The notes beneath the pieces are model-generated. The model had not been told where the DNA came from, searched no databases, and saw nothing but the letters and a program-made list of their open reading frames with translations. A DNA stretch of 64,000 nucleotides from Minisyncoccota bacterium (GTDB lineage Bacteria > Patescibacteriota > Minisyncoccia > Phycocordibacterales > XYD1-FULL-46-19): NCBI GenBank assembly GCA_041665625.1, contig JBAYIK010000001.1, forward strand, positions 2,091 through 66,090. Reading direction: 5' to 3'. Made by a program: the position numbers and the translations under genes. This document shows, one piece after another, positions 1-64,000 of the stretch (the stretch's first letter is position 1; every line of letters starts with the position of its first letter).

Positions 1-845
1 CAGTTGGGACCACTGGTGGAGCATATTCAACAAGTTATGGTGTTCAGACAACTGGAACGACCACTACGGCGACCACCACTCCACAAGTTGTCGCTTCAAT
101 CTTAAGTAGTCTCAGTCCTAATTCACCTATGGCTGGCAATGTGGCGATTTCTGCCGATCAAACAACTGATGGTGTGGTTCTTGGTGTTTTCCGCTTAAAA
201 TCAATAGACCAAGCCTCTGCCTTGGAGAGTTTGAGATTCAGAATTAACAATAGTGTTGGTGTTGACCCTAGTGTTTTTAGCAACTTCTATTTATTTGATG
301 GGGTTAATCGATTTAATTATTCTCCATCAGAACGGATATATGAGGGGCTGGTAGATTTTTACTCTCTAAATATTCCTTTACCTAAAGATATTGATAAGGA
401 CCTAACTTTTATGGTGGATGTGAATCGGAGTCTTTCTTCTTTTTCTGCCTCAACGACAATTATAGCTAATTCTATCGAAGCTCGCGATGCTAACGATAAT
501 CTCGCGACTACTTCAAGTACGGTTGATGTAACTGGTAATAATCAAATGTTCACTCCCTGGGGGTTAACAATGACAATGAGATCCTTTGCCGAGAATGTTT
601 ACTCTTTTGATCTAACTAGCACTGAGAATGACCTGTTTATATCAAAAAGCTCTCCTTCTGGTGCTTTAGCCTGCTCTAATTCTCCTCAGGCCTATGACAC
701 CGACACGGCCTATCTTATCCCTGCTGGATCAGCTCGTCGTTTTTCTCTCTATTCAGCCGAACCATTAACTTCAATAACTATTAATTACGGGGCCAGTAGT
801 TCAGACCCAACAGCTTTATTATTAACTCAAGACTTAGCCCTTTAA
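1..845 (+). CDS. C-terminal part of a large surface protein. The ORF is open to the window start; the upstream frame reads ...TTTATTTPQVVAS... with no stop.
   Basis: Frame continuous from position 3. Thr-rich linker followed by a Ser/Thr/Asn-rich beta-type domain. Confidence 0.5.
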   Translation, partial: VGTTGGAYSTSYGVQTTGTTTTATTTPQVVASILSSLSPNSPMAGNVAISADQTTDGVVLGVFRLKSIDQASALESLRFRINNSVGVDPSVFSNFYLFDGVNRFNYSPSERIYEGLVDFYSLNIPLPKDIDKDLTFMVDVNRSLSSFSASTTIIANSIEARDANDNLATTSSTVDVTGNNQMFTPWGLTMTMRSFAENVYSFDLTSTENDLFISKSSPSGALACSNSPQAYDTDTAYLIPAGSARRFSLYSAEPLTSITINYGASSSDPTALLLTQDLAL

Positions 846-850
846 AAGAG

Positions 851-1354
851 ATGAAAACAAAACTAATAATAAGCTTAACTTTAATTTTGGCTGGGTTTGC
901 CAACTTAGTGATGGCTTCAGAAATAACAGGTATTTTATCAACTGGCTTAAATGGTAATGTCAACCAAACTCTAACGGGGACAGTTATTGTCCCCGTTATT
1001 CCGCCTGTTAGTTCTGGTGGGGGGTCAAGGGGTGGTGGAGGAGGTGGTTATGTCAAACCTCTAGTTATTAATGCCTCTACAACAACGGCTTCCACTACAC
1101 TTCAGTTACTTCCTCGTGTTCTTGGAGCTTCTACCTATCGCTTCGCCAGACTTTTAAGGCTGGGCTCAAGTGGTGATGACGTTAAAGAATTACAAGAGAG
1201 ACTTCGAACAGAAGGATTCTTTAAGTATCCCGTCTCGACTGGTTATTTTGGCACTCTGACAAAAACGGCTCTAATCGCCTATCAAAAGAAAAATAAGATG
1301 TCACGAACGGGGGTCTTAAGTTTAAGGGTAATGGATAAATTGAATTACAAATAG
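851..1354 (+). CDS. Secreted protein with a signal peptide, a Gly-rich linker and a C-terminal peptidoglycan-binding (PG_binding_1-like) domain.
   Basis: N-terminus MKTKLIISLTLILAGFANLVMA. Run GGGSRGGGGGG. C-terminal 'GSSGDDVKELQERLRTEGFF...GYFGTLTKTALIAYQKK' matches the PG-binding motif. Confidence 0.6.
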   Translation: MKTKLIISLTLILAGFANLVMASEITGILSTGLNGNVNQTLTGTVIVPVIPPVSSGGGSRGGGGGGYVKPLVINASTTTASTTLQLLPRVLGASTYRFARLLRLGSSGDDVKELQERLRTEGFFKYPVSTGYFGTLTKTALIAYQKKNKMSRTGVLSLRVMDKLNYK

Positions 1355-1366
1355 AAAAACAACTCA

Positions 1367-1609
1367 ATGAGTAAGCCGATTCGTGAATTAACCAATGCTG
1401 AGATTATTGACAATGAAGGACATTTTGATAATTGTCTTCTCTTAAATATCCCGCACACCAGATATAGTCTCTATTGTGTTAAGCAAGCAGAGGATGATTG
1501 GGCTGTCTTTATGCTTGACATGATGAGCACTGACAGAGAGCTCGTCAATGAGCATATGACAAATGAAGTGTTAGCTAAGACTATTAGTCACATTCTTGAT
1601 CAAAAATAG
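1367..1609 (+). CDS. Hypothetical small protein.
   Basis: ORF with a hairpin plus T-run terminator immediately downstream (1607-1650). Confidence 0.4.
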   Translation: MSKPIRELTNAEIIDNEGHFDNCLLLNIPHTRYSLYCVKQAEDDWAVFMLDMMSTDRELVNEHMTNEVLAKTISHILDQK

Positions 1610-1811
1610 CCAGTAGCCCTCTTATTAGGACCACTGGCTATTTTGTCTTCGTCGCTATTAAGCACGCAGGTATAGGGCCAAAGATTTGGCATTGGCAACT
1701 CTCGCAAACTCTTCAGGTGTTGCCACCCTTGGTTCCTTAGAGTTTGACCCAGCGATATCATTCGCATCTCTATACCCACGCACTGGATAGCGACGAATAA
1801 ATTCTTGCTCT

Positions 1812-2489
1812 TTATCTCAGCCCAACAAATGAGCTGATCTGTTCGCTGGCCTCTTGTCTGGTCATGGTCAGCAGAGAGTTTAAGGATTCTTCTCGCTCAT
1901 TCTCATCAGGCACATGATCATAAATGAGTTGTGTCAGGTAGCTTTTTTGTCGGTCACTAATCATAGGCACACCATCGGGCTTTTCCTCTTCGATTTGAAT
2001 CGGACCACCATAGCTTGCTCTATCGTCCAAGTCCATGGTGAAGTAGGCACTGATATTAGCCGAGCGGATGATGGCCGACAAAAAAGCCGACTTTTCCGCG
2101 AGCTTAATGGTCTTGTTCTCATCATTGTCATTACGAGACAACGAAGCACATCCACGACCTTCTGAGGCAACACTGCCATTAGGATGATAGATAACGCACT
2201 TGAAGGCGATCAGGTTCTTGGCATCGCTAAAAGAGGCCAAAGTGTCTCGATCAAGCTCAAAACGACTGGTGAAGCCATAGATTTGTGCAATACGCTCGCC
2301 ACCGCCCTTGCTGAGCACTTTCTTGCCATCAATGACGTTGTAGTCTTGACCTTCTTGGAGAATCGGCAAAACCTTGTCGATAAAATATCTCCTTTTTAAC
2401 AACATCAAGTTAACACCCTGCTTGAAGTAATCGAGAGTATTGAGGACTTCGCTAACTCTAATTGCCCCTGTTTTGTTAAGAGTTTCCAT
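1812..2489 (-). CDS. Hypothetical protein, possibly phage-derived. The C-terminus appears to continue in the +1 frame (1650-1811), so this may be a frameshifted gene or pseudogene.
   Basis: A 225-aa ORF. Downstream of its stop, a protein-like +1 frame reads EQEFIRRYPVRGYRDANDIAGSNSKEPRVATPEEFARVANAKSLALYLRA. Confidence 0.45.
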   Translation of the reverse strand: METLNKTGAIRVSEVLNTLDYFKQGVNLMLLKRRYFIDKVLPILQEGQDYNVIDGKKVLSKGGGERIAQIYGFTSRFELDRDTLASFSDAKNLIAFKCVIYHPNGSVASEGRGCASLSRNDNDENKTIKLAEKSAFLSAIIRSANISAYFTMDLDDRASYGGPIQIEEEKPDGVPMISDRQKSYLTQLIYDHVPDENEREESLNSLLTMTRQEASEQISSFVGLR

Positions 2490-2497
2490 AACGATTA

Positions 2498-2797
2498 TTA
2501 ATTAGTTTCTGCTAATGGCTGGACCTGGAGTCGATGAAAAAGAGCGATGCGCTTAGGGTATTTCTTAAGTACATGGCCGTCCTGATCTTTCTTTTCTACT
2601 AGGGTTAGGCTAGAGAGAGACTTTTCGCCCTTTTTGACCACGAAGCCTAACTTAATCCACTCACGAAAGGTTCTGGCGTCTTGGTAGGGATCAAAGGACT
2701 CGGCAACTTCTTTTGAGAAGCGTTGAGCGATCTGGGCCTTGACGTCCTCATAGGTGCGAAGTGACCCACGATAATTTGTCTTAGTTAAAGTGACCAT
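2498..2797 (-). CDS. Hypothetical protein co-oriented with the upstream gene.
   Basis: 99-aa ORF, 8 bp upstream of the 1812..2489 gene. Confidence 0.45.
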   Translation of the reverse strand: MVTLTKTNYRGSLRTYEDVKAQIAQRFSKEVAESFDPYQDARTFREWIKLGFVVKKGEKSLSSLTLVEKKDQDGHVLKKYPKRIALFHRLQVQPLAETN

Positions 2798-3109
2798 AAT
2801 AATTAATGATTAATGACTAAAGACCTCGCTGGACTAGAGCGAGGCGAAGGGTGAAGCAATTAGTCGACCAATAAAATTAATTTATCTAATTACTTCAAAA
2901 ATATAGTTGGTAGCTTGTTTATGTCTTAGGGGATATGGGGGGTTGTCTTTGGGTCCCTTCTTGGCCTATAGCTGGGACCACAGAGTAATGGTCTCATCCG
3001 CTCCTGGGACTACTATTGTTAATTCCTAATAAAAAGGCCTAATTTGACCACCCTTTTAGCCAGAAAAAAATTTTTGTAAAAATTTGCAAAAAGGTGTTAC
3101 CATTAACTG

Positions 3110-3847
3110 ATGGGGTGGTTAGATTTTTCCAAAAAGAAACAAATTGAACCAGAGGACAAATCTGTTCCCCTGGACGTTGAATGCCCTTATTGCCAAGTTC
3201 CTCTTGGTAAGTTCCCCTCCAGAAAAGGGGTTTGTCCTCACTGCCAGAAGACTTATTGGGTAAGAACAGATCCTTTTTCTCGAGAGAGACTCGTTTTGAC
3301 TGAAGATGGTGTTAGGAAAAATGAAGAGCAACAATTTCGTTATCAATTAATCTCTGAATTTAAAAGATCCTTGTTTAATGTCATTGGCGAGGACGAGTTT
3401 GAGAAATTGTATCAAGAAACAAAAGAGGCTTTTGTTAAAAAACGTGGCAAGGCTCCATTAGAGGGAGACCTTATGTGGAGTATCTCTAATAAAATGATTC
3501 TGTTATCAGCCAAATCTCGTGATTGGCGGGCAAAGACTGGAATGATATATTGGGCTCAGTCTCAATTCGTTTATGGCGAAGGGAAGGACTACGCTTATAT
3601 CAGAGAAAAAGATTTTGAGTTGGAACTAAAGTTCTTACGAGAAACGGGAACTACTGATATGGTTGAGATCCTTGCAACGCCTAACAGCTGTCCTGAGTGC
3701 CAACGTTTTGATGGCAAAAAATTTACCATTGAAGAGGCTCTGGACCAGAAGATCTTGCCACACAAAAAGTGCACGACTGAGCCTAATAAAGCGGGCGTGG
3801 GCTGGTGTCGTTGCCTCTATGTACCAAGTCTTGATCACTTGGGATAA
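3110..3847 (+). CDS. Hypothetical protein with N- and C-terminal zinc-ribbon motifs.
   Basis: CPYC...CPHC near the N-terminus and CPEC...C..C near the C-terminus. Preceded by promoter-like block C. Confidence 0.5.
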   Translation: MGWLDFSKKKQIEPEDKSVPLDVECPYCQVPLGKFPSRKGVCPHCQKTYWVRTDPFSRERLVLTEDGVRKNEEQQFRYQLISEFKRSLFNVIGEDEFEKLYQETKEAFVKKRGKAPLEGDLMWSISNKMILLSAKSRDWRAKTGMIYWAQSQFVYGEGKDYAYIREKDFELELKFLRETGTTDMVEILATPNSCPECQRFDGKKFTIEEALDQKILPHKKCTTEPNKAGVGWCRCLYVPSLDHLG

Positions 3848-3903
3848 AATTGGTGTTGATTACCATCCCGGTCATTTAAGGTTTTTTTGTTATAATAGGG
3901 CCT

Positions 3904-4212
3904 ATGGTGGGATATAATTTTGGGGATTTTATTGAAGAGGTTAAAGACCTTGATCTTCCTGAGATCAGAAGGATTGCTGACCAAAAATGCCAACAGCTTG
4001 AGAATCTTTCTTGGGGAATAAAAGGGGCGGTAGAAAGAAGGGCACAAGGGAGCGCTGCTCTTGTGGAGAAGGTGAAAGGGTTGCTTTTTTGGCTTAATAC
4101 CGGGATCAAGCCCGCAGGGTTAACTGATGATGAATTTATTCTGTTAGAGAAAGTTTGTATAAAACTTATCGAGAAAGGACAGATGTCACCGGAGGCCTTA
4201 GGGGCCTTTTAA
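3904..4212 (+). CDS. Hypothetical protein.
   Basis: 102-aa ORF. Confidence 0.4.
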   Translation: MVGYNFGDFIEEVKDLDLPEIRRIADQKCQQLENLSWGIKGAVERRAQGSAALVEKVKGLLFWLNTGIKPAGLTDDEFILLEKVCIKLIEKGQMSPEALGAF

Positions 4213-4216
4213 ACTT

Positions 4217-4245
4217 TTGTAAAAAATTGCCCAAAATGGTAAACT
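4217..4245 (+). promoter_or_regulatory. Sigma70-type promoter TTGTAA-N17-TAAACT (extended TGg). It is part of a 42-bp block (4215-4256) repeated almost identically at 6394-6435.
   Basis: 'ttttgtaaaaaattgcccaaaatggtaaactcttgtcaagtat' here versus 'ttttgtaaaaaattgccaaaggtggtaaactcttgtcaagtgt' at 6394. Confidence 0.55.
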
Positions 4246-4271
4246 CTTGTCAAGTATCAAGAAAAGATAAA

Positions 4272-4682
4272 GCCATGTCTGATTTTTCGGAGCCAACTCA
4301 ACGAACCTCTAAATTAAGGGACTTGCAACAAAGTATTGCTGGTTCGGTTTTCCCTTTGGGCGCGACAGCTTTAATTGGCAAGGCAGAATTAAACAAAAAA
4401 TTACTTAGTGAGTACATGAGCCTTTGTTTGGAAGACCCCAATGTGGCAAAAGTGGCGAACGAAGAAGAACTTTTGGAAACCTGCGATCTTCTTCAAATGT
4501 CTGGTGCCGGGCAATGGGTTAAAGGCAGTTATGTATCTCTTCAGGTATTGAGTGACCCGCAGTTATTAGACTATTTCTTAAAAGCGACAAGAGCGGGCAA
4601 GTCTCTGATTGGGGTAGTCTTTAATTTAACAGAATACTTTGAAAAAGGATTATCTTACATCCCTAAGGAGTGGTTCGATTAA
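4272..4682 (+). CDS. Hypothetical protein; start taken at MSDFSEP, downstream of the repeated promoter block.
   Basis: The listed ORF 4155..4682 overlaps the promoter block; the internal Met follows the promoter. Confidence 0.45.
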   Translation, partial: AMSDFSEPTQRTSKLRDLQQSIAGSVFPLGATALIGKAELNKKLLSEYMSLCLEDPNVAKVANEEELLETCDLLQMSGAGQWVKGSYVSLQVLSDPQLLDYFLKATRAGKSLIGVVFNLTEYFEKGLSYIPKEWFD

Positions 4683-4726
4683 TTATAATTATTCCCGACC
4701 GAAAGGTTTGATATCTACGATACTTT

Positions 4727-5443
4727 ATGGCTGGCAAAAAACAAAAACAAGTTAGTGATCCTAGCCTCGCCCATCCTCATGAGGCCGGGTCCGAAGTTTG
4801 GCTGACTCAACCGGCAGTCCATCCTATTTATGGGACCATAATGTTTCCGATTCTTGACCACACTGATTTTTACTTCAAGGCGGCAGGATCTTGTCTTCAA
4901 GACGCAAAAAGGTATCATAACGAGATTTTATCTAAACCACTAAATAAATCTAACTGTCGGCTTGTTACTGACAACCAACTCCTGGGCAATTTCTTTCTTA
5001 ACGCTCAAAATGTTGTTCTATTTTCTTATTTGGCCCTAGAGTACTTTGCTTTGTCTTGTGCGGGGTCGTTTGGTAAACAGCGTCAATGGAAAGATCGACG
5101 ATTAGACCAGAAGATAAAACATTTAATTTCCCAAGAACTTGGAATCCCTAGGCTTCCCCAAGATCTGTGTTCTGCTTTTGGTGACATTGAGAATCGAAGA
5201 CATGCCTTAAATCATCCCCGCCCCGAAAGTGTTGCGAATGCTGATCCTCGAGAATGGGACTCGGTACATCTTGCCTGGCTACTTATAGGTAATTACGAAA
5301 AAACCTACTCAGACTCACTAAAAATTTATGAATACTTATCTGTTCCATACAAAGAACAGATGATGAGAAAATCTGGGCCAGTCACCTTAACTGGTGTTAA
5401 GCGTGGTATAAGGTTCGAAAATCAAGCTAAAAAGAATTTTTAA
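4727..5443 (+). CDS. Hypothetical protein.
   Basis: 238-aa ORF. Confidence 0.45.
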   Translation: MAGKKQKQVSDPSLAHPHEAGSEVWLTQPAVHPIYGTIMFPILDHTDFYFKAAGSCLQDAKRYHNEILSKPLNKSNCRLVTDNQLLGNFFLNAQNVVLFSYLALEYFALSCAGSFGKQRQWKDRRLDQKIKHLISQELGIPRLPQDLCSAFGDIENRRHALNHPRPESVANADPREWDSVHLAWLLIGNYEKTYSDSLKIYEYLSVPYKEQMMRKSGPVTLTGVKRGIRFENQAKKNF

Positions 5444-5456
5444 AGCTTAAAATTTT

Positions 5457-5855
5457 ATGGATGACTTAACCACAAAAACTGACGAGGAGCTACTGGCAAT
5501 TATTCGTCGTTGTGAAAATTCTAACGTCCCAGGTATCTTATATCAAAGAGCTTCGCAAGAACTGTCTTTAAGAGACAGAGATAAAATAATTAATAGGCCT
5601 AATAATTCTGGCTTGTTTTTGCGGGTTGGCGGGGACATGTTATTTGACGGGACAATTCAGGGTCCACAAGATGGGCCAATAGATATTGCCGTGGCCGGTA
5701 ATTATAAAAGCAAAAGTGGCAAAATTATTCAAGGGGGAAATGATCAAGAACCAATAAAAAGATGGTGGGAGAACAATTGGTTTCAAATAATTGCCTTAAT
5801 CGGAGCGATTGTCACTATTGTTTCTTTTGTCATATGGGTCAAGGGGCTTATTTAA
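5457..5855 (+). CDS. Hypothetical protein with a C-terminal transmembrane helix.
   Basis: C-terminal hydrophobic segment FQIIALIGAIVTIVSFVIWV. Confidence 0.45.
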   Translation: MDDLTTKTDEELLAIIRRCENSNVPGILYQRASQELSLRDRDKIINRPNNSGLFLRVGGDMLFDGTIQGPQDGPIDIAVAGNYKSKSGKIIQGGNDQEPIKRWWENNWFQIIALIGAIVTIVSFVIWVKGLI

Positions 5856-5892
5856 AAGAAGAAGTTAAAAAATTAATAACAAAAAAATATCC

Positions 5893-6387
5893 ATGTCTGG
5901 AATAATCATCCTAATCTTGTTGTTTGTGATCGCCGTGGCCGTTGTTAGGTTAATCAGGAAAAACTTTGGGACAAGAAACGACCAGCTCGTCTCAGTTTAT
6001 GAGAAAAAACCATACCTCTTTGATACAAACTCAGAGTTTAACCTATATAAGGTTTTACTTGAGCTGTTCGGGGACCAATATTTTATCTTCCCGCAGGTTA
6101 ATTATGGCCACTTGATACGACCAAAGAAAATTAGCTGGGCGAAAGAAAGAAATCTGCGAAGCCGAATCGACCGCAAGTCAGCAGACTTTGTCCTTTGTGA
6201 CCGGGAGCAGATTGTCCCTCGTCTGGTTATTGAGCTAGATGGCAGTGCTCATGATTTAAAGAAGAAAAAAGAGAGAGACGAGTTTATTAATGAGATAACA
6301 GAATCGATTGGCCTTCCGTTACTTCGTCTTAAGGTAGGGGACGTCGATAAGGAATCCATTCGGGGAAAGATCTCTAAGAAGCTCTAG
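5893..6387 (+). CDS. DUF2726-family protein: N-terminal TM helix plus a restriction-endonuclease-like fold domain.
   Basis: N-terminal TM. Motifs 'FNLYKVLLELFGDQYFIFPQV', 'SADFVLCD', 'LVIELDGSAHD' and 'IGLPLLRL' are typical of PF10881. Confidence 0.65.
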   Translation: MSGIIILILLFVIAVAVVRLIRKNFGTRNDQLVSVYEKKPYLFDTNSEFNLYKVLLELFGDQYFIFPQVNYGHLIRPKKISWAKERNLRSRIDRKSADFVLCDREQIVPRLVIELDGSAHDLKKKKERDEFINEITESIGLPLLRLKVGDVDKESIRGKISKKL

Positions 6388-6395
6388 GCCATATT

Positions 6396-6424
6396 TTGTA
6401 AAAAATTGCCAAAGGTGGTAAACT
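6396..6424 (+). promoter_or_regulatory. Second copy of the TTGTAA-N17-TAAACT promoter block.
   Basis: Near-identical to 4215-4256 (about 40 of 42 nt). Confidence 0.55.
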
Positions 6425-6496
6425 CTTGTCAAGTGTAGAGTTATTTTGTCGTGATAGTCACACGACAACATTTTTAGAAATAATTGATTTATTATT

Positions 6497-7201
6497 ATGT
6501 CTAACGATACTCAAGTTGTTAAGGAGGGGGCTAAAAATATCGCCTTTGGTTTAGGGCTTAGTTGGGTCGTTTCCGTTCTTTTTATTATCAGCGGGATTTC
6601 TGCCCTTTTTTCTAGTTTTCTTGTGGGAATTCTCATTCTCCTAATTGGCTTGATTTTTTTTCCTCCAGCGAATAAATTTATTAAGACCAAATGGAATTTG
6701 TCACTAACCAGAGGAGTGAAAATTACGACGGTTATCATTCTTTTAATTTTGGTCGGTATCTCTTGGAATCCTGCGACGCAGGAGACAACGAGTTCTGAAC
6801 AAACTAAAACACAACCATCTGCAGCTGCCAACCATACCATTGTCACCGCTACCACGACATCTGTAGTCGCTTCACAAAAAGACACCAAGAATATCTTACC
6901 TTTATCAAACGAAACAGTTAGCCAAAAGAATGCGGCTAAAAAGGCAAAGTCTTATTTAAATTACACAGCGTTCTCTTACGGTGGACTGGTCGCTCAGTTG
7001 GAGTATGATCAATTTTCACACGCTGATGCTGTCTACGGCGCAGATAATTCTGGTGCTAACTGGAATGAGCAAGCCGCTAAAAAGGCTAAATCATACATGG
7101 GTTATTCCGCCTTCTCCCGCGGTGGTTTGATCACGCAGTTAGAGTTTGACAAATTCACACAATCACAGGCAGAGTATGGAGCCAATGCCGCTGGCCTATA
7201 G
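6497..7201 (+). CDS. Membrane-anchored protein with two tandem Ltp-like (host cell surface-exposed lipoprotein, PF07553-like) domains, i.e. superinfection-exclusion-like.
   Basis: Two TM helices. Tandem repeats 'AAKKAKSYLNYTAFSYGGLVAQLEYDQFSHADAVYGADNSG' and 'AAKKAKSYMGYSAFSRGGLITQLEFDKFTQSQAEYGANAAG'. Confidence 0.6.
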   Translation: MSNDTQVVKEGAKNIAFGLGLSWVVSVLFIISGISALFSSFLVGILILLIGLIFFPPANKFIKTKWNLSLTRGVKITTVIILLILVGISWNPATQETTSSEQTKTQPSAAANHTIVTATTTSVVASQKDTKNILPLSNETVSQKNAAKKAKSYLNYTAFSYGGLVAQLEYDQFSHADAVYGADNSGANWNEQAAKKAKSYMGYSAFSRGGLITQLEFDKFTQSQAEYGANAAGL

Positions 7202-7220
7202 CAGTACAAAATAAAACACT

Positions 7221-7700
7221 GTGGGAAGTTTTTCATCAATCATAAATAAATTTATGGGCAATAGTTATTGGAGAGACAATAAATTAATTCAAGCTATTAA
7301 GGAAGAAAAGGATGAACATTTAAATTATGAAATTGAGATGTTCCGCGAGACCTGTAAACAACTTAACTTCCCTCAGCAGCGATTTGAAATGAACCTGTTG
7401 CTAGAATCGCTATCGGCCCATACCAGAACATTGATAGAGTTTTTTTATGACGATAAAGATGAGAAATATCCGAACGATTTAGTGGCTCAAGATCTTTTAC
7501 CCAATACAATAAACTGGAAAACTGAAAGGCCACAGATAACAGAGTTGCTTAAAGAGGCAAGAAATAAAGCCGATAAACAAGTTGCCCATTTGAGCCTTTG
7601 GAGGATAAAGATTGAACGAGATAACAAAAAGGCCTGGAACTGGAATGATGTCAGTAAAGACATGGAAAAAGTAGTAAAGAAATTTGAAGATTTAAGATAA
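7221..7700 (+). CDS. Hypothetical protein.
   Basis: 159-aa ORF. Confidence 0.45.
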   Translation: MGSFSSIINKFMGNSYWRDNKLIQAIKEEKDEHLNYEIEMFRETCKQLNFPQQRFEMNLLLESLSAHTRTLIEFFYDDKDEKYPNDLVAQDLLPNTINWKTERPQITELLKEARNKADKQVAHLSLWRIKIERDNKKAWNWNDVSKDMEKVVKKFEDLR

Positions 7701-7731
7701 TCAGGCCTAGGACTTATGGTACAATTATTAG

Positions 7732-8322
7732 ATGGAGAGACCTTTAGTCGAAGAAAGTTACCATTTATCAACTTCAGCTCTAAAACACTCCCTAGCCCGC
7801 TGTGGGAGCTCAAACGGGGCCATAATTGATGATCAACTCATCTTAACTACCGAGCACAAACAACTCACGGTTAATTATTGGCTGGAGAACGAAGCTCGAA
7901 GTTTGGCCATTAATCTTTGCGTGCCAGGTAATGAGCCCCAAAGGGTCGAGCTGATTCCTTTTGAGCTATCTTTTGGGACCAGATACTTCTTTGAGTGCCC
8001 CATTTGTTTCCGCCAAGTGAGTAAACTCTATTTGCCACCAGATCAGCAAGACTTTAAGTGTCGTCTCTGCCACCGCTTAGTCTATGAGCTCACGACCATC
8101 AACAAGAACTCAACCTTTGGCCAACAGCTTTACCGCAACGCTTGCTTTCTTCGCTTTATGAATGCTCCAGACCGTGCCATTAGAGTCTTTTATGGTCCTA
8201 ATTACACCAAGAACTATCTTCGTCGGATGAGATTTTACCGTAAGCTGGGTCTTGAAGAGCCCGGGGTTGAAAAAGTTAAAGAGAATCTTGCTTTAATTAG
8301 GAGACAAGAGGTTCATCATTAA
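7732..8322 (+). CDS. Hypothetical protein with a CxxC...CxxC zinc ribbon.
   Basis: FECPICFRQV...KCRLCHRL. Confidence 0.45.
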   Translation: MERPLVEESYHLSTSALKHSLARCGSSNGAIIDDQLILTTEHKQLTVNYWLENEARSLAINLCVPGNEPQRVELIPFELSFGTRYFFECPICFRQVSKLYLPPDQQDFKCRLCHRLVYELTTINKNSTFGQQLYRNACFLRFMNAPDRAIRVFYGPNYTKNYLRRMRFYRKLGLEEPGVEKVKENLALIRRQEVHH

Positions 8323-8556
8323 TTTTAGATATTCTCAATCGATTTAGTTTTGCTACCTCTTTCATATTACGGAGATCTCCGTTTTAGGTTGGGAAGCCAC
8401 GGCCGGGCGTGAGCGGAAAAAATAAATTAAAGTGAATATTTTTTTGCCCTTGAAATTACCCAGAATCTATGTTTTAGTCTAAGAGGAACCTGCTATTTGT
8501 CAGCATGTTTCTGTTAATTAAGACTTCAATCAACACCCTTACAGGAGGCTCGATAA

Positions 8557-10347
8557 ATGTTCAAGACGTACGGAGAAGGCTCAAAAGGCCGGAAGGTTGA
8601 GGATTTGGAGCAATACGCTGAACTGCTCGCCTCCCTGGGAATGAAGATTCCTGGCGGGTTGGTGATTCTGAGTGGCGTGTTTCTTCAGGTTCTGGAGGCA
8701 CTGGGCCTTAACGAGGAGAGTTTCCCCTCGCACTTGGAAACGCAAACGGACTGTCCGGACTACCTGGCGGTGTTTAACCAGGAGATCTTGGACGACATGA
8801 CAATCGGCAGACCCTATGCCATCCGCTCTTCGGCTTTATCGGAGCGTGGCGGTACGGGTATCTACCACTCAACGTTCTTTGTTCCCCGTGGTGATCGCGA
8901 CCGTGATTTGCAATTGCTGTGGGAGAAAGAGCGTGACGTCTATGCCAGTGAACTCTCGGGGAATGCCCGAGCCTGGCGCGAGAAGAGCAAGGCACCGTTC
9001 GGAATGGCCATCTTTGTCCAACCCGTGTCCGGTTCCGAAGTTGATGGCTGTTGGCTTCCGTCCTTGTCTGGGGTTGCCTATACCTCATATCAAGGTCTGC
9101 CGACCGTTCGTCTGGTTGTCGGTCTTGGTACCCAAGCGGTCTCTGGTTGTGGCATTGTCGGCCACGAAAGTCCGGGCTTGGGCCAAGATGACTTCTTGCA
9201 CTTTCAGCGTGCCGTCTGGGATCTCGATGAGGCCGACATGATTGAACTCGGGACCGGGGATCTTGGTCAGATGAGAAGCCACTCGGAAATTATCCATGGC
9301 CAAATCGCCGAAGGCTACGAGGCTTTCTGTGGCTTGTTCGAGAAATTGTGGGAACTCAAGGATCACGGCGACTTCAGCTTGGAGTGGGCTCTGTCGGGGC
9401 CAGATTTGGACATCGTCCAGTGTGCGCCCTACGAGGACAAATTGCCTGGTGACATGTCCATCGACAAAAGCCGTTATTTCCTGTTCGTCAACGGGACCGA
9501 CGTCTTCAACTCTGGACGGAATGTCTGCCGAGCGGTGGTCTATGTCTACCATTGGTCGCCAATCGTGGCCAGTCGTCTTGAGAACCTCAACCGCCAACTG
9601 GCGGGGACCAACTATCTACTGATCGTTCCGCAGAAGGCGACCTCTCTATTGGCCAGCCTTGAGCGAGACGAGAAGACCCGGGAGGTTGGGAAACGGCTTG
9701 AATTCCGTCATTTCAGCAATGCCGGAGTCGTCATAGAGAAGCAACAACACCTGAGTGAGGACCAGAAAGAGGCCATGCGTCTCATGCGGATGAACACGGC
9801 GGACCATTCTGGCGGAGTGGGAGCCTCGCACTTCCAACAGCTCTGTTCGCGGAGTGACATTCTCTTTGTCGGAGCAACCTTTGATCCTTACTCGCTCTTC
9901 AATCTGCCCGGAGAAATGAGGTATGGCGATCCTGTAGACATCTCTGTCTGGTCGACTGAAGCAGTGGGCTTGGTTGATGGTGAGAAGAAGGAAGGCTATG
10001 TCTACCTGAGCAAAGAAGGCAAGTCGACTCGCTATCAGCCGGAACAGGTTCAAGAGTATTCAATGGCGATGAGGCAAGCGGCTCTCAATCTTGAAAGCTC
10101 AGGCCAAAAGAAACTGGTCAGCGCTCTCTACTCTGTCCACTACGCCATTGGTTCTGATGAGGGGCCGGTCCAGTTCGATCCGTTCAGTCTGGATGAAGAA
10201 ATTGTCGGAGAGCGTGGTCTCGACGGTCTCCGCCAGGATGTGCAAGTGGTGATTTCGGGCGTCGGCTCTGTCTCGAGATATGTCCCCGATATTTGGCGGA
10301 GCGAATTCCGTCAGTATCTGGAAGACTTGCGGGCCCATCTCAGTTAG
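8557..10347 (+). CDS. PEP-utilising-enzyme N-terminal (PPDK_N / ATP-grasp-like nucleotide-binding) domain protein. No phospho-His swivel domain is recognisable. GC-rich.
   Basis: 'YAIRSSALSERGGTGIYHSTFFV' matches the PPDK_N 'VRSSAtaED...SFAG' motif seen in authentic ppsA at 56141. GC about 58%; good RBS (aggagg). Confidence 0.55.
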   Translation: MFKTYGEGSKGRKVEDLEQYAELLASLGMKIPGGLVILSGVFLQVLEALGLNEESFPSHLETQTDCPDYLAVFNQEILDDMTIGRPYAIRSSALSERGGTGIYHSTFFVPRGDRDRDLQLLWEKERDVYASELSGNARAWREKSKAPFGMAIFVQPVSGSEVDGCWLPSLSGVAYTSYQGLPTVRLVVGLGTQAVSGCGIVGHESPGLGQDDFLHFQRAVWDLDEADMIELGTGDLGQMRSHSEIIHGQIAEGYEAFCGLFEKLWELKDHGDFSLEWALSGPDLDIVQCAPYEDKLPGDMSIDKSRYFLFVNGTDVFNSGRNVCRAVVYVYHWSPIVASRLENLNRQLAGTNYLLIVPQKATSLLASLERDEKTREVGKRLEFRHFSNAGVVIEKQQHLSEDQKEAMRLMRMNTADHSGGVGASHFQQLCSRSDILFVGATFDPYSLFNLPGEMRYGDPVDISVWSTEAVGLVDGEKKEGYVYLSKEGKSTRYQPEQVQEYSMAMRQAALNLESSGQKKLVSALYSVHYAIGSDEGPVQFDPFSLDEEIVGERGLDGLRQDVQVVISGVGSVSRYVPDIWRSEFRQYLEDLRAHLS

Positions 10348-10367
10348 CAGAAACAAGCTCGTGTGAA

Positions 10368-10407
10368 CATGCCCGTCAGACTTCGGTTTGGCGGGCATTA
10401 GTGTTTT
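10368..10407 (+). terminator. Rho-independent terminator.
   Basis: Stem ATGCCCG...CGGGCAT followed by TAGTGTTTT. Confidence 0.5.
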
Positions 10408-10777
10408 AATTATAAGATCAAATTTAGTGTTACCAGTTTATCGTCTTTATCGTCCTATCGTCGAGAGCAGACGATACTGACGGTAGAGACGATGTTTCGG
10501 GAGGATTAAGTGTTTGGTGGCTTGTCTTCCTTCAGATCGGGGATGATTACTGTGCTTACAAAAGTGCCATAATACCATTGCCACTTTTTAATATATTTTT
10601 CTAAGGTGTTCCAAGTAAATTCTTTCTTGTGCACAGGAGCAAGCAAGCGGCTTTGCTTACTTAGTATATTTGTGTTAGAACTAGCTCGGAAGCTTAGATG
10701 TTATTTGTCATGGAAAGTAGGAAAAAACAACTCAGAACAAAGACCTCATTGAGGCAAAAAGAGGAGAGACCTGTCTT

Positions 10778-12043
10778 ATGATGCCCCAAGCATTTCAGGA
10801 GCGACTCTTTCCCTGTTTGGAGGAAGTTGCTCGACACTACAAAACGCCTTTCCACGTCTATGATGAGGACGGAATCAGGCAAACCTGCCGAGAGATGAAA
10901 GGGTTACTCGGCCAAGTCTCGAAGTATCGCAATTTCTTTGCAGTCAAAGCTCTGCCCAACCCGGCAATCATGAAGATTGTTCTGGACGAAGGTTTCGGCT
11001 TTGATTGCTCGAGCGTTCCCGAATTGACGTTGGCCCGCAATGCCGGCGCCAAGCCGGACGAGATAATGTTCACCTCGAACAATACCTCATCACTTGAATA
11101 CAGTTGGGCCATGATGAATGGTGGCTGTATCCTCAATCTCGATGACTTGTCGTTCGTCCCCAAGGTCCCGAAGATGCCAGAGCTCATCTGCTTTCGGTAT
11201 AATCCTGGACCTCTGAGGGGCGGCAACGAGATTATCGGCGAGCCCGAAGAGGCCAAATACGGTGTGCGCGACGATCAGATTGTCGAGGCTTACCGCCAGG
11301 CCCGCGAACGTGGCGCTCGAAGGTTCGGCCTTCACACTATGATATGTTCCAACCAGCGTGACTACACATATATGTTGGTCACGGTTGGGATGATTCTGGG
11401 TGTGGCCAAGAGGTTGAAGGACGAGCTCGGTATCGAAGTCGAATTCGTGAACATTGGGGGAGGCTTCGGCATCCCCTACAAACCGACCGACGAGACCTTC
11501 AACCTGCAGGCTTTTGCCGAAGAGGCGAAGCTTGTCTTCGACGAGTTCGAGCAAGACAATGGCTGGCGTCCCGAACTATTCACTGAATGTGGCCGTTATG
11601 TTACGGGCCCGCACGGGGTGCTTGTCACTTCGGTGATCAACCGAATGGACAAGTATCTCCAGTTTGTGGGGGTAGACGCCTGTATGTCGGCGCTCATGCG
11701 TCCGGCGTTGTACGATGCCTATCACCACATCTACGTGCCTGGCCACGAAGATCGCCCTCTCGAGACCGTCAATGTCGTTGGCTCGCTTTGCGAGAACAAC
11801 GACCAGTTTGCCAAACAGCGGACCTTGCCGGTAACACGCGAGGGCGACTTGCTCGTCATCGCCAACACTGGTGCTCACGGTTTGGCCATGGGTTTCAACT
11901 ACAACGGACGCAAACGGACGAAGGAACTGTTGCGTCGGACAGATGAGACATTCGAACTTATTCGTCGCGAAGAAAGGGACGAAGACCTCTTCGCGACCTT
12001 AAGCTTCGGTTACAACAACACGTTCAAACCGACCCGAGCCTAG
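10778..12043 (+). CDS. PLP-dependent decarboxylase of the Orn/DAP/Arg decarboxylase family 2 (fold III), diaminopimelate- or carboxynorspermidine-decarboxylase-like.
   Basis: PLP-Lys motif 'FFAVKALPN', 'GGGFGIPY', and active-site 'GSLCENNDQF' (CES.D-type). GC-rich. Confidence 0.75.
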   Translation: MMPQAFQERLFPCLEEVARHYKTPFHVYDEDGIRQTCREMKGLLGQVSKYRNFFAVKALPNPAIMKIVLDEGFGFDCSSVPELTLARNAGAKPDEIMFTSNNTSSLEYSWAMMNGGCILNLDDLSFVPKVPKMPELICFRYNPGPLRGGNEIIGEPEEAKYGVRDDQIVEAYRQARERGARRFGLHTMICSNQRDYTYMLVTVGMILGVAKRLKDELGIEVEFVNIGGGFGIPYKPTDETFNLQAFAEEAKLVFDEFEQDNGWRPELFTECGRYVTGPHGVLVTSVINRMDKYLQFVGVDACMSALMRPALYDAYHHIYVPGHEDRPLETVNVVGSLCENNDQFAKQRTLPVTREGDLLVIANTGAHGLAMGFNYNGRKRTKELLRRTDETFELIRREERDEDLFATLSFGYNNTFKPTRA

Positions 12044-12071
12044 CTCGGAAGTTGTAAGAAAGGAAAAGGTT

Positions 12072-13271
12072 ATGCAATTCGAATCGTGGCTACCCAAAGG
12101 AGGAGCCAATCTCTTCCAGACCATTAAGAAAGTCTGCCAAGAGGCAGAGGCCGGTGGGCAGAAACTGTACCGTCTGTCCATCGGCCAGCCCCCTGGTCCG
12201 GCACTGGAGTCGGCACGTAATTATTGTGCCAATTCCGTTCTGATGACCGAAGACTGTTGGCACGAGTATCAGGACAACACGTTCCTGCCATACCCCGATT
12301 GGGCGATGCGTTTCTGCCAGGCCCACACGCCTCGCGTCAACTTGAAGGGTTATGGTGCCGAGCTCGACTACCTACCCATCCCGGGCATCAAGCCGATGCT
12401 GGGTCTGGTGATGTTGGCCTGTGGCGCCGAGCAGAAGCGTCAAGACCTTCATGTGATGAGCATGACCGCTCCGGGCTATCCTGTCCCCAGAGATTGGGCC
12501 GGCTATCTCGGCGTGACCCACGGATCCTTCAGTCTCAATCCGAAGAATGCCTTCCTTCCCGATCTGGAAGACGAGGAGAGTATCTTCCGGATTGACCTCG
12601 CGATGATGAACCTGCCCCACAATCCGTCGGGGCAGATCGCCACTTACGAATTTTGGCGGGAAGTTTGCGAATTCTGCTCCAAGAAGGGGATTCGTCTCGT
12701 CAATGATGGTGCTTACCTGGCACTGTCCCACGACAAGCGCAGCCGGGCCTTGGCCGAAGTGGCCGTGGATTTCCCGGGACTGGAGTGGATCGAACTCTTC
12801 TCGGCGTCCAAATCAATCGCGAACGGGACGGGCTGGCGCATTGGAGGCATGGTCGGCTCGCCCGATTTTGTCAACGACATCAAGAAGATAAAAGGGAACA
12901 CCGACTCCGGCTTCTTTGCCCCCGCGGCCGCCGGTGCCTTGTTTGCCCTTGAGAACGATCAGGCGGGTGTCGCTGGAGTTGGTCGCTTGTACGAAGAGCG
13001 GCTCAAACTTCTTGTCCCGATCTTGAAGGAACGGGGACTTCGTTTGGCGGTTGACCCCGGTGCCGGTTTCTTCTCCCTTTGGGAGTCGCCCAAGTACGCC
13101 TTCGGCCGGGAAATGAAGAATGCCGAAGACTTCAACCTCAGTCTGATTCGGGAAACCGGTATCGTCGGTGTGCATTTCGACCCGTATATCCGCTTTGCGG
13201 TGTGCGGGCCGATAGAGAACTGGATCGTCCCGATCACACAGGCCTTTGAGAAGGCCAACGTTTCCTACTGA
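12072..13271 (+). CDS. Class I/II PLP aminotransferase, LL-diaminopimelate aminotransferase (DapL)-like.
   Basis: 'NLPHNPSG' and 'SASKSIANGTGWRIGGMVG' (SxSKxxxxxGxRxG) hallmarks. GC-rich. Confidence 0.7.
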   Translation: MQFESWLPKGGANLFQTIKKVCQEAEAGGQKLYRLSIGQPPGPALESARNYCANSVLMTEDCWHEYQDNTFLPYPDWAMRFCQAHTPRVNLKGYGAELDYLPIPGIKPMLGLVMLACGAEQKRQDLHVMSMTAPGYPVPRDWAGYLGVTHGSFSLNPKNAFLPDLEDEESIFRIDLAMMNLPHNPSGQIATYEFWREVCEFCSKKGIRLVNDGAYLALSHDKRSRALAEVAVDFPGLEWIELFSASKSIANGTGWRIGGMVGSPDFVNDIKKIKGNTDSGFFAPAAAGALFALENDQAGVAGVGRLYEERLKLLVPILKERGLRLAVDPGAGFFSLWESPKYAFGREMKNAEDFNLSLIRETGIVGVHFDPYIRFAVCGPIENWIVPITQAFEKANVSY

Positions 13272-13309
13272 CCTTGAAATGAAGCGGTGAACCATCACCA
13301 TGACCGAAA

Positions 13310-13349
13310 CCCTGGAGCAGCGCTCCAGGGTTTTACTTTTTTATTTTTC
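13310..13349 (+). terminator. Strong rho-independent terminator closing the GC-rich operon.
   Basis: Perfect stem CCCTGGAGC-agc-GCTCCAGGG followed by TTTTACTTTTTTATTTTT. Confidence 0.8.
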
Positions 13350-13422
13350 AAAATATTTTAAAAGAGGGGTTGTCCACAGTTTTTCTTTCTCTTATTTTTT
13401 ATAAGGAATATAATAAGAAGCA

Positions 13423-15624
13423 ATGAGTGAAGATTTCTCAAAAGGACTTTTGTCCGATGACGCCGAACAAAAATTAAAAGATGCAATTGCCGCTGCCGGC
13501 TTGTCTCCTTCAGGGACACCTGGCGTTGTTGAAACTCCAAGCACTCCAGTTGTTGAGTCTATTAAACCTGAATCTGGTGAAGGTGGTGAAACACATGAGG
13601 ATCCGATGGGCGGAACTCGTTTTGATGAATTCAAAGATCCATTTTCTGAACTTGGACTTAAAGATGATGGTCCTTTAATGATGACTGAACCAGAGGCTCC
13701 AACTAAAGCCCCGGTTGAAGTTGTTCCATCTCCCGCTGGTCCAGAACAAGATATCCAGAATAAAAGAGCAAGAATCGATGAAATAAACAAAGCTGTCAAA
13801 AATGGCACGGCCAGTAGCTTTTATGGGTTCAGTCCTAATTGGGAAGAGATGGCTAACTTTGAAGTTACAAAGTTGGAGAATGAAATTCGTGAATTAGAAA
13901 AAGGAGAGACAGCTCCGACGGAAGCGCCTGTTGAGAAAACCCCAGAACCCTGGGTTGATATTTCCGAGCCTGAACCACCAACTCAATACGAAGACTTGCC
14001 AGATGCTTCGTCAAAAGCGCCAGAGGTTAATACCCCAGCAACTGAACCGTGGGTTGATATTTCTGAGCCTGAGCCACCTGTTCACTATGAAGACATTCCT
14101 GATACTCCACCAAAGGCTCCCGAAGTTGTTCAACCTGTGCCAGAGGGTCCCATTGATTATTCCAAACAAGCTCAGGCTGCTCGTGATCGCTTGAAAGCTG
14201 CTGGCTATCTTGACGCCGATACTGCTTGGAAAAATAAACCGATAGAGGGTATTAGTAAATTAGCTGAAACAGAAAAAAGGCTTAAAGAGACAAGAGAATT
14301 TCGAGAGCAGATTGCTAAGCTTGAAGAACAGTTGAGGCAAATGAGAGAGAGACTGGAGAGAGAAGAAATAACTCCAGAAACTCCAGTTGAAGTTCCTCCA
14401 GCACCTCCGGTAACACCAGAAGTTCCGCCAACTGAACGACCAATTGGCCCGTCTGCTGTGAATGCTGCCCTTGAAGAATATCGCTTAGAAAATTTGGCTG
14501 AACTCAATCGACTAAGAGCTAAAAGAGAAGGCCGAGAAGCGGCTTCCGGAGCAAGCCTTTGGGAGCGGGCTAAGGATAAAGGCCCTCGAGTTTATAGCTG
14601 GCTTAAAGAAAGAGCCAAAGGTTTAGCGACTTTTGGTTATTGGGAAGTACGTCAAGCGGAGAAAGTCAGAAAGGCGGGGACTGAAGTGGTTGATGTCATG
14701 GAAGCCGGTACCGGAGCAATCAGGCAAGAAGCTTTTACTGATGAAGACCGAGAATTAATCAAGAGGCGCTTGCGTGAGTCCGGCAACGATGTTGAGAATA
14801 TGTCTGATGAACAACTTCAGATTACTTACGACTGGCTTGAGGGGTCTATTGTGGGAGAAAAGAAAGAAGCCAATCAACAAATTGAAGACCGCTTAGTTGA
14901 AGAGTCCATTAAGAAAATTGAAGATCGCCTAAGAGGAAGAATGGGCACCGGTGGTTACCGTACTTTTGGTGGTGAGGCCGTCTTAGAGAATGGTTATCTA
15001 CCTGAAGCTAAAGCAGAAGAGATTAGAGCTAAATTGCGTGGTGCAATTGGCGCTTTAAGAACATCCCAAATTGATCGTGATATCATTAACTATGGCAAGT
15101 TGGTCCGTGGGAGCATTGATCCTAAATGGTATAAGCGTTATGTTGCTGGTGGTGTTGAGGCCGCCCTTGGTTTTGCCTTGGTTAATTGGGTGGTGATGCC
15201 CGCTGTTACTGGTTGGGCTAAAGCTAAATTTGCCGCTGGTGCTGTTAAAGAAGGGGTTAAACAAGTTGTTGCTAGTCCTGATAATATTCTTAGCCTCCCT
15301 ACTGATGTAGGTATTCCGCCAGATGCAGCGAGTGAGCTGGTGGGGATGACGCCTGGACCTGAAGAAGTGATGGCCCCGCTCAAAGATAATCTTTGGAGTA
15401 TGGGTAAGGGAATTTTGCAGCAACAAGGCATTGCCGATCCAACCAATGGCCAGATTATGGAGGTGACCAAGCAATTAGCTCTTGATAACCAGACTTCTGT
15501 TGCTAAGTGGGGCCTAAGTGCGAGCAAGTGGATTGACTCTATGATGCCTAGCGGTTTACCAATTCATATTGGTGGAGCTTTGCGTGTGGCTAGTGTTGCG
15601 GCTAGAGTGGCCGGTGTTATGTAA
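13423..15624 (+). CDS. Large Pro/Glu-rich repeat protein with a coiled-coil middle and a hydrophobic C-terminal region. Hypothetical structural or surface protein.
   Basis: Tandem 33-aa repeat 'EPWVDISEPEPPxxYEDxPD...KAPEV' (nt ~13941-14130). Heptad-rich region around 14250-14900. Confidence 0.55.
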   Translation: MSEDFSKGLLSDDAEQKLKDAIAAAGLSPSGTPGVVETPSTPVVESIKPESGEGGETHEDPMGGTRFDEFKDPFSELGLKDDGPLMMTEPEAPTKAPVEVVPSPAGPEQDIQNKRARIDEINKAVKNGTASSFYGFSPNWEEMANFEVTKLENEIRELEKGETAPTEAPVEKTPEPWVDISEPEPPTQYEDLPDASSKAPEVNTPATEPWVDISEPEPPVHYEDIPDTPPKAPEVVQPVPEGPIDYSKQAQAARDRLKAAGYLDADTAWKNKPIEGISKLAETEKRLKETREFREQIAKLEEQLRQMRERLEREEITPETPVEVPPAPPVTPEVPPTERPIGPSAVNAALEEYRLENLAELNRLRAKREGREAASGASLWERAKDKGPRVYSWLKERAKGLATFGYWEVRQAEKVRKAGTEVVDVMEAGTGAIRQEAFTDEDRELIKRRLRESGNDVENMSDEQLQITYDWLEGSIVGEKKEANQQIEDRLVEESIKKIEDRLRGRMGTGGYRTFGGEAVLENGYLPEAKAEEIRAKLRGAIGALRTSQIDRDIINYGKLVRGSIDPKWYKRYVAGGVEAALGFALVNWVVMPAVTGWAKAKFAAGAVKEGVKQVVASPDNILSLPTDVGIPPDAASELVGMTPGPEEVMAPLKDNLWSMGKGILQQQGIADPTNGQIMEVTKQLALDNQTSVAKWGLSASKWIDSMMPSGLPIHIGGALRVASVAARVAGVM

Positions 15625-15664
15625 ATTAAGTGTTCGATAAATTCAAAAAATAAAAAAATATATT

Positions 15665-16003
15665 ATGGATGATCAAGTTATAACTAAGGCCAAACATTTA
15701 GGCCAACTCTTAGCTAAGAGCCCTCTTGATATTGAACTTAAGATCACGATTTTAGAAAATTTGTCTAAGATGCCTGAGAAATATCTTGACGCTCTAATTG
15801 TTTCTCTTGAGAACGAGGCGAAGGGGATTGAGATTTTATTGAAGGAAGCTGATGTTTTTCTCAAGACTCAAGATGACGACTGGGCAAAAGTTGAGGCTGA
15901 CCAGACCGCTTTGGCTGACAAAATGACCGAAGAAATCATTGGTGAAGTTGTTAAAGAAGACCAAATAAACGCGGTTAAAGCCAATATTGTGAGTAGCCTC
16001 TAG
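15665..16003 (+). CDS. Small conserved hypothetical protein; paralog of 29469..29657.
   Basis: 'KAKHLGQLLAKSPLDIELKITILENLSKMPEKYLDALIVSLENEAKGIEILL' here versus 'KAQRLGQLLANSTTLDLDQKMRILGLLKGMTEGQIDSLIIYLDEGIGDLELIL' in the paralog. Confidence 0.6.
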   Translation: MDDQVITKAKHLGQLLAKSPLDIELKITILENLSKMPEKYLDALIVSLENEAKGIEILLKEADVFLKTQDDDWAKVEADQTALADKMTEEIIGEVVKEDQINAVKANIVSSL

Positions 16004-16035
16004 TTTTTTGACCATATTCCAATAAAGAACACCAC

Positions 16036-16065
16036 CTTGACAAATTGTCAAGTATGGTATATAAT
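16036..16065 (+). promoter_or_regulatory. Canonical sigma70 promoter (TTGACA-N17-TATAAT) whose -35 lies inside a perfect 17-bp palindrome CTTGACAAaTTGTCAAG.
   Basis: Palindrome at 16036-16052; -35 at 16037-16042; TGg-TATAAT at 16060-16065. Confidence 0.6.
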
Positions 16066-16151
16066 AGATGTAGATAGTACAAGCAGGCATTGTGGCCTGT
16101 TTTTGCTTAATATTTTTGTTGTTTTGACAGAGGAATAAAGGAAGGAAAGAA

Positions 16152-16433
16152 ATGAAGAAAAACGCTCTGATTACCGCCTTGGTGGTCTTGTTGCTCGTGG
16201 CTGGGATGATTATTCTCCAGCTCTGGCCCAAGACCTCTTCGGTGGAAAAGACGTCCGCCCCGGTGGTGACGAAAGTTGCCGCCCCTGCTCCCGAGCCGCC
16301 GGCACTTGTGCCTGCGTCTCTACCTGTCTCGACCCCGGCGCCTGTCGCGCCGATGTCGAAGGTTGACGAGAAGTTGTCAAAACTGCACTTCGGATTGTCT
16401 TCTGATGTGCAGCCGATAAATGTCGTAAAGTAA
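16152..16433 (+). CDS. Small TM / Pro-Ala-rich secreted protein, GC-rich.
   Basis: N-terminal TM 'ALITALVVLLLVAGMIIL' followed by a PAPEPPALVP-rich region. Confidence 0.5.
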   Translation: MKKNALITALVVLLLVAGMIILQLWPKTSSVEKTSAPVVTKVAAPAPEPPALVPASLPVSTPAPVAPMSKVDEKLSKLHFGLSSDVQPINVVK

Positions 16434-16435
16434 AC

Positions 16436-17509
16436 GTGAAGGAGAAGATCATGAAGAAGGCAACGTTGATTTGGGTTCTGGCGGCCATGATGTCCATCTC
16501 GGCCTGGGCTGGTGGGTATACCGACGCCGAGCGCGTCGCCGATGCGTTCGCTTCGGTGGATGTCAACCAGTATGAGGGGCAGTTCGGGTTTACCCGTTTG
16601 CTTCCCAACGGTACGTCCAGCGATGTCCGGGGAGACTTTTCCCTCGACGCCAACGGCAAGATACCTCGCCTCGTCATTGATGGGGTGTCGGTGGTCAACT
16701 GGGGCGACGAACCCCTTGGCGGCTTGCCCGTCAACAAACTCGGCAGTGCCACCAACTACTGGCTCAGGCTGGATGGTTGGGATGGCAAAGCCGGAAGGTT
16801 CGCCATCTACGGTTGGTTCAGTACCGTTCTGCTTGAGCCCAAAGACCGAATCACCGTTGAACTGAACCTTGCGTACGTCGAAGCGTTTGTGGCTTTCGAT
16901 GCCGCCGACTATGACTCTTCGCGTCTTGTGCTTCGCTACAGTAATGGAGAGTCCGGTTATGACACTTCGCGGGGAGGTTTCGTCCTATGGATTGACCCCG
17001 CCGCGAGCGATGTTTCGTATGACATTGTCGATACAGGCATTAGCCAAGTCGTTGCCAGTGGTACGCTCCAGTCGGGTGTTGCCGAGGACAATGTCATCAA
17101 CAAGTTTATGCCGGCCGGAGTGCGAGAATTGTTCCCGGTGGGCCAAGACTTTGTGTCCTTACATGACCAGTGGTTTGGCTCGTCCATTCTGCGGAACGAG
17201 GCGTGGGTCCCTGCTCAGATCTATATCGCTCGCGCCTACGGCAGTGCCCTGACCCTTGAACCGAGTGGTACGGCTGTTGGTCGAGTCGAAGTTTATGCAG
17301 TCGACGATGACCGCAACCGCACGCTCGTTTCCGAGTTGGACATCCCTGTCCCCGTCTCGGTTGGCAAGGGTGGTGGTGTCGAAACCCGTCCGATCCTCAA
17401 TGTTCCCGCCGGGTACGAGAACCTGGTCATTGAGTTGATCGGGGCCCCGGATAACTGGGGAAGCTTCGGCATCGTGGCCTACAAGGCCCAACAGGGTGGC
17501 CGCGGTTAA
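16436..17509 (+). CDS. Secreted hypothetical protein, GC-rich.
   Basis: Signal peptide MKKATLIWVLAAMMSISAWA. Translationally coupled to the previous gene. Confidence 0.55.
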   Translation: MKEKIMKKATLIWVLAAMMSISAWAGGYTDAERVADAFASVDVNQYEGQFGFTRLLPNGTSSDVRGDFSLDANGKIPRLVIDGVSVVNWGDEPLGGLPVNKLGSATNYWLRLDGWDGKAGRFAIYGWFSTVLLEPKDRITVELNLAYVEAFVAFDAADYDSSRLVLRYSNGESGYDTSRGGFVLWIDPAASDVSYDIVDTGISQVVASGTLQSGVAEDNVINKFMPAGVRELFPVGQDFVSLHDQWFGSSILRNEAWVPAQIYIARAYGSALTLEPSGTAVGRVEVYAVDDDRNRTLVSELDIPVPVSVGKGGGVETRPILNVPAGYENLVIELIGAPDNWGSFGIVAYKAQQGGRG

Positions 17510-17547
17510 TACCTGGCCCTTCCTTTCAACCTCTAACCTGTAACCCC

Positions 17548-17586
17548 CCGCCTGCTGAGCTTTGCTCGGCAGGCGGTTTCTTTTTG
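17548..17586 (+). terminator. Rho-independent terminator.
   Basis: Stem CCGCCTGC...GCAGGCGG followed by TTTCTTTTT. Confidence 0.7.
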
Positions 17587-17666
17587 GCTTTACTTAGAAA
17601 GTTTTTAATGTTAGTAATTAGCCAGGTTTGAACAAATATGGGTTTTAACAGAAGAGGAATTAGCTC

Positions 17667-18050
17667 ATGGGTAGGACAGTGGCGTTGCTTCGGACATCAG
17701 AAGGGATCGAAGAGCCGATTCGGATTGGCTTTAATGATCGAAAGTTGTCGGACTGTGATCGGCTAAAAATGGTTTTTGGACACCGGCTGGCTAGGGCTCT
17801 CTGGCTTTCTTTCGGCCGAGGGCAACGCGTTTTCGATCTTGAGAGTTGGTGCCTTAGACTGGCCGTTGAGATTGAAAAGTTGGGATATTTCCCTGAAGCC
17901 TCCGAATTGTACCAAATGGTTAAGATGAGGGCTGAGACCTTGCCTGGCCAAATAGTACTCGACTCTTTCGCGGAATCGAACGTTTTCTTTTCTCGCTTGG
18001 CTGAGGCCCTGCGAGACCCTTTGGCTCCGATCACTTACATTGAGGCTTAA
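17667..18050 (+). CDS. Hypothetical protein, GC-rich.
   Basis: 127-aa ORF followed by hairpin CCCACCG...CGGTGGG. Confidence 0.45.
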   Translation: MGRTVALLRTSEGIEEPIRIGFNDRKLSDCDRLKMVFGHRLARALWLSFGRGQRVFDLESWCLRLAVEIEKLGYFPEASELYQMVKMRAETLPGQIVLDSFAESNVFFSRLAEALRDPLAPITYIEA

Positions 18051-18139
18051 TTCACCCCACCGTTGGCCTTGGCTGGCGGTGGGATTTGCCTTTTTGGGCC
18101 TTTTCCTGTATAGTTAGACGGTCCTAAATACATATCATT

Positions 18140-18298
18140 ATGTCACAAGATTTTTTAATCAGATTAAGCTGTAAGACCTGCAAGAGAATTAACTACTGGT
18201 CCAGCAAAAATAAGAAAAAAGTTGAGCGCAAGATTGAGCTCAAGAAATATTGTAAGTGGTGCAAAAAGAACACTACTCACATTGAGACCAAGAAATAA
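18140..18298 (+). CDS. rpmG: 50S ribosomal protein L33.
   Basis: 53-aa 'MSQDFLIRLSCKTCKRINYWSSKNKKKVERKIELKKYCKWCKKNTTHIETKK' with the L33 C4 zinc motif and KNK/LELKKYC signature. Too short for the ORF track. Confidence 0.85.
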   Translation: MSQDFLIRLSCKTCKRINYWSSKNKKKVERKIELKKYCKWCKKNTTHIETKK

Positions 18299-18359
18299 TC
18301 GTCTTGGTCTTTTTGTTTTCTTCTTGGTTTTTATCTTGAGTATGGTTTATACTTAAAGC

Positions 18360-19688
18360 GTGCTAAAGCTCAGAAAAATTTATTTTCTGTTTGTTATTTT
18401 TTTCTTCGCCAGCCCTCTTGTTGGTTTGGCGGAGAGTGCCAGTTCGGCCAGTTTTAATTTGCTCGAAGGGGTTATTTCTCCGGCGGGTTATTCGGCTTCT
18501 AGTAATTTCAAACTTAACGGCCTCATTTCACAATTTAGTATTGGACCGAGTCAGGCGGCCAATTTTCTTTTGAAGAGTGGCCTTCTTTATTTTCCGATTA
18601 TCAGCACCCCGGTTATTACTAGTTCGGCGGGGGATGGCCAGGTTGCTTTATCTTGGACAGGGGCGACAGGTCTCTTGGGTTGGAGCGTTGGCGAGTACGT
18701 TGTTGGTTGGTCAGGAATTTCAGGTGGCCCGTATACTTTAATTAGCGCGGGGACCAATCTTAGTTATACAAAGACGGGCCTAAGTAATGGCACTCCATAT
18801 TATTTTATAATTAAAGTTAAAGATGCTCTCGGTAACTATGTGGCAACTTCCACCCAAGTTTCAGTAACACCAGTTGCTCCTGTCGTTATCCCCCCTGGTG
18901 GCGGAGGAGGCGGGGGTGGCGGAGGAGGCGGGGGCGGAGCTACTGGTGGCGCCCGAGCAATTTTCCGCGGGCGGGCCTTCCCCTCAAGCGATGTCTCTCT
19001 TTTCCGTGATGGACAAAATGTCGCAACGACTAAAGCTGGGCCTGACGCTAACTTCGAAATTTCTTTAGGTAACTTATCGGCCGGCCTTTATAATTTTGGA
19101 GTCAATTCTACTGACAATTTGGGCCGTCAATCCTTAATTCAGACTTTCCCGGTAACTTTGTCCGGCAGTGCGGAGGTGGTAATTAGCGGTATTTTTATTG
19201 CCCCCTCAATTTCGGTTGATAAGCAAGAAGTTAAACAGGGTGATAATATTGCCATCTTTGGGCAGAGTGTTCCCAATGCCAAAGTGACAATTGCCATTAA
19301 TTCCGAGCAACAAATTTTTGCTCAAGCCGGGACTGACAAGTCGGGGGCTTATTTATATAATCTTGATACCGCCCCTTTAGAATTGGGTGGCCACACCGCG
19401 AAGTCTAAGGCGGCTCTGGCGACCGAGATAAGTCCTTTTGGCCCAACAGCAGGCTTTAAGGTTGGGACAGAAAATGTGCTAGCTGACCTTAAGGCCAAGA
19501 AATGTCCGGCTAAGGGGGATCTCAATACCGACTGTAAGGTCAACCTAATAGACTTTTCTATTGCTGCTTATTGGTACAAGCGCCCACTCTCGGCGACTTT
19601 CCTGGCTCTCGAGAAGACAAAATTGAATGGCGATGGCAAACTTAATTTAACTGATTTTAGTATTATGGCGTACTACTGGTCTTCTTAA
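18360..19688 (+). CDS. Secreted multi-domain protein: FN3/Ig-like domains, a Gly14 linker and a C-terminal dockerin-like domain.
   Basis: Signal peptide. Dockerin repeats 'GDLNTDCKVNLIDFSIAAYWY' and 'LNGDGKLNLTDFSIMAYYW'. GTG start. Confidence 0.6.
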   Translation: MLKLRKIYFLFVIFFFASPLVGLAESASSASFNLLEGVISPAGYSASSNFKLNGLISQFSIGPSQAANFLLKSGLLYFPIISTPVITSSAGDGQVALSWTGATGLLGWSVGEYVVGWSGISGGPYTLISAGTNLSYTKTGLSNGTPYYFIIKVKDALGNYVATSTQVSVTPVAPVVIPPGGGGGGGGGGGGGGATGGARAIFRGRAFPSSDVSLFRDGQNVATTKAGPDANFEISLGNLSAGLYNFGVNSTDNLGRQSLIQTFPVTLSGSAEVVISGIFIAPSISVDKQEVKQGDNIAIFGQSVPNAKVTIAINSEQQIFAQAGTDKSGAYLYNLDTAPLELGGHTAKSKAALATEISPFGPTAGFKVGTENVLADLKAKKCPAKGDLNTDCKVNLIDFSIAAYWYKRPLSATFLALEKTKLNGDGKLNLTDFSIMAYYWSS

Positions 19689-19698
19689 ACTTAAAAAT

Positions 19699-20613
19699 AT
19701 GATGTTAAAAAATTTTTCTAAAACTTCAATCACAACAATATTTTTCTTAACTATTTTTAGTTTTGTTTTTTTTGCTCAGCCCGCTTTAGCGGTAGATATT
19801 TTTCTTTTTTCGGCCCAACAAGAGCTTCCTGGCGATGAACTCGTTGTTTCCCTTGGTTTAGACACTGGGGCCGATAGAATTAACACTGTGTCTGGCGAAT
19901 TGTCTTATGATCAAAATATTTTAGACCTTATCTCAACTTCTAACGCGAACTCGGTAATTCCTCTCTGGGTGGAGGCACCGGCGAGTAAAACCCCTGGCCT
20001 CGTCTCTTTCTCCGGTATCGTTCCTGGTGGTTTTGGTGGACAAGGAAAGATCATCTCTCTTGTTTTCAAATCTAAAATAGGGGATAAGGACATTACCAAG
20101 CTTGTTAAAGTTAAAAAAATAGAAATCTTGCGCAATGATGGTGCTGGCACCGTCGTTGCGGTAAAAATTATTACACCAAGTGTTAGTCTCACTAATTCTT
20201 TAGATATCTCATCGGTTGGCGACACTAACGCTCCAGAGCCTTTTAAGCCCATATTGAGTAGAAATGACCCGCTTCTTGGCAATCAATCTTATCTTATTTT
20301 TAATACAACCGATAAAGGCTCAGGGATAGATAAATATTTTGTTATTGAGAGCCCCGTTAAATTAAATTTTAAAAGCGGTGCCAATTTAGAACAGAATTTT
20401 ATTTGGGCTCCAGCCGAGAGTCCTTATCTCCTGCAAGATCAGACACTCTCTAGTCATATTTATGTTAAAGCGGTTGATCGCGCAGGAAATGATTTAGTTG
20501 TTGAGTTGTCCCAAGAAAAAGAATTTTATCAGACTTGGTGGTTCTGGCTATTGATAATTATCTTGATACTTTTTGTTGTCATCTGTGGAAAACTTTATCG
20601 AAAGAAGTATTAA
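19699..20613 (+). CDS. Cohesin-like domain protein with a signal peptide and a C-terminal TM anchor.
   Basis: 'VSGELSYDQNILDLISTS...GLVSFSGIV...KIISLVFKSK' cohesin-like beta-sandwich pattern. C-terminal 'WWFWLLIIILILFVVICG'. Confidence 0.5.
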   Translation: MMLKNFSKTSITTIFFLTIFSFVFFAQPALAVDIFLFSAQQELPGDELVVSLGLDTGADRINTVSGELSYDQNILDLISTSNANSVIPLWVEAPASKTPGLVSFSGIVPGGFGGQGKIISLVFKSKIGDKDITKLVKVKKIEILRNDGAGTVVAVKIITPSVSLTNSLDISSVGDTNAPEPFKPILSRNDPLLGNQSYLIFNTTDKGSGIDKYFVIESPVKLNFKSGANLEQNFIWAPAESPYLLQDQTLSSHIYVKAVDRAGNDLVVELSQEKEFYQTWWFWLLIIILILFVVICGKLYRKKY

Positions 20614-20654
20614 TTATTTGTAACTAGTTGTATAATTAAGAGGTAAATATATCT

Positions 20655-22127
20655 GTGAAATATATTAAACTTTTTCTTTTAATTTTAGTCCTCTGCCCGA
20701 TAATTACTCTCGCCGCTGATCTTAGAGTTAGTGTGAGCAAGAGTGAGGTTGTTGTCGGTGAATTAATCTCGGCCCGTATTCTTGTGAGCACTCCAGATCA
20801 AGCCGCCAACGCGCTCTCGGGAGTCCTTAGCTTTAACCCTAGCAAGCTACAAGTCGTCTCGTTGTCTAAGGCTGGTTCGGTTGTTAACCTTTGGGTCACT
20901 GAACCGGATTTTTCTAATGCCAAGGGGCAGGTCTCTTTTGAAGGGGCTATTTTGAACCCCGGCTTTACAGGGAGTTCTGGTTCAGTCCTCACTATTAATT
21001 TCAAAGCGAAGGAAACTGGTGTCGCTACCCTATCCTTTGCTAATGGTTCAGTCTTGGCCAATGATGGCTCGGGTACCAGTATTCTCAACAAGCTCGGTCA
21101 AGCAACTCTCTCTATCAAAGCGCTTGCTCCAAAAATCGAACCAGTTATCCCCGAAGAAGCCGTAGAGCCTCCTGTTCCTGCTTCAGTCGCTAAGGTCTCT
21201 ACCACTGTGCCCGGTGCTCCGGTTATCTCTTCGCCGACTCACTTCGATCAGACTAAATGGTATAGCAATCGTTTTCCTAAATTATCTTGGACCTTGCCTG
21301 ATGATGTGACAGATGTTAGTTTTTTGCTTAATGATGAGAAGACAAGCAATCCTGGGACTAAGAGTGATGGTCTTTTTAATGATTATACGGCCGACAATGA
21401 AGTTCCGGATGGCCTTTGGTATTTCCATCTTCGTTTCAAGAATAGTAAAGGTTGGGGTCCTGTTTCGCACTTTACCCTTAATATCGATGGGACGCCCCCT
21501 AACCGTCTAGAGGTAGAAGAAAAAACTTTAGATGACCTAAATTATAAAACGAGTTTTATTTTTGACGGCTCTGATGAACTCTCAGGTCTTTCTCAATATG
21601 AATTTATTGTTGACAACTTAAAACCAGAAATTATTTTGGCTGATAAAGCCCACCTCTATGAGACGCCCGCTCTTTCGTCAGGCAATCACACCTTAACTAT
21701 TCGGGCCGTTGACCAAGCGGGGAATAGTTTAGAGAAAAAAGTTAATTTTGATATCATTTCCCCTCTCACTAAGGCTTCATTTTATCGTTGGGGGAGTAAC
21801 TTAGTTATTATTTTGTCAGTTTTGGTTCCGCTTCTGGCACTTTTATTTGCCTTGCTTTATGTTCTATTGATCGCTTGGCGCAAGGTGGCCAAACTTAAGC
21901 GCAGTCTGCGTCAGGAGGTGGATGAAGTTGAGGACCATATACACGAAGCCTTCGACTTTATTCGTGAAGATCTGCGAGAGCAGGTTAAACTTATTGAGAA
22001 GACAAAGGGCAAGCGCAAGCTCACCTTGTTGGAGAATAAAATTATGCGAAAATTGCGTAATAATTTGGACGAAACTGAAAAATATATCAAGAAAGATATT
22101 GAGGAAATTGCCGAGAAGGTAAAATAA
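20655..22127 (+). CDS. Cohesin-like domain membrane protein: signal peptide, cohesin-like domain, a beta-rich region, a TM helix, and a charged cytoplasmic coiled-coil tail.
   Basis: 'LSGVLSFNPSKLQVVSLSKAGSVVNLWVTEP...GQVSFEGAIL...SVLTINFKAKETGVATLSFANGSVL'. TM 'LVIILSVLVPLLALLFALLYVLLIAW'. GTG start. Confidence 0.55.
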   Translation: MKYIKLFLLILVLCPIITLAADLRVSVSKSEVVVGELISARILVSTPDQAANALSGVLSFNPSKLQVVSLSKAGSVVNLWVTEPDFSNAKGQVSFEGAILNPGFTGSSGSVLTINFKAKETGVATLSFANGSVLANDGSGTSILNKLGQATLSIKALAPKIEPVIPEEAVEPPVPASVAKVSTTVPGAPVISSPTHFDQTKWYSNRFPKLSWTLPDDVTDVSFLLNDEKTSNPGTKSDGLFNDYTADNEVPDGLWYFHLRFKNSKGWGPVSHFTLNIDGTPPNRLEVEEKTLDDLNYKTSFIFDGSDELSGLSQYEFIVDNLKPEIILADKAHLYETPALSSGNHTLTIRAVDQAGNSLEKKVNFDIISPLTKASFYRWGSNLVIILSVLVPLLALLFALLYVLLIAWRKVAKLKRSLRQEVDEVEDHIHEAFDFIREDLREQVKLIEKTKGKRKLTLLENKIMRKLRNNLDETEKYIKKDIEEIAEKVK

Positions 22128-22211
22128 AAGTTCTTACTTAGTTATCCCCTAAGAAACTCTCTTTTTGCTTAATAAATAACATTAATATTTGCTATAATAT
22201 AAGCAAACTTT

Positions 22212-25200
22212 ATGTTTTTTTGTTGGCAAAATTTCTTTAGGAATCGGCGCTTTTTGGCTATAGTTTTTTTGCTATTTTTTTCTTTGCAATTTTTTGTTTT
22301 TTCCTCGGCTTCGGCCGCCACTGGTGTCCCTCAAATTATGAGTTATCAGGGGCGCTTGGCAAATTCGGCGGGGGACTTGGTTGGAGGGACTGGAGCGATT
22401 TATTCTTTCAAATTTTCTCTTTGGGATAACGCTACTGTCGGCTCTGGTTCTAGGGTTTGGCCAGCTACTTCTCCGACCGCTTTTACTTCAACAGTTCGCC
22501 AAGGACTTTTTAATGTGAATATTGGGGATACTGACAATGGATATCCGGATGCTCTTAACTACGATTTCAGTCAGAACAACAAAATTTATTTACAGATTGA
22601 AGTTTCTTCTGATGGTATTACTTACGAGACTCTGGGCCCTCGCCAACCCATTACCAGTGCGCCTTTTGCCCAAGTGGCTGGCTCTGTCTACGGTTCAGGT
22701 ATTTCCACTATGGGTGGTCTTGTTGTAAATGGCAACAGCACTACTACCAGTTTAGCGATTGCTGGTTTAGCTAACACCTATCTGGCTGTTAATGGCCTTG
22801 GCCAAGTCATTGCCACAACTTCCCCCGCCTTCTCTTTTTCTGAACTCGATCCCTACTACTCCGTTGCTTCTTCTTCTCTTTTGCATTATGGCACGACCTC
22901 TGACGCTCTAACCGAAGGTCTCGTTAACAAATTCTACACTCAGGCCAAAGTTTGGACTGATATTGTCGCTTCTTCCACCTTTCAAACTTTTTCTAATTAT
23001 TGGACGAAGACGGGGGATGATCTGAGTTATCTCACAGGGGATGTTTCTGTTGGGACGAGCTCTTCGGCCTCCACTTTCAATATCCAGGCCTTGGCTGGTG
23101 CTTCGGCACTTAATATTGCGTCTTCAACAGGGGCGTCAATGTTCACCGTTGCGAGTAATGGCAATGTCGGAATTGGTACGGAAAACCCAACCAATGCCCT
23201 GGTTGTTAATGGGACAGCCAGTGCCTCTCTCTTCCTTGGCCAAGTTCGGGGGACTCTATGGTTAAGTTCTGCCGCGGATATTGGATTTAACCGATTGTCA
23301 GCTGGGGTGGCAACAGTTAATGGTACGGCGGGCTCAAGCGCTTTACGTCCTCTTATCGCCTCTAACTTTTTTACAGGGACAACGACAACCTCCAGCCAGG
23401 TTGGCATACTTAACATCGCTACTACGACGGGGGACTCTTATCTGTTTGTTGGGAATACTGGTCTTGTTGGCCTCGGCACTACTACACCCGACTCTAACCT
23501 TAATGTTTTTGGCACCACTAACACCTTCTTGCGTGTCGCTTCCTCCACCAACCAAAACATTTTTGTTATTGATGGCTCTGGCGACTTGTCAGCCACGGGC
23601 AACTTGGCGATGACGGGGGCGGTCACTGGTTCTAATCTTAATGTTACAAATTGGAATACGGCCTATGGTTGGGGTGATTGGGCAACTGGTGTCTGGGCCT
23701 CTTCCACTCTCTCCACTCTATTCGCCAATGCCTCCACCGCTTTCTCTTGGGGCGACCACTCTCTTCTTGGTTATCTCACCAATGCTTTGTTTGATACACG
23801 TCTCGCCGCCACCACTTCACTCCCAAATCTCGCGACACTCGCTGGCCTCACCGATATTGGTTCCGCTTCCGCCACCACAACAATTGGCGGGAGTTCTCGT
23901 TTTATTGTTGGGGCCAATGGCAATGTGGGGATTGGGACAAGTACACCAAGCGAGGTGCTTAGCGTTGTGGGGAATTCAATTTTTGGGACGAGAAACAATA
24001 TTACTAATTTTGCCTCGAGTTTTGGCATAACGAGTTACTCCGCGATTATTGGCTCTGCTGACACCGACAAGCCGGGGCTTGTTTTGGGAGATTTTGACGG
24101 AACGAAAAATCGAAGGTCTGCTATTTATCTCGACAATTCTTATCCCGCAACTGTTTTTAGGTCTACATATAGTACCGGCGGTTCTCCTAATTGGGTTTTC
24201 TATAATGGTTCTGTTGGCATTGGCACCACCACCCCACTAGCCAAACTTGATATTGCCGGTACACTTGGCTCGACAGCGGACTTATTTAATGTCTCCTCGA
24301 CCACGGAGGCTAATGTTGTTTCTAGTTTGTTCAAAATTGCTTCGGATGGCAAAGTAACAGTTGGCGCCACCCTTAATCTTAGTGCTCTTTCTGACTCATA
24401 TCTCTCCGTCAATAGCCTTGGTCAGGTGATTGCGACTTCCACCCCACTTCTTTCTTTTGACGAAACTGATCCCTACTACACAGCCGCCTCTTCTACCCTC
24501 TTACGCTATGGAAACAGTTCCGATGTCTTAACTGAAGGTGTGATCAATAAGTTTTATACTCAGGCCAAAGTTTGGGATGATATTGTCGCTTCCACAACTT
24601 TCCAAGCCTTTGCCAATTATTGGACGAAGGTGGGGAACGATTTGAATTATTTAACAGGGAATGTTGCCGTTGGTACCACAACATTTGATGGAACGAACCC
24701 AGAAAAGTTTTTGGTTGATGCTGGTAATACTAGTTCGGTCAACGGCTTAGTTGTTCGGGGTAGTATCGATAATTATTTCCAGATGAATATAAAGAATAGC
24801 TCGGGCGGCACGAATGCTTCTACTGATATTGTGGCCACGGGTGATACTGGTAACGAAGGTACTGGTTTTATCGATATGGGTATTAATAGTTCGGGCTACA
24901 CGGGGGGTATCGTGGGCCTCGCTAATGACACTTATCTTTATGGTTCTTCGACGGGGAATATGCTTATTGGCAATGCTTCAGCTGGCAAGAATTTAATTTT
25001 CTTCACGAACGGTGCTAATGGCTATACTAACGAGAAGATGAGAATTAGCTCAAGTGGTTTTGTCGGCATTGGTAATTGGAGCCCGACACAAGCACTTGAA
25101 GTCGGATCAACCACGGCCGGGTTGAATGGAATCTTCAACGCGACTCTTGGGGCCGAGCTTACTCCTACTTTTGACGCCGGCAATTGGACAGGGACAAATG

Positions 25201-28200
25201 GTTGGTCAGCGACGGGTTCGACTTTAGAAAAAGTTACTAATGCGACAGCTGGTACCATTACTCCTTCAGGAGCAGGGGCCACCCCTGCCATTGGGACGAC
25301 TTATCAGATTACCATCACAACTTCAGCGAAGGGGGCCGCCGCTGTTACCTACACTTATGGTGGTGTTACCGGTACGACTATTGTCGTCGGAACTTTTACT
25401 GATTATATTACCGCTGTTACCGCGGGTAAGCTTATTATTACTGGGGCGATTTCCTCTACGGCCACCATTACTGGTGTTAGTATTAAAGCCTTGACCAATA
25501 ACACTGGTGATCTCACTGTTTTTGGTGATATTAAGCTTGGGAGTCGAATAACTAATCCTAACGGGACTCTTGGCTTGGAAATTTCGCCAACAGGGGCGGC
25601 TGTATTCGGGAGCACTGTGAACGCTGCTGGCCGTATAACAGGGGCTGGCCTCGCCGCCGGAGGCACCGTCACTGGTGTCACCTCATTGGCTCATAGTTTA
25701 GCTATTACGGGTACTGTCCCAACTCTATACGTCTCGACGGATGGTTATATCTTAACAGCGGCCGCTTCAACAGGTGTCACAAGCACACTTGTTCCACTTA
25801 GTATCTCTCCTCGTATTAGGCAAGTTGGTCAAGCTTGGGATATTGATAGTGCGGCGAATGTTCTCAATAATTATTGGTCCGAGGTTATCGCTTATCCTGG
25901 GACAACAACTGTTAATTCTAAACTCTCCTGGTTTTATAGCCAAGGAGCGATGGCCGCTGCGGCTGAATATCAAGCACCCGAGATTATGAACTATTATAAT
26001 GGCAGCCTTAATGTGCTTGGTTCAACTTATGGCGATGAGGTCTTAACTAATGGCGCTCTTGCAACCCCTGGTGCTGAGTGGTCTGTCTCGGCGACAGGGT
26101 TTACTCTTAATGGTAGTGCCGCTGTTTATGTCCACCATGCTTCGGGTGGCACTCTTACACAACCAAGCACTTCTTTTGATCCGCCAGTAAAAGCCAACAG
26201 GTGGTACAGATTTACTTGGACGTCATCAGCTCTTAATACAACGGCTCGTGCCTATATTGATCCAACAGGTATTTCGGCCGAAAGAGTATATTTACGCGGA
26301 ACAGTGGTAACAGCTGGTACTTATACGGTAACTTTCAAAACCAATTCCAACCCGGGCAACTTTATTATCACGGCTGATTCAAACTCTTCAGGTGATGGAT
26401 TCACTCTTGATGATTTGTCACTGGTCGAAGTTAATTCTGGGAATGTTGTGGCGAATGGTTTGTTTACTGGTGGAGGAACCGAAGGACTTAAGATTGATAA
26501 TAACGGTCTAGTCGGCATCGGCACGAGTACTCCTGATTCTGAATTAAATATTTTTGGCAACAATACGACTTTCCTGCGCGTTGCTTCCTCTACTAACCAA
26601 AACATTTTTGTCATCGACTCTAGTGGTAACGTTAGCTTGTCAGGTAATCTAACCCTCGGCAATCTCAACGGCCCCCTCCAAGCCATCAATGGCCTTGTCT
26701 CAGCGACCTCTTCGATTGGCTCTGGTTATCTCTCTGGTAACGTGATGCTAGAAGGTGAAAATATCTCTTTGTTAAATAACGATGCTAATTATCTTGCTTA
26801 CGGCACGTCATCTGACGCTCTTACCGAAGGCCTCGTCAATGAATTTTATACTCAGGCTAAAGTTTGGACAGATATTATTGCTTCTTCCACTTTCCAAACT
26901 TTTGCTAATTATTGGACAAAGACGGGGGATGATTTGGGGTATCTTGTTGGTAATGTGGGAATTGGAACTACCACCAATATGAGCAACAAGCTAACTATCG
27001 ACGGAGGAGATGGTTCTATCAGTGGATTAGAAATTCGTAATTTGGGGACAGCGACGAAGGGGATAGATCTCTCTAATTCTGGCCTCTCTGGGGCAACTGA
27101 CTACCCTATTTATATAGGAGCCTCTCAATATTGGACGGCCTCAAATGTTCTCAGGGCTTCGGTTGGATCTTTTTCAAGTGATCATTCAGCCTTAGACTAT
27201 CGTCCTTTTGGGACAAACTCGGATCTTGTCTATTGGCTTAAAAATGATGCAAATAAATTCTCTTTTGAAAATACGGCTGGCTTAGAAGTCGCGAGCATCT
27301 CCTCGGCTGGTGTTGCTTCGACGACTGGGCTGCAAGTTAATGGGAATAGTTTTTTGACTGGGACTTTGTCTATTGGGACAACTTCTGTCGACTCAACTTT
27401 TAGTTTGCAAGCTCTTGCTGGAGTCTCAGCTCTTAATATTGCTTCGTCTACTGGCGCCTCAATGCTCTATGTTTCCAATAGTGGCTATGTGGGAATTGGC
27501 AACAACGATCCTTCATATCCTCTTACTGTGACGGGGGACATTGTCGCTTTGGGAACTAATAATATAACCCTGAGTACTGTTAGCGGTTCCATTTATGCGG
27601 CTGGGGGATTGGTAAATAATGTTACAGCTAATAATTCTCGGGTGAGATCTCCTACTACTGGGGCCATAATTGATAGGAACGTTGCTGACTCTAATCCGGC
27701 CTTGACCGTCAACCAGGCCTGGAATGGTGCAGCAAGTACGGGGGATCTTCTAAGATTGCAATACGACAGCGTGAATAAGATTGTTGTCGACTATTCGGGG
27801 AATATGGGTATTGGGACAACTACTCCAACTTCTAAACTTGTGGTCTCTGGTGCTTCGACTTCTCCTCTCGCTTACTTTGCCGATGATAACAATAATAGCT
27901 TACAAATTACCAGCCAAACTTTGGGCCTAGCCCTTGAAGGACACACTACCGCTTTGGGGCCAGACATCTCGTTCGTCGGAGTTAAGGACTCTTTCGCAAT
28001 AATTAACAGCCCTTCTGCTAGTGTTTACGAAGCCCTAGGAGCTACTAATACCATCGGGATGTCCTTTTCTAATTCGGCTCTTAATGTCTCAGCTGACATT
28101 ACTTTTGAAGATGTTTTGGGACAACTTAAATTGCGTTCTGATTATATTGAACTTGATAGTGCTAATGGTGTCACCGTAACGGATCTTAATGTTAACGGCG

Positions 28201-29111
28201 CGGTCTATTCTAATAACGGGGTACTCACCAATGTTAATCCCTCATCTCGCACTTACAAGAATAATATCGTTGATACTAATCTCAATATTGATGCTTTATT
28301 AGGATTACAGATTAAATCTTTTAATTGGAATAAGTCTGGGCAAGCCGATTTTGGCCTCATCGCTGAAGAAGTTAAATCTGCTGTCCCTGAGCTTTATCTT
28401 GAGAGCAATGGGGTTAAGGGTTACCGGGCAGATCATTTACCTTTCTATTTATTGCAGATTGCCCAGAGGCAAGAAGCGGATCTTAATGAATTAAGGAGTA
28501 AGCTTGATTCTTTAACGGGCTCTAGTGTGCCGATTAGCTTAACTGAAGAAGGTCTTATTGATCCAGCGTTGTTTACTGTTTCTACTTCAAGCTTAAATAT
28601 TTCTACGACAACGGAAGAGCTTTCTACTTCTACTGCTTTCTCAATTCTCTCAGATCGTTTGCTTTCTGGATTGACGACAGTTAAGGATCTTGTCTCTGAA
28701 CGAATGGTCGCGATGGTTGGCCTCTTCGATTATGTTAAATCCAAACTCGTTGAGACTGATGTCCTCCGTGTTCAGAAGGGGATGGAGATTAAAGATTCTG
28801 CTACTGGCGAGATTTACTGCGTGCTAATTGTTAATGGTGAGTGGAAGAAGACAAAGGGCCAGTGTTCTGATACTTCTGCTATTCCCCCTCTTGTTCAACC
28901 CGATACTCCTGTTGCACCTCCTTTGATAATAGTAGAGACAGGGAGCAGTACCCCAAGCGTAGATACCAGCACTTCTACTTCCCTAGAGCTTATCTCTCCA
29001 CCTGAACCTGTCACCACTGTTGAACCCAATCTCGAACCTGCCCCTGTTCCTGAACCTAGCCCCGATCCTGCTGAGACCTTGAACGAGACGATACTTGCCC
29101 CTGAAGTTTAA
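22212..29111 (+). CDS. Giant (2299 aa) secreted fibre-like surface protein with tail-fibre-type G(I/V)GTxxP repeats, three internal ~75-aa repeats, and a C-terminal intramolecular-chaperone (peptidase S74 / endosialidase-chaperone-like) autoprocessing domain.
   Basis: Signal peptide ...FSSASA. Repeats 'NVGIGTENPTNALVVNG', 'LVGLGTTTPDSNLNVFG', 'NMGIGTTTPTSKLVVSG'. C-terminal 'NPSSRTYKNNIVDTNLNIDALLGLQIKSFNWNKSGQADFGLIAEEVKSAVPELY' matches the S74 'SDxRLKxNI...GfIAQEVeevxPElV' consensus. Pro-rich tail. Confidence 0.7.
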   Translation: MFFCWQNFFRNRRFLAIVFLLFFSLQFFVFSSASAATGVPQIMSYQGRLANSAGDLVGGTGAIYSFKFSLWDNATVGSGSRVWPATSPTAFTSTVRQGLFNVNIGDTDNGYPDALNYDFSQNNKIYLQIEVSSDGITYETLGPRQPITSAPFAQVAGSVYGSGISTMGGLVVNGNSTTTSLAIAGLANTYLAVNGLGQVIATTSPAFSFSELDPYYSVASSSLLHYGTTSDALTEGLVNKFYTQAKVWTDIVASSTFQTFSNYWTKTGDDLSYLTGDVSVGTSSSASTFNIQALAGASALNIASSTGASMFTVASNGNVGIGTENPTNALVVNGTASASLFLGQVRGTLWLSSAADIGFNRLSAGVATVNGTAGSSALRPLIASNFFTGTTTTSSQVGILNIATTTGDSYLFVGNTGLVGLGTTTPDSNLNVFGTTNTFLRVASSTNQNIFVIDGSGDLSATGNLAMTGAVTGSNLNVTNWNTAYGWGDWATGVWASSTLSTLFANASTAFSWGDHSLLGYLTNALFDTRLAATTSLPNLATLAGLTDIGSASATTTIGGSSRFIVGANGNVGIGTSTPSEVLSVVGNSIFGTRNNITNFASSFGITSYSAIIGSADTDKPGLVLGDFDGTKNRRSAIYLDNSYPATVFRSTYSTGGSPNWVFYNGSVGIGTTTPLAKLDIAGTLGSTADLFNVSSTTEANVVSSLFKIASDGKVTVGATLNLSALSDSYLSVNSLGQVIATSTPLLSFDETDPYYTAASSTLLRYGNSSDVLTEGVINKFYTQAKVWDDIVASTTFQAFANYWTKVGNDLNYLTGNVAVGTTTFDGTNPEKFLVDAGNTSSVNGLVVRGSIDNYFQMNIKNSSGGTNASTDIVATGDTGNEGTGFIDMGINSSGYTGGIVGLANDTYLYGSSTGNMLIGNASAGKNLIFFTNGANGYTNEKMRISSSGFVGIGNWSPTQALEVGSTTAGLNGIFNATLGAELTPTFDAGNWTGTNGWSATGSTLEKVTNATAGTITPSGAGATPAIGTTYQITITTSAKGAAAVTYTYGGVTGTTIVVGTFTDYITAVTAGKLIITGAISSTATITGVSIKALTNNTGDLTVFGDIKLGSRITNPNGTLGLEISPTGAAVFGSTVNAAGRITGAGLAAGGTVTGVTSLAHSLAITGTVPTLYVSTDGYILTAAASTGVTSTLVPLSISPRIRQVGQAWDIDSAANVLNNYWSEVIAYPGTTTVNSKLSWFYSQGAMAAAAEYQAPEIMNYYNGSLNVLGSTYGDEVLTNGALATPGAEWSVSATGFTLNGSAAVYVHHASGGTLTQPSTSFDPPVKANRWYRFTWTSSALNTTARAYIDPTGISAERVYLRGTVVTAGTYTVTFKTNSNPGNFIITADSNSSGDGFTLDDLSLVEVNSGNVVANGLFTGGGTEGLKIDNNGLVGIGTSTPDSELNIFGNNTTFLRVASSTNQNIFVIDSSGNVSLSGNLTLGNLNGPLQAINGLVSATSSIGSGYLSGNVMLEGENISLLNNDANYLAYGTSSDALTEGLVNEFYTQAKVWTDIIASSTFQTFANYWTKTGDDLGYLVGNVGIGTTTNMSNKLTIDGGDGSISGLEIRNLGTATKGIDLSNSGLSGATDYPIYIGASQYWTASNVLRASVGSFSSDHSALDYRPFGTNSDLVYWLKNDANKFSFENTAGLEVASISSAGVASTTGLQVNGNSFLTGTLSIGTTSVDSTFSLQALAGVSALNIASSTGASMLYVSNSGYVGIGNNDPSYPLTVTGDIVALGTNNITLSTVSGSIYAAGGLVNNVTANNSRVRSPTTGAIIDRNVADSNPALTVNQAWNGAASTGDLLRLQYDSVNKIVVDYSGNMGIGTTTPTSKLVVSGASTSPLAYFADDNNNSLQITSQTLGLALEGHTTALGPDISFVGVKDSFAIINSPSASVYEALGATNTIGMSFSNSALNVSADITFEDVLGQLKLRSDYIELDSANGVTVTDLNVNGAVYSNNGVLTNVNPSSRTYKNNIVDTNLNIDALLGLQIKSFNWNKSGQADFGLIAEEVKSAVPELYLESNGVKGYRADHLPFYLLQIAQRQEADLNELRSKLDSLTGSSVPISLTEEGLIDPALFTVSTSSLNISTTTEELSTSTAFSILSDRLLSGLTTVKDLVSERMVAMVGLFDYVKSKLVETDVLRVQKGMEIKDSATGEIYCVLIVNGEWKKTKGQCSDTSAIPPLVQPDTPVAPPLIIVETGSSTPSVDTSTSTSLELISPPEPVTTVEPNLEPAPVPEPSPDPAETLNETILAPEV

Positions 29112-29126
29112 AACATAAAAAACAAA

Positions 29127-29161
29127 CCACCGCTAGGTATTACCTAGCGGTGATTTGTTTT
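29127..29161 (+). terminator. Rho-independent terminator, possibly bidirectional with the tRNA-Trp gene.
   Basis: Stem CACCGCTAGGTA-tt-TACCTAGCGGTG followed by ATTTGTTTT. Confidence 0.8.
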
Positions 29162-29234
29162 GGCGGGCCCACGAGGACTCGAACCTCGATCGATGGTTTT
29201 GGAGACCATTGTTCTACCATTGAACTATAGGCCC
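29161..29234 (-). tRNA. tRNA-Trp (anticodon CCA), with encoded CCA end.
   Basis: Reverse complement GGGCCTATAGTTCAATGGTAGAACAATGGTCTCCAAAACCATCGATCGAGGTTCGAGTCCTCGTGGGCCCGCCA folds as a cloverleaf with anticodon loop CTCCAAA. Confidence 0.85.
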
Positions 29235-29343
29235 AGACAAAGAACATTCTAGCATATTTTAGATATTAATCCACGTTAAAAACTCCCTCTTTTAAAGCCT
29301 GTCAAGTTGCTTATTTCTTTTCTTCATCTATAATGAGTTTAAT

Positions 29344-29463
29344 ATGATAGAACAACCCAGAGAAAATAAAGGCGAATTTGTCCCTCAAGATTTTGTTGAT
29401 GGGGTAGTGAAGGCCTATAATGAAACGTTAGAATCATTGGCAGCTAATGCTGATGGCTCTTAG
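29344..29463 (+). CDS. Small ORF (39 aa) immediately upstream of the paralogous small gene; possible co-transcribed partner.
   Basis: ATG 6 nt after a TATAAT-type promoter. Stop 5 nt before the next ATG. Confidence 0.3.
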   Translation: MIEQPRENKGEFVPQDFVDGVVKAYNETLESLAANADGS

Positions 29464-29468
29464 TTATT

Positions 29469-29657
29469 ATGTCAGACGAATTAAAAGTTAAAGCTCAAAG
29501 ATTAGGTCAATTACTAGCCAACTCTACCACTCTCGATCTAGACCAGAAGATGAGAATTCTTGGTCTACTTAAAGGCATGACAGAGGGGCAAATTGATAGC
29601 CTAATTATTTATCTAGACGAGGGTATTGGCGATTTGGAGTTAATTCTTGCCATTTAA
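29469..29657 (+). CDS. Small conserved hypothetical protein; paralog of 15665..16003.
   Basis: See 15665. Its 3' end overlaps miaA convergently by about 53 nt. Confidence 0.55.
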   Translation: MSDELKVKAQRLGQLLANSTTLDLDQKMRILGLLKGMTEGQIDSLIIYLDEGIGDLELILAI

Positions 29658-30549
29658 TCCTTTTATCTTTTTTAAACCAAGTAATTTGGCGTTTGCTGTA
29701 TTTTACTATTTCTGAATAAAGTTTCTCTATCATTTCTTTTTTTGCTAGTTTCTTCTGTAAAAAAAGAGCAATATAACGATACTCTAAACCTAATTGCTCG
29801 AGACGTTTCCATGACACACCACTTTGGTGTATTTTTTTTACTTCGGCCACCATTCCACTTTTAACTCTCTCAATCAAGCGTTTGTAAATTTTTTTATTGA
29901 GCTCTTCTTGTTCGGTTTTGACACCAATAATTTCAAAGTCATAACCGGCATTATGAAGTCGTACTTCAAGTGAGTCCGAAGTCCGACTTCGTAATGCCGG
30001 GACTTTCCCTAGTTTCTTAGCAATCTCAATTGCCCGAATCAATCGCACCGGATTTTGGCCATCAATTGTCTTAGCTCGAGCGGGGTCTAATTTTTTTAGC
30101 ATAGTAAAAAGCTCGGCCGGAGTTTTCTTCGACAATTGCTCTCTTAATTTTTTATCTGGCTCAACTTCGGGCAGAATAAGATCATCAACCACCGCCTGAA
30201 TATAGAAGCCTGTGCCACCGACAATAATCGGGGTCTTGCCACGGGCAATAATTTCTGTGATTTTTTGATCAGCGAGTTTCTTGAAATCAGAGACAGTAAA
30301 GATTTTTTTGGGACTTACCACGTCAAGCAAATGGTGGGGGATACCAGTCATCTCTTTTTTTGTAACCTTACCACTACCAATATTAAGCCCCTTATAGACT
30401 TGCCTCGAATCAGCACTAATGGTCTCTCCGCCCACCTTCTTGGCGAGTTTTATACTGAAACCGGTCTTCCCACTAGCCGTTGGCCCTACAATCACATAGA
30501 TTTTGGGCTTAAGGTCGGAGTTTTTTACTGGATTGATTTTCTCTCTCAT
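29605..30549 (-). CDS. miaA: tRNA dimethylallyltransferase.
   Basis: P-loop 'VIVGPTASGKTGFSIKLAKK', 'ISADSRQVYKGLNIGSGK' and 'GIPHHLLDV'. Contains the in-frame palindromic element at 29945-30000. Confidence 0.9.
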   Translation of the reverse strand: MREKINPVKNSDLKPKIYVIVGPTASGKTGFSIKLAKKVGGETISADSRQVYKGLNIGSGKVTKKEMTGIPHHLLDVVSPKKIFTVSDFKKLADQKITEIIARGKTPIIVGGTGFYIQAVVDDLILPEVEPDKKLREQLSKKTPAELFTMLKKLDPARAKTIDGQNPVRLIRAIEIAKKLGKVPALRSRTSDSLEVRLHNAGYDFEIIGVKTEQEELNKKIYKRLIERVKSGMVAEVKKIHQSGVSWKRLEQLGLEYRYIALFLQKKLAKKEMIEKLYSEIVKYSKRQITWFKKDKRIKWQELTPNRQYPRLDK

Positions 30550-30585
30550 ATCGTTTAAAATAAACCTAGTTCACTAAATAAGCAA

Positions 30586-30667
30586 GCCGAAGTGGCGGAA
30601 TTGGTAGACGCGCACGACTCAAAATCGTGTATCGCAAGATGTGAGAGTTCGATTCTCTCCTTCGGCA
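30586..30667 (+). tRNA. tRNA-Leu (anticodon CAA) with a long variable arm.
   Basis: GCCGAAGTGGCGGAATTGGTAGACGCGCACGACTCAAAATCGTG...GAGAGTTCGATTCTCTCCTTCGGCA. Anticodon loop CTCAAAA. Confidence 0.85.
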
Positions 30668-30672
30668 CCTAT

Positions 30673-31650
30673 ATGTCAAATAACTACGAAGATAAAATTT
30701 TCTTAATTGAAGTTGAGAAGATCAAGCCGAATCCTTATCAACCAAGGCGTGAATTTAACGAGGAACGTTTGCGGGATTTGGCTGACTCGATTAAGCAATA
30801 TGGGGTTCTCCAGCCTCTCGTTGTCACCAGGAAGGAGGTTGGCCGTGACGATGGTAGTTTCTTTACTGAATATGAAATTATCGCTGGCGAGCGACGTTGG
30901 CGTGCTTCGAAGCTGGCGGGCTTACCTCAAGTCCCGGCTATCATCCGCACGGGGGAGCAGAGTGATAAGGAGAAACTAGAACTCGCGATTATTGAGAATC
31001 TCCAACGTGAGGATCTTAATTCGGTTGATCGAGCTCAAGCCTTTTTCCGTTTGGTGAGCGACTTCGGCCTTTCTCATGGCGAAGTCGGCAAACGTGTCGG
31101 CCGTAGTCGTGAATATGTCTCTAACACTATCCGCATTCTTAATTTGCCTCAAGAAATTCTTGACGCTTTAGTGGCGGGCCAGATTGCCGAGGGTCACACC
31201 AAGCCGCTCTTGATGCTCTCTGATCATCCCGAGGAGCAAATCACGATCTTTAAGGAGGTAATGATTAAGCGCTTAACCGTGCGTGACACGGAGGCTATCG
31301 CTCGGCGCATTGCTTATGACCGGGTGCGCAAGAAGGAACATTTTGTTATGCCAGAGATTATTGAGCTAGAGGATAAATTGTCTGAGAAGTATGGCAATCG
31401 TGTTAAGGTTGAGGCCAAAGGCGAGACGGGCGGGCGCATCTTAATTGATTTTACTTCACCCGAAGAATTGCGACGCATTCTCTCGATGCTTGAACACAAT
31501 GGTCCTGCCAGTGTTATTGATATTCCTCTCTCTGGTCTGGCTCCCGAAGAAGTTGGTCAAGAAATCAATATTGCTGAGACTAAGCCAGGACAAGCAGCTG
31601 AACTTGAAGAGCCTGAAGATCTCTACTTCATTAAGAATTTTTCTCTTTAG
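30673..31650 (+). CDS. parB: Chromosome partitioning protein ParB/Spo0J.
   Basis: 'PNPYQPRREFNEERLRDLADSIKQYGVLQPLVV', 'IIAGERRWRASKLAGL' and an HTH. The listed ORF start at 30592 overlaps tRNA-Leu, so the start is taken at MSNNYEDK. Confidence 0.9.
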   Translation: MSNNYEDKIFLIEVEKIKPNPYQPRREFNEERLRDLADSIKQYGVLQPLVVTRKEVGRDDGSFFTEYEIIAGERRWRASKLAGLPQVPAIIRTGEQSDKEKLELAIIENLQREDLNSVDRAQAFFRLVSDFGLSHGEVGKRVGRSREYVSNTIRILNLPQEILDALVAGQIAEGHTKPLLMLSDHPEEQITIFKEVMIKRLTVRDTEAIARRIAYDRVRKKEHFVMPEIIELEDKLSEKYGNRVKVEAKGETGGRILIDFTSPEELRRILSMLEHNGPASVIDIPLSGLAPEEVGQEINIAETKPGQAAELEEPEDLYFIKNFSL

Positions 31651-33098
31651 ATTTTGTGCGTTAAAAGATAGTTGCGGATATGCCTTTTTGCATCGTTGGT
31701 TTTGACGAAGTCGAGCCATTTTTTGGTTGGCTTATTATTTTTACCCGTAATTATTTCTATGACATTACCGTTCTTAAGTTTGGCATCAAGGGTAGACATC
31801 TTCTTATTAATTTTGACACCTGAAGCGTGATGACCAATATCGGAGTGGATAGAATAAGCGAAGTCGATAGGGGTGGCATCTTTAGGAAGTTCCACCACCT
31901 CACCCTTCGGAGTGAAGACGAAGATACGCTCGTGGACTAAGCGATCTTTAATAAAAGAAAGGAATTCGGTGTCATCCTTAAGATGTTTTTGCCATTCGAT
32001 AAGTTCTTCAACCCAGGCCATATCCTTGGTTATTTTGTCACCCGTTGTTCCATTTTTTTTATTTTTTTTGCCCTGCTCATCATAGGCCACGTGCGAAGCG
32101 ATACCGTATTCGGCCTCGTTTTGCATTTGCTCGGTTCTTATTTGAATTTCTAAAGCATTGCCATCTCCAGTAAAAATAGAGGTATGGATACTTTGATAAC
32201 CGTTTGGCTTAGGATTGGCGATATAGTCCTTGAGTCGGCCAGGGATGGGGCGCCAGAGATTATGAATGATCCCGAGAGTTTGGTAGCACTCGTCGACAGT
32301 TTTTACAATGACGCGAAGAGCGGAGATATCATAAATTTCGTCCATATCCATGTTCTTGCGTAGAAGTTTGGTGTAGAGACTATAGAGATACTTAATACGA
32401 TAGTCGATAATAAAATCTTTTAGTCCGCGAGCAGAGAGTTCTTTTTGGAGAGTGCGGTAAATTTTTTCTAAACGTTTGATTGTTTCTTTACCTTTAGTTT
32501 TTCTTAGGGCCACAACTTTTTGGTAATCTTCAGGAAAAGCGTAAGGGAAACTAGCGTCCTCAAGCATACCCTTAAGACGCCAAACGCCGAGGCGGTTGGC
32601 GAGCGGGGCATAAATCTCAAGAGTCTCCAGAGCAATTCTTTTTTGTTTTTCCGGAGCTAGGTGATTAAGTGTTCTCACATTATGGAGACGGTCGGCGAGG
32701 CGAATCATAATAATGCGGATGTCTTCAGCCATAGCAACGAAGAGCTTACGCAAACTCTCTGCATGACGATTGGTCCCGCGATATTTTAGAGTCCCTAATT
32801 TAGTGACTCCCTCCACCATGAAGGCAATTTGTTTACTAAATTCGCGTTCAATATCTTCTAGAGTTACTTCAGTGTCTTCAACTGTGTCATGAAGAAGCCC
32901 TGCCGCAATAGTTTCGGCATCAGCTTTGAACTCGGCCAGTATTAGAGCCGTATTAAAGGGGTGGATGATATAGGGCTCGCCTGATGCCCTCAATTGCCCC
33001 GTGTGAGCCTTATCGGCAAAGGCAAACGCCTTCAAAACCAGCGCCTTATCTTCGTCACTAGGGTCTCTCATTAAGGCAATAATCTCTTTGGGATTCAT
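31647..33098 (-). CDS. relA: RelA/SpoT-homolog (p)ppGpp synthetase/hydrolase, short form.
   Basis: HD domain 'HTGQLRASGEPYIIHPFNTALILAEFKADAETIAAGLLHDTVEDT'. Synthetase region 'ISALRVIVKTVDECYQTLGIIHNLWRPIPGRLKDYIANPKPNGYQSIHT'. Confidence 0.85.
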   Translation of the reverse strand: MNPKEIIALMRDPSDEDKALVLKAFAFADKAHTGQLRASGEPYIIHPFNTALILAEFKADAETIAAGLLHDTVEDTEVTLEDIEREFSKQIAFMVEGVTKLGTLKYRGTNRHAESLRKLFVAMAEDIRIIMIRLADRLHNVRTLNHLAPEKQKRIALETLEIYAPLANRLGVWRLKGMLEDASFPYAFPEDYQKVVALRKTKGKETIKRLEKIYRTLQKELSARGLKDFIIDYRIKYLYSLYTKLLRKNMDMDEIYDISALRVIVKTVDECYQTLGIIHNLWRPIPGRLKDYIANPKPNGYQSIHTSIFTGDGNALEIQIRTEQMQNEAEYGIASHVAYDEQGKKNKKNGTTGDKITKDMAWVEELIEWQKHLKDDTEFLSFIKDRLVHERIFVFTPKGEVVELPKDATPIDFAYSIHSDIGHHASGVKINKKMSTLDAKLKNGNVIEIITGKNNKPTKKWLDFVKTNDAKRHIRNYLLTHKI

Positions 33099-33125
33099 TG
33101 CCTCTAAAATAGCATAAAAGGGGAT

Positions 33126-35318
33126 TTATTTCATCCGGTGGGGATTATGATTGGGACAGGCTTTGTTAGAGCAACGTTCAGGGATAGTCTTGGTTCCTTC
33201 CATCATGAGCGATCCACACTCAGGGCAAATACGGCCGGTTGGTTTGGACTTAATGATATTCTTACATTTAGGGTAATTCGAACAGCCGTAGAAGACGCCA
33301 AAACGGCCCCTCTTTTCTACCATCGTCCCTGCCTTGCATATCGGGCATTCGACGCCGGTGTCGCCCTGTTTTTCTTGGCCTTCAATCACGGCATCTTTCT
33401 TAATGTATTTGCATTTAGGATACTTGGAGCAAGCGACAAAACGGCCAAACTTGCCATCACGCTCGATAAGATCACCGCCACAGTCTGGACACTGCTCACC
33501 AGTCAACTTTGGTCCCTCCAATTCTTTGCCTTCTATTGTTAGAGCACCATCACAATCAGGGAATTTAGAACAGCTAAAGAATTTTCCACTCTTAGCTAGT
33601 TTGATAATCATGTCCGAGCCACACTTAGGGCATTTCATATCTTTTGGAGCATCACCTAAGTTGGTTATCTTCTCGATTTTCTTTTTGCTGGCGATATCTT
33701 TAGTAAATGGACCATAGAAGTCTTTGAGAGTTTTAACATAGTCACGCTTACCAAGAGCGATATCATCTAACTCGTCTTCCATCTCGGCGGTGAAGGTGTC
33801 ACTAATATAATCAGCAAAATATTTACTTAAGAAATCGCTCACCACTTCGCCAGTATCAGTGGGCTTCAAGGCCTTGTTATCTTTAATCACATAATCACGA
33901 TCTTGGATCGTTTTAATAATAGCCGCATAAGTACTTGGGCGGCCAATACCACGTTTCTCCAACTCTTTGACCAAGCCCGCTTCGGTATAACGATGGGGAG
34001 GTTCAGTTTCTTTGCCTGTTGATTTAACTTCTAAGAGTTTAAGGTTGTCACCCTTTTCAAGTTTTGGTAAATCAATTTCTTCACCGCGTGCTTCGGGATC
34101 GGCCTTAAGCCAACCATCGAAGAGGACACGGGAACCAGAAGTTTCGAAGACGGGGATATTGTCGCCACCCGCCTCCGCCCCTGGCTTTGGCGTGGCAAAG
34201 GCCGTAATTTTTGTTCTCAAACTCTCTGAGTCAGTCATCTGGCTGGCGACGGTGCGTTGCCAGATAAGTTCATAAAGTTTTTTCTCCTGTGGACTAGTGC
34301 CAGCCGAGATAATTGTTGAGTGGGTAGGACGAATAGCTTCGTGCGCTTCTTGGGCATTCTTACTTTTAGTCTTGAATTGTTTAGGATCAGAATAATTATC
34401 GCCAAATCTTTTTTTGATGACGTTGGTAATTTCATCTACCGCTTGTTGACCAAGGGTGGTGCTGTCGGTACGCATGTAAGAGATATGCCCAGCTTCGTAG
34501 AGTTTCTGGGCGAGTCTCATGGTGATTGATGGGGCATAACCAAGACGAGAAGATGCTGCTTGCTGGAGTGTTGATGTAGTGAAAGGGGCGCGCGCCGAAC
34601 GCTTAGCTTTTGTTTCTTCAATATTCTCGACTTGCCAATCAGCTTTTTGTGAACGCTCGACAATGTCAGTAGCCTCTTTTTCTGTTTTGGGCTCAATTGA
34701 ACAGTGGAAGGGGATTTGGTTTTTCTTTTTATCTTCAAATAGAGCATCGATAACCCAATAAGCCTCAGGGACGAAGGCCCGGATTTCTTTTTCTTTCTCA
34801 ACAATTAGACGTAGGGCGGGGGACTGTACACGACCGGCGGATAAACCATAACGTACTTTCTGCCAAATAAGAGCGGAGAGATCATAACCAAAGAGACGAT
34901 CTAAGACGCGTCTTGCTTCTTGAGCGACGCGTAAATTGGTATCAATCTCTCGCGGGTGCTTCATCGCTTCTTGCACGGCTTCCTTGGTGATTTCGTGGAA
35001 GGCGATGCGCTTGGGTTTCTTAAGTTTGAGTGTTTGTTGTAAGTGCCAAGCAATAGCTTCCCCTTCGCGGTCGGGGTCAGTCGCCAGTAAAACTTCGTCA
35101 GCCTTTTTGGTCAACTTAATTAACTCAGCGATGACGTGTTCCTTACCCTTACTAATTTCATAGTGAGGAACAAAGCCTTTGGCAATATCGATAGCGTTCT
35201 TATTTGATTTTGGGAGATCACGAATATGCCCGACACTGGCGCGTACTGTGTAGGCATTATCTAAATACTTGGCAATAGTTTTGGCTTTTGCCGGTGACTC
35301 TACTATTAGAAGCTTCAT
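33126..35318 (-). CDS. topA: DNA topoisomerase I with C-terminal zinc-ribbon repeats.
   Basis: Toprim N-terminus 'MKLLIVESPAKAKTIAKYLDNAYTVRASVGHIRDLP'. Start chosen at the internal Met of ORF 33126..35399. Multiple C4 fingers at the C-terminus. Confidence 0.9.
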   Translation of the reverse strand: MKLLIVESPAKAKTIAKYLDNAYTVRASVGHIRDLPKSNKNAIDIAKGFVPHYEISKGKEHVIAELIKLTKKADEVLLATDPDREGEAIAWHLQQTLKLKKPKRIAFHEITKEAVQEAMKHPREIDTNLRVAQEARRVLDRLFGYDLSALIWQKVRYGLSAGRVQSPALRLIVEKEKEIRAFVPEAYWVIDALFEDKKKNQIPFHCSIEPKTEKEATDIVERSQKADWQVENIEETKAKRSARAPFTTSTLQQAASSRLGYAPSITMRLAQKLYEAGHISYMRTDSTTLGQQAVDEITNVIKKRFGDNYSDPKQFKTKSKNAQEAHEAIRPTHSTIISAGTSPQEKKLYELIWQRTVASQMTDSESLRTKITAFATPKPGAEAGGDNIPVFETSGSRVLFDGWLKADPEARGEEIDLPKLEKGDNLKLLEVKSTGKETEPPHRYTEAGLVKELEKRGIGRPSTYAAIIKTIQDRDYVIKDNKALKPTDTGEVVSDFLSKYFADYISDTFTAEMEDELDDIALGKRDYVKTLKDFYGPFTKDIASKKKIEKITNLGDAPKDMKCPKCGSDMIIKLAKSGKFFSCSKFPDCDGALTIEGKELEGPKLTGEQCPDCGGDLIERDGKFGRFVACSKYPKCKYIKKDAVIEGQEKQGDTGVECPICKAGTMVEKRGRFGVFYGCSNYPKCKNIIKSKPTGRICPECGSLMMEGTKTIPERCSNKACPNHNPHRMK

Positions 35319-35411
35319 GTTTATATTATTTTCTTTGTTTAGGTTAAACTTTTCCCAAACAGTGTAGCAAGTATTATCTCTTTTGTAACCTCTTGTCAAA
35401 TGGGGGTAAAT

Positions 35412-36287
35412 TTATGCCAATCTAATTTCTCCCATCGTTTCTTTGATTATTCCTTTAATTTCCATTGTCGAGAGGACGATATTGGCTTCGGCCGTAGTGA
35501 GTTCGGCGACCTCGATTAATTCATCACGGGGAAAGGAATCGGTTTCTAAGATATCAACAATTTTTTGTTCGACAGGGGAGAGATTGAGGAAGAGACGGCC
35601 TTGTTTTTCTTTCTCTTTCTCCTCGAGATTAAATCCGAGGGCCTGAAGCAAGTCCTCACTCTTGTTAATAGGCATGGCTCCTTGCCGGATTAAACCATTC
35701 GCTCCGCGTGAAGAAGGCGAGAAAATAGAGCCCGGCACCACTAAGACGTCTCTGTTATATTCCATTGCGAGACGGGCGGTGATTAGAGTTCCTGATCTTT
35801 CCCCTGCTTCTATAATAAGAGTGGCATGAGAGAGTCCCGCCATAATGCGGTTGCGGCGGGGGAAGGTGTGGAGGCCAGCGGGGCATTCGGGTTCTAGTTC
35901 GGACAATAAAGCTCCACCTCGCTCTATTATCTCATCTGCGAGCCGGTGATTGGTGAAGGGATGGAGAACCTGGCGATCAGTACCAGAACCAGGGACAGCA
36001 ATGGTCAATAAATTATTCTTAAGCGCACTCTGGTGGGCGATAGTGTCGATACCAAGAGCGAGGCCCGAGACGATGACAATCGGGTAGCCGATGAGACCAG
36101 CAATTAATTCTTCACAAGCTTCTTTGCCATAGCGCGAATATTTGCGCGAGCCGACAACGGCTAAGAATTTGTACTCATTATCCTTAGGCAACTCCCCTTC
36201 TAGATATAAAAATTCTGGCGGATCGTTAATTTCTTTAAGTAGAGCGGGGAATTGGTCAAAGTTTAATTTTTTAAATTTAGATTTCAT
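35412..36287 (-). CDS. dprA: DNA processing protein A (DprA/Smf).
   Basis: 'FLAVVGSRKYSRYGKEACEELIAGLIGYPIVIVSGLALGIDTIAHQSAL'. Start placed at internal Met MKSKFKK, because the longer ORF would overlap serS divergently. Confidence 0.8.
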   Translation of the reverse strand: MKSKFKKLNFDQFPALLKEINDPPEFLYLEGELPKDNEYKFLAVVGSRKYSRYGKEACEELIAGLIGYPIVIVSGLALGIDTIAHQSALKNNLLTIAVPGSGTDRQVLHPFTNHRLADEIIERGGALLSELEPECPAGLHTFPRRNRIMAGLSHATLIIEAGERSGTLITARLAMEYNRDVLVVPGSIFSPSSRGANGLIRQGAMPINKSEDLLQALGFNLEEKEKEKQGRLFLNLSPVEQKIVDILETDSFPRDELIEVAELTTAEANIVLSTMEIKGIIKETMGEIRLA

Positions 36288-36348
36288 ATCCACTTTGTCA
36301 TGGAGGCTGAACTTTATTTTATCAATAAATCTGTTATAATCAAAAAAT

Positions 36349-37611
36349 ATGTTAGATATCAAATTCATTCGGGAGAACAAAGATCTTATTGCTGAAGCCG
36401 CGCGCAAAAAGCGTCTCGATTTTAAAGTTGACGAGTTGCTTAAAATTGACGAGGAGCGCGTTAAGGTTGTCTCTTTTGTTGATGAACTCCGTCGCCAGCA
36501 GAATGAAGCTAGTGAAGGAATTTCTCAAGCAGAGGGAGAGATTAAGCTTAAGCTGATTGAGACAATCTCAAGTGTTAAAGGTGAATTACAGAAGAAAGAA
36601 GAAGAACTTAAAGAGATAATGAAGGCTTGGCAGGCCCAAATGCTTCTCGTCCCTAATATCCCTGACATCAGTGTTCCTGAAGGAAATGATGATTCTGATA
36701 ATCAAGAAGTCAAAGTTTGGGGGGAAAGACGCAAGTTTGATTTTGCGGCCAAAGATCATGTTGAACTAATGCTTAATCTCAAACTTGCCGATTTTGACCG
36801 GGGGACTAAGGTGGCTGGCTTCCGTGGTTATTTTTTGAAGAACGAAGGGGCTGAGCTCTCTATGGCTCTCTGGCACTACGCTATGAGCGTGGTGCGAGAA
36901 GATGGTTATACTCCGTTAATGGCGCCGATCATTGATCGGCCAGAGATGTTTATGGGCACTGGATATTTGCCTCAAGGCGAAGAAGATTTATATAAGATTC
37001 AGGATGGTGAATATTTGGCTGGTACGGCTGAAGTCCCGACTATGGGTTATTATTTTGACGAAGTAATTCCGCGCGAGCATCTGCCAATTAAATTTGTTGC
37101 CTTTTCTCCATGTTATCGTCGCGAGGCGGGTAGCCATGGTAAGGATACTAAGGGGCTTATCCGTGTTCACGAATTTTATAAGGTAGAGCAAGTGGTTTTG
37201 TGTGAAGCCAGTCATGAAGAAAGCGTGAAGTACCATGAGCAGATTCTGGCTAATGCGGAGAAAATTATGCAGGGCTTGGAGATCCCTTATCATGTTGTCG
37301 TCAATTGCACTGGCGACTTAGGTCAAGGTCAGGTCAAGAAATATGACATTGAGGCTTGGGTGCCATCAGAGAACAAATATCGTGAGACCCATTCCATTTC
37401 CTATTTCCATGATTTCCAAACTCGTCGTTCTAATATTAAGTATAAGGATGCCGAGGGCAAGATGCGCCTCGTTCACTCTTTGAACGGTACCGCTCTCGCT
37501 TCACCTCGTATCCTTGTCGCCTTGCTTGAGAATTATCAGCAAGCCGATGGCTCGATTTTGATTCCTAAAGTTTTGCAGCCTTATCTTGGTGGACGCACGG
37601 TCATTAGTTAA
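36349..37611 (+). CDS. serS: Seryl-tRNA synthetase.
   Basis: N-terminal coiled-coil 'MLDIKFIRENKDLIAEAARKK', class II core motifs, and the C-terminal 'ASPRILVALLENYQQADGSILIP'. Confidence 0.9.
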   Translation: MLDIKFIRENKDLIAEAARKKRLDFKVDELLKIDEERVKVVSFVDELRRQQNEASEGISQAEGEIKLKLIETISSVKGELQKKEEELKEIMKAWQAQMLLVPNIPDISVPEGNDDSDNQEVKVWGERRKFDFAAKDHVELMLNLKLADFDRGTKVAGFRGYFLKNEGAELSMALWHYAMSVVREDGYTPLMAPIIDRPEMFMGTGYLPQGEEDLYKIQDGEYLAGTAEVPTMGYYFDEVIPREHLPIKFVAFSPCYRREAGSHGKDTKGLIRVHEFYKVEQVVLCEASHEESVKYHEQILANAEKIMQGLEIPYHVVVNCTGDLGQGQVKKYDIEAWVPSENKYRETHSISYFHDFQTRRSNIKYKDAEGKMRLVHSLNGTALASPRILVALLENYQQADGSILIPKVLQPYLGGRTVIS

Positions 37612-37639
37612 TCCTTGTTTTCAATAGCTCAAAAATAAA

Positions 37640-38500
37640 ATGGCCTTATCCAAAGCAGAAATTTTGCAGGCTAGCCGAGAACGTGACCGGCATAAGCGGC
37701 AAGGGGCTATTTTTGTGGGTGTCGGCCTAATTATATTGATTGTCGGTCTTTTTTTGCTTCTTCTTAATCTCTCTTTTTTACGGGTTAATACTGTCAAAAT
37801 TCTTGGTCAGACAAGTGCTGACCCTGAGACGGTTAAAGCTTTTGTCGACAATCAATTGGCCGGACGTCACCTCTATCTAGTCCCCAAGAATAGCGTTTTC
37901 TTTGTTTCTAAAGGAATTCTAACTAAAGATATCTCTCGCCAATTTCCCGGTTTGGCAAAAGTTGCGATTACCTGGCCGGACCTTAACACCCTAGCCGTTC
38001 TAATTGTCGATCGCGAGTCTAAAGTACTTTGGTGTGTGGATGGTGAAAAAAACAAGAATTGTTACTATCTCTCGCCCGAAGGTCTAGCTTATCAAGAGGC
38101 TCCAAGCTTTTCTGATTCGTTATTCATTGAGCTACACAGCAAACAGCCCTTAAAAAAACTTGGTGATAAAGTTATTGAACAGAAGACGCTTCTCCGTACG
38201 ACCGCTTTCTTAAACTTTATGAAAAGTTCAATGCCTCTCTGGCCCAAGGCTAATCTCTCTCTGTCTTTTGCCGAAGTTTATGCCCAAAATGATTTTATTG
38301 CCTTTTTGTCTGATCAGACTAATCCACTTTGGCAAGCTCAAGTTCTCTTTAATATCGATCGGGGAGCCAATAATCTTATTACTGATTTCCACTCCGTGCT
38401 AAAAAACGAAAAATTCCAATCTGACTGGCAAGCGGGTGGAGGCCGTCTCGATTATCTCGACCTTCGTTTCCCCGGGAAAGTTTTTTACAGGTTTCGCTGA
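37640..38500 (+). CDS. ftsQ: Cell-division protein FtsQ/DivIB-like (single TM helix plus POTRA-like domain).
   Basis: N-terminal TM 'AIFVGVGLIILIVGLFLLLL'. 'VNTVKILGQT...LAKVAITWPDLNTLAVLIVDRESKVLWC' resembles POTRA. Confidence 0.5.
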   Translation: MALSKAEILQASRERDRHKRQGAIFVGVGLIILIVGLFLLLLNLSFLRVNTVKILGQTSADPETVKAFVDNQLAGRHLYLVPKNSVFFVSKGILTKDISRQFPGLAKVAITWPDLNTLAVLIVDRESKVLWCVDGEKNKNCYYLSPEGLAYQEAPSFSDSLFIELHSKQPLKKLGDKVIEQKTLLRTTAFLNFMKSSMPLWPKANLSLSFAEVYAQNDFIAFLSDQTNPLWQAQVLFNIDRGANNLITDFHSVLKNEKFQSDWQAGGGRLDYLDLRFPGKVFYRFR

Positions 38501-38560
38501 TTGCTATTTTATACACACCCCAAGCGGTGAAAATGTAAGAATTTATAGTATACTTTAGGT

Positions 38561-38956
38561 ATGCGCTTTCTAGCGATTATTGTTAACTATCTTATCTGGC
38601 ATTATACGCGGGCGGTTTTAGAGTTCAGCCATATTTATAAAAATATTTTGTCTTTTCTTATTAACTTCTTTTCTATTCCCGTCCTTGTTCGTTCTTATTT
38701 TGCCCCCTGGCGTCGGATGGGCGAAGATTATACTAAAGATATCTTCCACGATTTTGAGGACGTGGTGGCGGTTTTTGTTGTTAATTTCATCATGAGAATC
38801 GTTGGTGTTGTTATGCGCACCGTTATCATTATTGCGGGTCTTTTGTTTGTGATTATCGTGGCCTTGTTTTACCCCGTCCTGCTTATTGTCTGGCTATTAC
38901 TCCCCTTAATTTTGGTTGTTTTAGCAATGCTCGGCATAGGTCTGTTAGTGAAGTAG
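38561..38956 (+). CDS. Hypothetical integral membrane protein.
   Basis: Three to four hydrophobic helices. Confidence 0.45.
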   Translation: MRFLAIIVNYLIWHYTRAVLEFSHIYKNILSFLINFFSIPVLVRSYFAPWRRMGEDYTKDIFHDFEDVVAVFVVNFIMRIVGVVMRTVIIIAGLLFVIIVALFYPVLLIVWLLLPLILVVLAMLGIGLLVK

Positions 38957-38965
38957 GTTGTGGAT

Positions 38966-39077
38966 CCCGTTAGAGACCGCGATCGCTAAGAATTTAAATA
39001 TAATATGAGGACAAAATTATCAAGTAAAATAAGAAAAACAGAGAGTGGTCTATTGATCGCGATCTGTCTCTAACGGG
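38966..39077 (+). repeat. Long imperfect inverted repeat (arms CCCGTTAGAGACCGCGATCG / CGATCGCGaTCTgTCTCTAACGGG) enclosing ~70 nt and ending directly at the ATG of the Clp-like gene.
   Basis: 38966-38986 pairs with 39053-39077; the GTCTCTAACGGG 12-mer is perfect. Confidence 0.5.
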
Positions 39078-41528
39078 ATGGACATTAAACAATTATTAAG
39101 AAGTAGCCCCCTTTACCCCGTCTTAATCGTCGAGTCGATTTTTTCTTCTCGGTGGCGTAGCCGTCTTATTAATGGGAGTGCCGTTTTATTGTTGGCTTTA
39201 TTTGCCTTAGCAACCTTTTTTTCCTTCGCTAATCCTAAGATGGCCTTAATTGCTCCTAGGGTTTGGGGTTTAGTTTGTTTGGCCTTAACTTTTTATCTGA
39301 TTGCTAAGATGACCGAATGGCACTTCAATTCTTCTTATTATTTTGACAATGTGGCTCTTAATCTTTATCACCCTGGAGACCTTTTTACTTTTACAGTTGG
39401 GCGAGTCCTTCTCGCTACTCCTGGGAATGATGTCTTGGCCGGTTTTATGATTTCTTCTGTTGGCCGTCGCATTATGCATCGTTGTGGTATCTCGGACCGG
39501 GACATTGATAAGTTCTTAGAGTTAAGACCGGCTGGCCAATTCTATAAACTTCCCATTAACTCGGACCAGGTTTTGAAATTGCGTGAGTTGGGGACATTTT
39601 TGTTCCAAAATGATACTAGTTTTTCACAATTTTTGGCCGACCACAGTATCAATGAGACTAAGTTGATTGGAGCTCTCAATTGGGTTGTTCATGAGATTGA
39701 ATTCGGTGAGTATGATAAACGTTGGTGGAGCGAGACAAATTTAGCGAGATTGCCCGGTATCGCTAAGGATTGGGGTTTTGGCAATACCAGTACCCTTGAT
39801 CAATACAGCTGGGATCTTCTTTATGGATTAGAGTTTTCTTCTAACTTGTATGAATTTTCCTCGCGAGAAAATGAAATTAATCAGTTAGAAAATATTTTAT
39901 CCAAAGAAAGAGAAGCCAATGTATTTATTGTGGCTGATACGGCCAATGAACGGATGGACACCGTTTGGCACCTGGTTCGACGTATCAAAGATGGTACGGC
40001 CCCTCCAGCTTTTGAACATAAGCGACCAGTTCTCTTTAATTCAGCCGTTTTTCTATCTCGCTTTAAAGATAAGTCAGAATTAGAGACAGAACTACTAAAG
40101 ATCTTTAGGGAAGTGCGGGCGGCTGGCAACGTTATTTTTATTATCGACAACTTTTCCGCTTTGATGCACGGGTTTGAAGCTTTGCAATCAAGTTTGCTCG
40201 AATTACTCTATACCTTCTTAAATTCCAACGAGGTTCAAGTTATTGGCTTGGCAAGTAACGATGATTTTCATCGTGATCTAGAAAGTAACGCCAGCCTGAT
40301 AGCCTTGTTTGATAGAATTTTTATCAGACCTCTCCCAACAGAAAATATTATACGTAATCTTGAGCAGACAGTTTGGGCTATTGAGAGTCGCCATCGCCTA
40401 TTCTTTACTTACCCAGCTCTTTTAGCCATTGTGATGGGCGCCGACAAATATTTTGCAGTCAGTGACTCAGGGGATAAGGCCGTTGATTTATTGACGGAGA
40501 TTATTCCTTGGGCAAAGCAAAAAGGGTATAAGGTTATTGGCGAGAGAGAAGTTGAAGAACTTTTACAAGGCAAAACCGGTGTTCCAGTGGGCAAGATTAA
40601 TGAAGCTGAGAAGGAAAGCCTTTTGTCCCTTGAGAAAAACCTCGCTAAACGAGTCGTTGGTCAAAGTGAAGCAATCACTCAAGTTAGTAATGCTTTGCGT
40701 CGGGCTCGTTCAGGGATTCGTAATGAGAAGAAACCTATTGGCTCCTTCTTGTTCTTGGGTCCAACCGGTGTGGGGAAGACAGAGACAGCTAAAGCCTTAG
40801 CCGAAACAATGTTTGGTGGAGAGAGAATGCTTTTACGCCTTGATATGGCTGAGTTCCAGACAGTCGAAGGCTCGGATAACTTAATTGGTTCAGCTGGTGA
40901 TGGGCAGCCGGGTATCCTGGCTAATTTGGTGCGGGAACATCCCTACGGTGTTTTACTTCTGGATGAATTTGAGAAAGCTAATTCCGATGTCCACAATTTG
41001 TTTCTCACTATATTTGATGAAGGATATTTTTCTGATAAGAGCGGACGACAAATAAGTTTACGAAACATGATTATTATTGCTACCTCCAACGCGCGGGCCG
41101 ATACTATCTGGCAAACAGTTAAAGCCGGGAAGAAGCCAGACGCCGATACTCTTATTAACGATCTTGTGACCAGGGCCATCTTTAAGCCGGAGTTATTAAA
41201 CCGTTTTGATGCTGTGGTTATTTATCATCCACTAACCGAGGACGAACTTAAACAAATTTCTCGGCTAATGCTCGGCCGCTTATCCCTCCGGCTGGCTGAT
41301 CAAGGAGTGAGCTTAATGATCAGTGACTATCTTGTTGGGGTAGTCGCAAAGCTTGGGGCTAATGAGGTCTTTGGAGCTCGGCCAATGCAACGTTTTATCC
41401 AGGACCACATAGAACAACAAATTGCGGATGGTTTGATTAAAGGTAGTGTGAAGAGTGGCGTTGCTATTAGTTTTGAACCAAAAGAAGGAACAGAAGACCC
41501 AGAGTTAATTGTTAAAAACTCTAAATGA
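39078..41528 (+). CDS. Membrane-anchored ClpA/ClpB-family AAA+ protein: two N-terminal TM helices, Clp_N-like repeats, a degenerate D1 lacking a Walker A, and an intact AAA-2 (D2).
   Basis: D2 'VVGQSEAITQVSNALRRARSGIRNEKKPIGSFLFLGPTGVGKTETAKALAE...LLLDEFEKANSDVHNLFLTIFDEG' and 'ARPMQRFIQ' sensor-2. The D1-equivalent region has 'VADTANERMDT' instead of GxxGxGKT. Confidence 0.7.
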   Translation: MDIKQLLRSSPLYPVLIVESIFSSRWRSRLINGSAVLLLALFALATFFSFANPKMALIAPRVWGLVCLALTFYLIAKMTEWHFNSSYYFDNVALNLYHPGDLFTFTVGRVLLATPGNDVLAGFMISSVGRRIMHRCGISDRDIDKFLELRPAGQFYKLPINSDQVLKLRELGTFLFQNDTSFSQFLADHSINETKLIGALNWVVHEIEFGEYDKRWWSETNLARLPGIAKDWGFGNTSTLDQYSWDLLYGLEFSSNLYEFSSRENEINQLENILSKEREANVFIVADTANERMDTVWHLVRRIKDGTAPPAFEHKRPVLFNSAVFLSRFKDKSELETELLKIFREVRAAGNVIFIIDNFSALMHGFEALQSSLLELLYTFLNSNEVQVIGLASNDDFHRDLESNASLIALFDRIFIRPLPTENIIRNLEQTVWAIESRHRLFFTYPALLAIVMGADKYFAVSDSGDKAVDLLTEIIPWAKQKGYKVIGEREVEELLQGKTGVPVGKINEAEKESLLSLEKNLAKRVVGQSEAITQVSNALRRARSGIRNEKKPIGSFLFLGPTGVGKTETAKALAETMFGGERMLLRLDMAEFQTVEGSDNLIGSAGDGQPGILANLVREHPYGVLLLDEFEKANSDVHNLFLTIFDEGYFSDKSGRQISLRNMIIIATSNARADTIWQTVKAGKKPDADTLINDLVTRAIFKPELLNRFDAVVIYHPLTEDELKQISRLMLGRLSLRLADQGVSLMISDYLVGVVAKLGANEVFGARPMQRFIQDHIEQQIADGLIKGSVKSGVAISFEPKEGTEDPELIVKNSK

Positions 41529-42559
41529 TTAAGAACTTTTTAATTAGAAACCACCATGTGCGCTGGGGGATTATTGGCCTTATTTTTTTGGCCATCGTTT
41601 TTATTTTCTGTTTTGCTACTTGGGCCATGGCGGAGATTACTTACTATACTCTCTGGCGGGGACACTCGGTTGTTTATAGATCGGCTGATCTTGTTCCAGA
41701 TCGAGACCTTGGCCAGACGATTTCTTCTTACCTTCTCAATAAGCCAGCTGATAATTTACCCCTGTCAGCCGGAGCTTACTTGGTGAGCGATCTTAATTCA
41801 AAAGAAATTATTGTGGGAAGAAATGAAAACCAAGTTTCTCCTATTGCTTCAGTGACTAAATTGGTAACGGCAATTATTGCCGAAGATTTAATAAAGCCCG
41901 ATCAACAAATTGTTGTAACAAAAGAGGCTTGGCAAACCTACGGAGATACTGGCCAGCTTGTTGTCGGAGAAAAAATGCCTCTTAAGATGATGCTTTACCC
42001 TTTGCTTCTCACCTCGAGCAATGATGCGGCTGAAGCCATTGCCATTTCTTATGGTCGAGAAAAGTTTCTCGCCAAGATGAATGAGTTTGTTAAAAAAATT
42101 GGGATGGATCACACGAATTTTTCTGACCCCAGCGGTTTATCGCCCGATAATCTCTCGACACCAGCAGATTTGTCGAAGTTGGCTGTATATTTATATCAAA
42201 AAAAGCCTAAACTCCTAGCTATTACCAGGGAAACGTCTTATCGCTATGGGCGTCATACCTGGTCTAATTACAACAATGTTGCTCTGATGAAATATTATAT
42301 TGGTGGAAAGAATGGCTATACGACAGAGGCAAATCGAACCCTTGTCTCCCTCTTCGAAGTACCGATCAGTAGTTCTTCATCGGCAAATTCTAAAGTGGTA
42401 GAGAAGAAGAAACGTCTTCTGGCCGTTGTCTTGCTTCAAAGTGACGACAAAAAAAAGGATGCTAAGAGCTTAATAAACTATTTGGCTAGTTATGCCTCCT
42501 ATAACGGAGGGAAGAATGGTTTTGTTCAAACCTCACCTTTGGAAATAAAAAGTTTATGA
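41525..42559 (+). CDS. D-alanyl-D-alanine carboxypeptidase (peptidase S11, PBP5-like).
   Basis: 'SVTK' (SxxK), 'SSND' (SxN) and 'KNG' (KTG-like) motifs. N-terminal TM. ATGA overlap with the upstream gene. Confidence 0.75.
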   Translation: MIKNFLIRNHHVRWGIIGLIFLAIVFIFCFATWAMAEITYYTLWRGHSVVYRSADLVPDRDLGQTISSYLLNKPADNLPLSAGAYLVSDLNSKEIIVGRNENQVSPIASVTKLVTAIIAEDLIKPDQQIVVTKEAWQTYGDTGQLVVGEKMPLKMMLYPLLLTSSNDAAEAIAISYGREKFLAKMNEFVKKIGMDHTNFSDPSGLSPDNLSTPADLSKLAVYLYQKKPKLLAITRETSYRYGRHTWSNYNNVALMKYYIGGKNGYTTEANRTLVSLFEVPISSSSSANSKVVEKKKRLLAVVLLQSDDKKKDAKSLINYLASYASYNGGKNGFVQTSPLEIKSL

Positions 42560-43578
42560 TTAAGCGCTTAGTCGCGATTTTAATATTAATTTTTCTTATT
42601 AGTGTCATTACCATTTATTTTGCTCGCCAAATTAATTGGCAGGATCTAGGGACAGTAGAATATTCTCTTGGTGCGGTATCAATCCCCGATTTTTTACCTC
42701 CTCCCCAAATTACTCTTCTGGCCGTTGGCGATATCATGCTTGATCGAGGGGTTGAACTTTCTGTCGATAATCATGGAGCCGGTGATTTTAATTTCGTTTT
42801 TGATAAGATAAAGGGTCTAAAGAGTGGGGCAGACATAATGCTTGGCAATCTTGAGGGGCCCGTCGCTTGGGGTGGAGCTGATGGTGGGGGAATTTATTCC
42901 TTCCACACCTCACCTTTGATTTTACCGGTTTTAAAAAATTTAGGTTTTGATGTGCTGAGTGTCGCCAATAATCATGCCGCGGATTGGGGGCGGACGGCTT
43001 TTACTGAGACGCTTGATAATCTAAGCAAAAATAACTTACTCTTTGTTGGGGGAGCAAAAAATTATGCTTCAGCAACAGAGCCAGTAATTATCGAAAAAAA
43101 TGGTTTGAAAGTCGGTTTTCTGGGCTTCTCTGATGTTGGCCCGACGGCCCTTCGAGCGACGAGTAGCCAGGCTGGCATATTATTAGCCAGTGATCCTGAT
43201 TTTGTTGGCATTATCAATCGAGCGAGCAAGAAAGTTGATGTTCTGGTCATTACTATCCACTGGGGTGATGAATACAAAGTTAATCATAATCTTCGCCAAG
43301 AGAACCTCGCTCGGGAGGCTGTCCTGGCTGGGGCCAAGGTGATTATTGGCCATCATCCACACGTCATCCAGGACACAGAAAAGTCCAAAGAGGCCTATAT
43401 CGCTTATAGTTTGGGGAATTTTGTCTTTGATCAATATTTCTCTTTAGAAACGATGGAGGGGCTTGCTTTAAAGTTAGAAATAAATAAAGATGGAGTGTCT
43501 CGGGTGGAAAAGAAACCGATTAAAATAAATAAGTGGTTCCAGCCAAGTTGGATGGCGAGCTCAACCGAGTCTTTTTAA
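42556..43578 (+). CDS. CapA / PGA-biosynthesis-family metallophosphatase-like protein.
   Basis: 'LLAVGDIMLDRG', 'GNLEGPV', 'SVANNHAADWG' and 'HWGDEY...GHHPHV'. Confidence 0.7.
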   Translation: MIKRLVAILILIFLISVITIYFARQINWQDLGTVEYSLGAVSIPDFLPPPQITLLAVGDIMLDRGVELSVDNHGAGDFNFVFDKIKGLKSGADIMLGNLEGPVAWGGADGGGIYSFHTSPLILPVLKNLGFDVLSVANNHAADWGRTAFTETLDNLSKNNLLFVGGAKNYASATEPVIIEKNGLKVGFLGFSDVGPTALRATSSQAGILLASDPDFVGIINRASKKVDVLVITIHWGDEYKVNHNLRQENLAREAVLAGAKVIIGHHPHVIQDTEKSKEAYIAYSLGNFVFDQYFSLETMEGLALKLEINKDGVSRVEKKPIKINKWFQPSWMASSTESF

Positions 43579-43586
43579 AATAAAAA

Positions 43587-44579
43587 ATGTCTAATTTTTG
43601 GGAAAAATTAAATAAACCCTTTTTCTGTTTGGCGCCGATGTATGACGTGACCGACGCCACTTTTCGTCAGATGTTTGTTAAGTATGGTCGGCCCGATGTT
43701 TTATTTACAGAATTTGTCTCAGCTGATGGCCTCGCGAGCGAACAAGGTCGCGAGAAGCTAAAACGTGAACTTTATTTTGATAAAAACGAACACCCAATTG
43801 TCGCCCAAATTTTCGGTTCTAAATCAGAGACAATTAAAGTTGCGGTAAAACTGATTAAAGAGCTTGGTTTTGATGGTGTCGATATTAATATGGGTTGCCC
43901 CGATCGGGCCGTGGAGAAACAAGGAGCCGGTTCAGCCTTAATGAAAAATCCTAAGCGGGCTCAAGAAATAATTCTAGCCGCCAAAGAAGTTGCCGGGGAT
44001 ATGCCCGTGTCAGTCAAAACTCGTATTGGTTATAACAAAATAGATACCGAGAATTGGGCGCGAATAATTCTTGAAACGAAACCTTCAGCTGTTACTTTTC
44101 ATCTAAGAACAAGAAAAGAAATGTCTAAAGAAGATGCCCGTTGGGAAGAAGCGGAGATACTGGGGCGTCTTGGTAAAGAATATAATATTCCGATTATTTG
44201 TAATGGAGATGTTAATAGCGTTGAAGAGGGAATTGAATTAGCGGAGAAATATAAGATAGATGGCATAATGATTGGCCGTGGCGCTTTTGGCAAACCGTGG
44301 ATGTTTGCTGATGAAGCTGTGCGAAGTCGCATTTCGGGCTCACTTGAAAAACGACTTCTCACCGCCGTTGAACACGCCCGCCTTTTCGAAGACCTCTACC
44401 TTCCCGGCCCCACTAATGACAGACTTTTTCATGGTCACACCAAGAATTTCTCGGTCATGCGCAAGCACTTCAAGGCTTATGTCACCGGCTTCAAGGGGGC
44501 TCTCGCCCTTCGCGCCAAATTAATGGAGACCCAGAATGCTGACGAGGTGGAAAAAATAATTAAAGATTTTCTCGCTTGA
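43587..44579 (+). CDS. dus: tRNA-dihydrouridine synthase.
   Basis: 'FCLAPMYDVTDATFRQM', 'VAQIFGS' and 'GVDINMGCP'. Confidence 0.85.
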   Translation: MSNFWEKLNKPFFCLAPMYDVTDATFRQMFVKYGRPDVLFTEFVSADGLASEQGREKLKRELYFDKNEHPIVAQIFGSKSETIKVAVKLIKELGFDGVDINMGCPDRAVEKQGAGSALMKNPKRAQEIILAAKEVAGDMPVSVKTRIGYNKIDTENWARIILETKPSAVTFHLRTRKEMSKEDARWEEAEILGRLGKEYNIPIICNGDVNSVEEGIELAEKYKIDGIMIGRGAFGKPWMFADEAVRSRISGSLEKRLLTAVEHARLFEDLYLPGPTNDRLFHGHTKNFSVMRKHFKAYVTGFKGALALRAKLMETQNADEVEKIIKDFLA

Positions 44580-44765
44580 TTTTTGATGGGTTCAAGGCAT
44601 AATAATATTTAGATCGATCAAGTCGTTTAACCTGGAGGTTTGCTATGTCTAGTATTGAGAACGGTTTTTTCCTCATCACTTTCGTTCGCCAATTGCAGCG
44701 ATTGTGGCTGCTCATTTAGCAGCTCTTCTTCTCCGCTTGAAGAAGTGGAGACCCCCAAAATATGG

Positions 44766-44800
44766 CCGGCACCGTCCCTTGAGGGCTGTGCCGGTTTTGC
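44766..44800 (+). terminator. Hairpin plus T-run; it shares the 15-mer GGCTGTGCCGGTTTT with the element at 53337.
   Basis: CCGGCAC...GTGCCGG followed by TTTTGCATTG. Confidence 0.45.
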
Positions 44801-44861
44801 ATTGCTCTTAAAAAGAGTGTTAGCTATAATAATATTATTAATAGCTGGTTATAAATTATTT

Positions 44862-45239
44862 ATGAATTATTATCTAGCGGTTTTCAAAAAGTATGCGGTG
44901 TTTAGTGGTCGAGCCAGAAGGGCTGAGTATTGGTATTTTACTCTATTTTCTTTTATCGTCTCTATTCTGCTCAGTATTGTGGGTATGATTATTGGGGATA
45001 GCTCAAACATTATCGGGATAGTTTATCTTTTAGTGTTAATAATCCCTAGTCTTGCTGTCGCGGTTAGAAGACTCCACGACATCGGAAAAAGCGGGTGGTG
45101 GTGTCTTATCGGCTTGATCCCAATAATTGGGACAATTTGGATTATTGTATTGCTGGTTAGAGATAGCCAACCTGGGGATAACGTGTACGGACCTAACCCT
45201 AAAGCTGTGGCTGTGGTTACCCCCGCTGCCTCGGTTTAA
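44862..45239 (+). CDS. DUF805-family inner-membrane protein.
   Basis: 'YAVFSGRARRAEYWYFTLF' and 'VRRLHDIGKSGWW'. The upstream part of the listed ORF is non-protein-like, so the start is placed at MNYYLAVF. Confidence 0.65.
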   Translation: MNYYLAVFKKYAVFSGRARRAEYWYFTLFSFIVSILLSIVGMIIGDSSNIIGIVYLLVLIIPSLAVAVRRLHDIGKSGWWCLIGLIPIIGTIWIIVLLVRDSQPGDNVYGPNPKAVAVVTPAASV

Positions 45240-45266
45240 TGATCATTTAAAGCCAGAAAACAAAAA

Positions 45267-45296
45267 GCCGCTTGAGATAAGCGGCCTTTTGTTTTC
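45267..45296 (+). terminator. Rho-independent terminator.
   Basis: GCCGCTT-gagata-AAGCGGC followed by CTTTTGTTTTC. Confidence 0.7.
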
Positions 45297-45323
45297 TGGC
45301 GGGCTCCTTGCTATAATCTTCTT

Positions 45324-46352
45324 ATGTCTGAATTAGCCCTCTATCGCAAATATCGCCCCAGCAAATTTAGTGAAGTAATCGGTCAGGATCAGGTGACCAG
45401 TGTTTTAGCCGAATCAATTAAGCACGATAACCTTGTCCACGCTTATCTATTCTCGGGTCCGCGCGGTACTGGTAAAACGAGTGTGGCGCGTATCTTCGCC
45501 AAGGCCCTTGGCACTAGTGACAATGACCTCATTGAGATTGATGGTGCTTCTAATCGTGGTATTGATGAGATCCGGGCTCTGCGTGACGCGGTGCGTACTT
45601 TGCCCTTCGAATCGCGCTATAAGGTCTATATTATTGATGAGGTGCATATGCTTACTAAAGATGCCTTCAACGCGCTTCTCAAGACCTTAGAAGAGCCACC
45701 AGCGCATGTTATCTTTATCTTGGCGACCACCGAACAACATAAAGTGATAGAAACTATTGTCTCTCGCTGCCAGTCTTATGTTTTTAAAAAACCAACCATT
45801 GAGATTCTTAAGAAAGTGGCTAAAGATATTGCTAAAGAAGAAGGTTTTACTGTCTCTGACGATGTGGCTGACTTGTTGGCCTTCATGGGGGACGGTTCCT
45901 TCCGTGATACAATTGGCATTTTGCAAAAAATTATTGGCTCCTCAGCTGATAAAAAAATTGCCCTAGAAGAAGTTGAGAGAATTACTGGCGCACCAGCCAT
46001 GAGGTTGGTTTATGATTTTATCTTAGCCTTAGCTGACGGTAATTTAGATCAAACTTTGTCATTAATTGATAAAGGGGTAGAAAGCTCAATTGATTTCAAA
46101 ATTTTCTTGAAATTGGTGATGCGCGAAATCCGTCTCGCTTTGCTTCTTGTGATGGCCCCATCGCTAGAGAACAAAATCATGAACGAGGCAGGGGAGAAAG
46201 AAACTGATTTTTTCAATACTTTGAAGACTAAGCCTCAAGGTAAAAATCTCGCTCCCGCTCTGCGCGAATTTCTTGATACCTACTTACAACTCTCTGGTTC
46301 TTATCTTCCCCAAGTTCCCCTCGAACTGGCCGTGATTAAGATTTTACAATAA
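45324..46352 (+). CDS. dnaX: DNA polymerase III gamma/tau subunit (short form).
   Basis: 'YRKYRPSKFSEVIGQ', 'GPRGTGKTSVARIFAKAL' and 'IIDEVHMLTKDAFNALLKTLEEPP'. Confidence 0.85.
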   Translation: MSELALYRKYRPSKFSEVIGQDQVTSVLAESIKHDNLVHAYLFSGPRGTGKTSVARIFAKALGTSDNDLIEIDGASNRGIDEIRALRDAVRTLPFESRYKVYIIDEVHMLTKDAFNALLKTLEEPPAHVIFILATTEQHKVIETIVSRCQSYVFKKPTIEILKKVAKDIAKEEGFTVSDDVADLLAFMGDGSFRDTIGILQKIIGSSADKKIALEEVERITGAPAMRLVYDFILALADGNLDQTLSLIDKGVESSIDFKIFLKLVMREIRLALLLVMAPSLENKIMNEAGEKETDFFNTLKTKPQGKNLAPALREFLDTYLQLSGSYLPQVPLELAVIKILQ

Positions 46353-46363
46353 ATATTAAGTAT

Positions 46364-48025
46364 ATGGATAAGGATGGATTAAGACTGATGGCCCTGTCTG
46401 CTCCCCATTGGGTTAAAAAGGGAACAGCTGAGAGTAACAGTTTGAACTCTTGGAGCCCTTTTTCTTTGCAAAATGCGGTTAGGCTGGCTGCTGGGAGGGC
46501 TCTGTCAGGTGAAGGATATTTAGGCCAATCTAACTGGTCCTCGAAGGAAGGTTTGAGAGACACTGTTTTTATGATGGAATATTGGGAGGAAGAGAAGAAA
46601 AAATTGGAACAAAAACTTCGTGAGTCTCGTCCCCATGTTTTGTTTATTGGAGCAATGACCCTAGCTTTCCCCGGAGCTATCCAAGTGGCGAGGCTGGCTA
46701 AAGAAATTCTAGGAGAAGAAGTTCTAATCGTTCTTGGGGGAAAACATTCCAACGAAACTTTTTTTGAGGAGCGCAAGTCGCAATCAGAGCCTCAAACGAG
46801 CGAGGTAAAAGCCCTAAAGAACACAAAAGGATCCCCCCTCAGTCTTATAGAGAGCGGTAAAATCGACAATATTTTTGATCTGGTCTGTTCCGGCTCATCG
46901 GAGGAACTTATCGCCACTATCGCTGAAAGAGTTGGAGAATTAGTGGCCCAAGGACTTAATCCAAGAGAAGTTCGTTCTGAGATCGAGAGTTTGGTAAAAG
47001 TTATTCCGGGTGACTGGAGGGCTGGCTGGGTAGAAAGTGGGGGGATCAAACAATTTCAAAGTAATAAAATTCCAATTAACTTTAACGAAATGCCGATCCC
47101 AGCAGAACTCTTTGGCATCAATGGTAAGTTTGAAGTCTATGGCAGAGATTTAACCGCGCACGCTTTTAGTGATACTTCCCCGGGCTGTGTCTTTGATTGC
47201 TTTTTTTGTAGCGAGAGGAATACTCTTAATGGCCCTCTGCATGATCGAGAACACTCTGCCGATAGGTTGTTTAGACAATTGAAGGCAATTAAGGATGTTG
47301 CCAATAAAGAAAATTCGACTGATTCTGTCTCGGTTTTTGTTGAGGACTCAACCCTTTTAAATATTGGTAAAAATCCCACCCAACTTTATCGTCTTGCCGA
47401 TTTGATGAGAGCTGAAAGTTTTAAGATTAGTTTTGGTGGTCAATTTACTATTGATCAAATTCTAGATCCAGAAATCCAGGAAGCAATTTTAGTTCTTAAA
47501 GAGTTTGGCTTGTCCTACGTTTTTCTGGGGATAGAAACCGGCGACAACGAAATTGCTAAACAAATGTCCAAGAATCTTGAAAAAGATTCTGGCTGGACCG
47601 ATAAAAATGAGCAGGCCATGTTTTTCCTGCAGGAGGCTGGGATTAATTGTGGAGCGGCTGTTCTTTTGGGCCTTGGGGAAAATCAGGAAACCCGAGTCGA
47701 ACAATTGGATAGGATTAAAGATTGGCAACGAAGATTTGGACAGCCTGTAGTTGTTAGTTTGAACCTTGCCACTATCCATCCATCTCGAGACGAAGGTCTT
47801 GACGAAGAATTTATTGAATGGGGGACACCTGCCGACTCTCCATACCTAGAGATGTTTCAAAAAATATTTGGAGAAGCTTCTACCCGCTATGCTATAGACA
47901 AAGAACATTTGCCAAGTCTTTCTGAATTAGCTGAAATAAAAGAAAAATATCGAGAACTAGAATTACACCAGGAAAATCGTTCTGAACCTATTTCAATTTT
48001 AGAAAATAAAACAAAATTTAATTAA
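46364..48025 (+). CDS. B12-binding-domain radical SAM protein.
   Basis: N-terminal Rossmann-like 'VLFIGAMTLAFPGAIQVARLAKEILGEEVLIVLGGKH'. CX3CX2C cluster 'CVFDCFFC'. Confidence 0.65.
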   Translation: MDKDGLRLMALSAPHWVKKGTAESNSLNSWSPFSLQNAVRLAAGRALSGEGYLGQSNWSSKEGLRDTVFMMEYWEEEKKKLEQKLRESRPHVLFIGAMTLAFPGAIQVARLAKEILGEEVLIVLGGKHSNETFFEERKSQSEPQTSEVKALKNTKGSPLSLIESGKIDNIFDLVCSGSSEELIATIAERVGELVAQGLNPREVRSEIESLVKVIPGDWRAGWVESGGIKQFQSNKIPINFNEMPIPAELFGINGKFEVYGRDLTAHAFSDTSPGCVFDCFFCSERNTLNGPLHDREHSADRLFRQLKAIKDVANKENSTDSVSVFVEDSTLLNIGKNPTQLYRLADLMRAESFKISFGGQFTIDQILDPEIQEAILVLKEFGLSYVFLGIETGDNEIAKQMSKNLEKDSGWTDKNEQAMFFLQEAGINCGAAVLLGLGENQETRVEQLDRIKDWQRRFGQPVVVSLNLATIHPSRDEGLDEEFIEWGTPADSPYLEMFQKIFGEASTRYAIDKEHLPSLSELAEIKEKYRELELHQENRSEPISILENKTKFN

Positions 48026-48029
48026 AATC

Positions 48030-48296
48030 ATGACCGCAATTAAAATAATTACCGTTATCCTTTCCCTTGTTGTTACTGGCCTGGGGCTAACGTCGCAAGT
48101 TAGAAAGAACCATAAAAGGAAGACAATGGAGGGTCTGTCTTTCTTTTACTTTTCAATTCTCGCCGTCTCCTACACCTTCTGGAGTATATACGGTTTCTCT
48201 CAAAAAGATCTTGTCTTAATTATTCCTATGACCTTAGGGGCAATTATGTCCTGGGTGGTTGTTGCTCAGTTTGGTTTATATAAAAAAGGTAAGTAG
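48030..48296 (+). CDS. Small 3-TM PQ-loop / SemiSWEET-like membrane protein.
   Basis: 88 aa; the pattern 'LTSQVRKN....S..YF....S.TFWSIYGFSQKDLVLIIPMTLGAIMSWVVV' aligns with bacterial SemiSWEETs, with SQV in place of PQV. Confidence 0.45.
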   Translation: MTAIKIITVILSLVVTGLGLTSQVRKNHKRKTMEGLSFFYFSILAVSYTFWSIYGFSQKDLVLIIPMTLGAIMSWVVVAQFGLYKKGK

Positions 48297-48299
48297 ATA

Positions 48300-48780
48300 A
48301 AAGATAACTTGCTGTAATTAAAATTTTGGGGTAAAGTTTGTTCAGACTGGTCTTAGGGTTTGAACAATGGGCGAAAGGAGACTTCCCATGTGGTTTCGAT
48401 TCGTTCCCAAGAGGAGAGCCTCGACGATGACTCTTCTCTTTATTCGATTCTGGGACTTGCCTCCCGGGATGAAGTTTTTCTTAAACGAGCGTGGTTTGGG
48501 CGGCTGCTACACAAAAGCCGAGAACCCGAATCGCCGAAGGAACGCCCAGCACTTTCGTAGGGGCTGTGTCTGGAGGACCCGGCAGGTCAAATCATATGCT
48601 GGGGTTTATGTTGACAAGGCCGAGTGGGATCGGCATGCCAACGGCCTCGTAGCGGAGATTGAGAGGCGCTTTGCTTCAGCGCCATGAATTCGTCTCGGGG
48701 TGAGAAAACGGGTAAGGGTCACCGGTGCGCTTCGTCGCGCCGGTGGCTATTTTGTTTATTATTGCGAAAAGTCGGAAAAT
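48300..48780 (+). ncRNA. GC-rich, apparently non-coding and highly self-complementary region. Candidate structured RNA of unknown class.
   Basis: ORFs here (48360..48560, 48367..48687) translate to Arg/Trp-rich low-complexity peptides. Multiple hairpins; ends in CACCGGTGCGC...GCGCCGGTG plus T-run (48712-48760). Confidence 0.3.
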
Positions 48781-48800
48781 TGTGTTTAATATAAAGACAT

Positions 48801-48871
48801 TGCGGGATCGTCTAAAGGTAGGACATGAGCCTTTGAAGCTCAGTATCTTGGTTCGATTCCAAGTCCCGCAG
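48801..48871 (+). tRNA. tRNA-Gln (anticodon TTG).
   Basis: TGCGGGATCGTCTAAAGGTAGGACATGAGCCTTTGAAGCTCAGTATCTTGGTTCGATTCCAAGTCCCGCAG. Anticodon loop CTTTGAA. Confidence 0.8.
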
Positions 48872-48919
48872 CAAAAAAGACTTCTTTTGACTTATTTTTC
48901 AATATGGTAAAATAGAAAG

Positions 48920-49171
48920 ATGAGAGAAAGCATTTCAAATTTTGATGATCAGATGGACTTGCCTTTTGACCGAGAGGAGGCTGCCCCGCCTGTTTTACCT
49001 GAGCCTGTTTTATCCGAGTCAATTCCTTTGGATTATTATTGCCCTCAGTGCGATATTGGAGCCGATTGTGGACGAAGCGATTGTCCTCAGAGCCTCGCTC
49101 GGAGAGAGAGGCTAGAAGAAGAGAAAAGGTTTATTTCCAAAAAAAGAACGAAGAGAAAGAAGGCCGCTTAA
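48920..49171 (+). CDS. Small Cys4 zinc-ribbon protein with a basic tail, upstream of the ECF sigma factor.
   Basis: 'YYCPQCDIGADCGRSDCPQS'. Confidence 0.45.
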   Translation: MRESISNFDDQMDLPFDREEAAPPVLPEPVLSESIPLDYYCPQCDIGADCGRSDCPQSLARRERLEEEKRFISKKRTKRKKAA

Positions 49172-49221
49172 GGAGGTTAGTTTTGTCTGCCTTGTCACAG
49201 AGAGCCTCTTAGAACGTTATT

Positions 49222-49782
49222 ATGGCTAGAGAGTACACTATAGACGAATTAAAAGAGCTTATTGTTAAGGCTAAGGCCGGAGATAAGGAGCCTTTTGCCG
49301 TTATTTATGAACAATTTTATACACCCATCTTCCGTTATCTATATGGGCGGACGGGGGACAAGAATTTGGCCGAAGATTTAACCCAAGACGTCTTTCTTAA
49401 GGGTTACCGGTCTCTTAACAATTATATGGTCAGTGCTAGTTCCCCTCTTGCTTATTTCTATACCATCGCACGCAATTGTTTGATCGACCACTGGCGTAAG
49501 ATCGCTCCTGAGAGGCTGTCCGAAAATTATCTTGAGGTCCTCCCTGATCCAGAGGCTTCGACCGATAGACTGGCTCTAGCAAGAGAAGCCGAGAAGATAT
49601 TGGAGATTGGGTTGAGTGCTCTCACTGTGGTTCAAAGAGAAGTTCTCACTCTTAAGTATCTTAATGAATTATCGACAAGAGAGATTGCGGAGATTTTAGA
49701 TAAAAAAGAAGAGGCGATTAGACAAATTATAGTTCGAGCCCTAAGGGCGATGAGCCAAAAATTAGAAAAATATGGAAATTGA
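49222..49782 (+). CDS. ECF-type RNA polymerase sigma-70 family factor.
   Basis: Region 2 'FAVIYEQFYTPIFRYLYGRTGDKNLAEDLTQDVFLKGYRSL'. Region 4 'VLTLKYLNELSTREIAEIL'. Confidence 0.85.
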   Translation: MAREYTIDELKELIVKAKAGDKEPFAVIYEQFYTPIFRYLYGRTGDKNLAEDLTQDVFLKGYRSLNNYMVSASSPLAYFYTIARNCLIDHWRKIAPERLSENYLEVLPDPEASTDRLALAREAEKILEIGLSALTVVQREVLTLKYLNELSTREIAEILDKKEEAIRQIIVRALRAMSQKLEKYGN

Positions 49783-50269
49783 AGAAGAAAAAAATAAAGG
49801 AATCATAAAATTGTTCCAAGAACAGTCTCTTTCGGCTAAGCCGAGCGAGACTAGTTTGGAACGCGTATTAAGGGAGTTGCCTGTCACAGAAGAGTCTCCT
49901 GTGCGTTATAATAATCAAGAGGTCAATATTATTAGCCCATTTTATTATTATATGAGTAACACCATGAAAGTTCTGGTCTCCGTTGTCGTTATTGCTTTAT
50001 TGGCGGGGGGAGCAGCCTATTTCAAACTGGCGGCTCCAAGTGATGACAGTGCCACTGTTGCCACCGAAGGTAGCAGTTTTAGCCAGGTGGAGTCTTCAAA
50101 TTTTGAGGACAGCGCTACTGGCGATATCGATAGTTTACTAGCTTCTTTTGAAGAAGAACAATCTGAAGAGGCCACTCTCTTAGCCGTTGGCGATGTCGAT
50201 GCCACCACTTTGGCTAATGAGAGCACATTAGTAGGTGAGATTAATCAAACATATCAAGATGAAATATAA
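49772..50269 (+). CDS. Putative anti-sigma factor: single TM helix plus an acidic extracytoplasmic tail.
   Basis: Overlaps the sigma gene stop by 11 nt. TM 'VLVSVVVIALLAGGAAYF'. Confidence 0.55.
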   Translation: MEIEEEKNKGIIKLFQEQSLSAKPSETSLERVLRELPVTEESPVRYNNQEVNIISPFYYYMSNTMKVLVSVVVIALLAGGAAYFKLAAPSDDSATVATEGSSFSQVESSNFEDSATGDIDSLLASFEEEQSEEATLLAVGDVDATTLANESTLVGEINQTYQDEI

Positions 50270-51017
50270 AAATAGTGTCAAAATTCTTTCTGTCGCATTA
50301 CTTCTCGGTCTGATTTTCCCTGCTGTTTCTTTAGCGACAACTACGCCTAAGGGTGAAAAAATTAAGACAGTTGGTGCTAACATCTGCACAAACTTAGTGA
50401 CAAAGCTAGAAAACCAGAATAAAAAATTAGCCGATCAGCTTAGTAAATTCCAGATGAGAAAGGACGAGCAATCACAGAAAATTAGTGAGAACCGTCTCAA
50501 TGCTGATGAACGACGTCTCGGGGTGAGAGCTAAGGTGGACGAGAACCGTGATAATCGCTTTTCTAAGTTAGAAGCCCGAGCTAGCACGACCGAGCAGAAA
50601 GCGGCGATCGCTACTTTCCGGGCAACCTTAGCTTCGACGACAGAAGCCCGTCGGGTCGCTGTTGACGCGGCTGTTAAGGCTTACCGAGCTAGTGTTGATC
50701 AAACTTTAGGAACAAGGAAGACCGCTGTTCAGGCGGCCCAGACAACACTTAGGGCGTCTATCGATTCTATCTTGGTTAAGGCCAAGGCTGATTGTTCCGC
50801 CAATGTCTCGAATCAGACTATTCGCAAGACTGTTAACGATGGAATCAAGGCCGCTCGACAAAAATTTGCCGAAACTGTCAAAACCTTAGATAAGAAAGCT
50901 GATGTTCTTAAGACTGCAACTGAGGCTCGTAAGACAGCTGTTGATAAAGCTGAGAAGGACTTCAAAACTGCTTATGACAAGGCGCTGGCCGATCTCAAAG
51001 CAGCTTTCCAAAAGTAA
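50259..51017 (+). CDS. Secreted Ala/Lys-rich coiled-coil protein.
   Basis: Signal peptide 'MKYKNSVKILSVALLLGLIFPAVSLA' followed by repetitive KAxxxAV heptads. Confidence 0.55.
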   Translation: MKYKNSVKILSVALLLGLIFPAVSLATTTPKGEKIKTVGANICTNLVTKLENQNKKLADQLSKFQMRKDEQSQKISENRLNADERRLGVRAKVDENRDNRFSKLEARASTTEQKAAIATFRATLASTTEARRVAVDAAVKAYRASVDQTLGTRKTAVQAAQTTLRASIDSILVKAKADCSANVSNQTIRKTVNDGIKAARQKFAETVKTLDKKADVLKTATEARKTAVDKAEKDFKTAYDKALADLKAAFQK

Positions 51018-51030
51018 TCACGTTTATTCG

Positions 51031-51078
51031 CAAAAAACAAAAAAAAGAACCCGGGATAAACCTCGGGTTCTTTTTTTG
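51031..51078. terminator. Bidirectional terminator between convergent genes.
   Basis: AAAAAAAA-GAACCCG-ggataaacct-CGGGTTC-TTTTTTT. Confidence 0.75.
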
Positions 51079-51088
51079 TGAGAGAAGG

Positions 51089-51235
51089 CTAGACAGCTTC
51101 CTCTTCGTCGGCAACCTCAGCGTCGGCATCGGTGCTAGCGTTGACCTTGGTCTGCTCGCAGCAGCCGTCGCCACAAACATTACATTTGCAGCCACAGTCT
51201 TCGGCACAAACGCACTTCTTTTCTTCGTCGTCCAT
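51089..51235 (-). CDS. Metallothionein-like Cys-rich small protein (48 aa, 9 Cys).
   Basis: MDDEEKKCVCAEDCGCKCNVCGDGCCEQTKVNASTDADAEVADEEEAV. Under 60 aa, so absent from the ORF track. Followed by the bidirectional terminator. Confidence 0.55.
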   Translation of the reverse strand: MDDEEKKCVCAEDCGCKCNVCGDGCCEQTKVNASTDADAEVADEEEAV

Positions 51236-51407
51236 TTTATTAAAATTATTGGGAACTTATAATCCGTAAATTATAGACTAATGGCGAATCAATAGCAACG
51301 TAATTTGCTAAATACCCCCGCCAGGCCTCAAGAGAGCCCGAGGCCTGGCGGGAGAGAAGATGTTGTGGTATACTCAATAACACGATCTCCGAAAGGAGAA
51401 ATTTTTT

Positions 51408-53213
51408 ATGGAAATACGAAATATCGCTATTATTGCTCACGTTGACCACGGCAAGACCAAATTGACCGACGCCCTTTTGCGTCAGACAGGAATGGTCGCC
51501 GAGGGCTTTAGTATGGACTCTAATGCCCTGGAGCAAGAGCGCGGCATCACTATTTACTCTAAGAATGCCTCACTTTTCTATAAAGATACCAAAATCAACA
51601 TTGTTGATACCCCAGGGCATGCCGACTTCGGTTCAGAGGTTGAGCGTGTTTTGCGTTCTATCGATGATGTGGTCCTTGTTGTGGACGCTCAAGAGGGTCC
51701 AATGCCCCAGACTCGCTTTGTTCTCAAGAAATCTCTTGAACTCGGCCTTAAACCAATTGTGGTTATTAACAAAATTGATAAACCTGCTTCTGATCCTCAC
51801 CGCGCCGAAGAGGAAGTCCTTGAACTCTTCATGGACTTAGGTGCTAGTGATGAACAACTTAATTTTACTGCTGTTTATGCCATTGGGCGTGATGGTATCG
51901 CGAAATTGAAGTTGGAGGATGAGAGTAAGGATATTACCCCTTTGCTCGATACAGTTCTCTCCAAGATTCCCCCAGCTGAGACTAATATTAATATCCCTTT
52001 CCGGGCACAACCCTTTAACTTGGCCTATGATAATTACCTTGGACGTTTGGCCATTTGTCGTGTCTATGAAGGTAAGGTAAAAACTGGTGAGACTGTTTTA
52101 ATAAAAAAATTAGATACTCCCGACTACACGGGCAAGATTACCAAGATCTTCACCTTCCGTGGTCTTGAACGAGAAGAAGTAACCGAAGCCATGGCCGGAG
52201 ACATTGTTATCATTGCGGGTATTCCCAACATTTATATCGGTGAGACCATTTGTCTTGACCCGGCGAGCGAGCCGCTTCCGGCTATCTCTGTCGACGAACC
52301 AACCATTGCTCTTAATTTCATGGTTAACGATTCACCTTTTGGTGGTCGTGAAGGGAAATATGTCACCAGTCGACAAATTCGTGATCGTCTAGAGCGAGAA
52401 CTTGAAGTTAACGTTGGCCTCAAGGTTGATTTTTCTGGCGGCGATAAGTTTAAGGTTTTTGGCCGAGGTGAATTACATATTTCTATTTTACTTGAGAATA
52501 TGCGTCGTGAGAATTATGAGATGTCAGTCTCTCAACCTCAGGTCATTATCAAAGAAATTCACGGTGTTAAAGTTGAACCGTTCGAAGAAGTCACCATCGA
52601 TGTTCCCTCTGAGCACCAAGGTGCGGTTATTGAACGTTTGGGTAATCGTGGCGCTGTCATGATGAATCTCAAGCCGACCGGTCATGGCAATACCGTCCGT
52701 CTTACTTTCGAAGGACCAACAAGAGGTCTCCTCGGTTATCGCAACCAATTTATCGTCGATACTAGGGGTGAAGGGATCATGTCTTCTCGGGTTGTTGGCT
52801 TTAGGACTTATGCGGGGGAGATTAAAAAAACCCAGTATGGCTCAATGATCTCAATGATCACTGGTAAGGTCTTAGCCTATGCTCTCGACAACTTGCAAAC
52901 CCGGGGGACTCTTTATATTTCCCCTGGTGATGAAGTTTATGAAGGACAAGTGATTGGTAATACCTCTAAAGGTGAGGAAATGCCCGTTAATCCGATTAAG
53001 GGGAAACAACTTACTAATATGCGGGCGGCTGGTACTGACGATAAGGTTATGTTGGCTCCACCTTTTATTCTTACTATTGAACGTGGGCTTGAAGTTATGG
53101 CGGAGGATGAATATCTTGAGGTTACGCCCAAGTCTGTTCGCTTACGCAAATCGATTTTGACCGAGACCGAACGTTCTCGCAATAAGCGCACAACTTTCAA
53201 ACCTGGGGTCTAA
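51408..53213 (+). CDS. typA: Translational GTPase TypA/BipA.
   Basis: '[22 protein letters not shown]' and '[14 protein letters not shown]'; EF-G-like domain order. Confidence 0.9.
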
Positions 53214-53357
53214 AAAAATCACTAGAAGCTTATAAAAATGTCTGGCCGAAATCGTAGATTGAGGAGATCCGAGGACTTTTTAGAAGCTTGCTGGTGATTT
53301 TTTCTCCTCGTGTATCCCGGCCAGACATTTTCAAAAGGCTGTGCCGGTTTTCGCTTG
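53213..53357 (+). repeat. Nested inverted repeats immediately after typA, followed by a GGCTGTGCCGGTTTT hairpin motif.
   Basis: AAAAAATCAC at 53213 pairs with GTGATTTTTT at 53295 (10 bp). AAAATGTCTGGCCG at 53235 pairs with CGGCCAGACATTTT at 53318 (14 bp). Inner stem GAGGAGA/TCTCCTC. Confidence 0.5.
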
Positions 53358-53707
53358 CCAAGTTTTCCACTTTTTGTCATTGCCACTTTTTTAGTTGGTG
53401 GTACTATTTAATTAGATTGCACATGCGTGCGGTCCGACGAAATGTTGGTTGGGCCAAGACGCTCAACCCGGCAGCAAACTGGAGGATCCAGGCTCTATGA
53501 AGACGGCAATGACGGCGAAGTTTGACGGCATGACATTCGTGGGCGGCATCGAGCAGACGTTCAGCAGCGCGGCGTGCGTGGTGAGCTGAACAACGCGAAG
53601 AAGGGGAGGCACGTCCGCTAGATGGGACGTTGCCTTGCTACTAAAGAAGACCCCCGATGAGGCAGTGTGCCGTCGGGGGTTTCGATTTTTTATATTTAAT
53701 TTTCTAA

Positions 53708-54403
53708 TTATTTTTCTGAAACTGTCACACTCTTGATAACAACATTCTCAATTGGTTTGTCACCGGGAGCAGTTTTGACTTTGCCGATAGCATCAACTAC
53801 ATCTTGCCCCTTAATTACTTTTCCAAAGATGGTGTAAGCGTTAGGGAGGGGATTATTTTCTAACATGATGAAGAATTGTGAACCGTTAGTGTTGGGACCG
53901 GCGTTAGCCATGGCGACTACTCCTTTCTGATAGCCAGCTTTGTAAGAGGCGGTCTCTGGATTAAGTTCATCGGCAAATTGATAGCCGGGGCCACCAGAAC
54001 CACAAGCTCCACCCTTGGTACAATTTGGATCTCCTCCTTGGATCATAAAGCCCGAGATCACACGGTGGAAAATGAGGCCATCATAATATTTTTCCTTAGC
54101 CAGCTTAACGAAGTTAGCGACGGTATTAGGAGCATCATTATTATAAGTTTCAAACTGGATTTCTCCCATTGATGTTTCTAGAGTAACGATATTTGTCATT
54201 TTTTTATTATTAAGGTTATTAATTGGGGCTCCCGCTTGGATAACACTGGCTTGCTGTTGACTTGTTGAGGCAAGATTGCCGATGATTGTTGAGGTCGCAG
54301 TTAAACTTTCTGTTGTGTCTCGGTCAGCCTTATAGAGCCAAGCGCCAGCAAGTATCACTAAGACGACCAGAACGAGAGCGATGAGATAATAATTTTTTTC
54401 CAT
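53708..54403 (-). CDS. ppiB: Cyclophilin-type peptidyl-prolyl cis-trans isomerase with an N-terminal membrane anchor or signal.
   Basis: 'FHRVISGFMIQGGDP' and 'GTLAMANAG-like VVAMANAGPNTNGSQFFI'. Confidence 0.85.
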   Translation of the reverse strand: MEKNYYLIALVLVVLVILAGAWLYKADRDTTESLTATSTIIGNLASTSQQQASVIQAGAPINNLNNKKMTNIVTLETSMGEIQFETYNNDAPNTVANFVKLAKEKYYDGLIFHRVISGFMIQGGDPNCTKGGACGSGGPGYQFADELNPETASYKAGYQKGVVAMANAGPNTNGSQFFIMLENNPLPNAYTIFGKVIKGQDVVDAIGKVKTAPGDKPIENVVIKSVTVSEK

Positions 54404-54476
54404 TAAATTTGCGAGTTAAGCTTATAATTTTTACTAAACTAGATTAGATTATAGCAAATTTTTATAGTTCTCAATA

Positions 54477-54507
54477 ATTGACAATTATTACTTAAATAAG
54501 TATAAAT
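54477..54507 (+). promoter_or_regulatory. Sigma70 promoter TTGACA-N17-TATAAA.
   Basis: 'ttgacaattattacttaaataagtataaat'. Confidence 0.5.
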
Positions 54508-54569
54508 GTGGGTGGAATCTTTGTCTGTCAAACCAAAACGAGCTCGAGAGAGCGAGAAGGAGACTTTGT

Positions 54570-55200
54570 CATGTTTCTTGGTACTCACTGGGTTGTCTGG
54601 ATTCTTATTCTGGCCTGCTGCCTTGTCAGCGCACGCCTCGCTGGGTTGACTTCCCAAAAATTGGATCAGTGGAAGATTCGGAAAGATCGACTCCGGCGAA
54701 TGGCTGACATGCCGGCTCTCTTCCTCTCTGGGGCCACTGTTTCGCGTGGCGAAGCGGTGAATTTTCACCGTTGGCTTGAGCAGGGGCTTAAGCTTCCGAA
54801 GGCTTGGGGAATCATCGACCGGGAGAAGTTCTCAGCCTGGCTTTTGGATTCGGGGAACCGAGCCAAGGTTACCTGTACCATTGAGGCCCTCAGGCGAGGG
54901 AAACTCGGGATGTTCACCCCCACGTTTGATGGTCTTGGTCGGGCCGTCGTTAGCCGGGTTTCTGAACTTGGCTTTACACTGGAAGACTTTGACCTGACTG
55001 TTACGGGTGTTGAGGATATGGTGAAGTCGGCCAAGGTCGCCTGGGCCAAAGAGGAAGCCAGGAAAATTGGCTGCTCACTGTCAAACCTCAGGATTCAAAA
55101 GCAGTCCCTGAAGGAGACGGTTGAGGGTTGGGGCTTTCCCCTCGCATGCGAAGAGCTTGGACTCCGTGACATTGTGAACAGTGATTTCTGGGATTTGTAA
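54570..55200 (+). CDS. Hypothetical membrane-anchored protein, GC-rich.
   Basis: AGGAG RBS before MFLGTHWVVWILILACCLV. Followed by a strong GC hairpin terminator. Confidence 0.5.
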
Positions 55201-55221
55201 GCCCCCTGTCATTTCTTGCCC

Positions 55222-55258
55222 CCCCCGGCGCGCGAACGCGCCGGGGGATTGTTTTTTC
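55222..55258 (+). terminator. Rho-independent terminator.
   Basis: CCCCGGCGCG-cgaa-CGCGCCGGGG followed by ATTGTTTTTTC. Confidence 0.8.
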
Positions 55259-55294
55259 TATAATTAATTATGGTTTTGTGGTAAGTTAGGGAAA

Positions 55295-56074
55295 ATGAAA
55301 AAAGATTTTAAAAAAGAAATTGAATGGATTAAGAAAGATAAGTATCCAGATGAGCCTAGCGAAGTCCGACTTCGGGCTCACCTGAAGTCGGACTTCGCTA
55401 GGCTGGGAAAAGGCGAACCAATTGATTATATCATTGGGTGGAAGGAATTTTTGGGTTGTAAAATTGATTTGAGTGAGAAGCCGTTAATTCCAAGGGAAGA
55501 AACGGAATTTTGGGTGGGGGAGGCAATTAAAGAAATTCCCAAGGACTCTCCTTTGGGGCCCTCTCAAGGAAAGTCCTTTGGAATTAGGGCTCTCGATATT
55601 TTTGCTGGCTCTGGTTGCATTGGCCTAGCTGTTTTGAATCATTGTCCTGAGCTGAAGATGACCTTTGCTGATAAAGAAGAAAAATGTATAAAGCAGATTA
55701 AGAAAAATTTGAAACTCAATAAACTTAGAGGGAAAGTCATTCAATCAGATCTTTTTAAAGGGCTCGGTAAATTCGACATCATTTTTGCTAATCCTCCTTA
55801 TATCCCAACCAAGAAATCTAAAGTGCAAAAGTCTGTTAAAAACTGGGAACCCAAGGAGGCTCTTTGGGCGGGGGCAGACGGCCTCTTGATTATTAAGAAA
55901 TTTTTTAAAGAAGCAAAAGGTCACCTGAATCCTAATGGTAAAATTTACCTAGAATTTGGCTATGGCCAGAAAAAAGCCATCGAAGATCTTTTAAAACAAA
56001 AGGGGTATAAGTCTTGGGAATTTAAAAAAGACCAATTTGGCCGCTTCCGAGTGGCTAAAATTATCGGTGGATAA
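55295..56074 (+). CDS. prmC: Release-factor glutamine N5-methyltransferase (HemK/PrmC).
   Basis: 'GEPIDYIIGWKEFLGCKIDL', 'LDIFAGSGCIGLAV' and 'IFANPPYIP' (NPPY). Contains the in-frame palindromic element at 55354-55403. Confidence 0.85.
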   Translation: MKKDFKKEIEWIKKDKYPDEPSEVRLRAHLKSDFARLGKGEPIDYIIGWKEFLGCKIDLSEKPLIPREETEFWVGEAIKEIPKDSPLGPSQGKSFGIRALDIFAGSGCIGLAVLNHCPELKMTFADKEEKCIKQIKKNLKLNKLRGKVIQSDLFKGLGKFDIIFANPPYIPTKKSKVQKSVKNWEPKEALWAGADGLLIIKKFFKEAKGHLNPNGKIYLEFGYGQKKAIEDLLKQKGYKSWEFKKDQFGRFRVAKIIGG

Positions 56075-56140
56075 GGGTTTTTGTTGCCAAAGGAGGAAAG
56101 TGATACAATAAAGCCATATAAGTTTGATTAAAAATAATAT

Positions 56141-58573
56141 ATGGAAAAAGTAGAAAAGAACAAAGCGTTTATCCTTTGGTTCAATGAATTAGCAATTAGT
56201 GATATCCCACTTGTTGGCGGTAAGAATGCCGCTCTTGGTGAAATGTTTAATAATCTTGTACCTCTTGGTGTTAATATCCCTAATGGTTTTGCTATTACCG
56301 CTTATGCTTACGCTTATTTCCTCGAGAAGACTGGACTTAAACAAAGAATTAAAGAGGTTCTAACTGATCTCAACACTCATAATATTAAAGATTTGCAGAA
56401 ACGTGGGGCAATGGTTCGCGAAATGATTATTAAAGAAGAGTTGCCTGATGAGCTTAAGTCCGAGATTGTTGAGGCCTATCATAAGCTCTCTGGGACCTAT
56501 CATCTTAAGGCTGTCGATGTGGCTGTGCGTTCTTCGGCTACGGCTGAAGACCTTCCCGGTGCTTCTTTTGCTGGTCAGCAGGAAACCTTTTTGAATATCA
56601 ATAGTGATAAAGAGCTAATGCTCGCCGTGCGCAAGTGTATGGCTTCGCTCTTTACTAACCGCGCTATTTCTTACCGTGTTGATAAAGGCTTCTCGATGTT
56701 TGATGTCTTGCTTTCGGTTGGTATTCAGAAAATGGTTCGTAGTGATATTGGTAGCTCCGGTGTGATGTTCTCTATTGATACGGAGACTGGTTTTGATAAA
56801 GTCGTTGTCATCAATGGCGCTTATGGCTTAGGTGAATTTATTGTCTTAGGTCGTGTCACCCCCGATGAATTCTATGTCTTCAAACCATCGCTTGAGCGTG
56901 GTTATAACGCTATTCTCTCGAAGACTCTTGGTAAGAAAGATGTTAAATTGATTTACGACAAGAGAGGGACTAAGAAAGTTAATGTGCCTAAAGCTGATGT
57001 TAATAAATTCTGCCTCAAGGACGACGAAGTGGCCAAGCTTGCTATCTGGGGTGTGACGATTGAGAAATATTTCTCTAAGAAGCGAGGCAAATACCAACCT
57101 ATGGATATGGAGTGGGCCCGTGACGGTAAGACTGGCGAATTATTCATTGTTCAGGCCCGTCCTGAGACTATCCACGCTGATCAGAACAAGGATGTTTATG
57201 AGGAATATGTTATTAAAGAGAAAGGTGTCGAATTAATTAAGGGTACTGCTGTTGGTGCCAAAATTGCTTCTGGCCGCGTTCGTATCATTCGTGATGCCAA
57301 GCAGATGAGCACCTTTAAAGAAGGTGAAATTTTGGTTACTGAGATTACCGATCCTGACTGGGAACCGATCATGAAGATTGCTTCGGCTATTATCACCGAG
57401 AAAGGTGGGAGAACTAGTCATGCTGCCATTGTCTCACGAGAGCTCGGTGTTCCTTGTATCGTTGGTACTGGCAACGCGACCAAGAAATTAAAAAATGGTC
57501 AGCTTGTCACCGTTGATTGCTCGTCTGGTAAAGAAGGTGTTGTTTACGATGGCAAAATTTTGTTCGAGAAAAAGGAGCACCACTTAGATCACTTGCCAAA
57601 GACGAGGACTAAAGTCATGTTGAATATTGGTTCACCTGAAGAAGCTTTCCGTAATTTCTATCTTCCGGTCTCGGGTGTCGGCTTGGGACGCTTGGAATTC
57701 ATCATTAGCTCTTATATTAAAGTTCACCCCAACGCTCTGCTTGATTATAAAACTCTAAAGACGAGTAAAGATCCTCGCGCTAAGAAAGCCGTTAAAGCGA
57801 TTGACGAATTAACAGTAGAGTACGCCAACAAAGCTGATTACTATGTTGGTGAGCTGGCTGAAGGTATTGCTACTATTGCCTCGACCTTCTATCCTGGTGA
57901 AGTTATCTTACGTTTTTCTGATTTCAAAACTAACGAATACAGCACTCTAATTGGAGGAGACATGTATGAGCCAGTTGAAGAAAACCCAATGATTGGTTGG
58001 CGTGGTGCTTCTCGTTACTATGATCCTAAATTCCGTCGCGCCTTTGCCCTTGAATGTCGTGCTATGTATAAAGTGCGCACCGAGATGGGGCTCTCTAATA
58101 TTGTGCCAATGATTCCTTTTTGCCGTACCGTTGAAGAAGCCAAACAAGTAATTGCGATTATGGAAGAAGCGGGCTTGGACCGCAAGGCTGACCCATCGCT
58201 TAAGGTCTATGTGATGTGTGAGATTCCTTCGAACGTGGTGGAGGCCAATGAATTCTTAGATGTCTTCGACGGTATGTCGATTGGTTCTAACGATCTTGCT
58301 CAACTCACTCTTGGTCTTGACCGTGACTCGAACCTTATCAACCATATTGCTAACGAGAACCACCCAGCTGTAAAGAAAATGATTGAAGTGGCTATCAAGG
58401 CGTGTCGTGACCGTAATAAATATATTGGTATTTGTGGCCAAGCCCCGTCTGATTATCCAGAATTTGCCGATTTCTTAGTGAAGGCCGGTATTGGGAGCAT
58501 CTCCCTCTCGCCAGATTCCGTTATCAAAACCCTGTCTATCATTGAAGCCGCGGAGAAAAAATATCCTCAATAA
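56141..58573 (+). CDS. ppsA: Phosphoenolpyruvate synthase (pyruvate, water dikinase).
   Basis: 'AVRSSATAEDLPGASFAGQQETFLN', phospho-His 'GGRTSHAAIVSRELGVPCIVG', and a C-terminal PEP-utilising TIM barrel. Confidence 0.9.
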   Translation: MEKVEKNKAFILWFNELAISDIPLVGGKNAALGEMFNNLVPLGVNIPNGFAITAYAYAYFLEKTGLKQRIKEVLTDLNTHNIKDLQKRGAMVREMIIKEELPDELKSEIVEAYHKLSGTYHLKAVDVAVRSSATAEDLPGASFAGQQETFLNINSDKELMLAVRKCMASLFTNRAISYRVDKGFSMFDVLLSVGIQKMVRSDIGSSGVMFSIDTETGFDKVVVINGAYGLGEFIVLGRVTPDEFYVFKPSLERGYNAILSKTLGKKDVKLIYDKRGTKKVNVPKADVNKFCLKDDEVAKLAIWGVTIEKYFSKKRGKYQPMDMEWARDGKTGELFIVQARPETIHADQNKDVYEEYVIKEKGVELIKGTAVGAKIASGRVRIIRDAKQMSTFKEGEILVTEITDPDWEPIMKIASAIITEKGGRTSHAAIVSRELGVPCIVGTGNATKKLKNGQLVTVDCSSGKEGVVYDGKILFEKKEHHLDHLPKTRTKVMLNIGSPEEAFRNFYLPVSGVGLGRLEFIISSYIKVHPNALLDYKTLKTSKDPRAKKAVKAIDELTVEYANKADYYVGELAEGIATIASTFYPGEVILRFSDFKTNEYSTLIGGDMYEPVEENPMIGWRGASRYYDPKFRRAFALECRAMYKVRTEMGLSNIVPMIPFCRTVEEAKQVIAIMEEAGLDRKADPSLKVYVMCEIPSNVVEANEFLDVFDGMSIGSNDLAQLTLGLDRDSNLINHIANENHPAVKKMIEVAIKACRDRNKYIGICGQAPSDYPEFADFLVKAGIGSISLSPDSVIKTLSIIEAAEKKYPQ

Positions 58574-58579
58574 AATAGT

Positions 58580-59587
58580 ATGGCAAAAATACAATTTTTT
58601 GAATTAGAAGATTGGGAGAAGGAGCACATCAAAAAAGAATCTCTGTCTGGTGAAGTCGAGATTGTTGATGGTGTTTTAGACGAAGCCAAGATTCCTTTTG
58701 ACACCAGTGCCGAGGTCATCTCAATTTTTGTTAACTCGGTGATCAATGAAGGGGTCCTCTCTCGTTTACCTAAACTCAAGTTGATTACTACGCGTTCAAC
58801 CGGCTTCGATCATATCGATATCGCTGCTTGTAAGTCTCACGGCGTGGCGGTGGCGACAGTTCCTTCTTATGGTGAAGATACTGTGGCCGAATACACTTTT
58901 GCTTTAATGCTTAATCTGTCGCGCAAGGTGGGTGAGAGCAGTGAACGTATTAAAGAGACTGGGAGCTTCAGTTTAGATGGGCTACGAGGTTTTGATCTCA
59001 AGGGTAAGACCTTGGGTGTCGTTGGTACCGGTAAAATTGGCAAGAACGTGATTGAAATTGCGACTGGTTTCAACATGAATATTATCGCTTACGATAAATT
59101 CCCTGATGGGGCTTACGCGACGAAGATGAATTATAAATATTTGCCATTTGAGGAGGTCTTGGCACAAGCAGATATTGTTACTCTTCATGTTCCTTATATG
59201 CCAGAAAACCACCACTTAATTAATGCGGACGTTCTTTCTAAAATGAAGAAGGGTGCTTATCTCATCAACACGGCTCGTGGGGCGCTCGTTGAGACTGAAG
59301 CCTTACTAAAGAGCCTCAAGGAGGGTCACTTAGCTGGCGCCGGACTCGATGTCTTGGAAGAAGAAGGTGTGATCAAAGACGAACTTAATTTCTTGGTTGG
59401 AGGGCATCCCGGTGAGCACGACCTTAAAGTTATTTTGGCTGGTCATGCACTTATTGATATGCCTAACGTTATTATCACTCCCCACAACGCTTTCAATACT
59501 TGGGAGGCTCTTCAGCGCATCTTAAATACAACCCTTGATAACATTAAGGGATATATTGCTGGCCAGCCAATAAATTTGATCAAGTAA
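58580..59587 (+). CDS. D-isomer-specific 2-hydroxyacid dehydrogenase (D-lactate / phosphoglycerate dehydrogenase family).
   Basis: NAD motif 'LGVVGTGKIGKNV'. Catalytic 'NTARGALV...HNAFNT'. Confidence 0.8.
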   Translation: MAKIQFFELEDWEKEHIKKESLSGEVEIVDGVLDEAKIPFDTSAEVISIFVNSVINEGVLSRLPKLKLITTRSTGFDHIDIAACKSHGVAVATVPSYGEDTVAEYTFALMLNLSRKVGESSERIKETGSFSLDGLRGFDLKGKTLGVVGTGKIGKNVIEIATGFNMNIIAYDKFPDGAYATKMNYKYLPFEEVLAQADIVTLHVPYMPENHHLINADVLSKMKKGAYLINTARGALVETEALLKSLKEGHLAGAGLDVLEEEGVIKDELNFLVGGHPGEHDLKVILAGHALIDMPNVIITPHNAFNTWEALQRILNTTLDNIKGYIAGQPINLIK

Positions 59588-59660
59588 CCCCTTGGCATTA
59601 TTTCTCTAAAGGTATAAAGTTTATCTAGACAACAGCCTTTTGAAAGGCAGGAGGTGATTT

Positions 59661-59816
59661 ATGGATTCCCTCGCGTTTCTGCTGGCTCTTTTGTGGAATT
59701 GGGTGACCTCAGGCTTCCATCGAATCGTTGAGGCCTTGTCGCCTTCCGTCCCCCCTGAAACCTCTGATGAGAAGAGAAGGGGTGAAATCACGGATTCCTT
59801 TAGATGGGAACCGTAA
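59661..59816 (+). CDS. GC-rich small ORF (51 aa). Low confidence.
   Basis: RBS GGAGGTG; N-terminal hydrophobic 'LAFLLALLWNWV'. Confidence 0.25.
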   Translation: MDSLAFLLALLWNWVTSGFHRIVEALSPSVPPETSDEKRRGEITDSFRWEP

Positions 59817-59879
59817 CTCGTCTTGAACCAGGTTGGGCAGAAAGTCTTGCCTCGGTCGAAGGCGGGTTTTCTGTTTCGG

Positions 59880-59920
59880 AATAAAAAAGCATGCCCCGGA
59901 CCTGTGGAAGGTCCGGGGCA
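59880..59920 (-). terminator. Terminator for the minus-strand SixA-like gene.
   Basis: GCCCCGGACC-tgtggaa-GGTCCGGGGC, with a T-run on the minus strand (plus-strand 'aataaaaaagc'). Confidence 0.7.
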
Positions 59921-59938
59921 GTGTTCGTCTCGTTGCTC

Positions 59939-60421
59939 TCAGATTGGGGGTCTGAGAATTTTGGTCTGCTGACCATTGGCCATCACTATCGCTTGACCTG
60001 GCTCAAGGTCTAGATCTTGGATATCCTCGACCGTGGAGAAAGCCGTCATTCGCCAGAAGTAAGTGGCAATACTCTTGGCGAATGGCTTGTGGGTGACAAG
60101 AATGAGTATCACCGCCCCTTCTTTTTCCTTGGCGTCGAGAATCTCCTTGACCCTCCCATAGTTGAAATGACGCGTGACATCTTGGTTGAGGACGTCGGAC
60201 GTCTCCAGTTTGGCGTGGAGAACTTCCTCCAAGATCTGGGCCGTCTCCACAGCCCGATTGGCCGTGGAGCTGACAATGGTCACGGGGTATTCTCCCACGA
60301 CTTCCTTGAGCTCCTCGGCCAGAGCCCAAGCCTGCTCTCGGCCGTATTCACTCAAGCGATCGGTCTTCAACTCTGGATCTCCGTCATAGGCACAATGCCT
60401 TGCGGCGACAATGTCTTTCAT
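59939..60421 (-). CDS. Histidine-phosphatase-superfamily protein (SixA / phosphohistidine-phosphatase-like), GC-rich.
   Basis: Catalytic 'ARHCAYD' RHG-type motif; about 160 aa. Confidence 0.65.
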   Translation of the reverse strand: MKDIVAARHCAYDGDPELKTDRLSEYGREQAWALAEELKEVVGEYPVTIVSSTANRAVETAQILEEVLHAKLETSDVLNQDVTRHFNYGRVKEILDAKEKEGAVILILVTHKPFAKSIATYFWRMTAFSTVEDIQDLDLEPGQAIVMANGQQTKILRPPI

Positions 60422-60518
60422 AATATCGTCTCCTTTTTGCCAAAGGGCAAAGGTTTCTTTCTGGCTTCATTTATACACGAATATTGTCTTGTGTCTAGCT
60501 TATTGCTAAGATACCCTT

Positions 60519-61682
60519 GTGAAAGAATTTGGCTTTAAAATTGAGAAGAAGATTCCTGGGCGCTTAGGGCGGGCTGGGGTTATTACGACGCCACACGGGG
60601 AGATTAAAACCCCAGCTTTTGTGACGGTGGGAACTAAGGCGACGGTTAAGGCTTTGACTCCTGAGATGGTGAATTCGCTTGGCGCCCAAGTCGTGCTCGC
60701 TAATACTTATCATTTATATCTTCAACCCGGTGATGATCTGGTCGCCAAGGCTGGTGGCCTCCACAAATTTATGAATTGGCAGGGACCAATGATGACCGAC
60801 TCCGGCGGCTTCCAAGTTTTCTCGCTTGGTGCGGCTTTTGGTGAAGGGGGAGTATCTAAATTTGCTAAAGAAGGTGTACAGAAGATTGAAGAACTAGCTA
60901 AAGAAGATGACGTTACTGTGAAGTTAGCCAAGATAGATGAAGATGGTGTCACTTTCAAATCGCACATTGATGGTTCCCTTCATCGCTTCACTCCGGAGCG
61001 TTCGATGCAGATTCAACATAACTTAGGCGCGGATATTATCTTCGCTTTTGATGAATGCACTTCGCCGTCGGCTGATTATGATTATCAGAAGCAGGCAATG
61101 GAACGAACTCATCGTTGGGCAAAAAGAAGTCTCGATGAACACAAAAAAATAAAAGCAGGCGAGCAAGCTTTATTTGGTATTGTTCAAGGCGGCCGGCATC
61201 AAGATTTGCGTGAAGAGTCAGCCAGGGTTATTGGTGGCATGGACTTCGATGGCTTTGGCATTGGTGGCTCATTTGATAAAGAAGATATGGGGACCGCTGT
61301 TGGTTGGGTCTCGGCAATACTTCCCGAAAACAAACCTCGTCACTTGCTTGGCATTGGTGAACCGGAAGATATTTTGGAGGGGATTAAGAATGGGGCCGAC
61401 ACTTTTGATTGTGTTACTCCCACTCGTATGGCTAGAAACGGTACTTTGATGGTGAAGGGAGGTAGACTTAATATCTTGAATGCCCAATATCGCGAAGATT
61501 TCACTCCGATTGAAGAGGGTTGCGGTTGTTATACTTGCCAACATTATACTCGTGCTTATCTTGCCCACCTCTTCCGCGCTAAAGAAATGTTGGCCGGAAC
61601 TTTAGCCTCGGTTCACAATCTCTACTTCTTAATCCATTTGACAGAACAGATCAGACAAGATATTTTAGAGGGCAGAATGTAG
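60519..61682 (+). CDS. tgt: Queuine tRNA-ribosyltransferase.
   Basis: 'MTDSGGFQVFSLG' and the zinc site 'CGCYTCQHY'. GTG start. Confidence 0.9.
   Translation: MKEFGFKIEKKIPGRLGRAGVITTPHGEIKTPAFVTVGTKATVKALTPEMVNSLGAQVVLANTYHLYLQPGDDLVAKAGGLHKFMNWQGPMMTDSGGFQVFSLGAAFGEGGVSKFAKEGVQKIEELAKEDDVTVKLAKIDEDGVTFKSHIDGSLHRFTPERSMQIQHNLGADIIFAFDECTSPSADYDYQKQAMERTHRWAKRSLDEHKKIKAGEQALFGIVQGGRHQDLREESARVIGGMDFDGFGIGGSFDKEDMGTAVGWVSAILPENKPRHLLGIGEPEDILEGIKNGADTFDCVTPTRMARNGTLMVKGGRLNILNAQYREDFTPIEEGCGCYTCQHYTRAYLAHLFRAKEMLAGTLASVHNLYFLIHLTEQIRQDILEGRM
61638..61682 (+). repeat. Direct repeat copy 1 (the 3' end of tgt); a diverged copy sits at 62063-62107.
   Basis: TTTGACAGAACAgatcagacaagATATTtTAGAGGGCAGAATGTA versus TTTGACAGAACAaattaggaatgacATATTAGAGGGCAGAATGTA. 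Confidence 0.7.
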
Positions 61683-61729
61683 CTTGTGATTAAACTCCTC
61701 GCTTTTGCGAGAAACCGGAGGACAAGGCT

Positions 61730-62002
61730 GTGAACGTAAAAGGATATCTGTTTGAGAAGTGGCCAACGTTGGTCATGGTCGTGGTTATCATCGCTGTCGG
61801 TGTTTTGTTTTACACCACACGGGAGACCAACCCGGCTTTCTTTATCCACGAGACAACCTTCAACCGCGAATTGGCGGCCGGTCAACTCCACCGAGACGGT
61901 TCGTATACTTTCTTCCATGCGAATCGTTCTCGTGACGGTCGGCTGATCGTTACGAGCGAGATTGCCAGCTTCCCGGCCGCCGAGGCGGCCAAGCTTCACT
62001 AA
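61730..62002 (+). CDS. GC-rich small membrane protein (90 aa) between the direct repeats.
   Basis: TM 'WPTLVMVVVIIAVGVLFY'. Followed by terminator 62020-62065. Confidence 0.45.
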   Translation: MNVKGYLFEKWPTLVMVVVIIAVGVLFYTTRETNPAFFIHETTFNRELAAGQLHRDGSYTFFHANRSRDGRLIVTSEIASFPAAEAAKLH

Positions 62003-62019
62003 GGCCTTCGTGCCTTCTT

Positions 62020-62065
62020 CGCCCCGTCGCTCGCTGTAAGGTGAGCCACGGGGCGGTTTTTGTTT
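62020..62065 (+). terminator. Rho-independent terminator.
   Basis: CGCCCCG...CGGGGCG followed by GTTTTTGTTT. Confidence 0.7.
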
Positions 62066-62107
62066 GACAGAACAAATTAGGAATGACATATTAGAGGGCA
62101 GAATGTA
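62063..62107 (+). repeat. Direct repeat copy 2 (a duplicated tgt 3'-end segment).
   Basis: See 61638. Confidence 0.7.
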
Positions 62108-62141
62108 ACCGACACTCCTAACGGAGGAAAGGAATATCCTT

Positions 62142-62507
62142 ATGGGAGACATGTTCGTTCCCTTCGGGAAGCGCAAGAAGAAAGCTGGAACCTCGAAGCG
62201 GGGGAAGGCTGTCGCGTCCAAGAAGAAACCCGTTGCCAAGAAGAAAGTGGCAGCACCCAAGAAACCCAAGAAGAAGGCCGTCCCCAAGCGGATGAAGGCC
62301 CCGGCACCGAGGAAGCTCGATCCGGTCTCGCTGGTCCCCACCTTCTGCGGAGAAGAGGTCAACCTGTCTGATCCCACAAGGATCTTCGACCTCCATGAGA
62401 TCCTCTTCAAGCAGGGGATCCTCTCGGCCGAAGAGTACAAGATCCTTGTCGCCGCGTTGCGGGACAAAATCAACTTGGTTCTCAAGAACGAAAGGCTGGG
62501 GGTTTGA
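62142..62507 (+). CDS. Lys/Ala/Pro-rich histone-H1-like basic protein with a C-terminal SHOCT-like domain, GC-rich.
   Basis: 'KKKAGTSKRGKAVASKKKPVAKKKVAAPKKPKKKAVPKR'. C-terminal 'LHEILFKQGILSAEEYKILVAAL'. Terminator at 62533-62571. Confidence 0.55.
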   Translation: MGDMFVPFGKRKKKAGTSKRGKAVASKKKPVAKKKVAAPKKPKKKAVPKRMKAPAPRKLDPVSLVPTFCGEEVNLSDPTRIFDLHEILFKQGILSAEEYKILVAALRDKINLVLKNERLGV

Positions 62508-62602
62508 AATTCCCCGGCCACCAATGACACTCGCGGCGTTCTCCAGAAGGAGAGCGCCGCAGTTTTGTTTTAAGTGAAATTTGTGATAACATATATAAAC
62601 TT

Positions 62603-64000
62603 ATGTCAAGCAAGATTTTTAAATTACAATCTAAATTTGAGCCGGCGGGGGACCAACCTAAAGCAATTAAGGAACTGGTGGCGGGGCTCGCGAAAGGGCT
62701 GAAGCATCAGACCCTCTTGGGTGTGACGGGCTCAGGCAAGACCTTTACCATGGCCAATATCATTGAGGCTTATAATAAGCCGACCTTGGTGATTGCTCAC
62801 AACAAGACCTTGGCCGCACAATTGGCCCAAGAATATCGTGATTTCTTTCCTGACCATGCCGTCCATTATTTTGTCTCTTACTATGATTATTACCAACCAG
62901 AGGCTTATATTGCGCACTCTGACACTTACATTGAGAAGGACGCCAGCATCAATGAAGAGATTGAGCGTCTCCGTCATGCCTCCACTGAGGCCTTACTTAC
63001 TCGCAAGGATGTAATTATTGTCGCCTCTGTCTCTTGTATTTATGGACTTGGCTCGCCAGAGGAATATGCCAAGAGCTTTTTGCGTTTGCTCGTTGGTGAT
63101 AAGTACACCCGTCAAGAGATTATCGAGAAATTAATTAGTGTTTATTTTGAGCGCACCAATGCCGACCTTACGCCTGGTACTTTCCGGGCTATTGGTAATT
63201 CGGTGGAGATAATGTTGCCTGGCAGTCGCGAGATTGTGAATTTAAAAATGAACGGAGATATTATTGAAGAAATTCTCATTGTTGACTCCATTTCTCGTCG
63301 CATTATTAGTACACCAAACGAAACTTATCTTTATCCAGCCAAACATTTTATTACTACCGAGGATGACAGAAATAGGGCTATCAAATCTATTAAAGCCGAG
63401 CTCGATGAGAGGCTTAAAGAATTAGAGAAAGAAGGCAAACCTCTTGAGGTCGAACGTCTTAAACGTCGCACCAATTATGATCTCGCCATGATTAAAGAGG
63501 TTGGTTATTGCAATGGGATTGAGAATTATTCGCGCCATCTCACTGGCCGAGCCAAGGGGGAGGCCCCGGCAACTCTCTTAGATTATTTTCCTCACAATGA
63601 AGATGGTTCAGCTGACTTTTTAACTATTATTGATGAGTCACACGTGGCGGTGCCCCAGATTCGTGGGATGTTTGCTGGCGATGAGAGTCGCAAGAAGAAT
63701 CTTGTTGAATACGGTTTCCGCTTACCCTCAGCCCTCGACAATCGCCCCCTACGCTTCCCGGAGTTCGAAGAACGAGTCAATCAAGTCGTTTATACTAGTG
63801 CTACACCAGCGGACTATGAATTAGAAAAAAGTGGCAAGGAAGGAATAATTGAACAAATTATCCGTCCGACCGGTCTTATTGACCCAGAAATTGAGATTCG
63901 CCCCATCATTTCGGGTAAAACTTATGAAGGACAGGTGAAGGATTTTATTAAAGAATCTCAGAAAGAAATAAGGAATGGTCACCGTGTCATTGCCACTACT
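62603..64000 (+). CDS. uvrB: Excinuclease ABC subunit B (N-terminal ~465 aa; continues beyond the window).
   Basis: 'FKLQSKFEPAGDQPKAIKELVAGL', 'LLGVTGSGKTFTMANII' and 'VSYYDYYQPEAY'. No stop before the window end. Confidence 0.9.
   Translation, partial: MSSKIFKLQSKFEPAGDQPKAIKELVAGLAKGLKHQTLLGVTGSGKTFTMANIIEAYNKPTLVIAHNKTLAAQLAQEYRDFFPDHAVHYFVSYYDYYQPEAYIAHSDTYIEKDASINEEIERLRHASTEALLTRKDVIIVASVSCIYGLGSPEEYAKSFLRLLVGDKYTRQEIIEKLISVYFERTNADLTPGTFRAIGNSVEIMLPGSREIVNLKMNGDIIEEILIVDSISRRIISTPNETYLYPAKHFITTEDDRNRAIKSIKAELDERLKELEKEGKPLEVERLKRRTNYDLAMIKEVGYCNGIENYSRHLTGRAKGEAPATLLDYFPHNEDGSADFLTIIDESHVAVPQIRGMFAGDESRKKNLVEYGFRLPSALDNRPLRFPEFEERVNQVVYTSATPADYELEKSGKEGIIEQIIRPTGLIDPEIEIRPIISGKTYEGQVKDFIKESQKEIRNGHRVIATT

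Follow-up and report, generated by a model that had tools for sequence, protein, structure and literature searches.

P2-like prophages and P4-like satellites harbor hotspots of defence genes (Rousset et al., bioRxiv 10.1101/2021.01.21.427644), and integrative elements such as pipolins carry defence islands as well (PMC11551731). The island described here, which lies in a 64-kb window (the whole stretch of DNA that was analysed), resembles the P2/P4 hotspots in offering a fixed slot between mobile-element core genes, in which the immune genes vary by strain and the unassigned slot genes become candidate defences by association. Unlike those hotspots, it belongs to the phylum Patescibacteria; its backbone comprises a large serine recombinase, a putative single-strand annealing protein (SSAP), an ArdC-N-like protein and a zinc-ribbon protein but lacks virion and satellite genes; every cassette has its own copy of a single promoter/palindrome; and the assembled sequence of the window copy lacks a recombinase.

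Two of the island proteins have described counterparts. The Ltp protein of the Streptococcus thermophilus phage TP-J34 is built of three units (PMC3952083). The island protein shares with it (PF07553) a membrane anchor, a Ser/Thr-rich spacer and two tandem Ltp repeats of significant similarity, but is anchored by three TM-like segments where the prototype uses a signal peptide and a lipidated Cys; it is found outside any recognisable prophage, in a CPR bacterium. The DUF2726/Vsr-DUF559 branch of the PD-(D/E)XK nucleases occurs among mobile elements and in conflict-type architectures (PMC3424549; PMC3710099), and the island member agrees with it in a full-length domain match, in the conserved D, E-x-D and H positions and in its mobile-element setting. 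It is short and stand-alone and has its membrane anchor at the N terminus, an architecture common to the Vibrio inovirus and plasmid copies.

The arrangement of independent promoter-gene-terminator units in a conserved backbone, with short repeated sequences at the cassette boundaries, also recalls phage "morons" and integron cassette arrays. Unlike integrons, the island has neither an integron integrase nor attC sites, and its repeats are predicted promoters rather than recombination sites of a known recombinase; unlike morons, its cassettes have no phage around them. A further likeness, to the HEPN toxins of HepT/MntA systems, concerns o238, which has an invariant Rx4H and HepT toxins as its top structural matches, but is larger (238 aa, with an N-terminal extension), has weak fold E-values and no sequence-profile match, and has no adjoining MNT-type antitoxin.

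Make-up of the island

Twelve small ORFs (80, 225, 99, 245, 102, 135/148, 238, 132, 164, 234, 148 and 196 aa, in island order) occupy positions 1367-8322, none with a housekeeping assignment (Table 1). The initial annotation had counted eleven; the ORF list and the public gene calls of the source contig, which are an identical set, give twelve. Its placing of small non-housekeeping ORFs between a surface-protein gene and a GC-rich block is borne out, the borders being a PG_binding_1 gene (851-1354) and a block that begins at 8557. Its description of the island as low in GC survives only weakly, as the value of 0.411 is barely under the 1-kb median of 0.44 (IQR 0.418-0.46; window mean 0.446). 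The contrast arises because the adjoining blocks are GC-rich (0.51-0.59), and it is the neighbouring GC-rich block, not the island, that is the real GC outlier. Profile searches gave no family assignment for seven of the 12 proteins, and PADLOC models matched none at E<=0.01 except for one noise-level hit.

Table 1. Features of the island (window coordinates)
Feature	Position	Strand	Description
o80	1367-1609	+	80-aa acidic protein; second small variable slot
Intrinsic terminator	1603-1644	.	Hairpin and T-run common to the convergent o80 and o225/RNA transcripts
Structured RNA-like element	1639-1802	-	~160 nt, directly 3' of o225
o225	1812-2489	-	Predicted phage-type SSAP, Rad52/ERF/RecT-like fold; backbone
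o99	2498-2797	-	Small basic 99-aa protein, weakly ArdC-N-like (ssDNA-binding domain), always upstream of o225; backbone
Divergent control region	2798-3109	.	~300 bp, conserved
P1	TTGTAA at 3074		Promoter-like motif copy in control region; -10/palindrome half replaced
o245	3110-3847	+	Cargo; N-terminal 4-Cys zinc ribbon and C-terminal Cys cluster
o102	3904-4212	+	Cargo
P2	4215-4255	+	Full promoter/palindrome motif, head of cassette 2
o135	4275-4682	+	Cargo; likely start ATG 4275, downstream of P2
o238	4727-5443	+	Candidate HEPN-like RNase; E-x-R-R-H-x-L-N-H-P (Rx4H) motif
o132	5457-5855	+	Tail-anchored membrane protein, TM 106-132 (hydropathy)
DUF2726 protein	5893-6387	+	164 aa, membrane-anchored; Vsr/PD-(D/E)XK-type nuclease fold; last gene of cassette 2
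P3	6394-6434	+	Second full promoter/palindrome copy, head of cassette 3
Ltp-like protein	6497-7201	+	234 aa; three TM-like segments (12-94), spacer (93-140), two Ltp repeats (140-187, 187-234)
o148	7254-7700	+	Semi-conserved; 72% identity in L102, absent in L106 (tblastn)
o196	7732-8322	+	4-Cys zinc-ribbon protein; backbone, far border of the cargo slot

At the left end, o80 has no family match in profile searches; its position is taken by a 212-aa gene in the relative L102 and is empty in L106, and the conserved DNA shared with L102 begins only at 1601. The terminator that follows (inverted repeat I7, 18-nt arms, 89% complementary) forms the 3' hairpin of the RNA-element fold and is kept in all relatives, after a stop codon or the RNA element.

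The initial annotation had taken 1650-2489 for a probably frameshifted gene. Such a frameshift is ruled out for o225, since all 10 homologues are 222-234 aa long and alignable end to end, and the presumed extension coincides with the RNA-like element. That element is a conserved, structured non-coding sequence, RNA-like in character, rather than a coding one. RNAalifold gives 54 pairs, of which 12-13 show compensatory changes, and 88.9% of alignment cells are paired; 13 pairs changed on both sides, whereas shuffles gave 6.6 (0/500) and slid controls 0-5. The minimum free energy is -96.7 kcal/mol on the minus strand (z -9.6) and -75.5 on the plus strand (z -6.8). There is one copy per locus; the divergent L142 copy has the same architecture but another closing stem, and an Rfam search returned no match.

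By its AF2 model (pLDDT 78.8), o225 has a fold akin to that of phage single-strand annealing proteins: the best PDB match is the 80alpha Sak SSAP (E 0.013), and 56 BFVD matches at E<=1e-3 include the RecT family (6e-10), ERF and Rad52/59/22. It also matches phrog_10048 (2.5e-9). The likeness of its upstream neighbor o99 to the ArdC N-terminal domain is weak, lying below significance (Pfam ArdcN 0.0019, under the cut-off), although ArdcN is the sole family match in eight of 15 family members (best 4.7e-4); no PDB link was found for o99.

Rightward from the control region, which contains a hairpin/inverted repeat (CCTCGCT-N7-AGCGAGG, 2824-2844), the slot holds three cassettes, each headed by the promoter motif, the first copy being incomplete. 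Cassette 1 consists of o245 and o102 and ends in a small GGCC hairpin with a T-run (4190-4215); cassette 2 of o135, o238, o132 and the DUF2726 protein; and cassette 3 of the Ltp-like protein, o148 and o196. The ~40-nt motif occurs three times in the 64-kb window, always within the island, and is predicted to be a sigma-70-like promoter that has a palindrome where transcription starts. P2 reads TTGTAA-N17-TAAACT followed by CTCTTGTCAAGT and is 93% identical to P3 over 41 nt; a 5'-leader hairpin (6446-6468) lies downstream of P3.

Backbone and slot among the relatives

Comparison with relatives shows that the island is the cargo slot, with exchangeable content, of a mobile-element backbone that occurs in a clade of Paceibacteria, ultra-small bacteria of the Patescibacteria. 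The backbone consists of o225, o99 (98% identical in L102 and found in every relative), the ~300-bp control region and o196, with a large serine recombinase beyond these in the relatives; the slot lies between the control region and o196. In the backbone, o99 and o225 form a leftward operon, and the structured RNA-like element comes after them. It is kept in at least 13 loci, and the L102-type serine recombinases are 45-64% identical. The control region averages 76% identity to L102 and L106 over ~300 nt, and the blastn block common with L102 stops at 3093, inside the P1 promoter; L102 and L106 each have one promoter/palindrome copy, upstream of the cargo. Homologues of o196 adjoin the module in L102, L106 (degraded), L117, L122, L131, L133 and L135.

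Between these flanks, slot content differs among all relatives examined. L102, whose SSAP is 94% identical, carries HSDR_N_2 and SNase-LTD; in L106 (SSAP 74% identical), where the left flank and the Orn/DAP decarboxylase right flank are those of the window, the intervening genes encode a 390-aa protein, PIN_3 and a 226-aa protein; and L111 carries DUF3800 and SNase. WYL and NYN genes stand in the P0007 context, and NucS/YhcG, a type I-like restriction-modification system and Shedu SduA_C in that of P0008. In L133 and L135, o196 is directly divergent to o99 with zero cargo between them, and the slot is therefore empty. The initial description of the island as accessory rather than core thus holds for the cargo, which is non-syntenic in every relative examined; it does not extend to o225, o99, o196 and, in part, o148, the four of the 12 genes that are conserved rather than variable.

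A PADLOC census of 108 neighbours returned type I, II and III restriction-modification, SNc+LTD (three times), PbeA (three times), HEC-05, NsnA, PD-T4-2, PD-Lambda-5 and PDC-S19; in relatives, type III restriction-modification also figures among the slot contents, and module neighbourhoods further include GmrSD, DUF3644 and methylases.

In character the backbone resembles an integrative element of the serine-recombinase type, equipped with a recombination module of phage type. Searching the 64-kb window and the 2.1 kb that separate it from the contig end turned up neither a serine recombinase nor a remnant of one, so the mobility of the window copy is only putative. A cryptic prophage remnant, also raised at the outset, would make the locus the lysogeny/recombination end of a decayed temperate phage, its cargo being lysogenic-conversion morons. 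The phage-type annealing protein with its PHROG match, the abundance of the Ltp repeat pair in phage genomes and its match to PHROG "superinfection exclusion", the moron layout of every cassette (promoter, gene or genes, terminator) and the large serine recombinases flanking the module in relatives all suit such an origin. However, capsid, portal, terminase, tail and lysis genes are absent from the first 20 kb of the window and from the flanking 8-10 kb in 13 relatives, so that this is not a recognisable prophage; IMG/VR scans found no relatives of the SSAP family, o196, the o238 family or the DUF2726 protein; and a Prim-Pol with a serine recombinase in one relative suggests a non-viral integrative element. 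In the strict sense a prophage remnant is not supported, and a decayed phage seems to us an unlikely source.

The cargo proteins

The initial recognition of a tandem Ltp membrane protein, a DUF2726 protein with an N-terminal TM and two zinc-ribbon proteins is upheld. The Ltp-like protein matches PF07553 in two stretches at E 3.9e-22, past the curated cut-off, and PHROG "superinfection exclusion" at 6.6e-31. Its spacer is 38% S+T, and the protein has no cysteine at all and is therefore not a lipoprotein. Proteins from 145 phage records and 17 IMG/VR contigs share 47-65% identity with the repeat pair; PF07553 domains are reportedly also found in non-exclusion proteins such as pneumococcal CbpL.

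The DUF2726 protein scores 90.7 bits against Pfam (E 7.9e-26, cut-off 24.7; DUF559 2.6e-5); its residues 1-26 form a hydrophobic anchor, behind which basic residues follow. Its conserved acidic/His core is intact, with D98, E114, D116 and H120 showing no variation among the Vibrio inovirus, plasmid and Brevibacillus members. DUF2726 is cargo of Vibrio filamentous phages, where it adjoins PD-T7-4, and is present on 116 plasmid records, 77 of them conjugative. To our knowledge, no member of the family has a demonstrated function.

We regard o238 as a candidate HEPN-like RNase, below significance at the sequence level, with no Pfam match. RRHxLNHP is invariant in its eight-member family, and the AF2 model (pLDDT 68) is a helical bundle whose top PDB matches are HepT/HEPN toxins (E 0.03-0.05, prob 0.98-1.0); homologues adjoin Fic+NYN or lie in a TIR/AbiE/serine-recombinase island. 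The zinc-ribbon proteins o245 (C25/28/42/45) and o196 (C89/92/110/113) both have the CxxC...CxxC pattern, with Pfam zinc-ribbon matches below threshold. While o245 has just eight homologues and is missing from L102, L106 and L111, the o196 family spans 612 representative clusters with C89, C92, C110 and Y118 invariant, and corresponds to no Pfam or NCBIfam family. An o102 homologue (55% identity) sits in the L111 cargo slot. For o135 and o132, profile searches gave no family match, and for o148 no significant one.

Function and origin of the cargo

We think it reasonably probable that the locus is a mobile-element cargo bay in this Paceibacteria clade, whose cargo serves phage or foreign-DNA exclusion and whose cassettes were gathered by recombination. 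The membrane nuclease and the Ltp-like surface protein are probably phage-exclusion genes, because the same slot in relatives carries restriction and anti-phage genes. The defence role first proposed for the island is backed indirectly by that setting. None of the island's own 12 proteins has a credible PADLOC match, and since they match no known defence system the function is drawn from domains and context.

It is unlikely that this is an ordinary lineage-specific cluster without a conflict role, serving the surface or host-attachment biology of an episymbiont and varying through fast surface-gene evolution. It is true that the island lies among genes for surface proteins (PG_binding, Ig-like, cohesin/dockerin and a 2299-aa protein), that annotation is lacking for most of its proteins and that its GC is not anomalous. 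Relatives nevertheless differ by gene replacement, not divergence, the replacing genes being bona fide restriction and defence systems; recombinase and annealing proteins sit in the backbone; and the cargo includes a nuclease-fold DUF2726 protein and a HEPN-like candidate. An anti-defence or establishment island, in which the ArdC-N-like protein, the SSAP and the cargo would aid the element's entry, like the leading regions of conjugative plasmids, and not protect the host, is very improbable: the resemblance of o99 to ArdC, an anti-restriction factor, the frequency of DUF2726 on conjugative plasmids and a strong common promoter suited to early expression are outweighed by a sub-threshold ArdC-N likeness that comes without the metalloprotease half, by complete restriction-modification, Shedu and other systems in the relatives' slot, which are defences and not counter-defences, and by the lack of an obvious counter-defence role for an Ltp-type surface protein.

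Returning to exclusion, the Ltp-like protein would expose both of its repeat domains at the cell surface, with TM helices instead of lipid as the anchor, and may block genome injection as TP-J34 Ltp does. Held at the cytoplasmic face of the membrane, the DUF2726 nuclease might cut incoming DNA or act as a suicide effector, and o238 could work as a HEPN-type RNase. Judging from three motif copies in one genome, the cassettes may have been gathered via recombination at the common promoter sequence. In the near-identical strain L004, the DUF2726 gene carries a TAT->TAG nonsense variant.

Backbone and cargo slot

The locus is the cargo slot of an element backbone of the serine-recombinase and single-strand annealing protein (SSAP) type, common to a Paceibacteria clade, and is not a recognisable prophage. 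Its source is a Paceibacteria-type Patescibacteria genome (metagenomic contig ERZ27249449 k141_595606; NCBI locus tags WCV68_000xx), whose BipA is at most 74% identical to that of any GTDB species representative, the best matches all being Patescibacteria; the window begins 2.1 kb inside one end of this contig, which is 293 kb long. Between the PG_binding_1 surface-protein gene (851-1354) and a GC-rich block beginning at 8557 lie 12 ORFs, named here by length in amino acids, where the initial annotation had counted 11. That annotation had also called the island low in GC, which we dropped as a weak sign of foreign origin: the island stands at 0.411 against a window 1-kb median of 0.44 (IQR 0.418-0.46), a slight difference, and the true outlier is the adjoining GC-rich block at 0.51-0.59. 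Rfam finds only three tRNAs over the window, and nothing in 1550-3200.

Features of the locus and copies of the RNA-like element in relatives (P1 to P3, promoter/palindrome copies; L, relatives' loci)
Feature	Coordinates	Strand	Remarks
o80	1367-1609	plus	ORF; occupies second small slot
RNA-like element	1639-1802	minus	3' of annealing-protein gene
o225	1812-2489	minus	ORF; backbone
o99	2498-2797	minus	ORF; backbone
Inverted repeat	2824-2844		CCTCGCT-N7-AGCGAGG
P1	3074		upstream half only
o245	3110-3847		ORF; cargo, cassette 1
o102	3904-4212		ORF; cargo, cassette 1; small terminator at cassette end
P2	4215-4255		full copy
o135	4275-4682		ORF; cargo, cassette 2 (spacers 13-44 nt)
o238	4727-5443		ORF; cargo, cassette 2
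o132	5457-5855		ORF; cargo, cassette 2
DUF2726 protein	5893-6387		ORF; cargo, cassette 2
P3	6394-6434		full copy
Ltp-like protein	6497-7201		ORF; cargo, cassette 3
o148	7254-7700		ORF; cassette 3; grouped with o196 as backbone
o196	7732-8322		ORF; cassette 3; backbone
RNA-like element, L102	10688-10850
RNA-like element, L106	10704-10865
RNA-like element, L141	1141-1304
RNA-like element, L142	795-961

The distinction between backbone and cargo comes from the neighbourhoods of relatives, retrieved via homologues of the annealing protein o225. In L102 (o225 94% and o99 98% identical), the surface protein, the PG_binding gene and the control region are also present, and the slot holds HSDR_N_2 and SNase proteins, followed by homologues of o148 (72%) and o196 (29%), a 204-aa gene and a 564-aa large serine recombinase abutting ychF. 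L106 (74%) shares the window's left flank and its right flank (Orn/DAP decarboxylase 79%, aminotransferase 50%), and between them carries a 390-aa protein, a PIN_3 protein, a 226-aa protein and a degraded o196. The slot of L111 contains DUF3800, SNase, several orphans and a 55% homologue of o102. Two relatives at 55-56% identity have, in one case, WYL+NYN on one side and Prim-Pol with a serine recombinase on the other and, in the second, NucS/YhcG, a type I-like R and M/S pair, Shedu SduA_C and UvrD+PDDEXK. Across 13 further loci (32-45% identity, from an alignment-based metagenome scan) the recurring gene order is serine recombinase, then o196-like and o99-like genes, a ~66-aa ORF, an o225-like gene and a ~79-aa ORF; in two of these (L133 and L135) o196 is directly divergent to o99, so that the slot is empty. 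Close to the module, these loci encode a Dam-type methylase, EcoRI methylase, GmrSD-HNH, DUF3644 and type I-like restriction-modification, and PADLOC on 108 neighbours reports type I, II and III restriction-modification, SNc+LTD (three times), PbeA (three times), HEC-05, NsnA, PD-T4-2, PD-Lambda-5 and PDC-S19.

The locus shows two marks of a mobile-element defence hotspot, namely core genes conserved on the flanks of cargo that differs between relatives, and known defence systems (restriction-modification, Shedu, GmrSD and others) in the relatives' slot or neighbourhood. Since slot contents differ among relatives, the window-unique genes are o245, o102, o135, o238, o132 and those for the DUF2726 and Ltp-like proteins (3110-7201), together with o80 in its own small slot; the backbone, made up of o225, o99, the control region and o196 (with o148), accounts for four of the twelve genes. 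The initial proposal of an accessory island of conflict-type genes is supported on both counts, the domains exceeding their thresholds and the content being non-conserved in relatives. PADLOC matches none of the window's own 12 proteins beyond a single noise-level value of 0.0067, and PADLOC, PHROGs and NCBIfam give no useful matches for the island's orphan proteins. Because no gene of the cargo matches a known defence system, a defence or exclusion role for this cargo is suggested by its domains and by what the relatives carry in the slot.

The alternative offered in the same annotation, a prophage remnant, lacks support in the strict sense. Pfam and PHROG reveal no gene for virion, packaging or lysis functions, either on the flanks of the window or in the relatives, and IMG/VR queries with o225, o196, the o238 family and the DUF2726 protein returned no relatives. 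No similarity to a serine recombinase, nor any remnant of one, is found in the 64 kb or in the 2.1 kb to the contig end. The contig break falls on the side where relatives have small genes and the serine recombinase, 2.1 kb from the window start, and hence the other end of the element may be unassembled.

Promoter copies and cassettes

The ~300 bp that separate o99 from the cargo form a control region with 76% identity between the window, L102 and L106; in the relatives it ends with a promoter-like TTGTAA-N17-TAAACT followed by the near-palindrome CTCTTGTCAAGT. This promoter/palindrome occurs three times in the window and nowhere else in its 64 kb, and the motif has no relatives in IMG/VR. Homology to L102 ends at 3093, inside P1; P2 and P3, 93% identical over 41 nt, each stand directly after the last gene of the preceding cassette. 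As each copy heads a successive group of genes, the cargo resolves into three promoter-led units. From the junction positions, observed in one genome, we infer that cassettes were added through recombination inside the shared promoter sequence. An integron, with its IntI tyrosine recombinase, attI/attC sites and promoterless cassettes, differs from this arrangement: no integrase is present here, and the repeats resemble promoters, one for each cassette.

The two full copies also form direct repeats 2179 bp apart that bracket cassette 2, and recombination between them, a candidate event, would cleanly delete the o135-DUF2726 operon. Separately, an inverted repeat ~25 nt upstream of the o99 start is nearly invariant in the window, L102 and L106 (one mismatch, in L102) and could be an operator or a 5'-leader hairpin. 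The control region as a whole (2798-3075) was considered as a structured RNA and set aside, for it has one conserved hairpin only and little covariation.

The annealing protein and the RNA-like element behind it

The stretch at 1650-2489 had been described as a probably frameshifted phage-like gene, of which the second half of the description stands and the first does not. Ten homologues of o225, 222-234 aa in length, align over the entire length, so the gene is intact; these lengths and RNA-type covariation in the downstream stretch rule out the frameshift. "Phage-like" holds because the AlphaFold model of o225 (pLDDT 78.8) resembles the 80alpha Sak single-strand annealing protein, its best PDB match (E 0.013), and viral models: among those in BFVD there are 56 matches at E<=1e-3, the named ones being RecT family (6e-10), ERF and Rad52/59/22. 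On the predicted structure, then, o225 has an SSAP fold of the Rad52/ERF/RecT/Sak kind. No sequence-profile match links it to SSAP families, and the family profiles of o225, o99 and o238 find nothing among PDB sequences. For o99 there is a subthreshold resemblance to Pfam ArdcN (18.8 bits, cut-off 22.6), with weak matches in 8 of 15 relatives and no PDB link for the ArdC N-terminal likeness. In the distant relatives (L117-L135), the ~66-aa ORF lies between the o99-like and SSAP genes, and the ~79-aa ORF directly after the SSAP gene (for example, L126 10680-10910; L133 10674-10913) is 33-38% identical to the SSAP's own C-terminal three-helix domain, and is thus a detached duplicate.

Behind o225 itself, a 200-nt stretch shows DNA-level conservation in L102, L106 and L141, takes a divergent form in L142, and is absent from L111 and L140. 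The fold comprises a long closing stem enclosing a multi-hairpin junction, then an intrinsic terminator, and within it the ~160-nt RNA-like element shows covariation. RNAalifold gives 54 pairs with 88.9% of cells paired; double-sided pair changes number 13, against 6.6 in shuffles (0/500) and 0-5 with slid partners. The minus strand folds better than the plus strand by 21 kcal/mol (z -9.6 vs -6.8). L142 preserves the architecture but has an entirely different closing stem; the SSAP is identical in L141 and L142, the variant of the element is not. A covariance model rules out a multi-copy MITE, detecting a single copy at each locus and no others over 372 kb. The element matches nothing in Rfam or IMG/VR, and might work as an RNA, be it a 3'-UTR element or an sRNA, or in the form of single-stranded DNA.

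Cargo proteins and flanking genes

Both domain assignments made initially clear their curated cut-offs. The DUF2726 protein matches PF10881 at E 7.9e-26 (90.7 bits, cut-off 24.7; profile positions 6-123 of 126) and DUF559 at 2.6e-5. DUF2726 belongs to the PD-(D/E)XK superfamily, where it is without known function and found among mobile elements (PMC3424549), and is also fused to Abi-type N-terminal domains (PMC3710099). Aligning the protein with three distant members shows D98, E114, D116 and H120 to be invariant; by analogy with the superfamily, these residues are putatively catalytic. The N-terminal transmembrane (TM) segment is followed by basic residues, so that by the positive-inside rule the nuclease domain should face the cytoplasm. 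DUF2726 is present on 116 plasmids and is cargo in Vibrio filamentous phages beside PD-T7-4, and the Vibrio copies have the same N-terminal anchor as the window protein. In two Vibrio phage loci (L143, phage 10N.261.54.B5_PE001, 5764-7238; L144, 3803-4429) the membrane-anchored DUF2726 accessory genes adjoin secretin/Zot genes, and in one of the filamentous-phage cases the PD-T7-4 defence gene adjoins the DUF2726 gene. A near-identical strain (L004, JGI 3300037810) has three clustered SNPs in this gene (window 5990-6010), including TAT to TAG (Tyr36 stop), which cuts the nuclease to a 91-aa call there and is either a natural knockout or an assembly error.

The Ltp-like protein matches PF07553 over two stretches (E 3.9e-22, 78.5 bits, cut-off 23.2), in keeping with the tandem domains first proposed, and phrog_4980 "superinfection exclusion" at 6.6e-31. 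The Ltp of phage TP-J34 has three functional units, an anchor, a Ser-rich spacer and a repeat domain, its repeats acting on the tape-measure protein (PMC3952083). The window protein likewise has an anchor, a Ser/Thr spacer (38% Ser+Thr at 93-140) and two repeats, but is anchored by TM helices in place of a lipid: there are three TM-like segments (hydrophobic stretches at 12-63 and 68-94), and no lipoprotein anchor of signal peptide and lipidated Cys, the sequence having no cysteine. Proteins matching its repeat pair at 47-65% identity occur in 145 phage records and 17 IMG/VR contigs. Exclusion proteins of the Ltp type are prophage-encoded and stop DNA injection by way of the tape-measure protein; around the gene in the window there are no phage genes.

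Among the remaining proteins, o238 belongs to an eight-member family with an invariant E-x-RRHxLNHP (Rx4H) motif, and its helical model finds HepT/HEPN toxins as weak best PDB matches (E 0.03-0.05), with no profile match to HEPN, such that assignment as a HEPN RNase is tentative. Homologues of o238 adjoin Fic+NYN or lie in a TIR/DUF5615/AbiE/serine-recombinase island; as they stand alone or with other neighbours, o238 is not part of a fixed multi-gene system. The backbone protein o196 represents a large zinc-ribbon family (612 representative clusters). The two zinc-ribbon proteins of the initial annotation both show 4-Cys motifs, their Pfam matches being below threshold.

The genomes of Patescibacteria are tiny, and few classical defences are commonly ascribed to them; to our knowledge, little is known of how they gain and swap immune genes. 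The backbone (annealing protein, 99-aa protein, control region, zinc-ribbon protein and serine recombinase) beside its swappable slot gives a practical way into the search for new defence genes of this phylum. Candidates nominated here are the membrane-anchored DUF2726 nuclease, the TM-anchored Ltp, the HEPN-like family and several orphan proteins. Cassettes could accrue by a simple mechanism, to judge from the repeated promoter/palindrome, and the structured RNA is a new motif for characterisation. Hotspots between core genes of mobile elements are a known concept (10.1101/2021.01.21.427644; PMC11551731), and defence-related horizontal transfer in Patescibacteria has been mentioned in general terms (PMC12455944). 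We found no description of such a locus type in the searchable literature; four features seem to be novel variants, namely the phylum, the element backbone, the promoter/palindrome that recurs at the head of each cassette, and the structured RNA.

A bolder proposal, which we think rather unlikely to hold in full, is that the locus represents an undescribed Patescibacteria integrative-element family with cargo stacked at a ~40-nt promoter/operator, together with a new RNA and a DUF2726/Ltp entry-blocking pair. Cargo would be captured and stacked through recombination at the shared ~40-nt sequence, perhaps driven by the element's own single-strand annealing protein, and any defence cassette newly taken up would already be connected to that common regulatory signal. 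The structured RNA at the 3' end of the annealing-protein operon would have a role in the biology of the element, and the membrane-anchored DUF2726 and TM-anchored Ltp proteins may together block entry.

Beyond the island, GC-rich blocks at 8557-13271 and about 16250-17750 (0.51-0.59 vs ~0.44) encode a PPDK_N-like ATP-grasp protein, the Orn/DAP decarboxylase, the aminotransferase and a 357-aa protein without a Pfam match. The PPDK_N-like gene is absent in L102 and L106 and has no close relatives in genome- and metagenome-contig scans. In L106 the decarboxylase and aminotransferase are likewise GC-rich (0.54-0.56 vs 0.43), followed by DapB and then another serine recombinase. These blocks have the look of lysine-pathway genes gained by horizontal transfer, and may belong to the same element. 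Large surface proteins with Ig-like, dockerin and cohesin domains are encoded in succession at 18360-29111; one of them, 2299 aa long, has a Peptidase_S74 (endosialidase chaperone) domain, a type known from phage tail fibres. A 314-aa ORF (29605-30549, minus strand) lies between tRNA-Trp and tRNA-Leu. The ORF at 30592-31650 (GTG start) overlaps tRNA-Leu (30586-30669) on the same strand, and its true start is therefore probably further downstream.

Follow-up and report, generated by a model that had tools for sequence, protein, structure and literature searches.

The window analysed here, a stretch of DNA of 64 kb, is interrupted by a GC-rich patch with three co-oriented ORFs (within 8557-13271), and the question is whether these genes make up a single imported operon or have a more complex history. 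We favour, with a probability of roughly 60%, a composite region in which a relocatable lysA-aminotransferase unit that recurs in CPR, with a DapL-type/LysA role, lies beside an unrelated insertion of the gene called g1 here. The features of the region are the following:

8370-8381, no strand: palindrome CGGAGATCTCCG, 12 bp; stem 8369-8382 followed by TTTT, a 5-pair terminator-like site
8557-10347, + strand: g1, 596 aa
10369-10398, + strand: g1 terminator-like hairpin of 13 pairs with a T-rich tail, 21 nt past the g1 stop
10623-10777, + strand: lysA leader/promoter region, conserved; collinear with L091 from 10623 and with L028 from 10665
10778-12043, + strand: lysA, 421 aa
12072-13271, + strand: aminotransferase gene, 399 aa
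13306-13334, + strand: lysA-aminotransferase terminator, GC-rich stem of 13 pairs and then a T-run

The GC contents of g1, lysA and the aminotransferase gene are 0.547, 0.540 and 0.573, respectively. Their GC3 values of 0.631, 0.666 and 0.700 correspond to z-scores of +3.7, +4.3 and +4.9 relative to the backbone (mean 0.413, sd 0.059; 43 genes of the window), and the tetranucleotide correlation between island and backbone is 0.24 compared to 0.59-0.94 for most other 2.5-kb windows. The abrupt compositional shift described in the initial annotation is thus genuine. Its figure of ~58% GC was too high, since we measured about 54-57%, and the GC-rich region is split between g1 and lysA by a spacer of 430 bp with a GC content of ~40%. 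Shine–Dalgarno-like sequences are present upstream of all three starts, as the same annotation had noted together with the shared orientation. The three proteins match the Pfam families PPDK_N (weakly, 32.9 bits), Orn/DAP/Arg decarboxylase and Aminotran_1_2. No integrase, no convincing flanking direct repeats and no border tRNA were found in the 64-kb window.

Abrupt GC steps at both ends are also what one would see if a GC-rich fragment of another organism had been joined to a CPR contig during assembly or binning. This explanation is so improbable that it can practically be set aside. Positions 2777-20347 are 100% identical to the Logan assembly of SRR6484324, and a JGI contig of another sample (3300037810) matches positions 4914-20347 at 99.97% identity with 5 mismatches, so that both junctions and the internal spacer recur in other assemblies and the patch is not an assembly chimera, a concern already raised by the initial annotation. 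Moreover, the sister genome L091 has the same right junction at 83-89% nucleotide identity, and the unit includes low-GC leader and terminator sequences.

The left edge had been defined by the palindrome CGGAGATCTCCG. It is located 48 nt past the stop codon of the preceding gene 7732-8322 and has TTTT on its 3′ side, and for this reason reads as a small terminator-like hairpin. In addition, perfect 12-bp palindromes are no more frequent in the window than expected by chance (13 observed, this one included, versus 16±3 in shuffles). Most likely it is therefore the terminator-like hairpin of gene 7732-8322, or a chance palindrome, and not an island border.

That the three genes constitute one operon, brought in by one transfer from a donor of actinobacterial type, perhaps the host, for a joint lysine, polyamine or small-molecule product, is suggested by their adjacency, common orientation and similar GC3 (0.63-0.70). 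We nevertheless consider it very improbable. The hairpin at 10369-10398 closes the g1 transcription unit, and the 430-bp AT-rich spacer that follows contrasts with a gap of only 28 bp between lysA and the aminotransferase gene. In L091 (LysA and the aminotransferase being 96% and 92% identical at the amino-acid level), collinearity with the window begins at 10623 and continues past 22441, while to the left of this synteny break the genome contains tRNA-Tyr and ClpB in place of g1. L028 has genes of the left flank in common with the window, as well as the lysA leader, where collinearity starts at 10665, and again g1 is missing. The two closest syntenic relatives thus both lack g1. The same separation is seen more widely: none of the 80 loci that the aminotransferase profile retrieved contains g1, and neither lysA nor the aminotransferase gene occurs in any of the six g1-homologue contexts read, where the neighbours are unrelated. 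Actinobacterial sequences do not appear among the named top matches or locus titles, and the nspC model that would speak for a polyamine route gives 15 bits, its cut-off being 409. The GC hairpin terminator noted earlier at the right edge could be confirmed (13306-13334, 13 pairs and a T-run). An equivalent hairpin is found 3′ of the aminotransferase gene in L091, L008, L009, L011, L028 and L014, and the stem differences between the window and L091 are compensatory. No Rfam family, including the lysine riboswitch, was found in the leader 10623-10777.

In our composite reading, the unit 8557-10398 is a lone-gene insertion that has a ribosome-binding site and a terminator to itself and is unrelated to the lysA-aminotransferase unit. 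All named members of the g1 family are Patescibacteria. The product appears to be a PpsA/PPDK/rifampin-phosphotransferase-like protein with an N-terminal ATP-grasp nucleotide-binding domain and a presumed helical C-terminal domain of about 100 residues (~495-596), and its domain order is closer to PpsA than to RPH. The PPDK_N assignment of the initial annotation, although weak, was upheld. Its statement that a His swivel domain is missing probably does not hold, as an invariant H425 points to a phospho-His swivel domain, even though the Pfam PEP-utilizers model gave no match. The protein differs from the PEP synthase/PPDK/RPH family in having no PEP/pyruvate TIM barrel, no detected rifampin-binding domain and a helical C-terminus. 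It would have the build of a PEP synthase or rifampin phosphotransferase minus the PEP/pyruvate barrel, and might transfer a phosphate from ATP via phospho-His425 to an acceptor. A complete PpsA is also encoded in the window (56141-58573).

The second gene had been described as LysA/NspC-like. Judged by its sequence it is a diaminopimelate decarboxylase, a fold-type III PLP enzyme: both Orn_Arg_deC_N and Orn_DAP_Arg_deC of Pfam match, the best solved-structure matches are DAP decarboxylases, and PGAP names the product diaminopimelate decarboxylase (MFA6475795.1). The LysA half of the description stands, with 286.1 bits on TIGR01048, 12 short of the 297.9 equivalog cut-off, while NspC can be dropped (15 bits on TIGR01047). 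The enzyme shares with TIGR01048 LysA of the Desulfobacterota/Desulfuromonadales type both Pfam domains, the PLP-lysine AVKA and the GGG, E.GR and CENND motifs, and is 59-64% identical to LysA-annotated proteins of Desulfobacterota, with catalytic motifs in common. It is set apart by falling just under the cut-off and by its position in a CPR clade, not nested inside Desulfobacterota, in the neighbour-joining tree.

The aminotransferase is a class-I (fold-type I) PLP enzyme (Pfam Aminotran_1_2) belonging to a distinct widespread orthologous group. The invariant catalytic residues N184, D212, Y215, K247, R256 and R374 are present; the predicted model has a pLDDT of 91.2, and a fold search with it returns generic class-I aminotransferases. 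The sequence suggests that it is probably an enzyme of the DAP pathway, as its designation as DapL-like implied: models of LL-DAP aminotransferases take the first five places among the NCBIfam matches (E 2e-45 to 1e-27), and the best non-DAP model follows at 2e-24. The designation is less secure when judged by score, since the protein does not come near any of the curated DapL cut-offs (155 versus 585 bits; 125 versus 593). It is only 18-19% identical to solved DapL, which is no nearer to it than aspartate, prephenate or BacF aminotransferases are. It is accordingly possible, though in our opinion unlikely, that we are dealing with a general glutamate-linked aminotransferase (aspartate, alanine, aromatic or lysine α-) that does not act on diaminopimelate and is co-transcribed with lysA for amino-group or lysine handling, e.g., conversion of lysine or another amino acid and 2-oxoglutarate to a keto acid and glutamate. 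Besides the low DapL scores, this would agree with the nearest structures being generic enzymes or ones with another specificity (2x5d, BacF, the TM1255 AspAT and prephenate aminotransferase), with a purely generic PGAP name and with the wide occurrence of the same orthologous group in Dehalococcoidia and Proteobacteria, where the loci retrieved contain no DAP-gene neighbours. It fits less well with the ranking of the curated models, with the tight coupling to lysA in 21 loci, four of which have dapA/dapB or a dapB-like gene adjoining, and with a family-invariant acidic HEYQDN segment that might be compatible with binding of a second amino group.

The coupling of the two genes is indeed widespread. 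lysA occupies position -1 of the aminotransferase gene in 21 loci, 16 of them named Patescibacteria, and the two are adjacent in 16 of the 19 Patescibacteria-named species loci retrieved; no such adjacency was seen in the Dehalococcoidia or Proteobacteria loci retrieved. The pair is therefore not unusual for CPR, contrary to what had been supposed. It is found, among others, in L008, L009, L010 and L091 and in the metagenome loci L097 and L099-L102, and neighbour-joining trees (midpoint-rooted, without support values) place both proteins in the same CPR clade. None of dapA, dapB and dapF could be detected in the 64 kb of the window, which agrees with their reported absence. In L054 and L075, however, the pair lies head-to-head with dapA-dapB, next to murJ, and L028 and L039 have a dapB-like gene beside it. 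These four of the 21 loci support a diaminopimelate/lysine role. dapF was not found next to any cassette, and the route to lysine may therefore lack steps.

Where did the pair come from? The closest homologues of g1, LysA and the aminotransferase are all from CPR/Patescibacteria, and the nearest non-CPR proteins are from Desulfobacterota for LysA (59-64%) and from Dehalococcoidia for the aminotransferase (about 54-55%). An actinobacterial or host donor thus finds no counterpart in the data. Likewise, since the closest homologues of the lysA-aminotransferase pair lie in CPR with conserved synteny, a single acquisition fails for this pair. Plain vertical inheritance is not established either, because these CPR homologues likewise have a higher GC content than the genomes carrying them. 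In 26 of 27 cassettes GC3 lies above that of the backbone (median difference +0.09, largest +0.36), and the excess correlates with the GC3 of the backbone (Spearman 0.59). It is plausible that the pair is laterally mobile in some form. Foreign composition together with different chromosomal sites in related genomes makes the cassette behave as relocatable: L008 is syntenic with the window at 37.6-46.3 kb and 53.7-58.6 kb and has the pair where the window has none, and in L028 the cassette is flanked by a serine recombinase and a PIN toxin.

On the other hand, the pair could be an old vertical CPR operon whose high GC3 is kept up by a force acting on these genes in particular, be it codon selection, mRNA structure or biased repair, and whose positions changed by ordinary rearrangement. 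This we regard as rather unlikely, even if several observations agree with it. Many classes of Patescibacteria have the pair, its GC3 nearly always exceeds that of the backbone and correlates with it in the size of the excess, the window is devoid of mobility genes and direct repeats, and neither 185,579 species representatives nor JGI metagenomes yielded a GC-rich genome with a closely similar cassette. Furthermore, the cassette has diverged from its counterparts in L091, L028 and L008 about as far as the neighbouring housekeeping genes. LysA is 74% identical between window and L008 compared to 65%, 76% and 78% for the ClpB-like protein, PpsA and a DNA polymerase III subunit, and 79% between window and L028 versus 74% for a flank gene, as would be expected if the pair had long been inherited vertically and its GC bias maintained. 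However, GC-ending codons are not visibly preferred in the window, the GC3 of the housekeeping genes BipA, SerRS, TopA, ClpB-like and PpsA being 0.39-0.43, and about a third of the cassettes are fully ameliorated, which argues against a universal GC constraint. The different cassette sites in related genomes, the serine recombinase alongside in L028 and the interleaving of CPR and non-CPR clades in both trees are also difficult to reconcile with vertical descent. The cassette is probably a relocatable, laterally exchanged unit.

According to our model, the region ~10623-13334 is a self-contained two-gene transcription unit consisting of the conserved leader, lysA, the 28-bp gap, the aminotransferase gene and the terminator. 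The aminotransferase, if of DapL type, would catalyse tetrahydrodipicolinate + glutamate ⇌ LL-diaminopimelate + 2-oxoglutarate, and LysA would decarboxylate meso-diaminopimelate to L-lysine, the two together representing the late part of the aminotransferase-variant lysine/DAP pathway. In a genome without the upstream enzymes the pair might rather act as a salvage device which converts diaminopimelate scavenged from host or environmental peptidoglycan to lysine, with amino groups shuttled to glutamate. Salvage appears as plausible as de novo synthesis, because the carriers are reduced CPR genomes. A precedent for DAP-to-lysine salvage by LysA without the remaining pathway may be seen in anaerobic ciliates feeding on bacterial cell walls, where a stand-alone lysA is among the laterally acquired genes together with genes for peptidoglycan and amino-sugar degradation (PMC13198582). 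This is an analogy only, since the hosts are eukaryotes and a paired aminotransferase is not reported (PMC13198582).

With a classical genomic island the region has in common its atypical composition, sharp borders and a different site in a related genome, as well as a border tRNA gene in L091 and a border serine recombinase in L028. It differs in that the window contains no integrase, border tRNA or flanking direct repeats, and in that the 'island' consists of two juxtaposed units. The DapL variant of the DAP/lysine pathway operates in Chlamydia, plants, cyanobacteria, Desulfuromonadales, Dehalococcoides and methanogens. Compared to this system, the aminotransferase described here belongs to a separate orthologous group, fails all DapL cut-offs and has ~18-19% identity to solved DapL; usually only lysA and the aminotransferase gene are clustered, dapF is never adjacent, and the carriers are reduced CPR genomes. 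Nevertheless, both share a class-I PLP aminotransferase whose best models are DapL, coupled to lysA and in some CPR also to dapA/dapB.

The initial annotation had described the GC-rich patch as a single operon of three co-oriented genes. Comparison with related genomes resolves it into two adjoining units, a PpsA/rifampin phosphotransferase (RPH)-like gene (g1) and a lysA-aminotransferase (AT) pair or cassette. The latter is a two-gene unit of its own at ~10623-13334, with a separate leader and terminator, and the catalytic residues of both its enzymes are intact.

Genes and hairpins of the GC-rich patch, in window positions; GC3 is GC at third codon positions, and its z-scores are relative to the window's other 43 genes (mean 0.413, sd 0.059).
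8557-10347, co-oriented with g2 and g3: g1, 596 aa; GC 0.547, GC3 0.631, z +3.7
10369-10398: terminator-like hairpin of 13 pairs, 21 nt past the g1 stop
10778-12043, co-oriented with g1 and g3: g2 (lysA), 421 aa; GC 0.540, GC3 0.666, z +4.3
12072-13271, co-oriented with g1 and g2: g3 (AT), 399 aa; GC 0.573, GC3 0.700, z +4.9
13306-13334: terminator-like hairpin of 13 pairs, past g3

The compositional shift itself is real, as judged by GC3 z-scores of +3.7 to +4.9 and by a tetranucleotide profile that correlates with the rest of the window at r = 0.24, where most other 2.5-kb windows give 0.59-0.94. The island is nevertheless broken by a 430-bp spacer of ~40% GC between g1 and g2, while g2 and g3 are only 28 bp apart. 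This gap, the 13-pair terminator past g1, a break in homology at 10623 and the lack of linkage in other genomes all speak against a single operon: g1 is found in none of the 80 loci retrieved with an AT profile (the best 80 of 295), and neither lysA nor AT occurs in any of six g1-homologue contexts, where the neighbours are unrelated and in two cases include serine recombinases or an IS200-type transposase. Nor does the 12-bp palindrome at 8370-8381, formerly taken as the left border of the island, mark a boundary: the window contains 13 palindromes of this kind against a chance expectation of 16±3, and this one, with TTTT behind it, resembles a small terminator of the upstream gene. To the right of the cassette, at a distance of 3 kb, lies a second GC-rich patch, where a 357-aa ORF without a Pfam family (16436-17509) has a GC3 of 0.673 (z +4.4). 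In a sister genome (L091, 14034-15415) its homologue (69% amino acid identity) and an adjacent 102-aa ORF have GC3 values of 0.70 and 0.67.

That sister genome, the closest relative found (JGI 3300034015, a 215-kb contig), encodes a LysA and an AT that are 96% and 92% identical to those of the window. Collinearity with the window begins at 10623 (155 nt before lysA) and extends over the whole right flank as far as 22441 or beyond, with a nucleotide identity of 89% over the pair and 75-83% further to the right. To the left of the breakpoint it carries a ClpB gene and, at ~30 nt, a tRNA-Tyr (8439-8522), and no g1, in the place where the window has g1 and hypothetical genes. A more distant Paceibacterota genome (L028) has homologues of the left-flank genes 851-1354, 1812-2489 and 2498-2797 and a remnant of 7732-8322, and shares the lysA leader from 10665 onward, again with no g1. 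The synteny of these two relatives, the absence of g1 from the AT loci and its unlinked contexts elsewhere indicate that g1, equipped with a ribosome-binding site and terminator of its own, was inserted independently beside the lysA leader. Direct or inverted repeats around g1 that might be insertion scars amounted to short, chance-level matches. The case shows that a compositional island may be made of two units side by side and is not to be taken for an operon. Just upstream, 5893-7201 encodes a DUF2726 protein and one that bears Ltp-type 'host cell surface-exposed lipoprotein' repeats, amid hypothetical genes that the sister genome does not share. Ltp is a phage superinfection-exclusion family; the segment may be a variable one, related to phages or to defence.

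The spacer between g1 and lysA (10348-10777) folds no better than shuffled sequences (z -1.8), and no lysine riboswitch or other RNA element gave a credible Rfam match across 8200-13600. It contains a long imperfect hairpin with a ~23-pair stem and repeated ATCGTC/GACGAT units (10439-10495), to the left of where homology with the two relatives begins. The ~110 nt immediately upstream of lysA are conserved (window 10665-10777, L091 about 8590-8706, L028 8571-8682) and include TTGTCATGGAAAGTAGGAAAAA; this leader is confined to close relatives, has no Rfam match and is probably a promoter or 5′ UTR. The proteins are deposited at NCBI, under a MAG named Candidatus Paceibacterota bacterium (contig of about 293 kb), as MFA6475793.1 (g1, locus tag WCV68_00080), MFA6475795.1 (lysA) and MFA6475796.1 (AT), and the skip between the first two may reflect a small PGAP gene call within or close to the spacer.

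A chimeric assembly can be excluded for practical purposes. Positions 2777-20347 are 100% identical to the Logan assembly of SRR6484324 and 4914-20347 are 99.97% identical to a JGI contig of sample 3300037810, so that the junctions recur in both assemblies, the right one also in the diverged sister genome. The window is cellular, encoding MiaA, ParB, RelA/SpoT, TopA, DprA, SerRS, a ClpB-like ATPase, BipA, Tgt, a complete PpsA and three tRNAs. One of these, the ARAGORN-predicted tRNA-Leu(CAA) at 30586-30669, covers the first codons of the longest ORF for ParB (30592-31650), whose true start must therefore be further downstream. A giant ORF of 2299 aa (22212-29111), preceded by genes for Big_13/cohesin-domain proteins, probably encodes a large surface protein; its counterpart in the sister genome has 2292 aa and a Peptidase_S74 match.

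We take g2, first annotated as LysA/NspC-like, to be a genuine LysA. Both domains of fold-type III PLP decarboxylases (Orn_Arg_deC_N and Orn_DAP_Arg_deC) are recognized above their cut-offs, with 106.5 and 76 bits, and the LysA equivalog model TIGR01048 is missed only narrowly (286.1 bits, cut-off 297.9), the next-best full-length enzyme models scoring far lower. The protein is 59-64% identical to LysA-annotated proteins of Desulfuromonadales and Desulfobacterales, it has the same AVKA, GGG, E.GR and CENND motifs as Desulfobacterota LysA, and its best solved-structure matches are diaminopimelate decarboxylases. Carboxynorspermidine decarboxylase (NspC) was rejected as a candidate on model scores (TIGR01047, 15.1 bits against a cut-off of 409), and with it the suggestion of a carboxynorspermidine-type polyamine pathway.

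The assignment of g3 is less straightforward. An Aminotran_1_2 match places it among the fold-type I, class-I aminotransferases, the catalytic and PLP-binding residues N184, D212, Y215, K247, R256 and R374 are invariant in 36 family sequences, and the structure model (pLDDT 91.2) superposes on class-I aminotransferases with a TM of ~0.8. All five best NCBIfam matches are models of LL-diaminopimelate aminotransferase (DapL), with 97-155 bits against cut-offs of 486-593; g3 falls below those of NF004937, NF006756, TIGR03540 and others (155 against 585, 128.5 against 507 and 124.8 against 593). Solved DapL enzymes are 18-19% identical to g3, no closer by sequence or fold than aspartate, prephenate or BacF aminotransferases. 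A fold search with the model did not discriminate DapL from other specificities, A. thaliana DapL ranking 17th or lower in Foldseek, below 2x5d, 2dou, BacF and AspAT. The low model scores and the distance from solved DapL indicate that g3 belongs to a separate DapL-related orthologous group outside the curated families. The earlier label 'DapL-like' can be kept, the best curated matches being DapL models and the gene context that of DAP/lysine genes.

This context recurs widely. A genome scan with the single AT sequence found nothing, while an alignment-based profile matched 295 species-representative genomes. The 80 best matches, which were examined (47-63% identity), come from many classes of Patescibacteria (CPR), Dehalococcoidia, Alpha- and Gammaproteobacteria, Entotheonella, Planctomycetota and Nitrospinota. 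Among these 80 best matches, lysA lies directly upstream (-1) of AT in 21 loci, in two of them divergently. Of these 21, 16 carry a Patescibacteria name (19 CPR-named loci were retrieved in all), and the other five are small low-GC MAG contigs that bear Gammaproteobacteria labels, as given. In the loci of Dehalococcoidia and other Proteobacteria among the same 80, AT was not adjoined by lysA, and its association with DAP genes is absent in non-CPR lineages. Overall, lysA is the only conserved neighbour of AT. Wherever the surroundings of a close LysA homologue were inspected (L008, L009, L010 and L091), the pairing was there, as it was in metagenome loci, and a GC-rich terminator ends each cassette. 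Complete CPR genomes with the pair include OZ246414.1 (915 kb) and JBAZCA010000001.1. Crude neighbour-joining trees of both genes place the window in a CPR clade with L091, L008, L009, L011, L014 and L028, the Desulfobacterota LysA forming a neighbouring clade and not one that contains g2.

Other genes of the pathway were sought with E. coli dapA, dapB and dapF sequences, used for searching only, and matches were checked with Pfam. With these probes none of the three genes was found within the 64-kb window, which bears out their reported absence there, and no dapF was found near any cassette. Both dapA and dapB were found only in two patescibacterial loci with the arrangement dapB←dapA← / →lysA→AT / ←murJ (L054 5808-12975, L075 6662-13153), and a distant dapB-like gene in two more: after AT in L028, with a GC3 of 0.68, as high as that of AT, and divergent, upstream of the cassette, in a Moranbacteria locus (L039). 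The DapA and DapB of L054 and L075 are 46-49% identical to the E. coli probes, which is unexpectedly high for CPR. Taken together, the genomic context supports a DAP/lysine role for AT.

How the cassette came by its composition is the question on which the evidence divides. In 26 of 27 CPR-type cassettes GC3 exceeds the median of the cassette's own flanking genes, by a median of +0.09 and a maximum of +0.36; in 11 the offset is above +0.15 and eight are essentially equilibrated. In free-living lineages the composition of AT is that of the host genome. The position of the cassette also varies: one relative (L008), syntenic with the window over 37.6-46.3 kb and 53.7-58.6 kb, has the pair at a site matching 51-53.7 kb, where the window has none. 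In L028 (6636-15100) the pair is part of a GC-rich lysA-AT-dapB-like block (GC3 0.63-0.68), with a PIN toxin gene upstream and a gene for a 549-aa large serine recombinase ~1.3 kb downstream, suggesting carriage on or beside an integrative element. From the near-universal GC3 excess and the different sites we favour a relocatable and laterally exchanged cassette.

A serious rival, to which we give about one chance in four, is that the operon is old and its GC bias maintained. No GC-rich genome with a close copy of the cassette was found among the best 80 of 295 GTDB matches and nine JGI metagenome loci, the divergence of the cassette roughly tracks that of neighbouring housekeeping genes, and the window itself lacks mobility signatures, with no integrase, border tRNA or direct repeats; for these three reasons the rival stays serious. 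An old operon accounts less readily for a pair that has a different site in L008 and lies beside a serine recombinase in L028. A laterally exchanged cassette remains our preferred reading. Of the horizontal acquisition proposed initially, the foreign composition stands. The pair lies elsewhere in L008 and g1 is absent from L091 and L028; a donor lineage was not found, and signs of mobility in relatives are limited to the tRNA-Tyr of L091 and the recombinase of L028. Nothing points to the actinobacterial donor then considered plausible, the nearest named relatives being CPR, followed by Desulfobacterota for LysA and Dehalococcoidia for AT. Compared with a horizontally acquired genomic island, the patch has the atypical composition and lacks the mobility signatures at its borders. 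Expression-linked codon bias was rejected as a source of the high GC3: the window's other GC3-rich ORFs lack a Pfam family and are neither ribosomal nor translation genes, a weak test in a window without ribosomal-protein genes. BipA, SerRS, TopA, the ClpB-like protein and PpsA all have ordinary GC3. The systematic GC3 excess of one operon in dozens of low-GC genomes offers a clean test of amelioration after transfer against gene-specific constraint.

The neighbouring g1 has no demonstrable connection to lysine metabolism. A weak PPDK_N match corresponds to the N-terminal ATP-grasp nucleotide-binding domain; searching PDB sequences with g1 yielded no meaningful match, and a structure model built with 32 homologues is confident (pLDDT 91.8). 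PGAP starts the protein 80 codons later (516 aa), and the 596-aa form is backed by full-length homologues. The swivel domain, originally said to be missing, went undetected by Pfam and by hhalign, and a profile of the g1 family aligned weakly with the N-terminus of the window's PpsA and left the swivel region unaligned. However, the family has an invariant His425 in the motif DH(T/S).G.G(A/G)(S/T)HF..LC.R..ILF.G, which loosely resembles the phospho-His motif GG.TSHAA...R of that PpsA with a one-residue offset to the Arg, and makes a phospho-His swivel domain probable. The PEP/pyruvate TIM barrel (PEP-utilizers_C) has no Pfam match in g1, and the modelled C-terminus (about 495-596) is helical. 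We suggest a PpsA/RPH-like dikinase that would pass phosphate from ATP via His425 to some acceptor. The gene at 56141-58573 encodes a complete PEP synthase/PPDK-type enzyme (PPDK_N, PEP-utilizers and PEP-utilizers_C; 76% identical to its homologue in L008, GC3 an ordinary 0.41), so that the genome has a canonical enzyme besides the barrel-less g1.

A model combining these data, to which we assign a probability of roughly 0.25, would see lysA-AT as a minimal lysine module that circulates laterally throughout the Patescibacteria, AT as a third, uncharacterised type of DAP-pathway aminotransferase ('DapL3'), the near-universal GC excess as the result of repeated import from GC-richer non-CPR donors, and g1 as a new CPR-specific phosphohistidine dikinase whose substrate is possibly host-derived or an antibiotic. 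CPR are usually described as host-dependent and without amino-acid biosynthesis. If the model holds, cells this reduced could produce or recover lysine and diaminopimelate without the canonical pathway, for example from host peptidoglycan or a host-derived intermediate. A recurrent cassette, in some cases accompanied by dapA/dapB, would indicate one metabolic capability that many CPR keep or repeatedly regain, one that diaminopimelate and lysine connect directly with peptidoglycan and with the cells' uptake from their hosts, and would supply a candidate family of diverged DAP-pathway aminotransferases unnamed by current curated models. No paper on the pair turned up in our literature search on lysA, DapL and diaminopimelate for CPR, Patescibacteria, Parcubacteria and Saccharibacteria; the CPR-wide cassette with its diverged AT, its systematic GC excess and the architecture of the g1 family appear to be undescribed in the literature searched. 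Established knowledge is not overturned, the enzymes belonging to known superfamilies.

In the pair as we read it, AT would interconvert tetrahydrodipicolinate and LL-DAP with glutamate/2-oxoglutarate, and LysA would convert meso-DAP to lysine. Where tetrahydrodipicolinate supply and LL-DAP epimerisation are lacking, LysA alone could turn scavenged meso-DAP, for instance from host peptidoglycan, into lysine, and AT would then shuttle amino groups. Set against known systems, g1 shares the PPDK_N domain with the PpsA/PPDK/RPH phosphohistidine dikinases and differs by its helical C-terminus in place of a PEP/pyruvate barrel. Likewise, AT shares its fold, PLP residues and best model matches with curated DapL, and differs from it by scores far under the cut-offs. 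The salvage of meso-DAP by LysA proposed here is comparable to the acquisition of a stand-alone lysA listed for bacterivorous ciliates (PMC13198582).

Follow-up and report, generated by a model that had tools for sequence, protein, structure and literature searches.

A dockerin-cohesin-cohesin cassette beside a giant S74 fibre gene in a CPR bacterium: a probable base for an adhesive surface fibre

How might a CPR cell fasten a giant fibre to its surface? The question is raised by four genes, g1 to g4, within a 64-kb stretch of DNA (the window) from a tiny, symbiotic-type bacterium that NCBI labels Candidatus Paceibacterota (CPR). The four ORFs share one strand (+) at 18360-29111, exactly as a preliminary description of this DNA had said, and the gaps between them are operon-like (10 nt for g1/g2, 41 nt for g2/g3 and 84 nt for g3/g4). 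A consensus scan detected a terminator-like hairpin 5' of g1 and a strong one 3' of g4, with none comparably strong between. The first (18284..18311, +; a 10-pair stem, then a T-run) follows rpmG (L33; 18140-18298 in the gene calls for the source contig) and putatively sets off what comes next as a transcription unit of its own. The second, a strong bidirectional hairpin with a 20-pair stem (29119..29161, unstranded), separates the g4 stop codon from a convergent tRNA-Trp gene (29161-29234, -). There is weak evidence that g4 may be separately transcribable as well, from a promoter-like site in the g3-g4 spacer (22169..22198, +; TTAATA-18-TATAAT with an upstream TG, 10/12 matches, by consensus scan only).

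Domains of the four proteins

The g1 gene (18360-19688, +), characterized by ORF call, domain searches and hydrophobic segments, encodes a secreted protein of 442 aa, a likely adaptor. Its N-terminal half contains, in order, a hydrophobic signal-like segment, an N-segment of ~55 aa, an FN3-like domain (aa 80-171) and a poly-Gly linker; these are followed by Ig-like domains of the Big_6/Big_13 (aa 201-266) and Big_7-like (aa 288-346) types and by a C-terminal dockerin module (aa 385-442; 19512..19685, +) of two F-hand repeats, DLNTDCKVNLID and KLNGDGKLNLTD. Hydrophobic-segment analysis found no membrane anchor in g1. The peptides quoted earlier for a dockerin, GDLNTDCKVNLIDFSI and NGDGKLNLTDFSIMAY, are both at the g1 C-terminus. 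The g1 sequence itself scores 19.2 bits against Pfam Dockerin_1, under the cut-off of 22.9, and the first residue of its second Ca-loop is Lys, not Asp. Orthologues score 28.9 and 23.8 bits against the same cut-off, and the PDB matches of a profile built from the C-termini of 28 orthologues were exclusively true dockerins (2y3n_B, E=5.6e-10; 4fl4; 1daq); the dockerin fold is therefore borne out at the family level. This family comprises at least 1282 proteins with ~50% identity across the full length, some of which NCBI names 'dockerin type I repeat-containing protein'.

In each of the four proteins the hydrophobic segments are compatible with a signal peptide; g2 and g3, which had been described as membrane-anchored proteins with a cohesin-like domain, also have one that fits a TM helix placed late or at the C-terminus. 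The g2 gene (19699-20613, +) encodes a type-I membrane protein of 304 aa with a signal-like segment, a cohesin-like beta-sandwich (aa ~32-165), an Ig-like domain, a TM helix (aa 276-298) and a 6-residue basic tail. It has no match in Pfam; the assignment comes from family alignment, hydrophobic segments and paralogy to g3 (BLASTP E=5e-12 for the cohesin domain and 5e-4 for the other domain), and the family profile matched only cohesins in the PDB, weakly (5aoz_A, E=0.004). The g3 gene (20655-22127, +) encodes a type-I membrane protein of 490 aa with a cohesin (aa 21-155), a disordered linker, two Ig/FN3-like domains (aa 190-367), a TM segment (from aa 379) and a cytoplasmic helical tail of ~90 aa that is conserved across classes. 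Its Pfam Cohesin score is 29.8 bits, over the gathering cut-off of 24.1; profile comparison gave PDB 4uyp_A (E=0.007), and Foldseek of the AF2 model (mean pLDDT 83.5) gave 2w1n (E=1.9e-13) and single cohesins with TM 0.71-0.77 and rmsd 2.5-3.8 A. In the model, a continuous helix (370-453) is followed by a second one (458-489). The cohesin fold, the membrane anchoring and the coiled-coil tail of g3 claimed earlier all hold on this evidence.

Cohesin and dockerin are hallmark modules of cellulosomes, and a cellulosome-like polysaccharide-degrading complex might be suspected. The preliminary description had denied this, and we agree that it is very unlikely: the four proteins and their neighbours are without glycoside hydrolase or carbohydrate-binding-module matches, each membrane protein carries one cohesin with no multi-cohesin scaffoldin, and the sole dockerin-bearing protein is made of Ig/FN3 domains.

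The g4 gene (22212-29111, + by ORF call; the NCBI model begins 14 codons later) encodes a giant secreted fibre of 2299 aa named 'tail fiber domain-containing protein [Candidatus Paceibacterota bacterium]' by NCBI. Apart from the signal segment, hydrophobic-segment analysis found no TM helix, and there is no recognisable anchor of its own. In place of the complex proposed below, an uncleaved signal anchor or the cell wall might hold the protein. A beta-rich, MAT_N-like N-terminal domain (aa ~37-160; 22320..22691, +) was delimited by NCBIfam, family comparison and AF2 (pLDDT ~90) and has no match among PDB folds. Its score against NCBIfam NF053851 Bdello_MAT_N is 28.4 bits, and 22 of 23 family members match this model (best E=2.7e-10), all under the curated cut-off of 60 bits; as 28 bits is far under 60, the likeness is remote homology at most. 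This domain of ~130 aa is common to at least 36 of 78 giant homologues at 45-65% identity, and its relatives in a large sequence library amount to 16077 cluster representatives. Homologues of g4 have mosaic bodies and S74 or non-S74 ends, and domains of this type stand at the head of thousands of mosaic giant proteins. We presume that the N-domain is the cell-proximal anchoring domain.

The stalk of g4 (aa 161-2010; 22692..28241, +) is Thr/Ser/Gly/Asn-rich and includes modules of ~110 aa in three copies (aa 181-288, 721-828 and 1480-1591); the pattern [VI]G[IVL]G[TN]xxP, a VGIGTxxPxxxL-type motif, occurs seven times in g4. A Peptidase_S74 intramolecular chaperone domain follows (aa 2011-~2125; 28242..28586, +). 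It scores 28.1 bits in Pfam, over the cut-off of 22, its profile matched phage-fibre and MyRF chaperones in the PDB with E=5.6e-17 to 2.5e-6 (8jov, 5.6e-17; 6f45; MyRF 7dc3; T5 8hqz; phi29 3gud), and both residues of the Ser2011/Lys2016 dyad are invariant across 19 homologues, confirming the S74 fold proposed for g4. The peptide quoted for it, NPSSRTYKNNI...GLIAEEVKSAVPELY, is present. The consensus motif claimed with it is kept in part: Ser-x4-Lys-x-N-I stands, but the sequence reads S-S-R-T-Y-K-N-N-I, with Ser in place of Asp and Arg shifted by one position. The predicted self-cleavage site immediately precedes Ser2011, and Lys2016 would act as the base. The C-terminal extension past the S74 domain (28587..29108, +) has the only Cys pair of the mature chain (C2203 and C2218) and a Pro-rich tail, is conserved in some relatives (labelled 'Cx') and would depart with the chaperone fragment upon cleavage.

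S74 domains are typical of phage fibres, and L089, a genuine phage contig, encodes an S74 fibre that shows partial similarity at its N-terminus. The locus could thus be a prophage or tailocin remnant, in which g4 encodes the tail fibre of a phage and its flanking genes encode phage accessory proteins. We consider this highly improbable. The neighbours are housekeeping genes (rpmG, miaA, parB, relA/spoT, topA, dprA and serS), which argues that the locus is not a prophage, and an 81%-identical relative has the locus at the same place, between rpmG and miaA/parB. No phage structural, packaging or integration genes were found within +/-10 kb, nor any significant PHROG matches; only two relatives of the N-domain, both weak, were found in 2.9 million viral contigs; and all four proteins have Sec-type signal segments.

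The triad and its partners in related genomes

A relative of g3 is encoded in at least 532 Patescibacteria species genomes. In an unbiased set of 80 loci where a g3 relative was found, counting only those whose upstream sequence runs to 3 kb or more, a dockerin gene lies at most four genes upstream of the g3-like gene in 58 of 59 loci, in the order DOC-COH-COH. The preliminary description had asked whether synteny is conserved in related CPR genomes, and for the triad it is. The triad is a strictly ordered, widespread and ancient CPR cassette. As one conserved operon is the simplest sign of a cognate pair, the g1 dockerin and the g2/g3 cohesins are likely to be binding partners.

The commonest partner of the triad is a Pam-type pilus operon and not an S74 fibre. 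Most triads adjoin Pam-type pilin and membrane-chaperone genes upstream; pilins are near most of the 80 loci, while giant or MAT_N proteins are near only a minority, so that the fibre is not an obligatory partner. At least 21 loci have the order pilin-pilin-chaperone-DOC-COH-COH, with pilins that match NF058581 CPR_Pam_pilin_C (E~1e-42 to 1e-47) and with the PapD-like membrane chaperone as a separate gene. Troman et al. (bioRxiv 2026, doi 10.64898/2026.03.03.709456) described the Pam pilus operon of CPR bacteria, proposed membrane-anchored two-domain factors and noted a co-localised 'tail fibre-like protein'. Both this proposal and the pilin-bearing loci would fit a reading of the g2/g3 sandwiches as factors, anchored in the membrane, that assemble or terminate the pilins of a Pam-type donor-strand-exchange pilus in the manner of PamC/D/R, and not as receptors for dockerins; the pilins would then have been lost or moved in this genome, and the fibre gene would be unrelated. 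This seems doubtful to us, because the top folds for the g3 model are cohesins, not PapD/FimC or RbmA, the pilin-bearing loci already have their own PapD-like chaperone gene, dockerin and cohesin co-occur near-perfectly, and there is no Pam pilin or chaperone gene within the 64-kb window.

In all 12 contexts examined (the window, L002, L003, L005, L049, L060, L069, L084-L087 and the P0021 contig), MAT_N giants are at most 10 kb from a DOC/COH cassette, although these contexts are not all independent: the fibre itself led to some of them, and several come from one clade. The fibre gene is upstream, downstream or divergent relative to the cassette, and this co-localisation in varied gene orders strengthens the earlier suggestion of a surface attachment apparatus. 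Giants were nearby for 7/16 g1 genes of a subtype with an extra N-terminal part vs 2/31 (p=0.004), and a pilus chaperone gene for 1/16 vs 21/31 (p=5e-5). It is conceivable that the triad is self-contained, with g1 as a short Ig/FN3 adhesin docked on the cohesins, g4 independently anchored and surface genes merely clustered; an S74 or MAT_N fibre is absent near most triads, a promoter-like site precedes g4 and the dockerin is carried by g1, not g4. We hold this to be unlikely, though a serious contender, given the recurrent proximity of giants and cassettes despite varying gene order, the correlation of the g1 subtype with giants and the want of an anchor in g4.

A model for fibre attachment

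Our preferred reading, to which we assign a probability of about 60%, is that a membrane cohesin socket holds a dockerin adaptor and so forms the base of a trimeric, self-cleaving adhesive fibre. It starts from the observed domain identities, topology signals, conserved dyad, strict triad and co-localisation with MAT_N giants or Pam pilins; the physical interactions, trimerisation, cleavage, host attachment and target of adhesion we infer. Both g2 and g3 would be Sec-exported type-I membrane proteins that present cohesin 'sockets' outside the membrane, and the conserved cytoplasmic coiled-coil tail of g3 may oligomerise or connect to something intracellular. The anchorless, secreted g1 would be kept at the surface by its C-terminal dockerin, plugged into the g2 or g3 cohesin; as the dockerin is on g1 and not on the fibre, g1 is more likely to be an adaptor than cargo. 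The g4 protein, once exported, would fold into a long trimeric fibre under the guidance of its C-terminal S74 chaperone, which would cut itself off at Ser2011 and expose the distal tip. The MAT-like N-domain would lie at the cell-proximal end, where the g1/g2/g3 complex would hold it; its likeliest contact is the extra N-terminal part of g1, a feature associated with neighbouring giants. The distal part of the fibre may then bind another cell or surface. The triad is probably how such CPR cells fasten surface fibres and pili. What our analysis adds to the preliminary description is a widespread and ancient triad with a Pam partner, a MAT-like N-domain on the fibre and the placing of the dockerin on g1, not on the fibre.

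Comparison with known systems

The closest parallels come from four directions. Caulton et al. (2024, PMC10769870) demonstrated experimentally the architecture of the mosaic adhesive trimer (MAT) surface fibres of Bdellovibrio bacteriovorus, whose N-domain binds a surface element and has no fold relative in the PDB. Like g4, the S74 subgroup of MATs has a signal peptide, a conserved beta-rich N-domain of ~130 aa, a long repetitive fibre with V-G-x-x...P-x-x-x-L-type loops and a C-terminal S74 chaperone/protease with Ser-x4-Lys; mosaicism and a mix of S74 and non-S74 ends characterise both families, and each belongs to a bacterium living on other bacteria. However, g4 is 2-3 times longer, has the motif SSRTYK instead of SDxxxK and an extra Cys/Pro-rich extension of ~170 aa past the chaperone, adjoins a cohesin/dockerin cassette, an arrangement for which Bdellovibrio has no reported counterpart, and belongs to a monoderm-like CPR cell. 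The S74 domain with its invariant Ser/Lys dyad is shared with K1F endosialidase, the T5 L-shaped fibre pb1, phi29 gp12 and eukaryotic MyRF. Unlike phage fibres, g4 is chromosomal, Sec-secreted and in a non-viral context, and its N-terminus is not a baseplate or tail attachment domain.

Known cohesin-dockerin pairs (Clostridium perfringens GH84C cohesin-FN3, 2w1n; Acetivibrio and Clostridium scaffoldins) likewise have the cohesin fold, a two-repeat F-hand dockerin and both partners encoded together. Here, in contrast, the proteins that bear the cohesins span the membrane once and have a cytoplasmic tail, the dockerin is on an Ig/FN3 protein and not an enzyme, and DFSI(A/M)A(Y/F)YW is a distinctive motif of the dockerin helices. 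The Pam system resembles the locus as a CPR-specific, Sec-assembled surface-filament cluster with membrane-anchored accessory proteins, and many relatives have the triad immediately downstream of genes for Pam-type pilins and for a PapD-like membrane chaperone. The Pam preprint (doi 10.64898/2026.03.03.709456) names PamR (RbmA-like) as the anchor, makes no mention of cohesin or dockerin and assigns Pam chiefly to Saccharimonadia and Microgenomatia, whereas the triad loci come from Paceibacteria-type lineages.

A four-gene locus and its surroundings

The four consecutive, co-oriented genes of the preliminary description are all present as + strand open reading frames: g1 (18360-19688, 442 aa), g2 (19699-20613, 304 aa), g3 (20655-22127, 490 aa) and g4 (22212-29111, 2299 aa), separated by gaps of 10, 41 and 84 nt. 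A terminator-like hairpin (18284-18311) lies downstream of rpmG and upstream of g1, and a 20-pair hairpin (29119-29161) follows immediately 3' of the g4 stop codon, with no hairpin of similar strength between them; a promoter-like site is found ahead of g4 (22169-22198). Judged by hydrophobicity, each of the four products has a single N-terminal hydrophobic segment. The g4 product is named 'tail fiber domain-containing protein [Candidatus Paceibacterota bacterium]' by NCBI, and the earlier assignment to a CPR bacterium is therefore right.

Several features of the surrounding DNA were also observed. The G+C content is raised at 8000-18000 of the window (0.51-0.53, against 0.40-0.46 elsewhere in the window). 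Five open reading frames of this block, within 13423-18050 and upstream of g1, had no match in any library searched: one of 733 aa (13423-15624), which is Pro/Glu-rich with a hydrophobic C-terminal part, one with a lipoprotein-like start (16436-17509), and three further ones (15665-16003, 16152-16433 and 17667-18050). Four of the five recur in an 81%-identical relative, L002 (700, 112, 102 and 351 aa), and the 127-aa frame at 17667-18050 has no called counterpart there. The protein encoded at 6497-7201 has two Lipoprotein_Ltp repeats (PF07553, E=3.9e-22), a domain known from phage-encoded superinfection-exclusion lipoproteins. In the parB frame as called mechanically (30592-31650, GTG start), the first 26 codons coincide with part of a tRNA-Leu(CAA) (30586-30669); the true parB start must be downstream.

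Dockerin and cohesin modules

Two dockerin repeats had been described at the C terminus of g1, the secreted protein. Our results support a dockerin at this position, as judged from sequence profiles, despite a score of g1 itself below the gathering cut-off of Pfam Dockerin_1 (PF00404; 19.2 bits, E=1.5e-3, cut-off 22.9). A dockerin consists of two tandem F-hands of ~22 residues with D or N at loop positions 1, 3, 5, 9 and 12, and two such loops are discernible (DLNTDCKVNLID and KLNGDGKLNLTD). The first (D-L-N-T-D-C-K-V-N-L-I-D) is complete, and the second (K-L-N-G-D-G-K-L-N-L-T-D) has Lys at position 1, where most orthologues have Asp. The orthologues in the related loci L017 and L022 exceed the Pfam cut-off (28.9 and 23.8 bits). 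A profile of 28 orthologous g1 C-terminal modules (A4), searched against PDB sequences, matched the dockerins 2y3n_B (5.6e-10), 4fl4 (1.9e-7) and 1daq (2e-6), and also 2mte and 5nrm; all matches of this profile with E<0.05 were dockerin modules or dockerin-bearing proteins. The g1 family has at least 1282 members. SEML1_0315, an essential dockerin protein of Southlakia (Wang et al. 2023), was considered as a counterpart; its gene (927 aa) stands alone, with no cohesin genes beside it, and was set aside as not orthologous in context.

The claim of two membrane-anchored cohesin proteins held more firmly for g3 than for g2. The g3 protein scores above the gathering cut-off of Pfam Cohesin (PF00963; 29.8 bits over aa 25-140, cut-off 24.1), and its sequence matches a solved cohesin (4uyp_A, E=0.007). 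An AlphaFold2 model built on 21 homologues (mean pLDDT 83.5, ~90 in aa 21-155) predicts a beta-sandwich at aa 21-155, a disordered linker, two more beta domains at aa 190-367 and an unbroken helix running from the transmembrane segment for ~110 residues into the cytoplasm. The top match of this model in a Foldseek search of the PDB was 2w1n, the cohesin-FN3 double module of C. perfringens GH84C (E=1.9e-13), and the predicted cohesin domain is superposable on solved cohesins, which have a nine-stranded jelly-roll beta-sandwich fold (2vo8, 2jh2, 6kgf_C, 4dh2_C, 1g1k and 5nrm_A; TM(target) 0.71-0.77, rmsd 2.5-3.8 A). No Pfam family, Cohesin included, matched g2. Both of its ectodomains are nevertheless clearly paralogous to those of g3 (E=5e-12, with 30% identity over 155 aa, and E=5e-4), and the g2 family profile matches cohesins exclusively in the PDB, if weakly (5aoz_A, 0.004). 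Hydrophobicity places a late transmembrane helix from aa 276 in g2 and from aa 379 in g3. Searches of g1-g3 against PHROGs and NCBIfam gave nothing useful.

The cytoplasmic tail of g3 (21789-22124, aa 379-490) carries a motif, KEVxEAExxLHxAFDxLKEDxxxQ...KRxLTxEE...AEKFVxKEIxDIEKE, that is kept across classes of Patescibacteria. No family in any library searched matched this tail; its sequence conservation argues that it is functional in its own right.

We would anticipate that the g1 dockerin docks onto the cohesin of g3 and the putative one of g2. Dockerins and cohesins together might suggest a cellulosome. This reading is poorly supported, in line with the preliminary description: no glycoside hydrolase or carbohydrate-binding-module domain occurs in g1-g4 or their neighbours, and there is one cohesin per protein, with no multi-cohesin scaffoldin.

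The giant fibre protein and its relatives

The S74/endosialidase-chaperone domain claimed for the C-terminal part of g4 is well supported. Pfam Peptidase_S74 (PF13884) matches aa 2011-2061 with 28.1 bits, above its gathering cut-off of 22. A single-sequence search of the g4 C terminus against PDB sequences found nothing, so that a profile of the S74 family was needed; this profile matched intramolecular-chaperone domains from phage fibres, from phi29 gp12 and from MyRF (E=5.6e-17 to 2.5e-6). Profile positions 13-115 align to 8jov, 6f45, MyRF 7dc3 and T5 8hqz, and the homology thus spans the whole ~110-aa chaperone, including its C-terminal helix. The catalytic Ser2011 and Lys2016 (numbering of the open reading frame) are among the only invariant residues in an alignment of 19 homologues. 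The expected motif was preserved in part: Ser-x4-Lys-x-N-I is present (S2011-S-R-T-Y-K2016-N-N-I), and the usual Asp at +1 is replaced by Ser, as in two further aligned homologues (SSRRFK and SSQRYK). From these features we infer that g4 would form a trimer and cut itself at Ser2011. The stalk is rich in Thr, Ser, Gly and Asn, with three ~110-aa modules and seven motifs of the type VGIGTxxPxxxL.

Beyond the S74 helix, g4 continues for ~170 aa (aa 2126-2299, 28587-29108) with a Pro-rich tail. C2203 and C2218 (in GEIYCVLIVNGEWKKTKGQC) are its only Cys pair outside the signal segment, and relatives have either a Cys motif of the GEIYCVLIVNGEWKKTKGQC type or an LCxxxxCV variant in this extension. 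On the predicted cleavage, the extension would be released along with the chaperone fragment.

The kinship of this domain with phage fibres could be taken to mean that the locus belongs to a prophage. A prophage is poorly supported: the flanks are ordinary chromosomal genes (rpmG, miaA, parB, relA/spoT, topA, dprA, serS and a clpB-like gene), and a search of phage families gave no convincing match for any of the four proteins.

The ~130 residues following the signal segment of g4 form a second domain, for which a confident beta-rich model was obtained (pLDDT ~90). Foldseek found only generic beta-sandwich matches for this model in the PDB (E>0.02) and no PDB relative. The domain is common to at least 36 of 78 giant homologues, at 45-65% identity and always N-terminal (aa ~30-165); the bodies of these proteins differ, and they end in S74, LVIVD, DUF5011 or nothing recognisable. 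An exhaustive profile search retrieved 16077 cluster representatives, 1888 of them at E<=1e-10, and in nearly all of 150 listed matches, in proteins of up to 5047 aa, the domain is N-terminal. The domain matches a named family, NF053851 Bdello_MAT_N, from the mosaic adhesive trimer (MAT) fibres of Bdellovibrio. The isolated g4 domain scores 28.4 bits against it, and 22 of 23 related N-domains match it (best E=2.7e-10), all under the curated cut-off of 60 bits; by this measure g4 appears to be a remote homologue, and not a member, of the Bdellovibrio subfamily. The Bdellovibrio fibres are surface trimers whose conserved N-domain binds an element of the predator surface, with a mosaic stalk and tip and an active S74 domain in 13 of 21 (Caulton et al. 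2024, PMC10769870). The same architectural logic is found in g4 and its relatives: an N-domain straight after the signal peptide, mosaic fibres, and S74 or other ends.

Other giants extend this variety. At L019:1179-7064, the giant upstream of the dockerin and cohesin genes carries LVIVD (beta-propeller) repeats (PF08309, E=1.7e-92), which also occur in several giants with the g4-type N-domain (MAT_N); fibre bodies are thus varied. A genuine phage fragment (L089:1-16123, IMGVR_UViG_3300010355_001866), which carries genes for a lambda-type portal, a gpA terminase and an S49 protease, encodes an S74 fibre of 931 aa. The first ~45 residues of this fibre are similar to the MAT_N-like domain, and genes for a TIR/SEFIR and an AbiU2 HEPN protein lie nearby. 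The fragment is a hint that phages and CPR cells may exchange fibre modules.

A conserved cassette and its putative filament partners

Relatives of g3 were found in at least 532 genomes by a pattern scan with one genome per species. We examined 80 listed loci, in which open reading frames were called and searched with iterative HMMs built from the domains of the window; they span many Patescibacteria lineages, namely Vogel-, Zambryski-, Portnoy-, Niyogi-, Magasanik-, Yanofsky-, Wildermuth-, Wolfe-, Falkow- and Komeilibacteria. Synteny is kept in these CPR genomes: for 59 g3-like genes the upstream sequence reached 3 kb or more, and 58 of these have a dockerin gene at most four genes upstream. 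The order is almost always dockerin protein, short g2-type cohesin and long g3-type cohesin with tail, referred to here as the triad. Some genomes have two such cassettes less than 10 kb apart (L063:1-21716 and L084:17367-27359), and the cassettes of L002, L004 and L005 contain an additional cohesin paralogue. L008, L010, L011, L019 and others have Patescibacteria gene content under titles such as 'uncultured Gammaproteobacteria' or 'Candidatus Saccharibacteria' (binchicken co-assembly MAGs), and these titles look unreliable taxonomically.

In at least 21 loci, the dockerin gene directly follows a gene for a two-domain protein of ~340 aa that has a transmembrane helix at its C terminus. In 12-14 loci, the genes that precede this one encode C-terminal domains matching CPR_Pam_pilin_C (NF058581, E~1e-42 to 1e-47). 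Pam pili were described by cryo-EM of filaments of Ca. Mycosynbacter, with donor-strand-exchange pilins and membrane-anchored PapD-like chaperones; the preprint notes a co-localised 'tail fibre-like protein', makes no mention of cohesin or dockerin, and reports these pili mainly in Saccharimonadia and Microgenomatia (Troman et al., 2026 preprint, doi 10.64898/2026.03.03.709456). In contrast, the triad-linked Pam loci found here are in Paceibacteria-type genomes. At L017:2230-7601, L022:650-7995 and about 12 further loci (among them L006, L014, L018, L027, L031, L038, L043, L047, L050, L073 and L077), the triad comes directly after genes for Pam-type pilins and a PapD-like membrane chaperone. 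We also considered whether g2 and g3 might be PamC/D (PapD-like) or PamR (RbmA-like) proteins and rejected this, as cohesins lead the fold search and the pilus loci have a separate chaperone-like gene.

The neighbourhood of the triad also bears on its link to the giant fibres. Every MAT_N giant with readable surroundings has a dockerin/cohesin cassette within 10 kb (the window, L002, L003, L005, L049, L060, L069, L084, L085, L086, L087 and the P0021 contig), in contexts that are not all independent, some having been found via the fibre and some being mutually related. The fibre gene may be downstream or upstream of the cassette or divergent from it. The main rival explanation is that fibre and triad are merely neighbours. 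Among the loci retrieved via g3, which form an unbiased set, the subtype of g1 present in the window, with an extra N-terminal segment and FN3, had giant or MAT_N neighbours in 7/16 cases versus 2/31 (p=0.004), and a pilus chaperone neighbour in 1/16 versus 21/31 (p=5e-5). As this subtype goes with giants and avoids the pilus chaperone, the data fit a role of g1 as an adaptor, in which the N-terminal half varies and selects the filament, and the dockerin stays constant and engages the cohesins at the membrane. The other rival explanation gives the triad a role in pilus assembly that has no connection with dockerin binding. The pilins upstream of the triad in the Pam-bearing loci agree with a role in pili; an iterative HMM search of the 64-kb window detected no Pam pilin (NF058581 or NF058579) and no PapD-like chaperone.

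For the window, our preferred explanation, which we consider somewhat more likely than not, is that a complex of g1, g2 and g3 would anchor the N-domain of g4, and that the far end of the fibre may bind a host cell. A more tentative reading, to which we give roughly one chance in three, is that the triad is a general membrane anchor of Patescibacteria filaments, with one adaptor subtype basing Pam-type pili and another, with the extra N-terminal module, basing MAT-like giants through capture of their N-domain. If this general reading is true, the cohesin membrane proteins would be the long-sought kind of 'surface element' bound by MAT-type N-domains, and the conserved cytoplasmic tail of g3 would couple filament occupancy to the cell interior.

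Implications for attachment

The component parts are of known kinds, and the domains are already named in public annotation. We found no description in the published literature of a conserved dockerin-cohesin-cohesin membrane cassette, of the way it alternates between Pam pili and MAT-like giants, or of how large the MAT_N-like family is in CPR. The CPR may form a large share of bacterial diversity, and the majority are presumed to live in contact with other cells, attached to them; to our knowledge, the mode of attachment is known for just a few cultivated Saccharibacteria. The locus points to a reusable, sortase-free form of anchoring, with a membrane cohesin socket and a dockerin adaptor, kept in hundreds of species and partnered by Pam pili or by giant, predicted self-cleaving fibres. 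It offers testable protein pairs, namely the g1 dockerin with the g2 and g3 cohesins and the g4 N-domain with g1, and the latter provides a candidate answer to an open question on MAT fibres, the binding partner of the conserved N-domain. Non-cellulosomal cohesin-dockerin biology would thereby extend to the membrane anchoring of filaments, and the giant fibres paired with this module resemble those used by Bdellovibrio for prey recognition.
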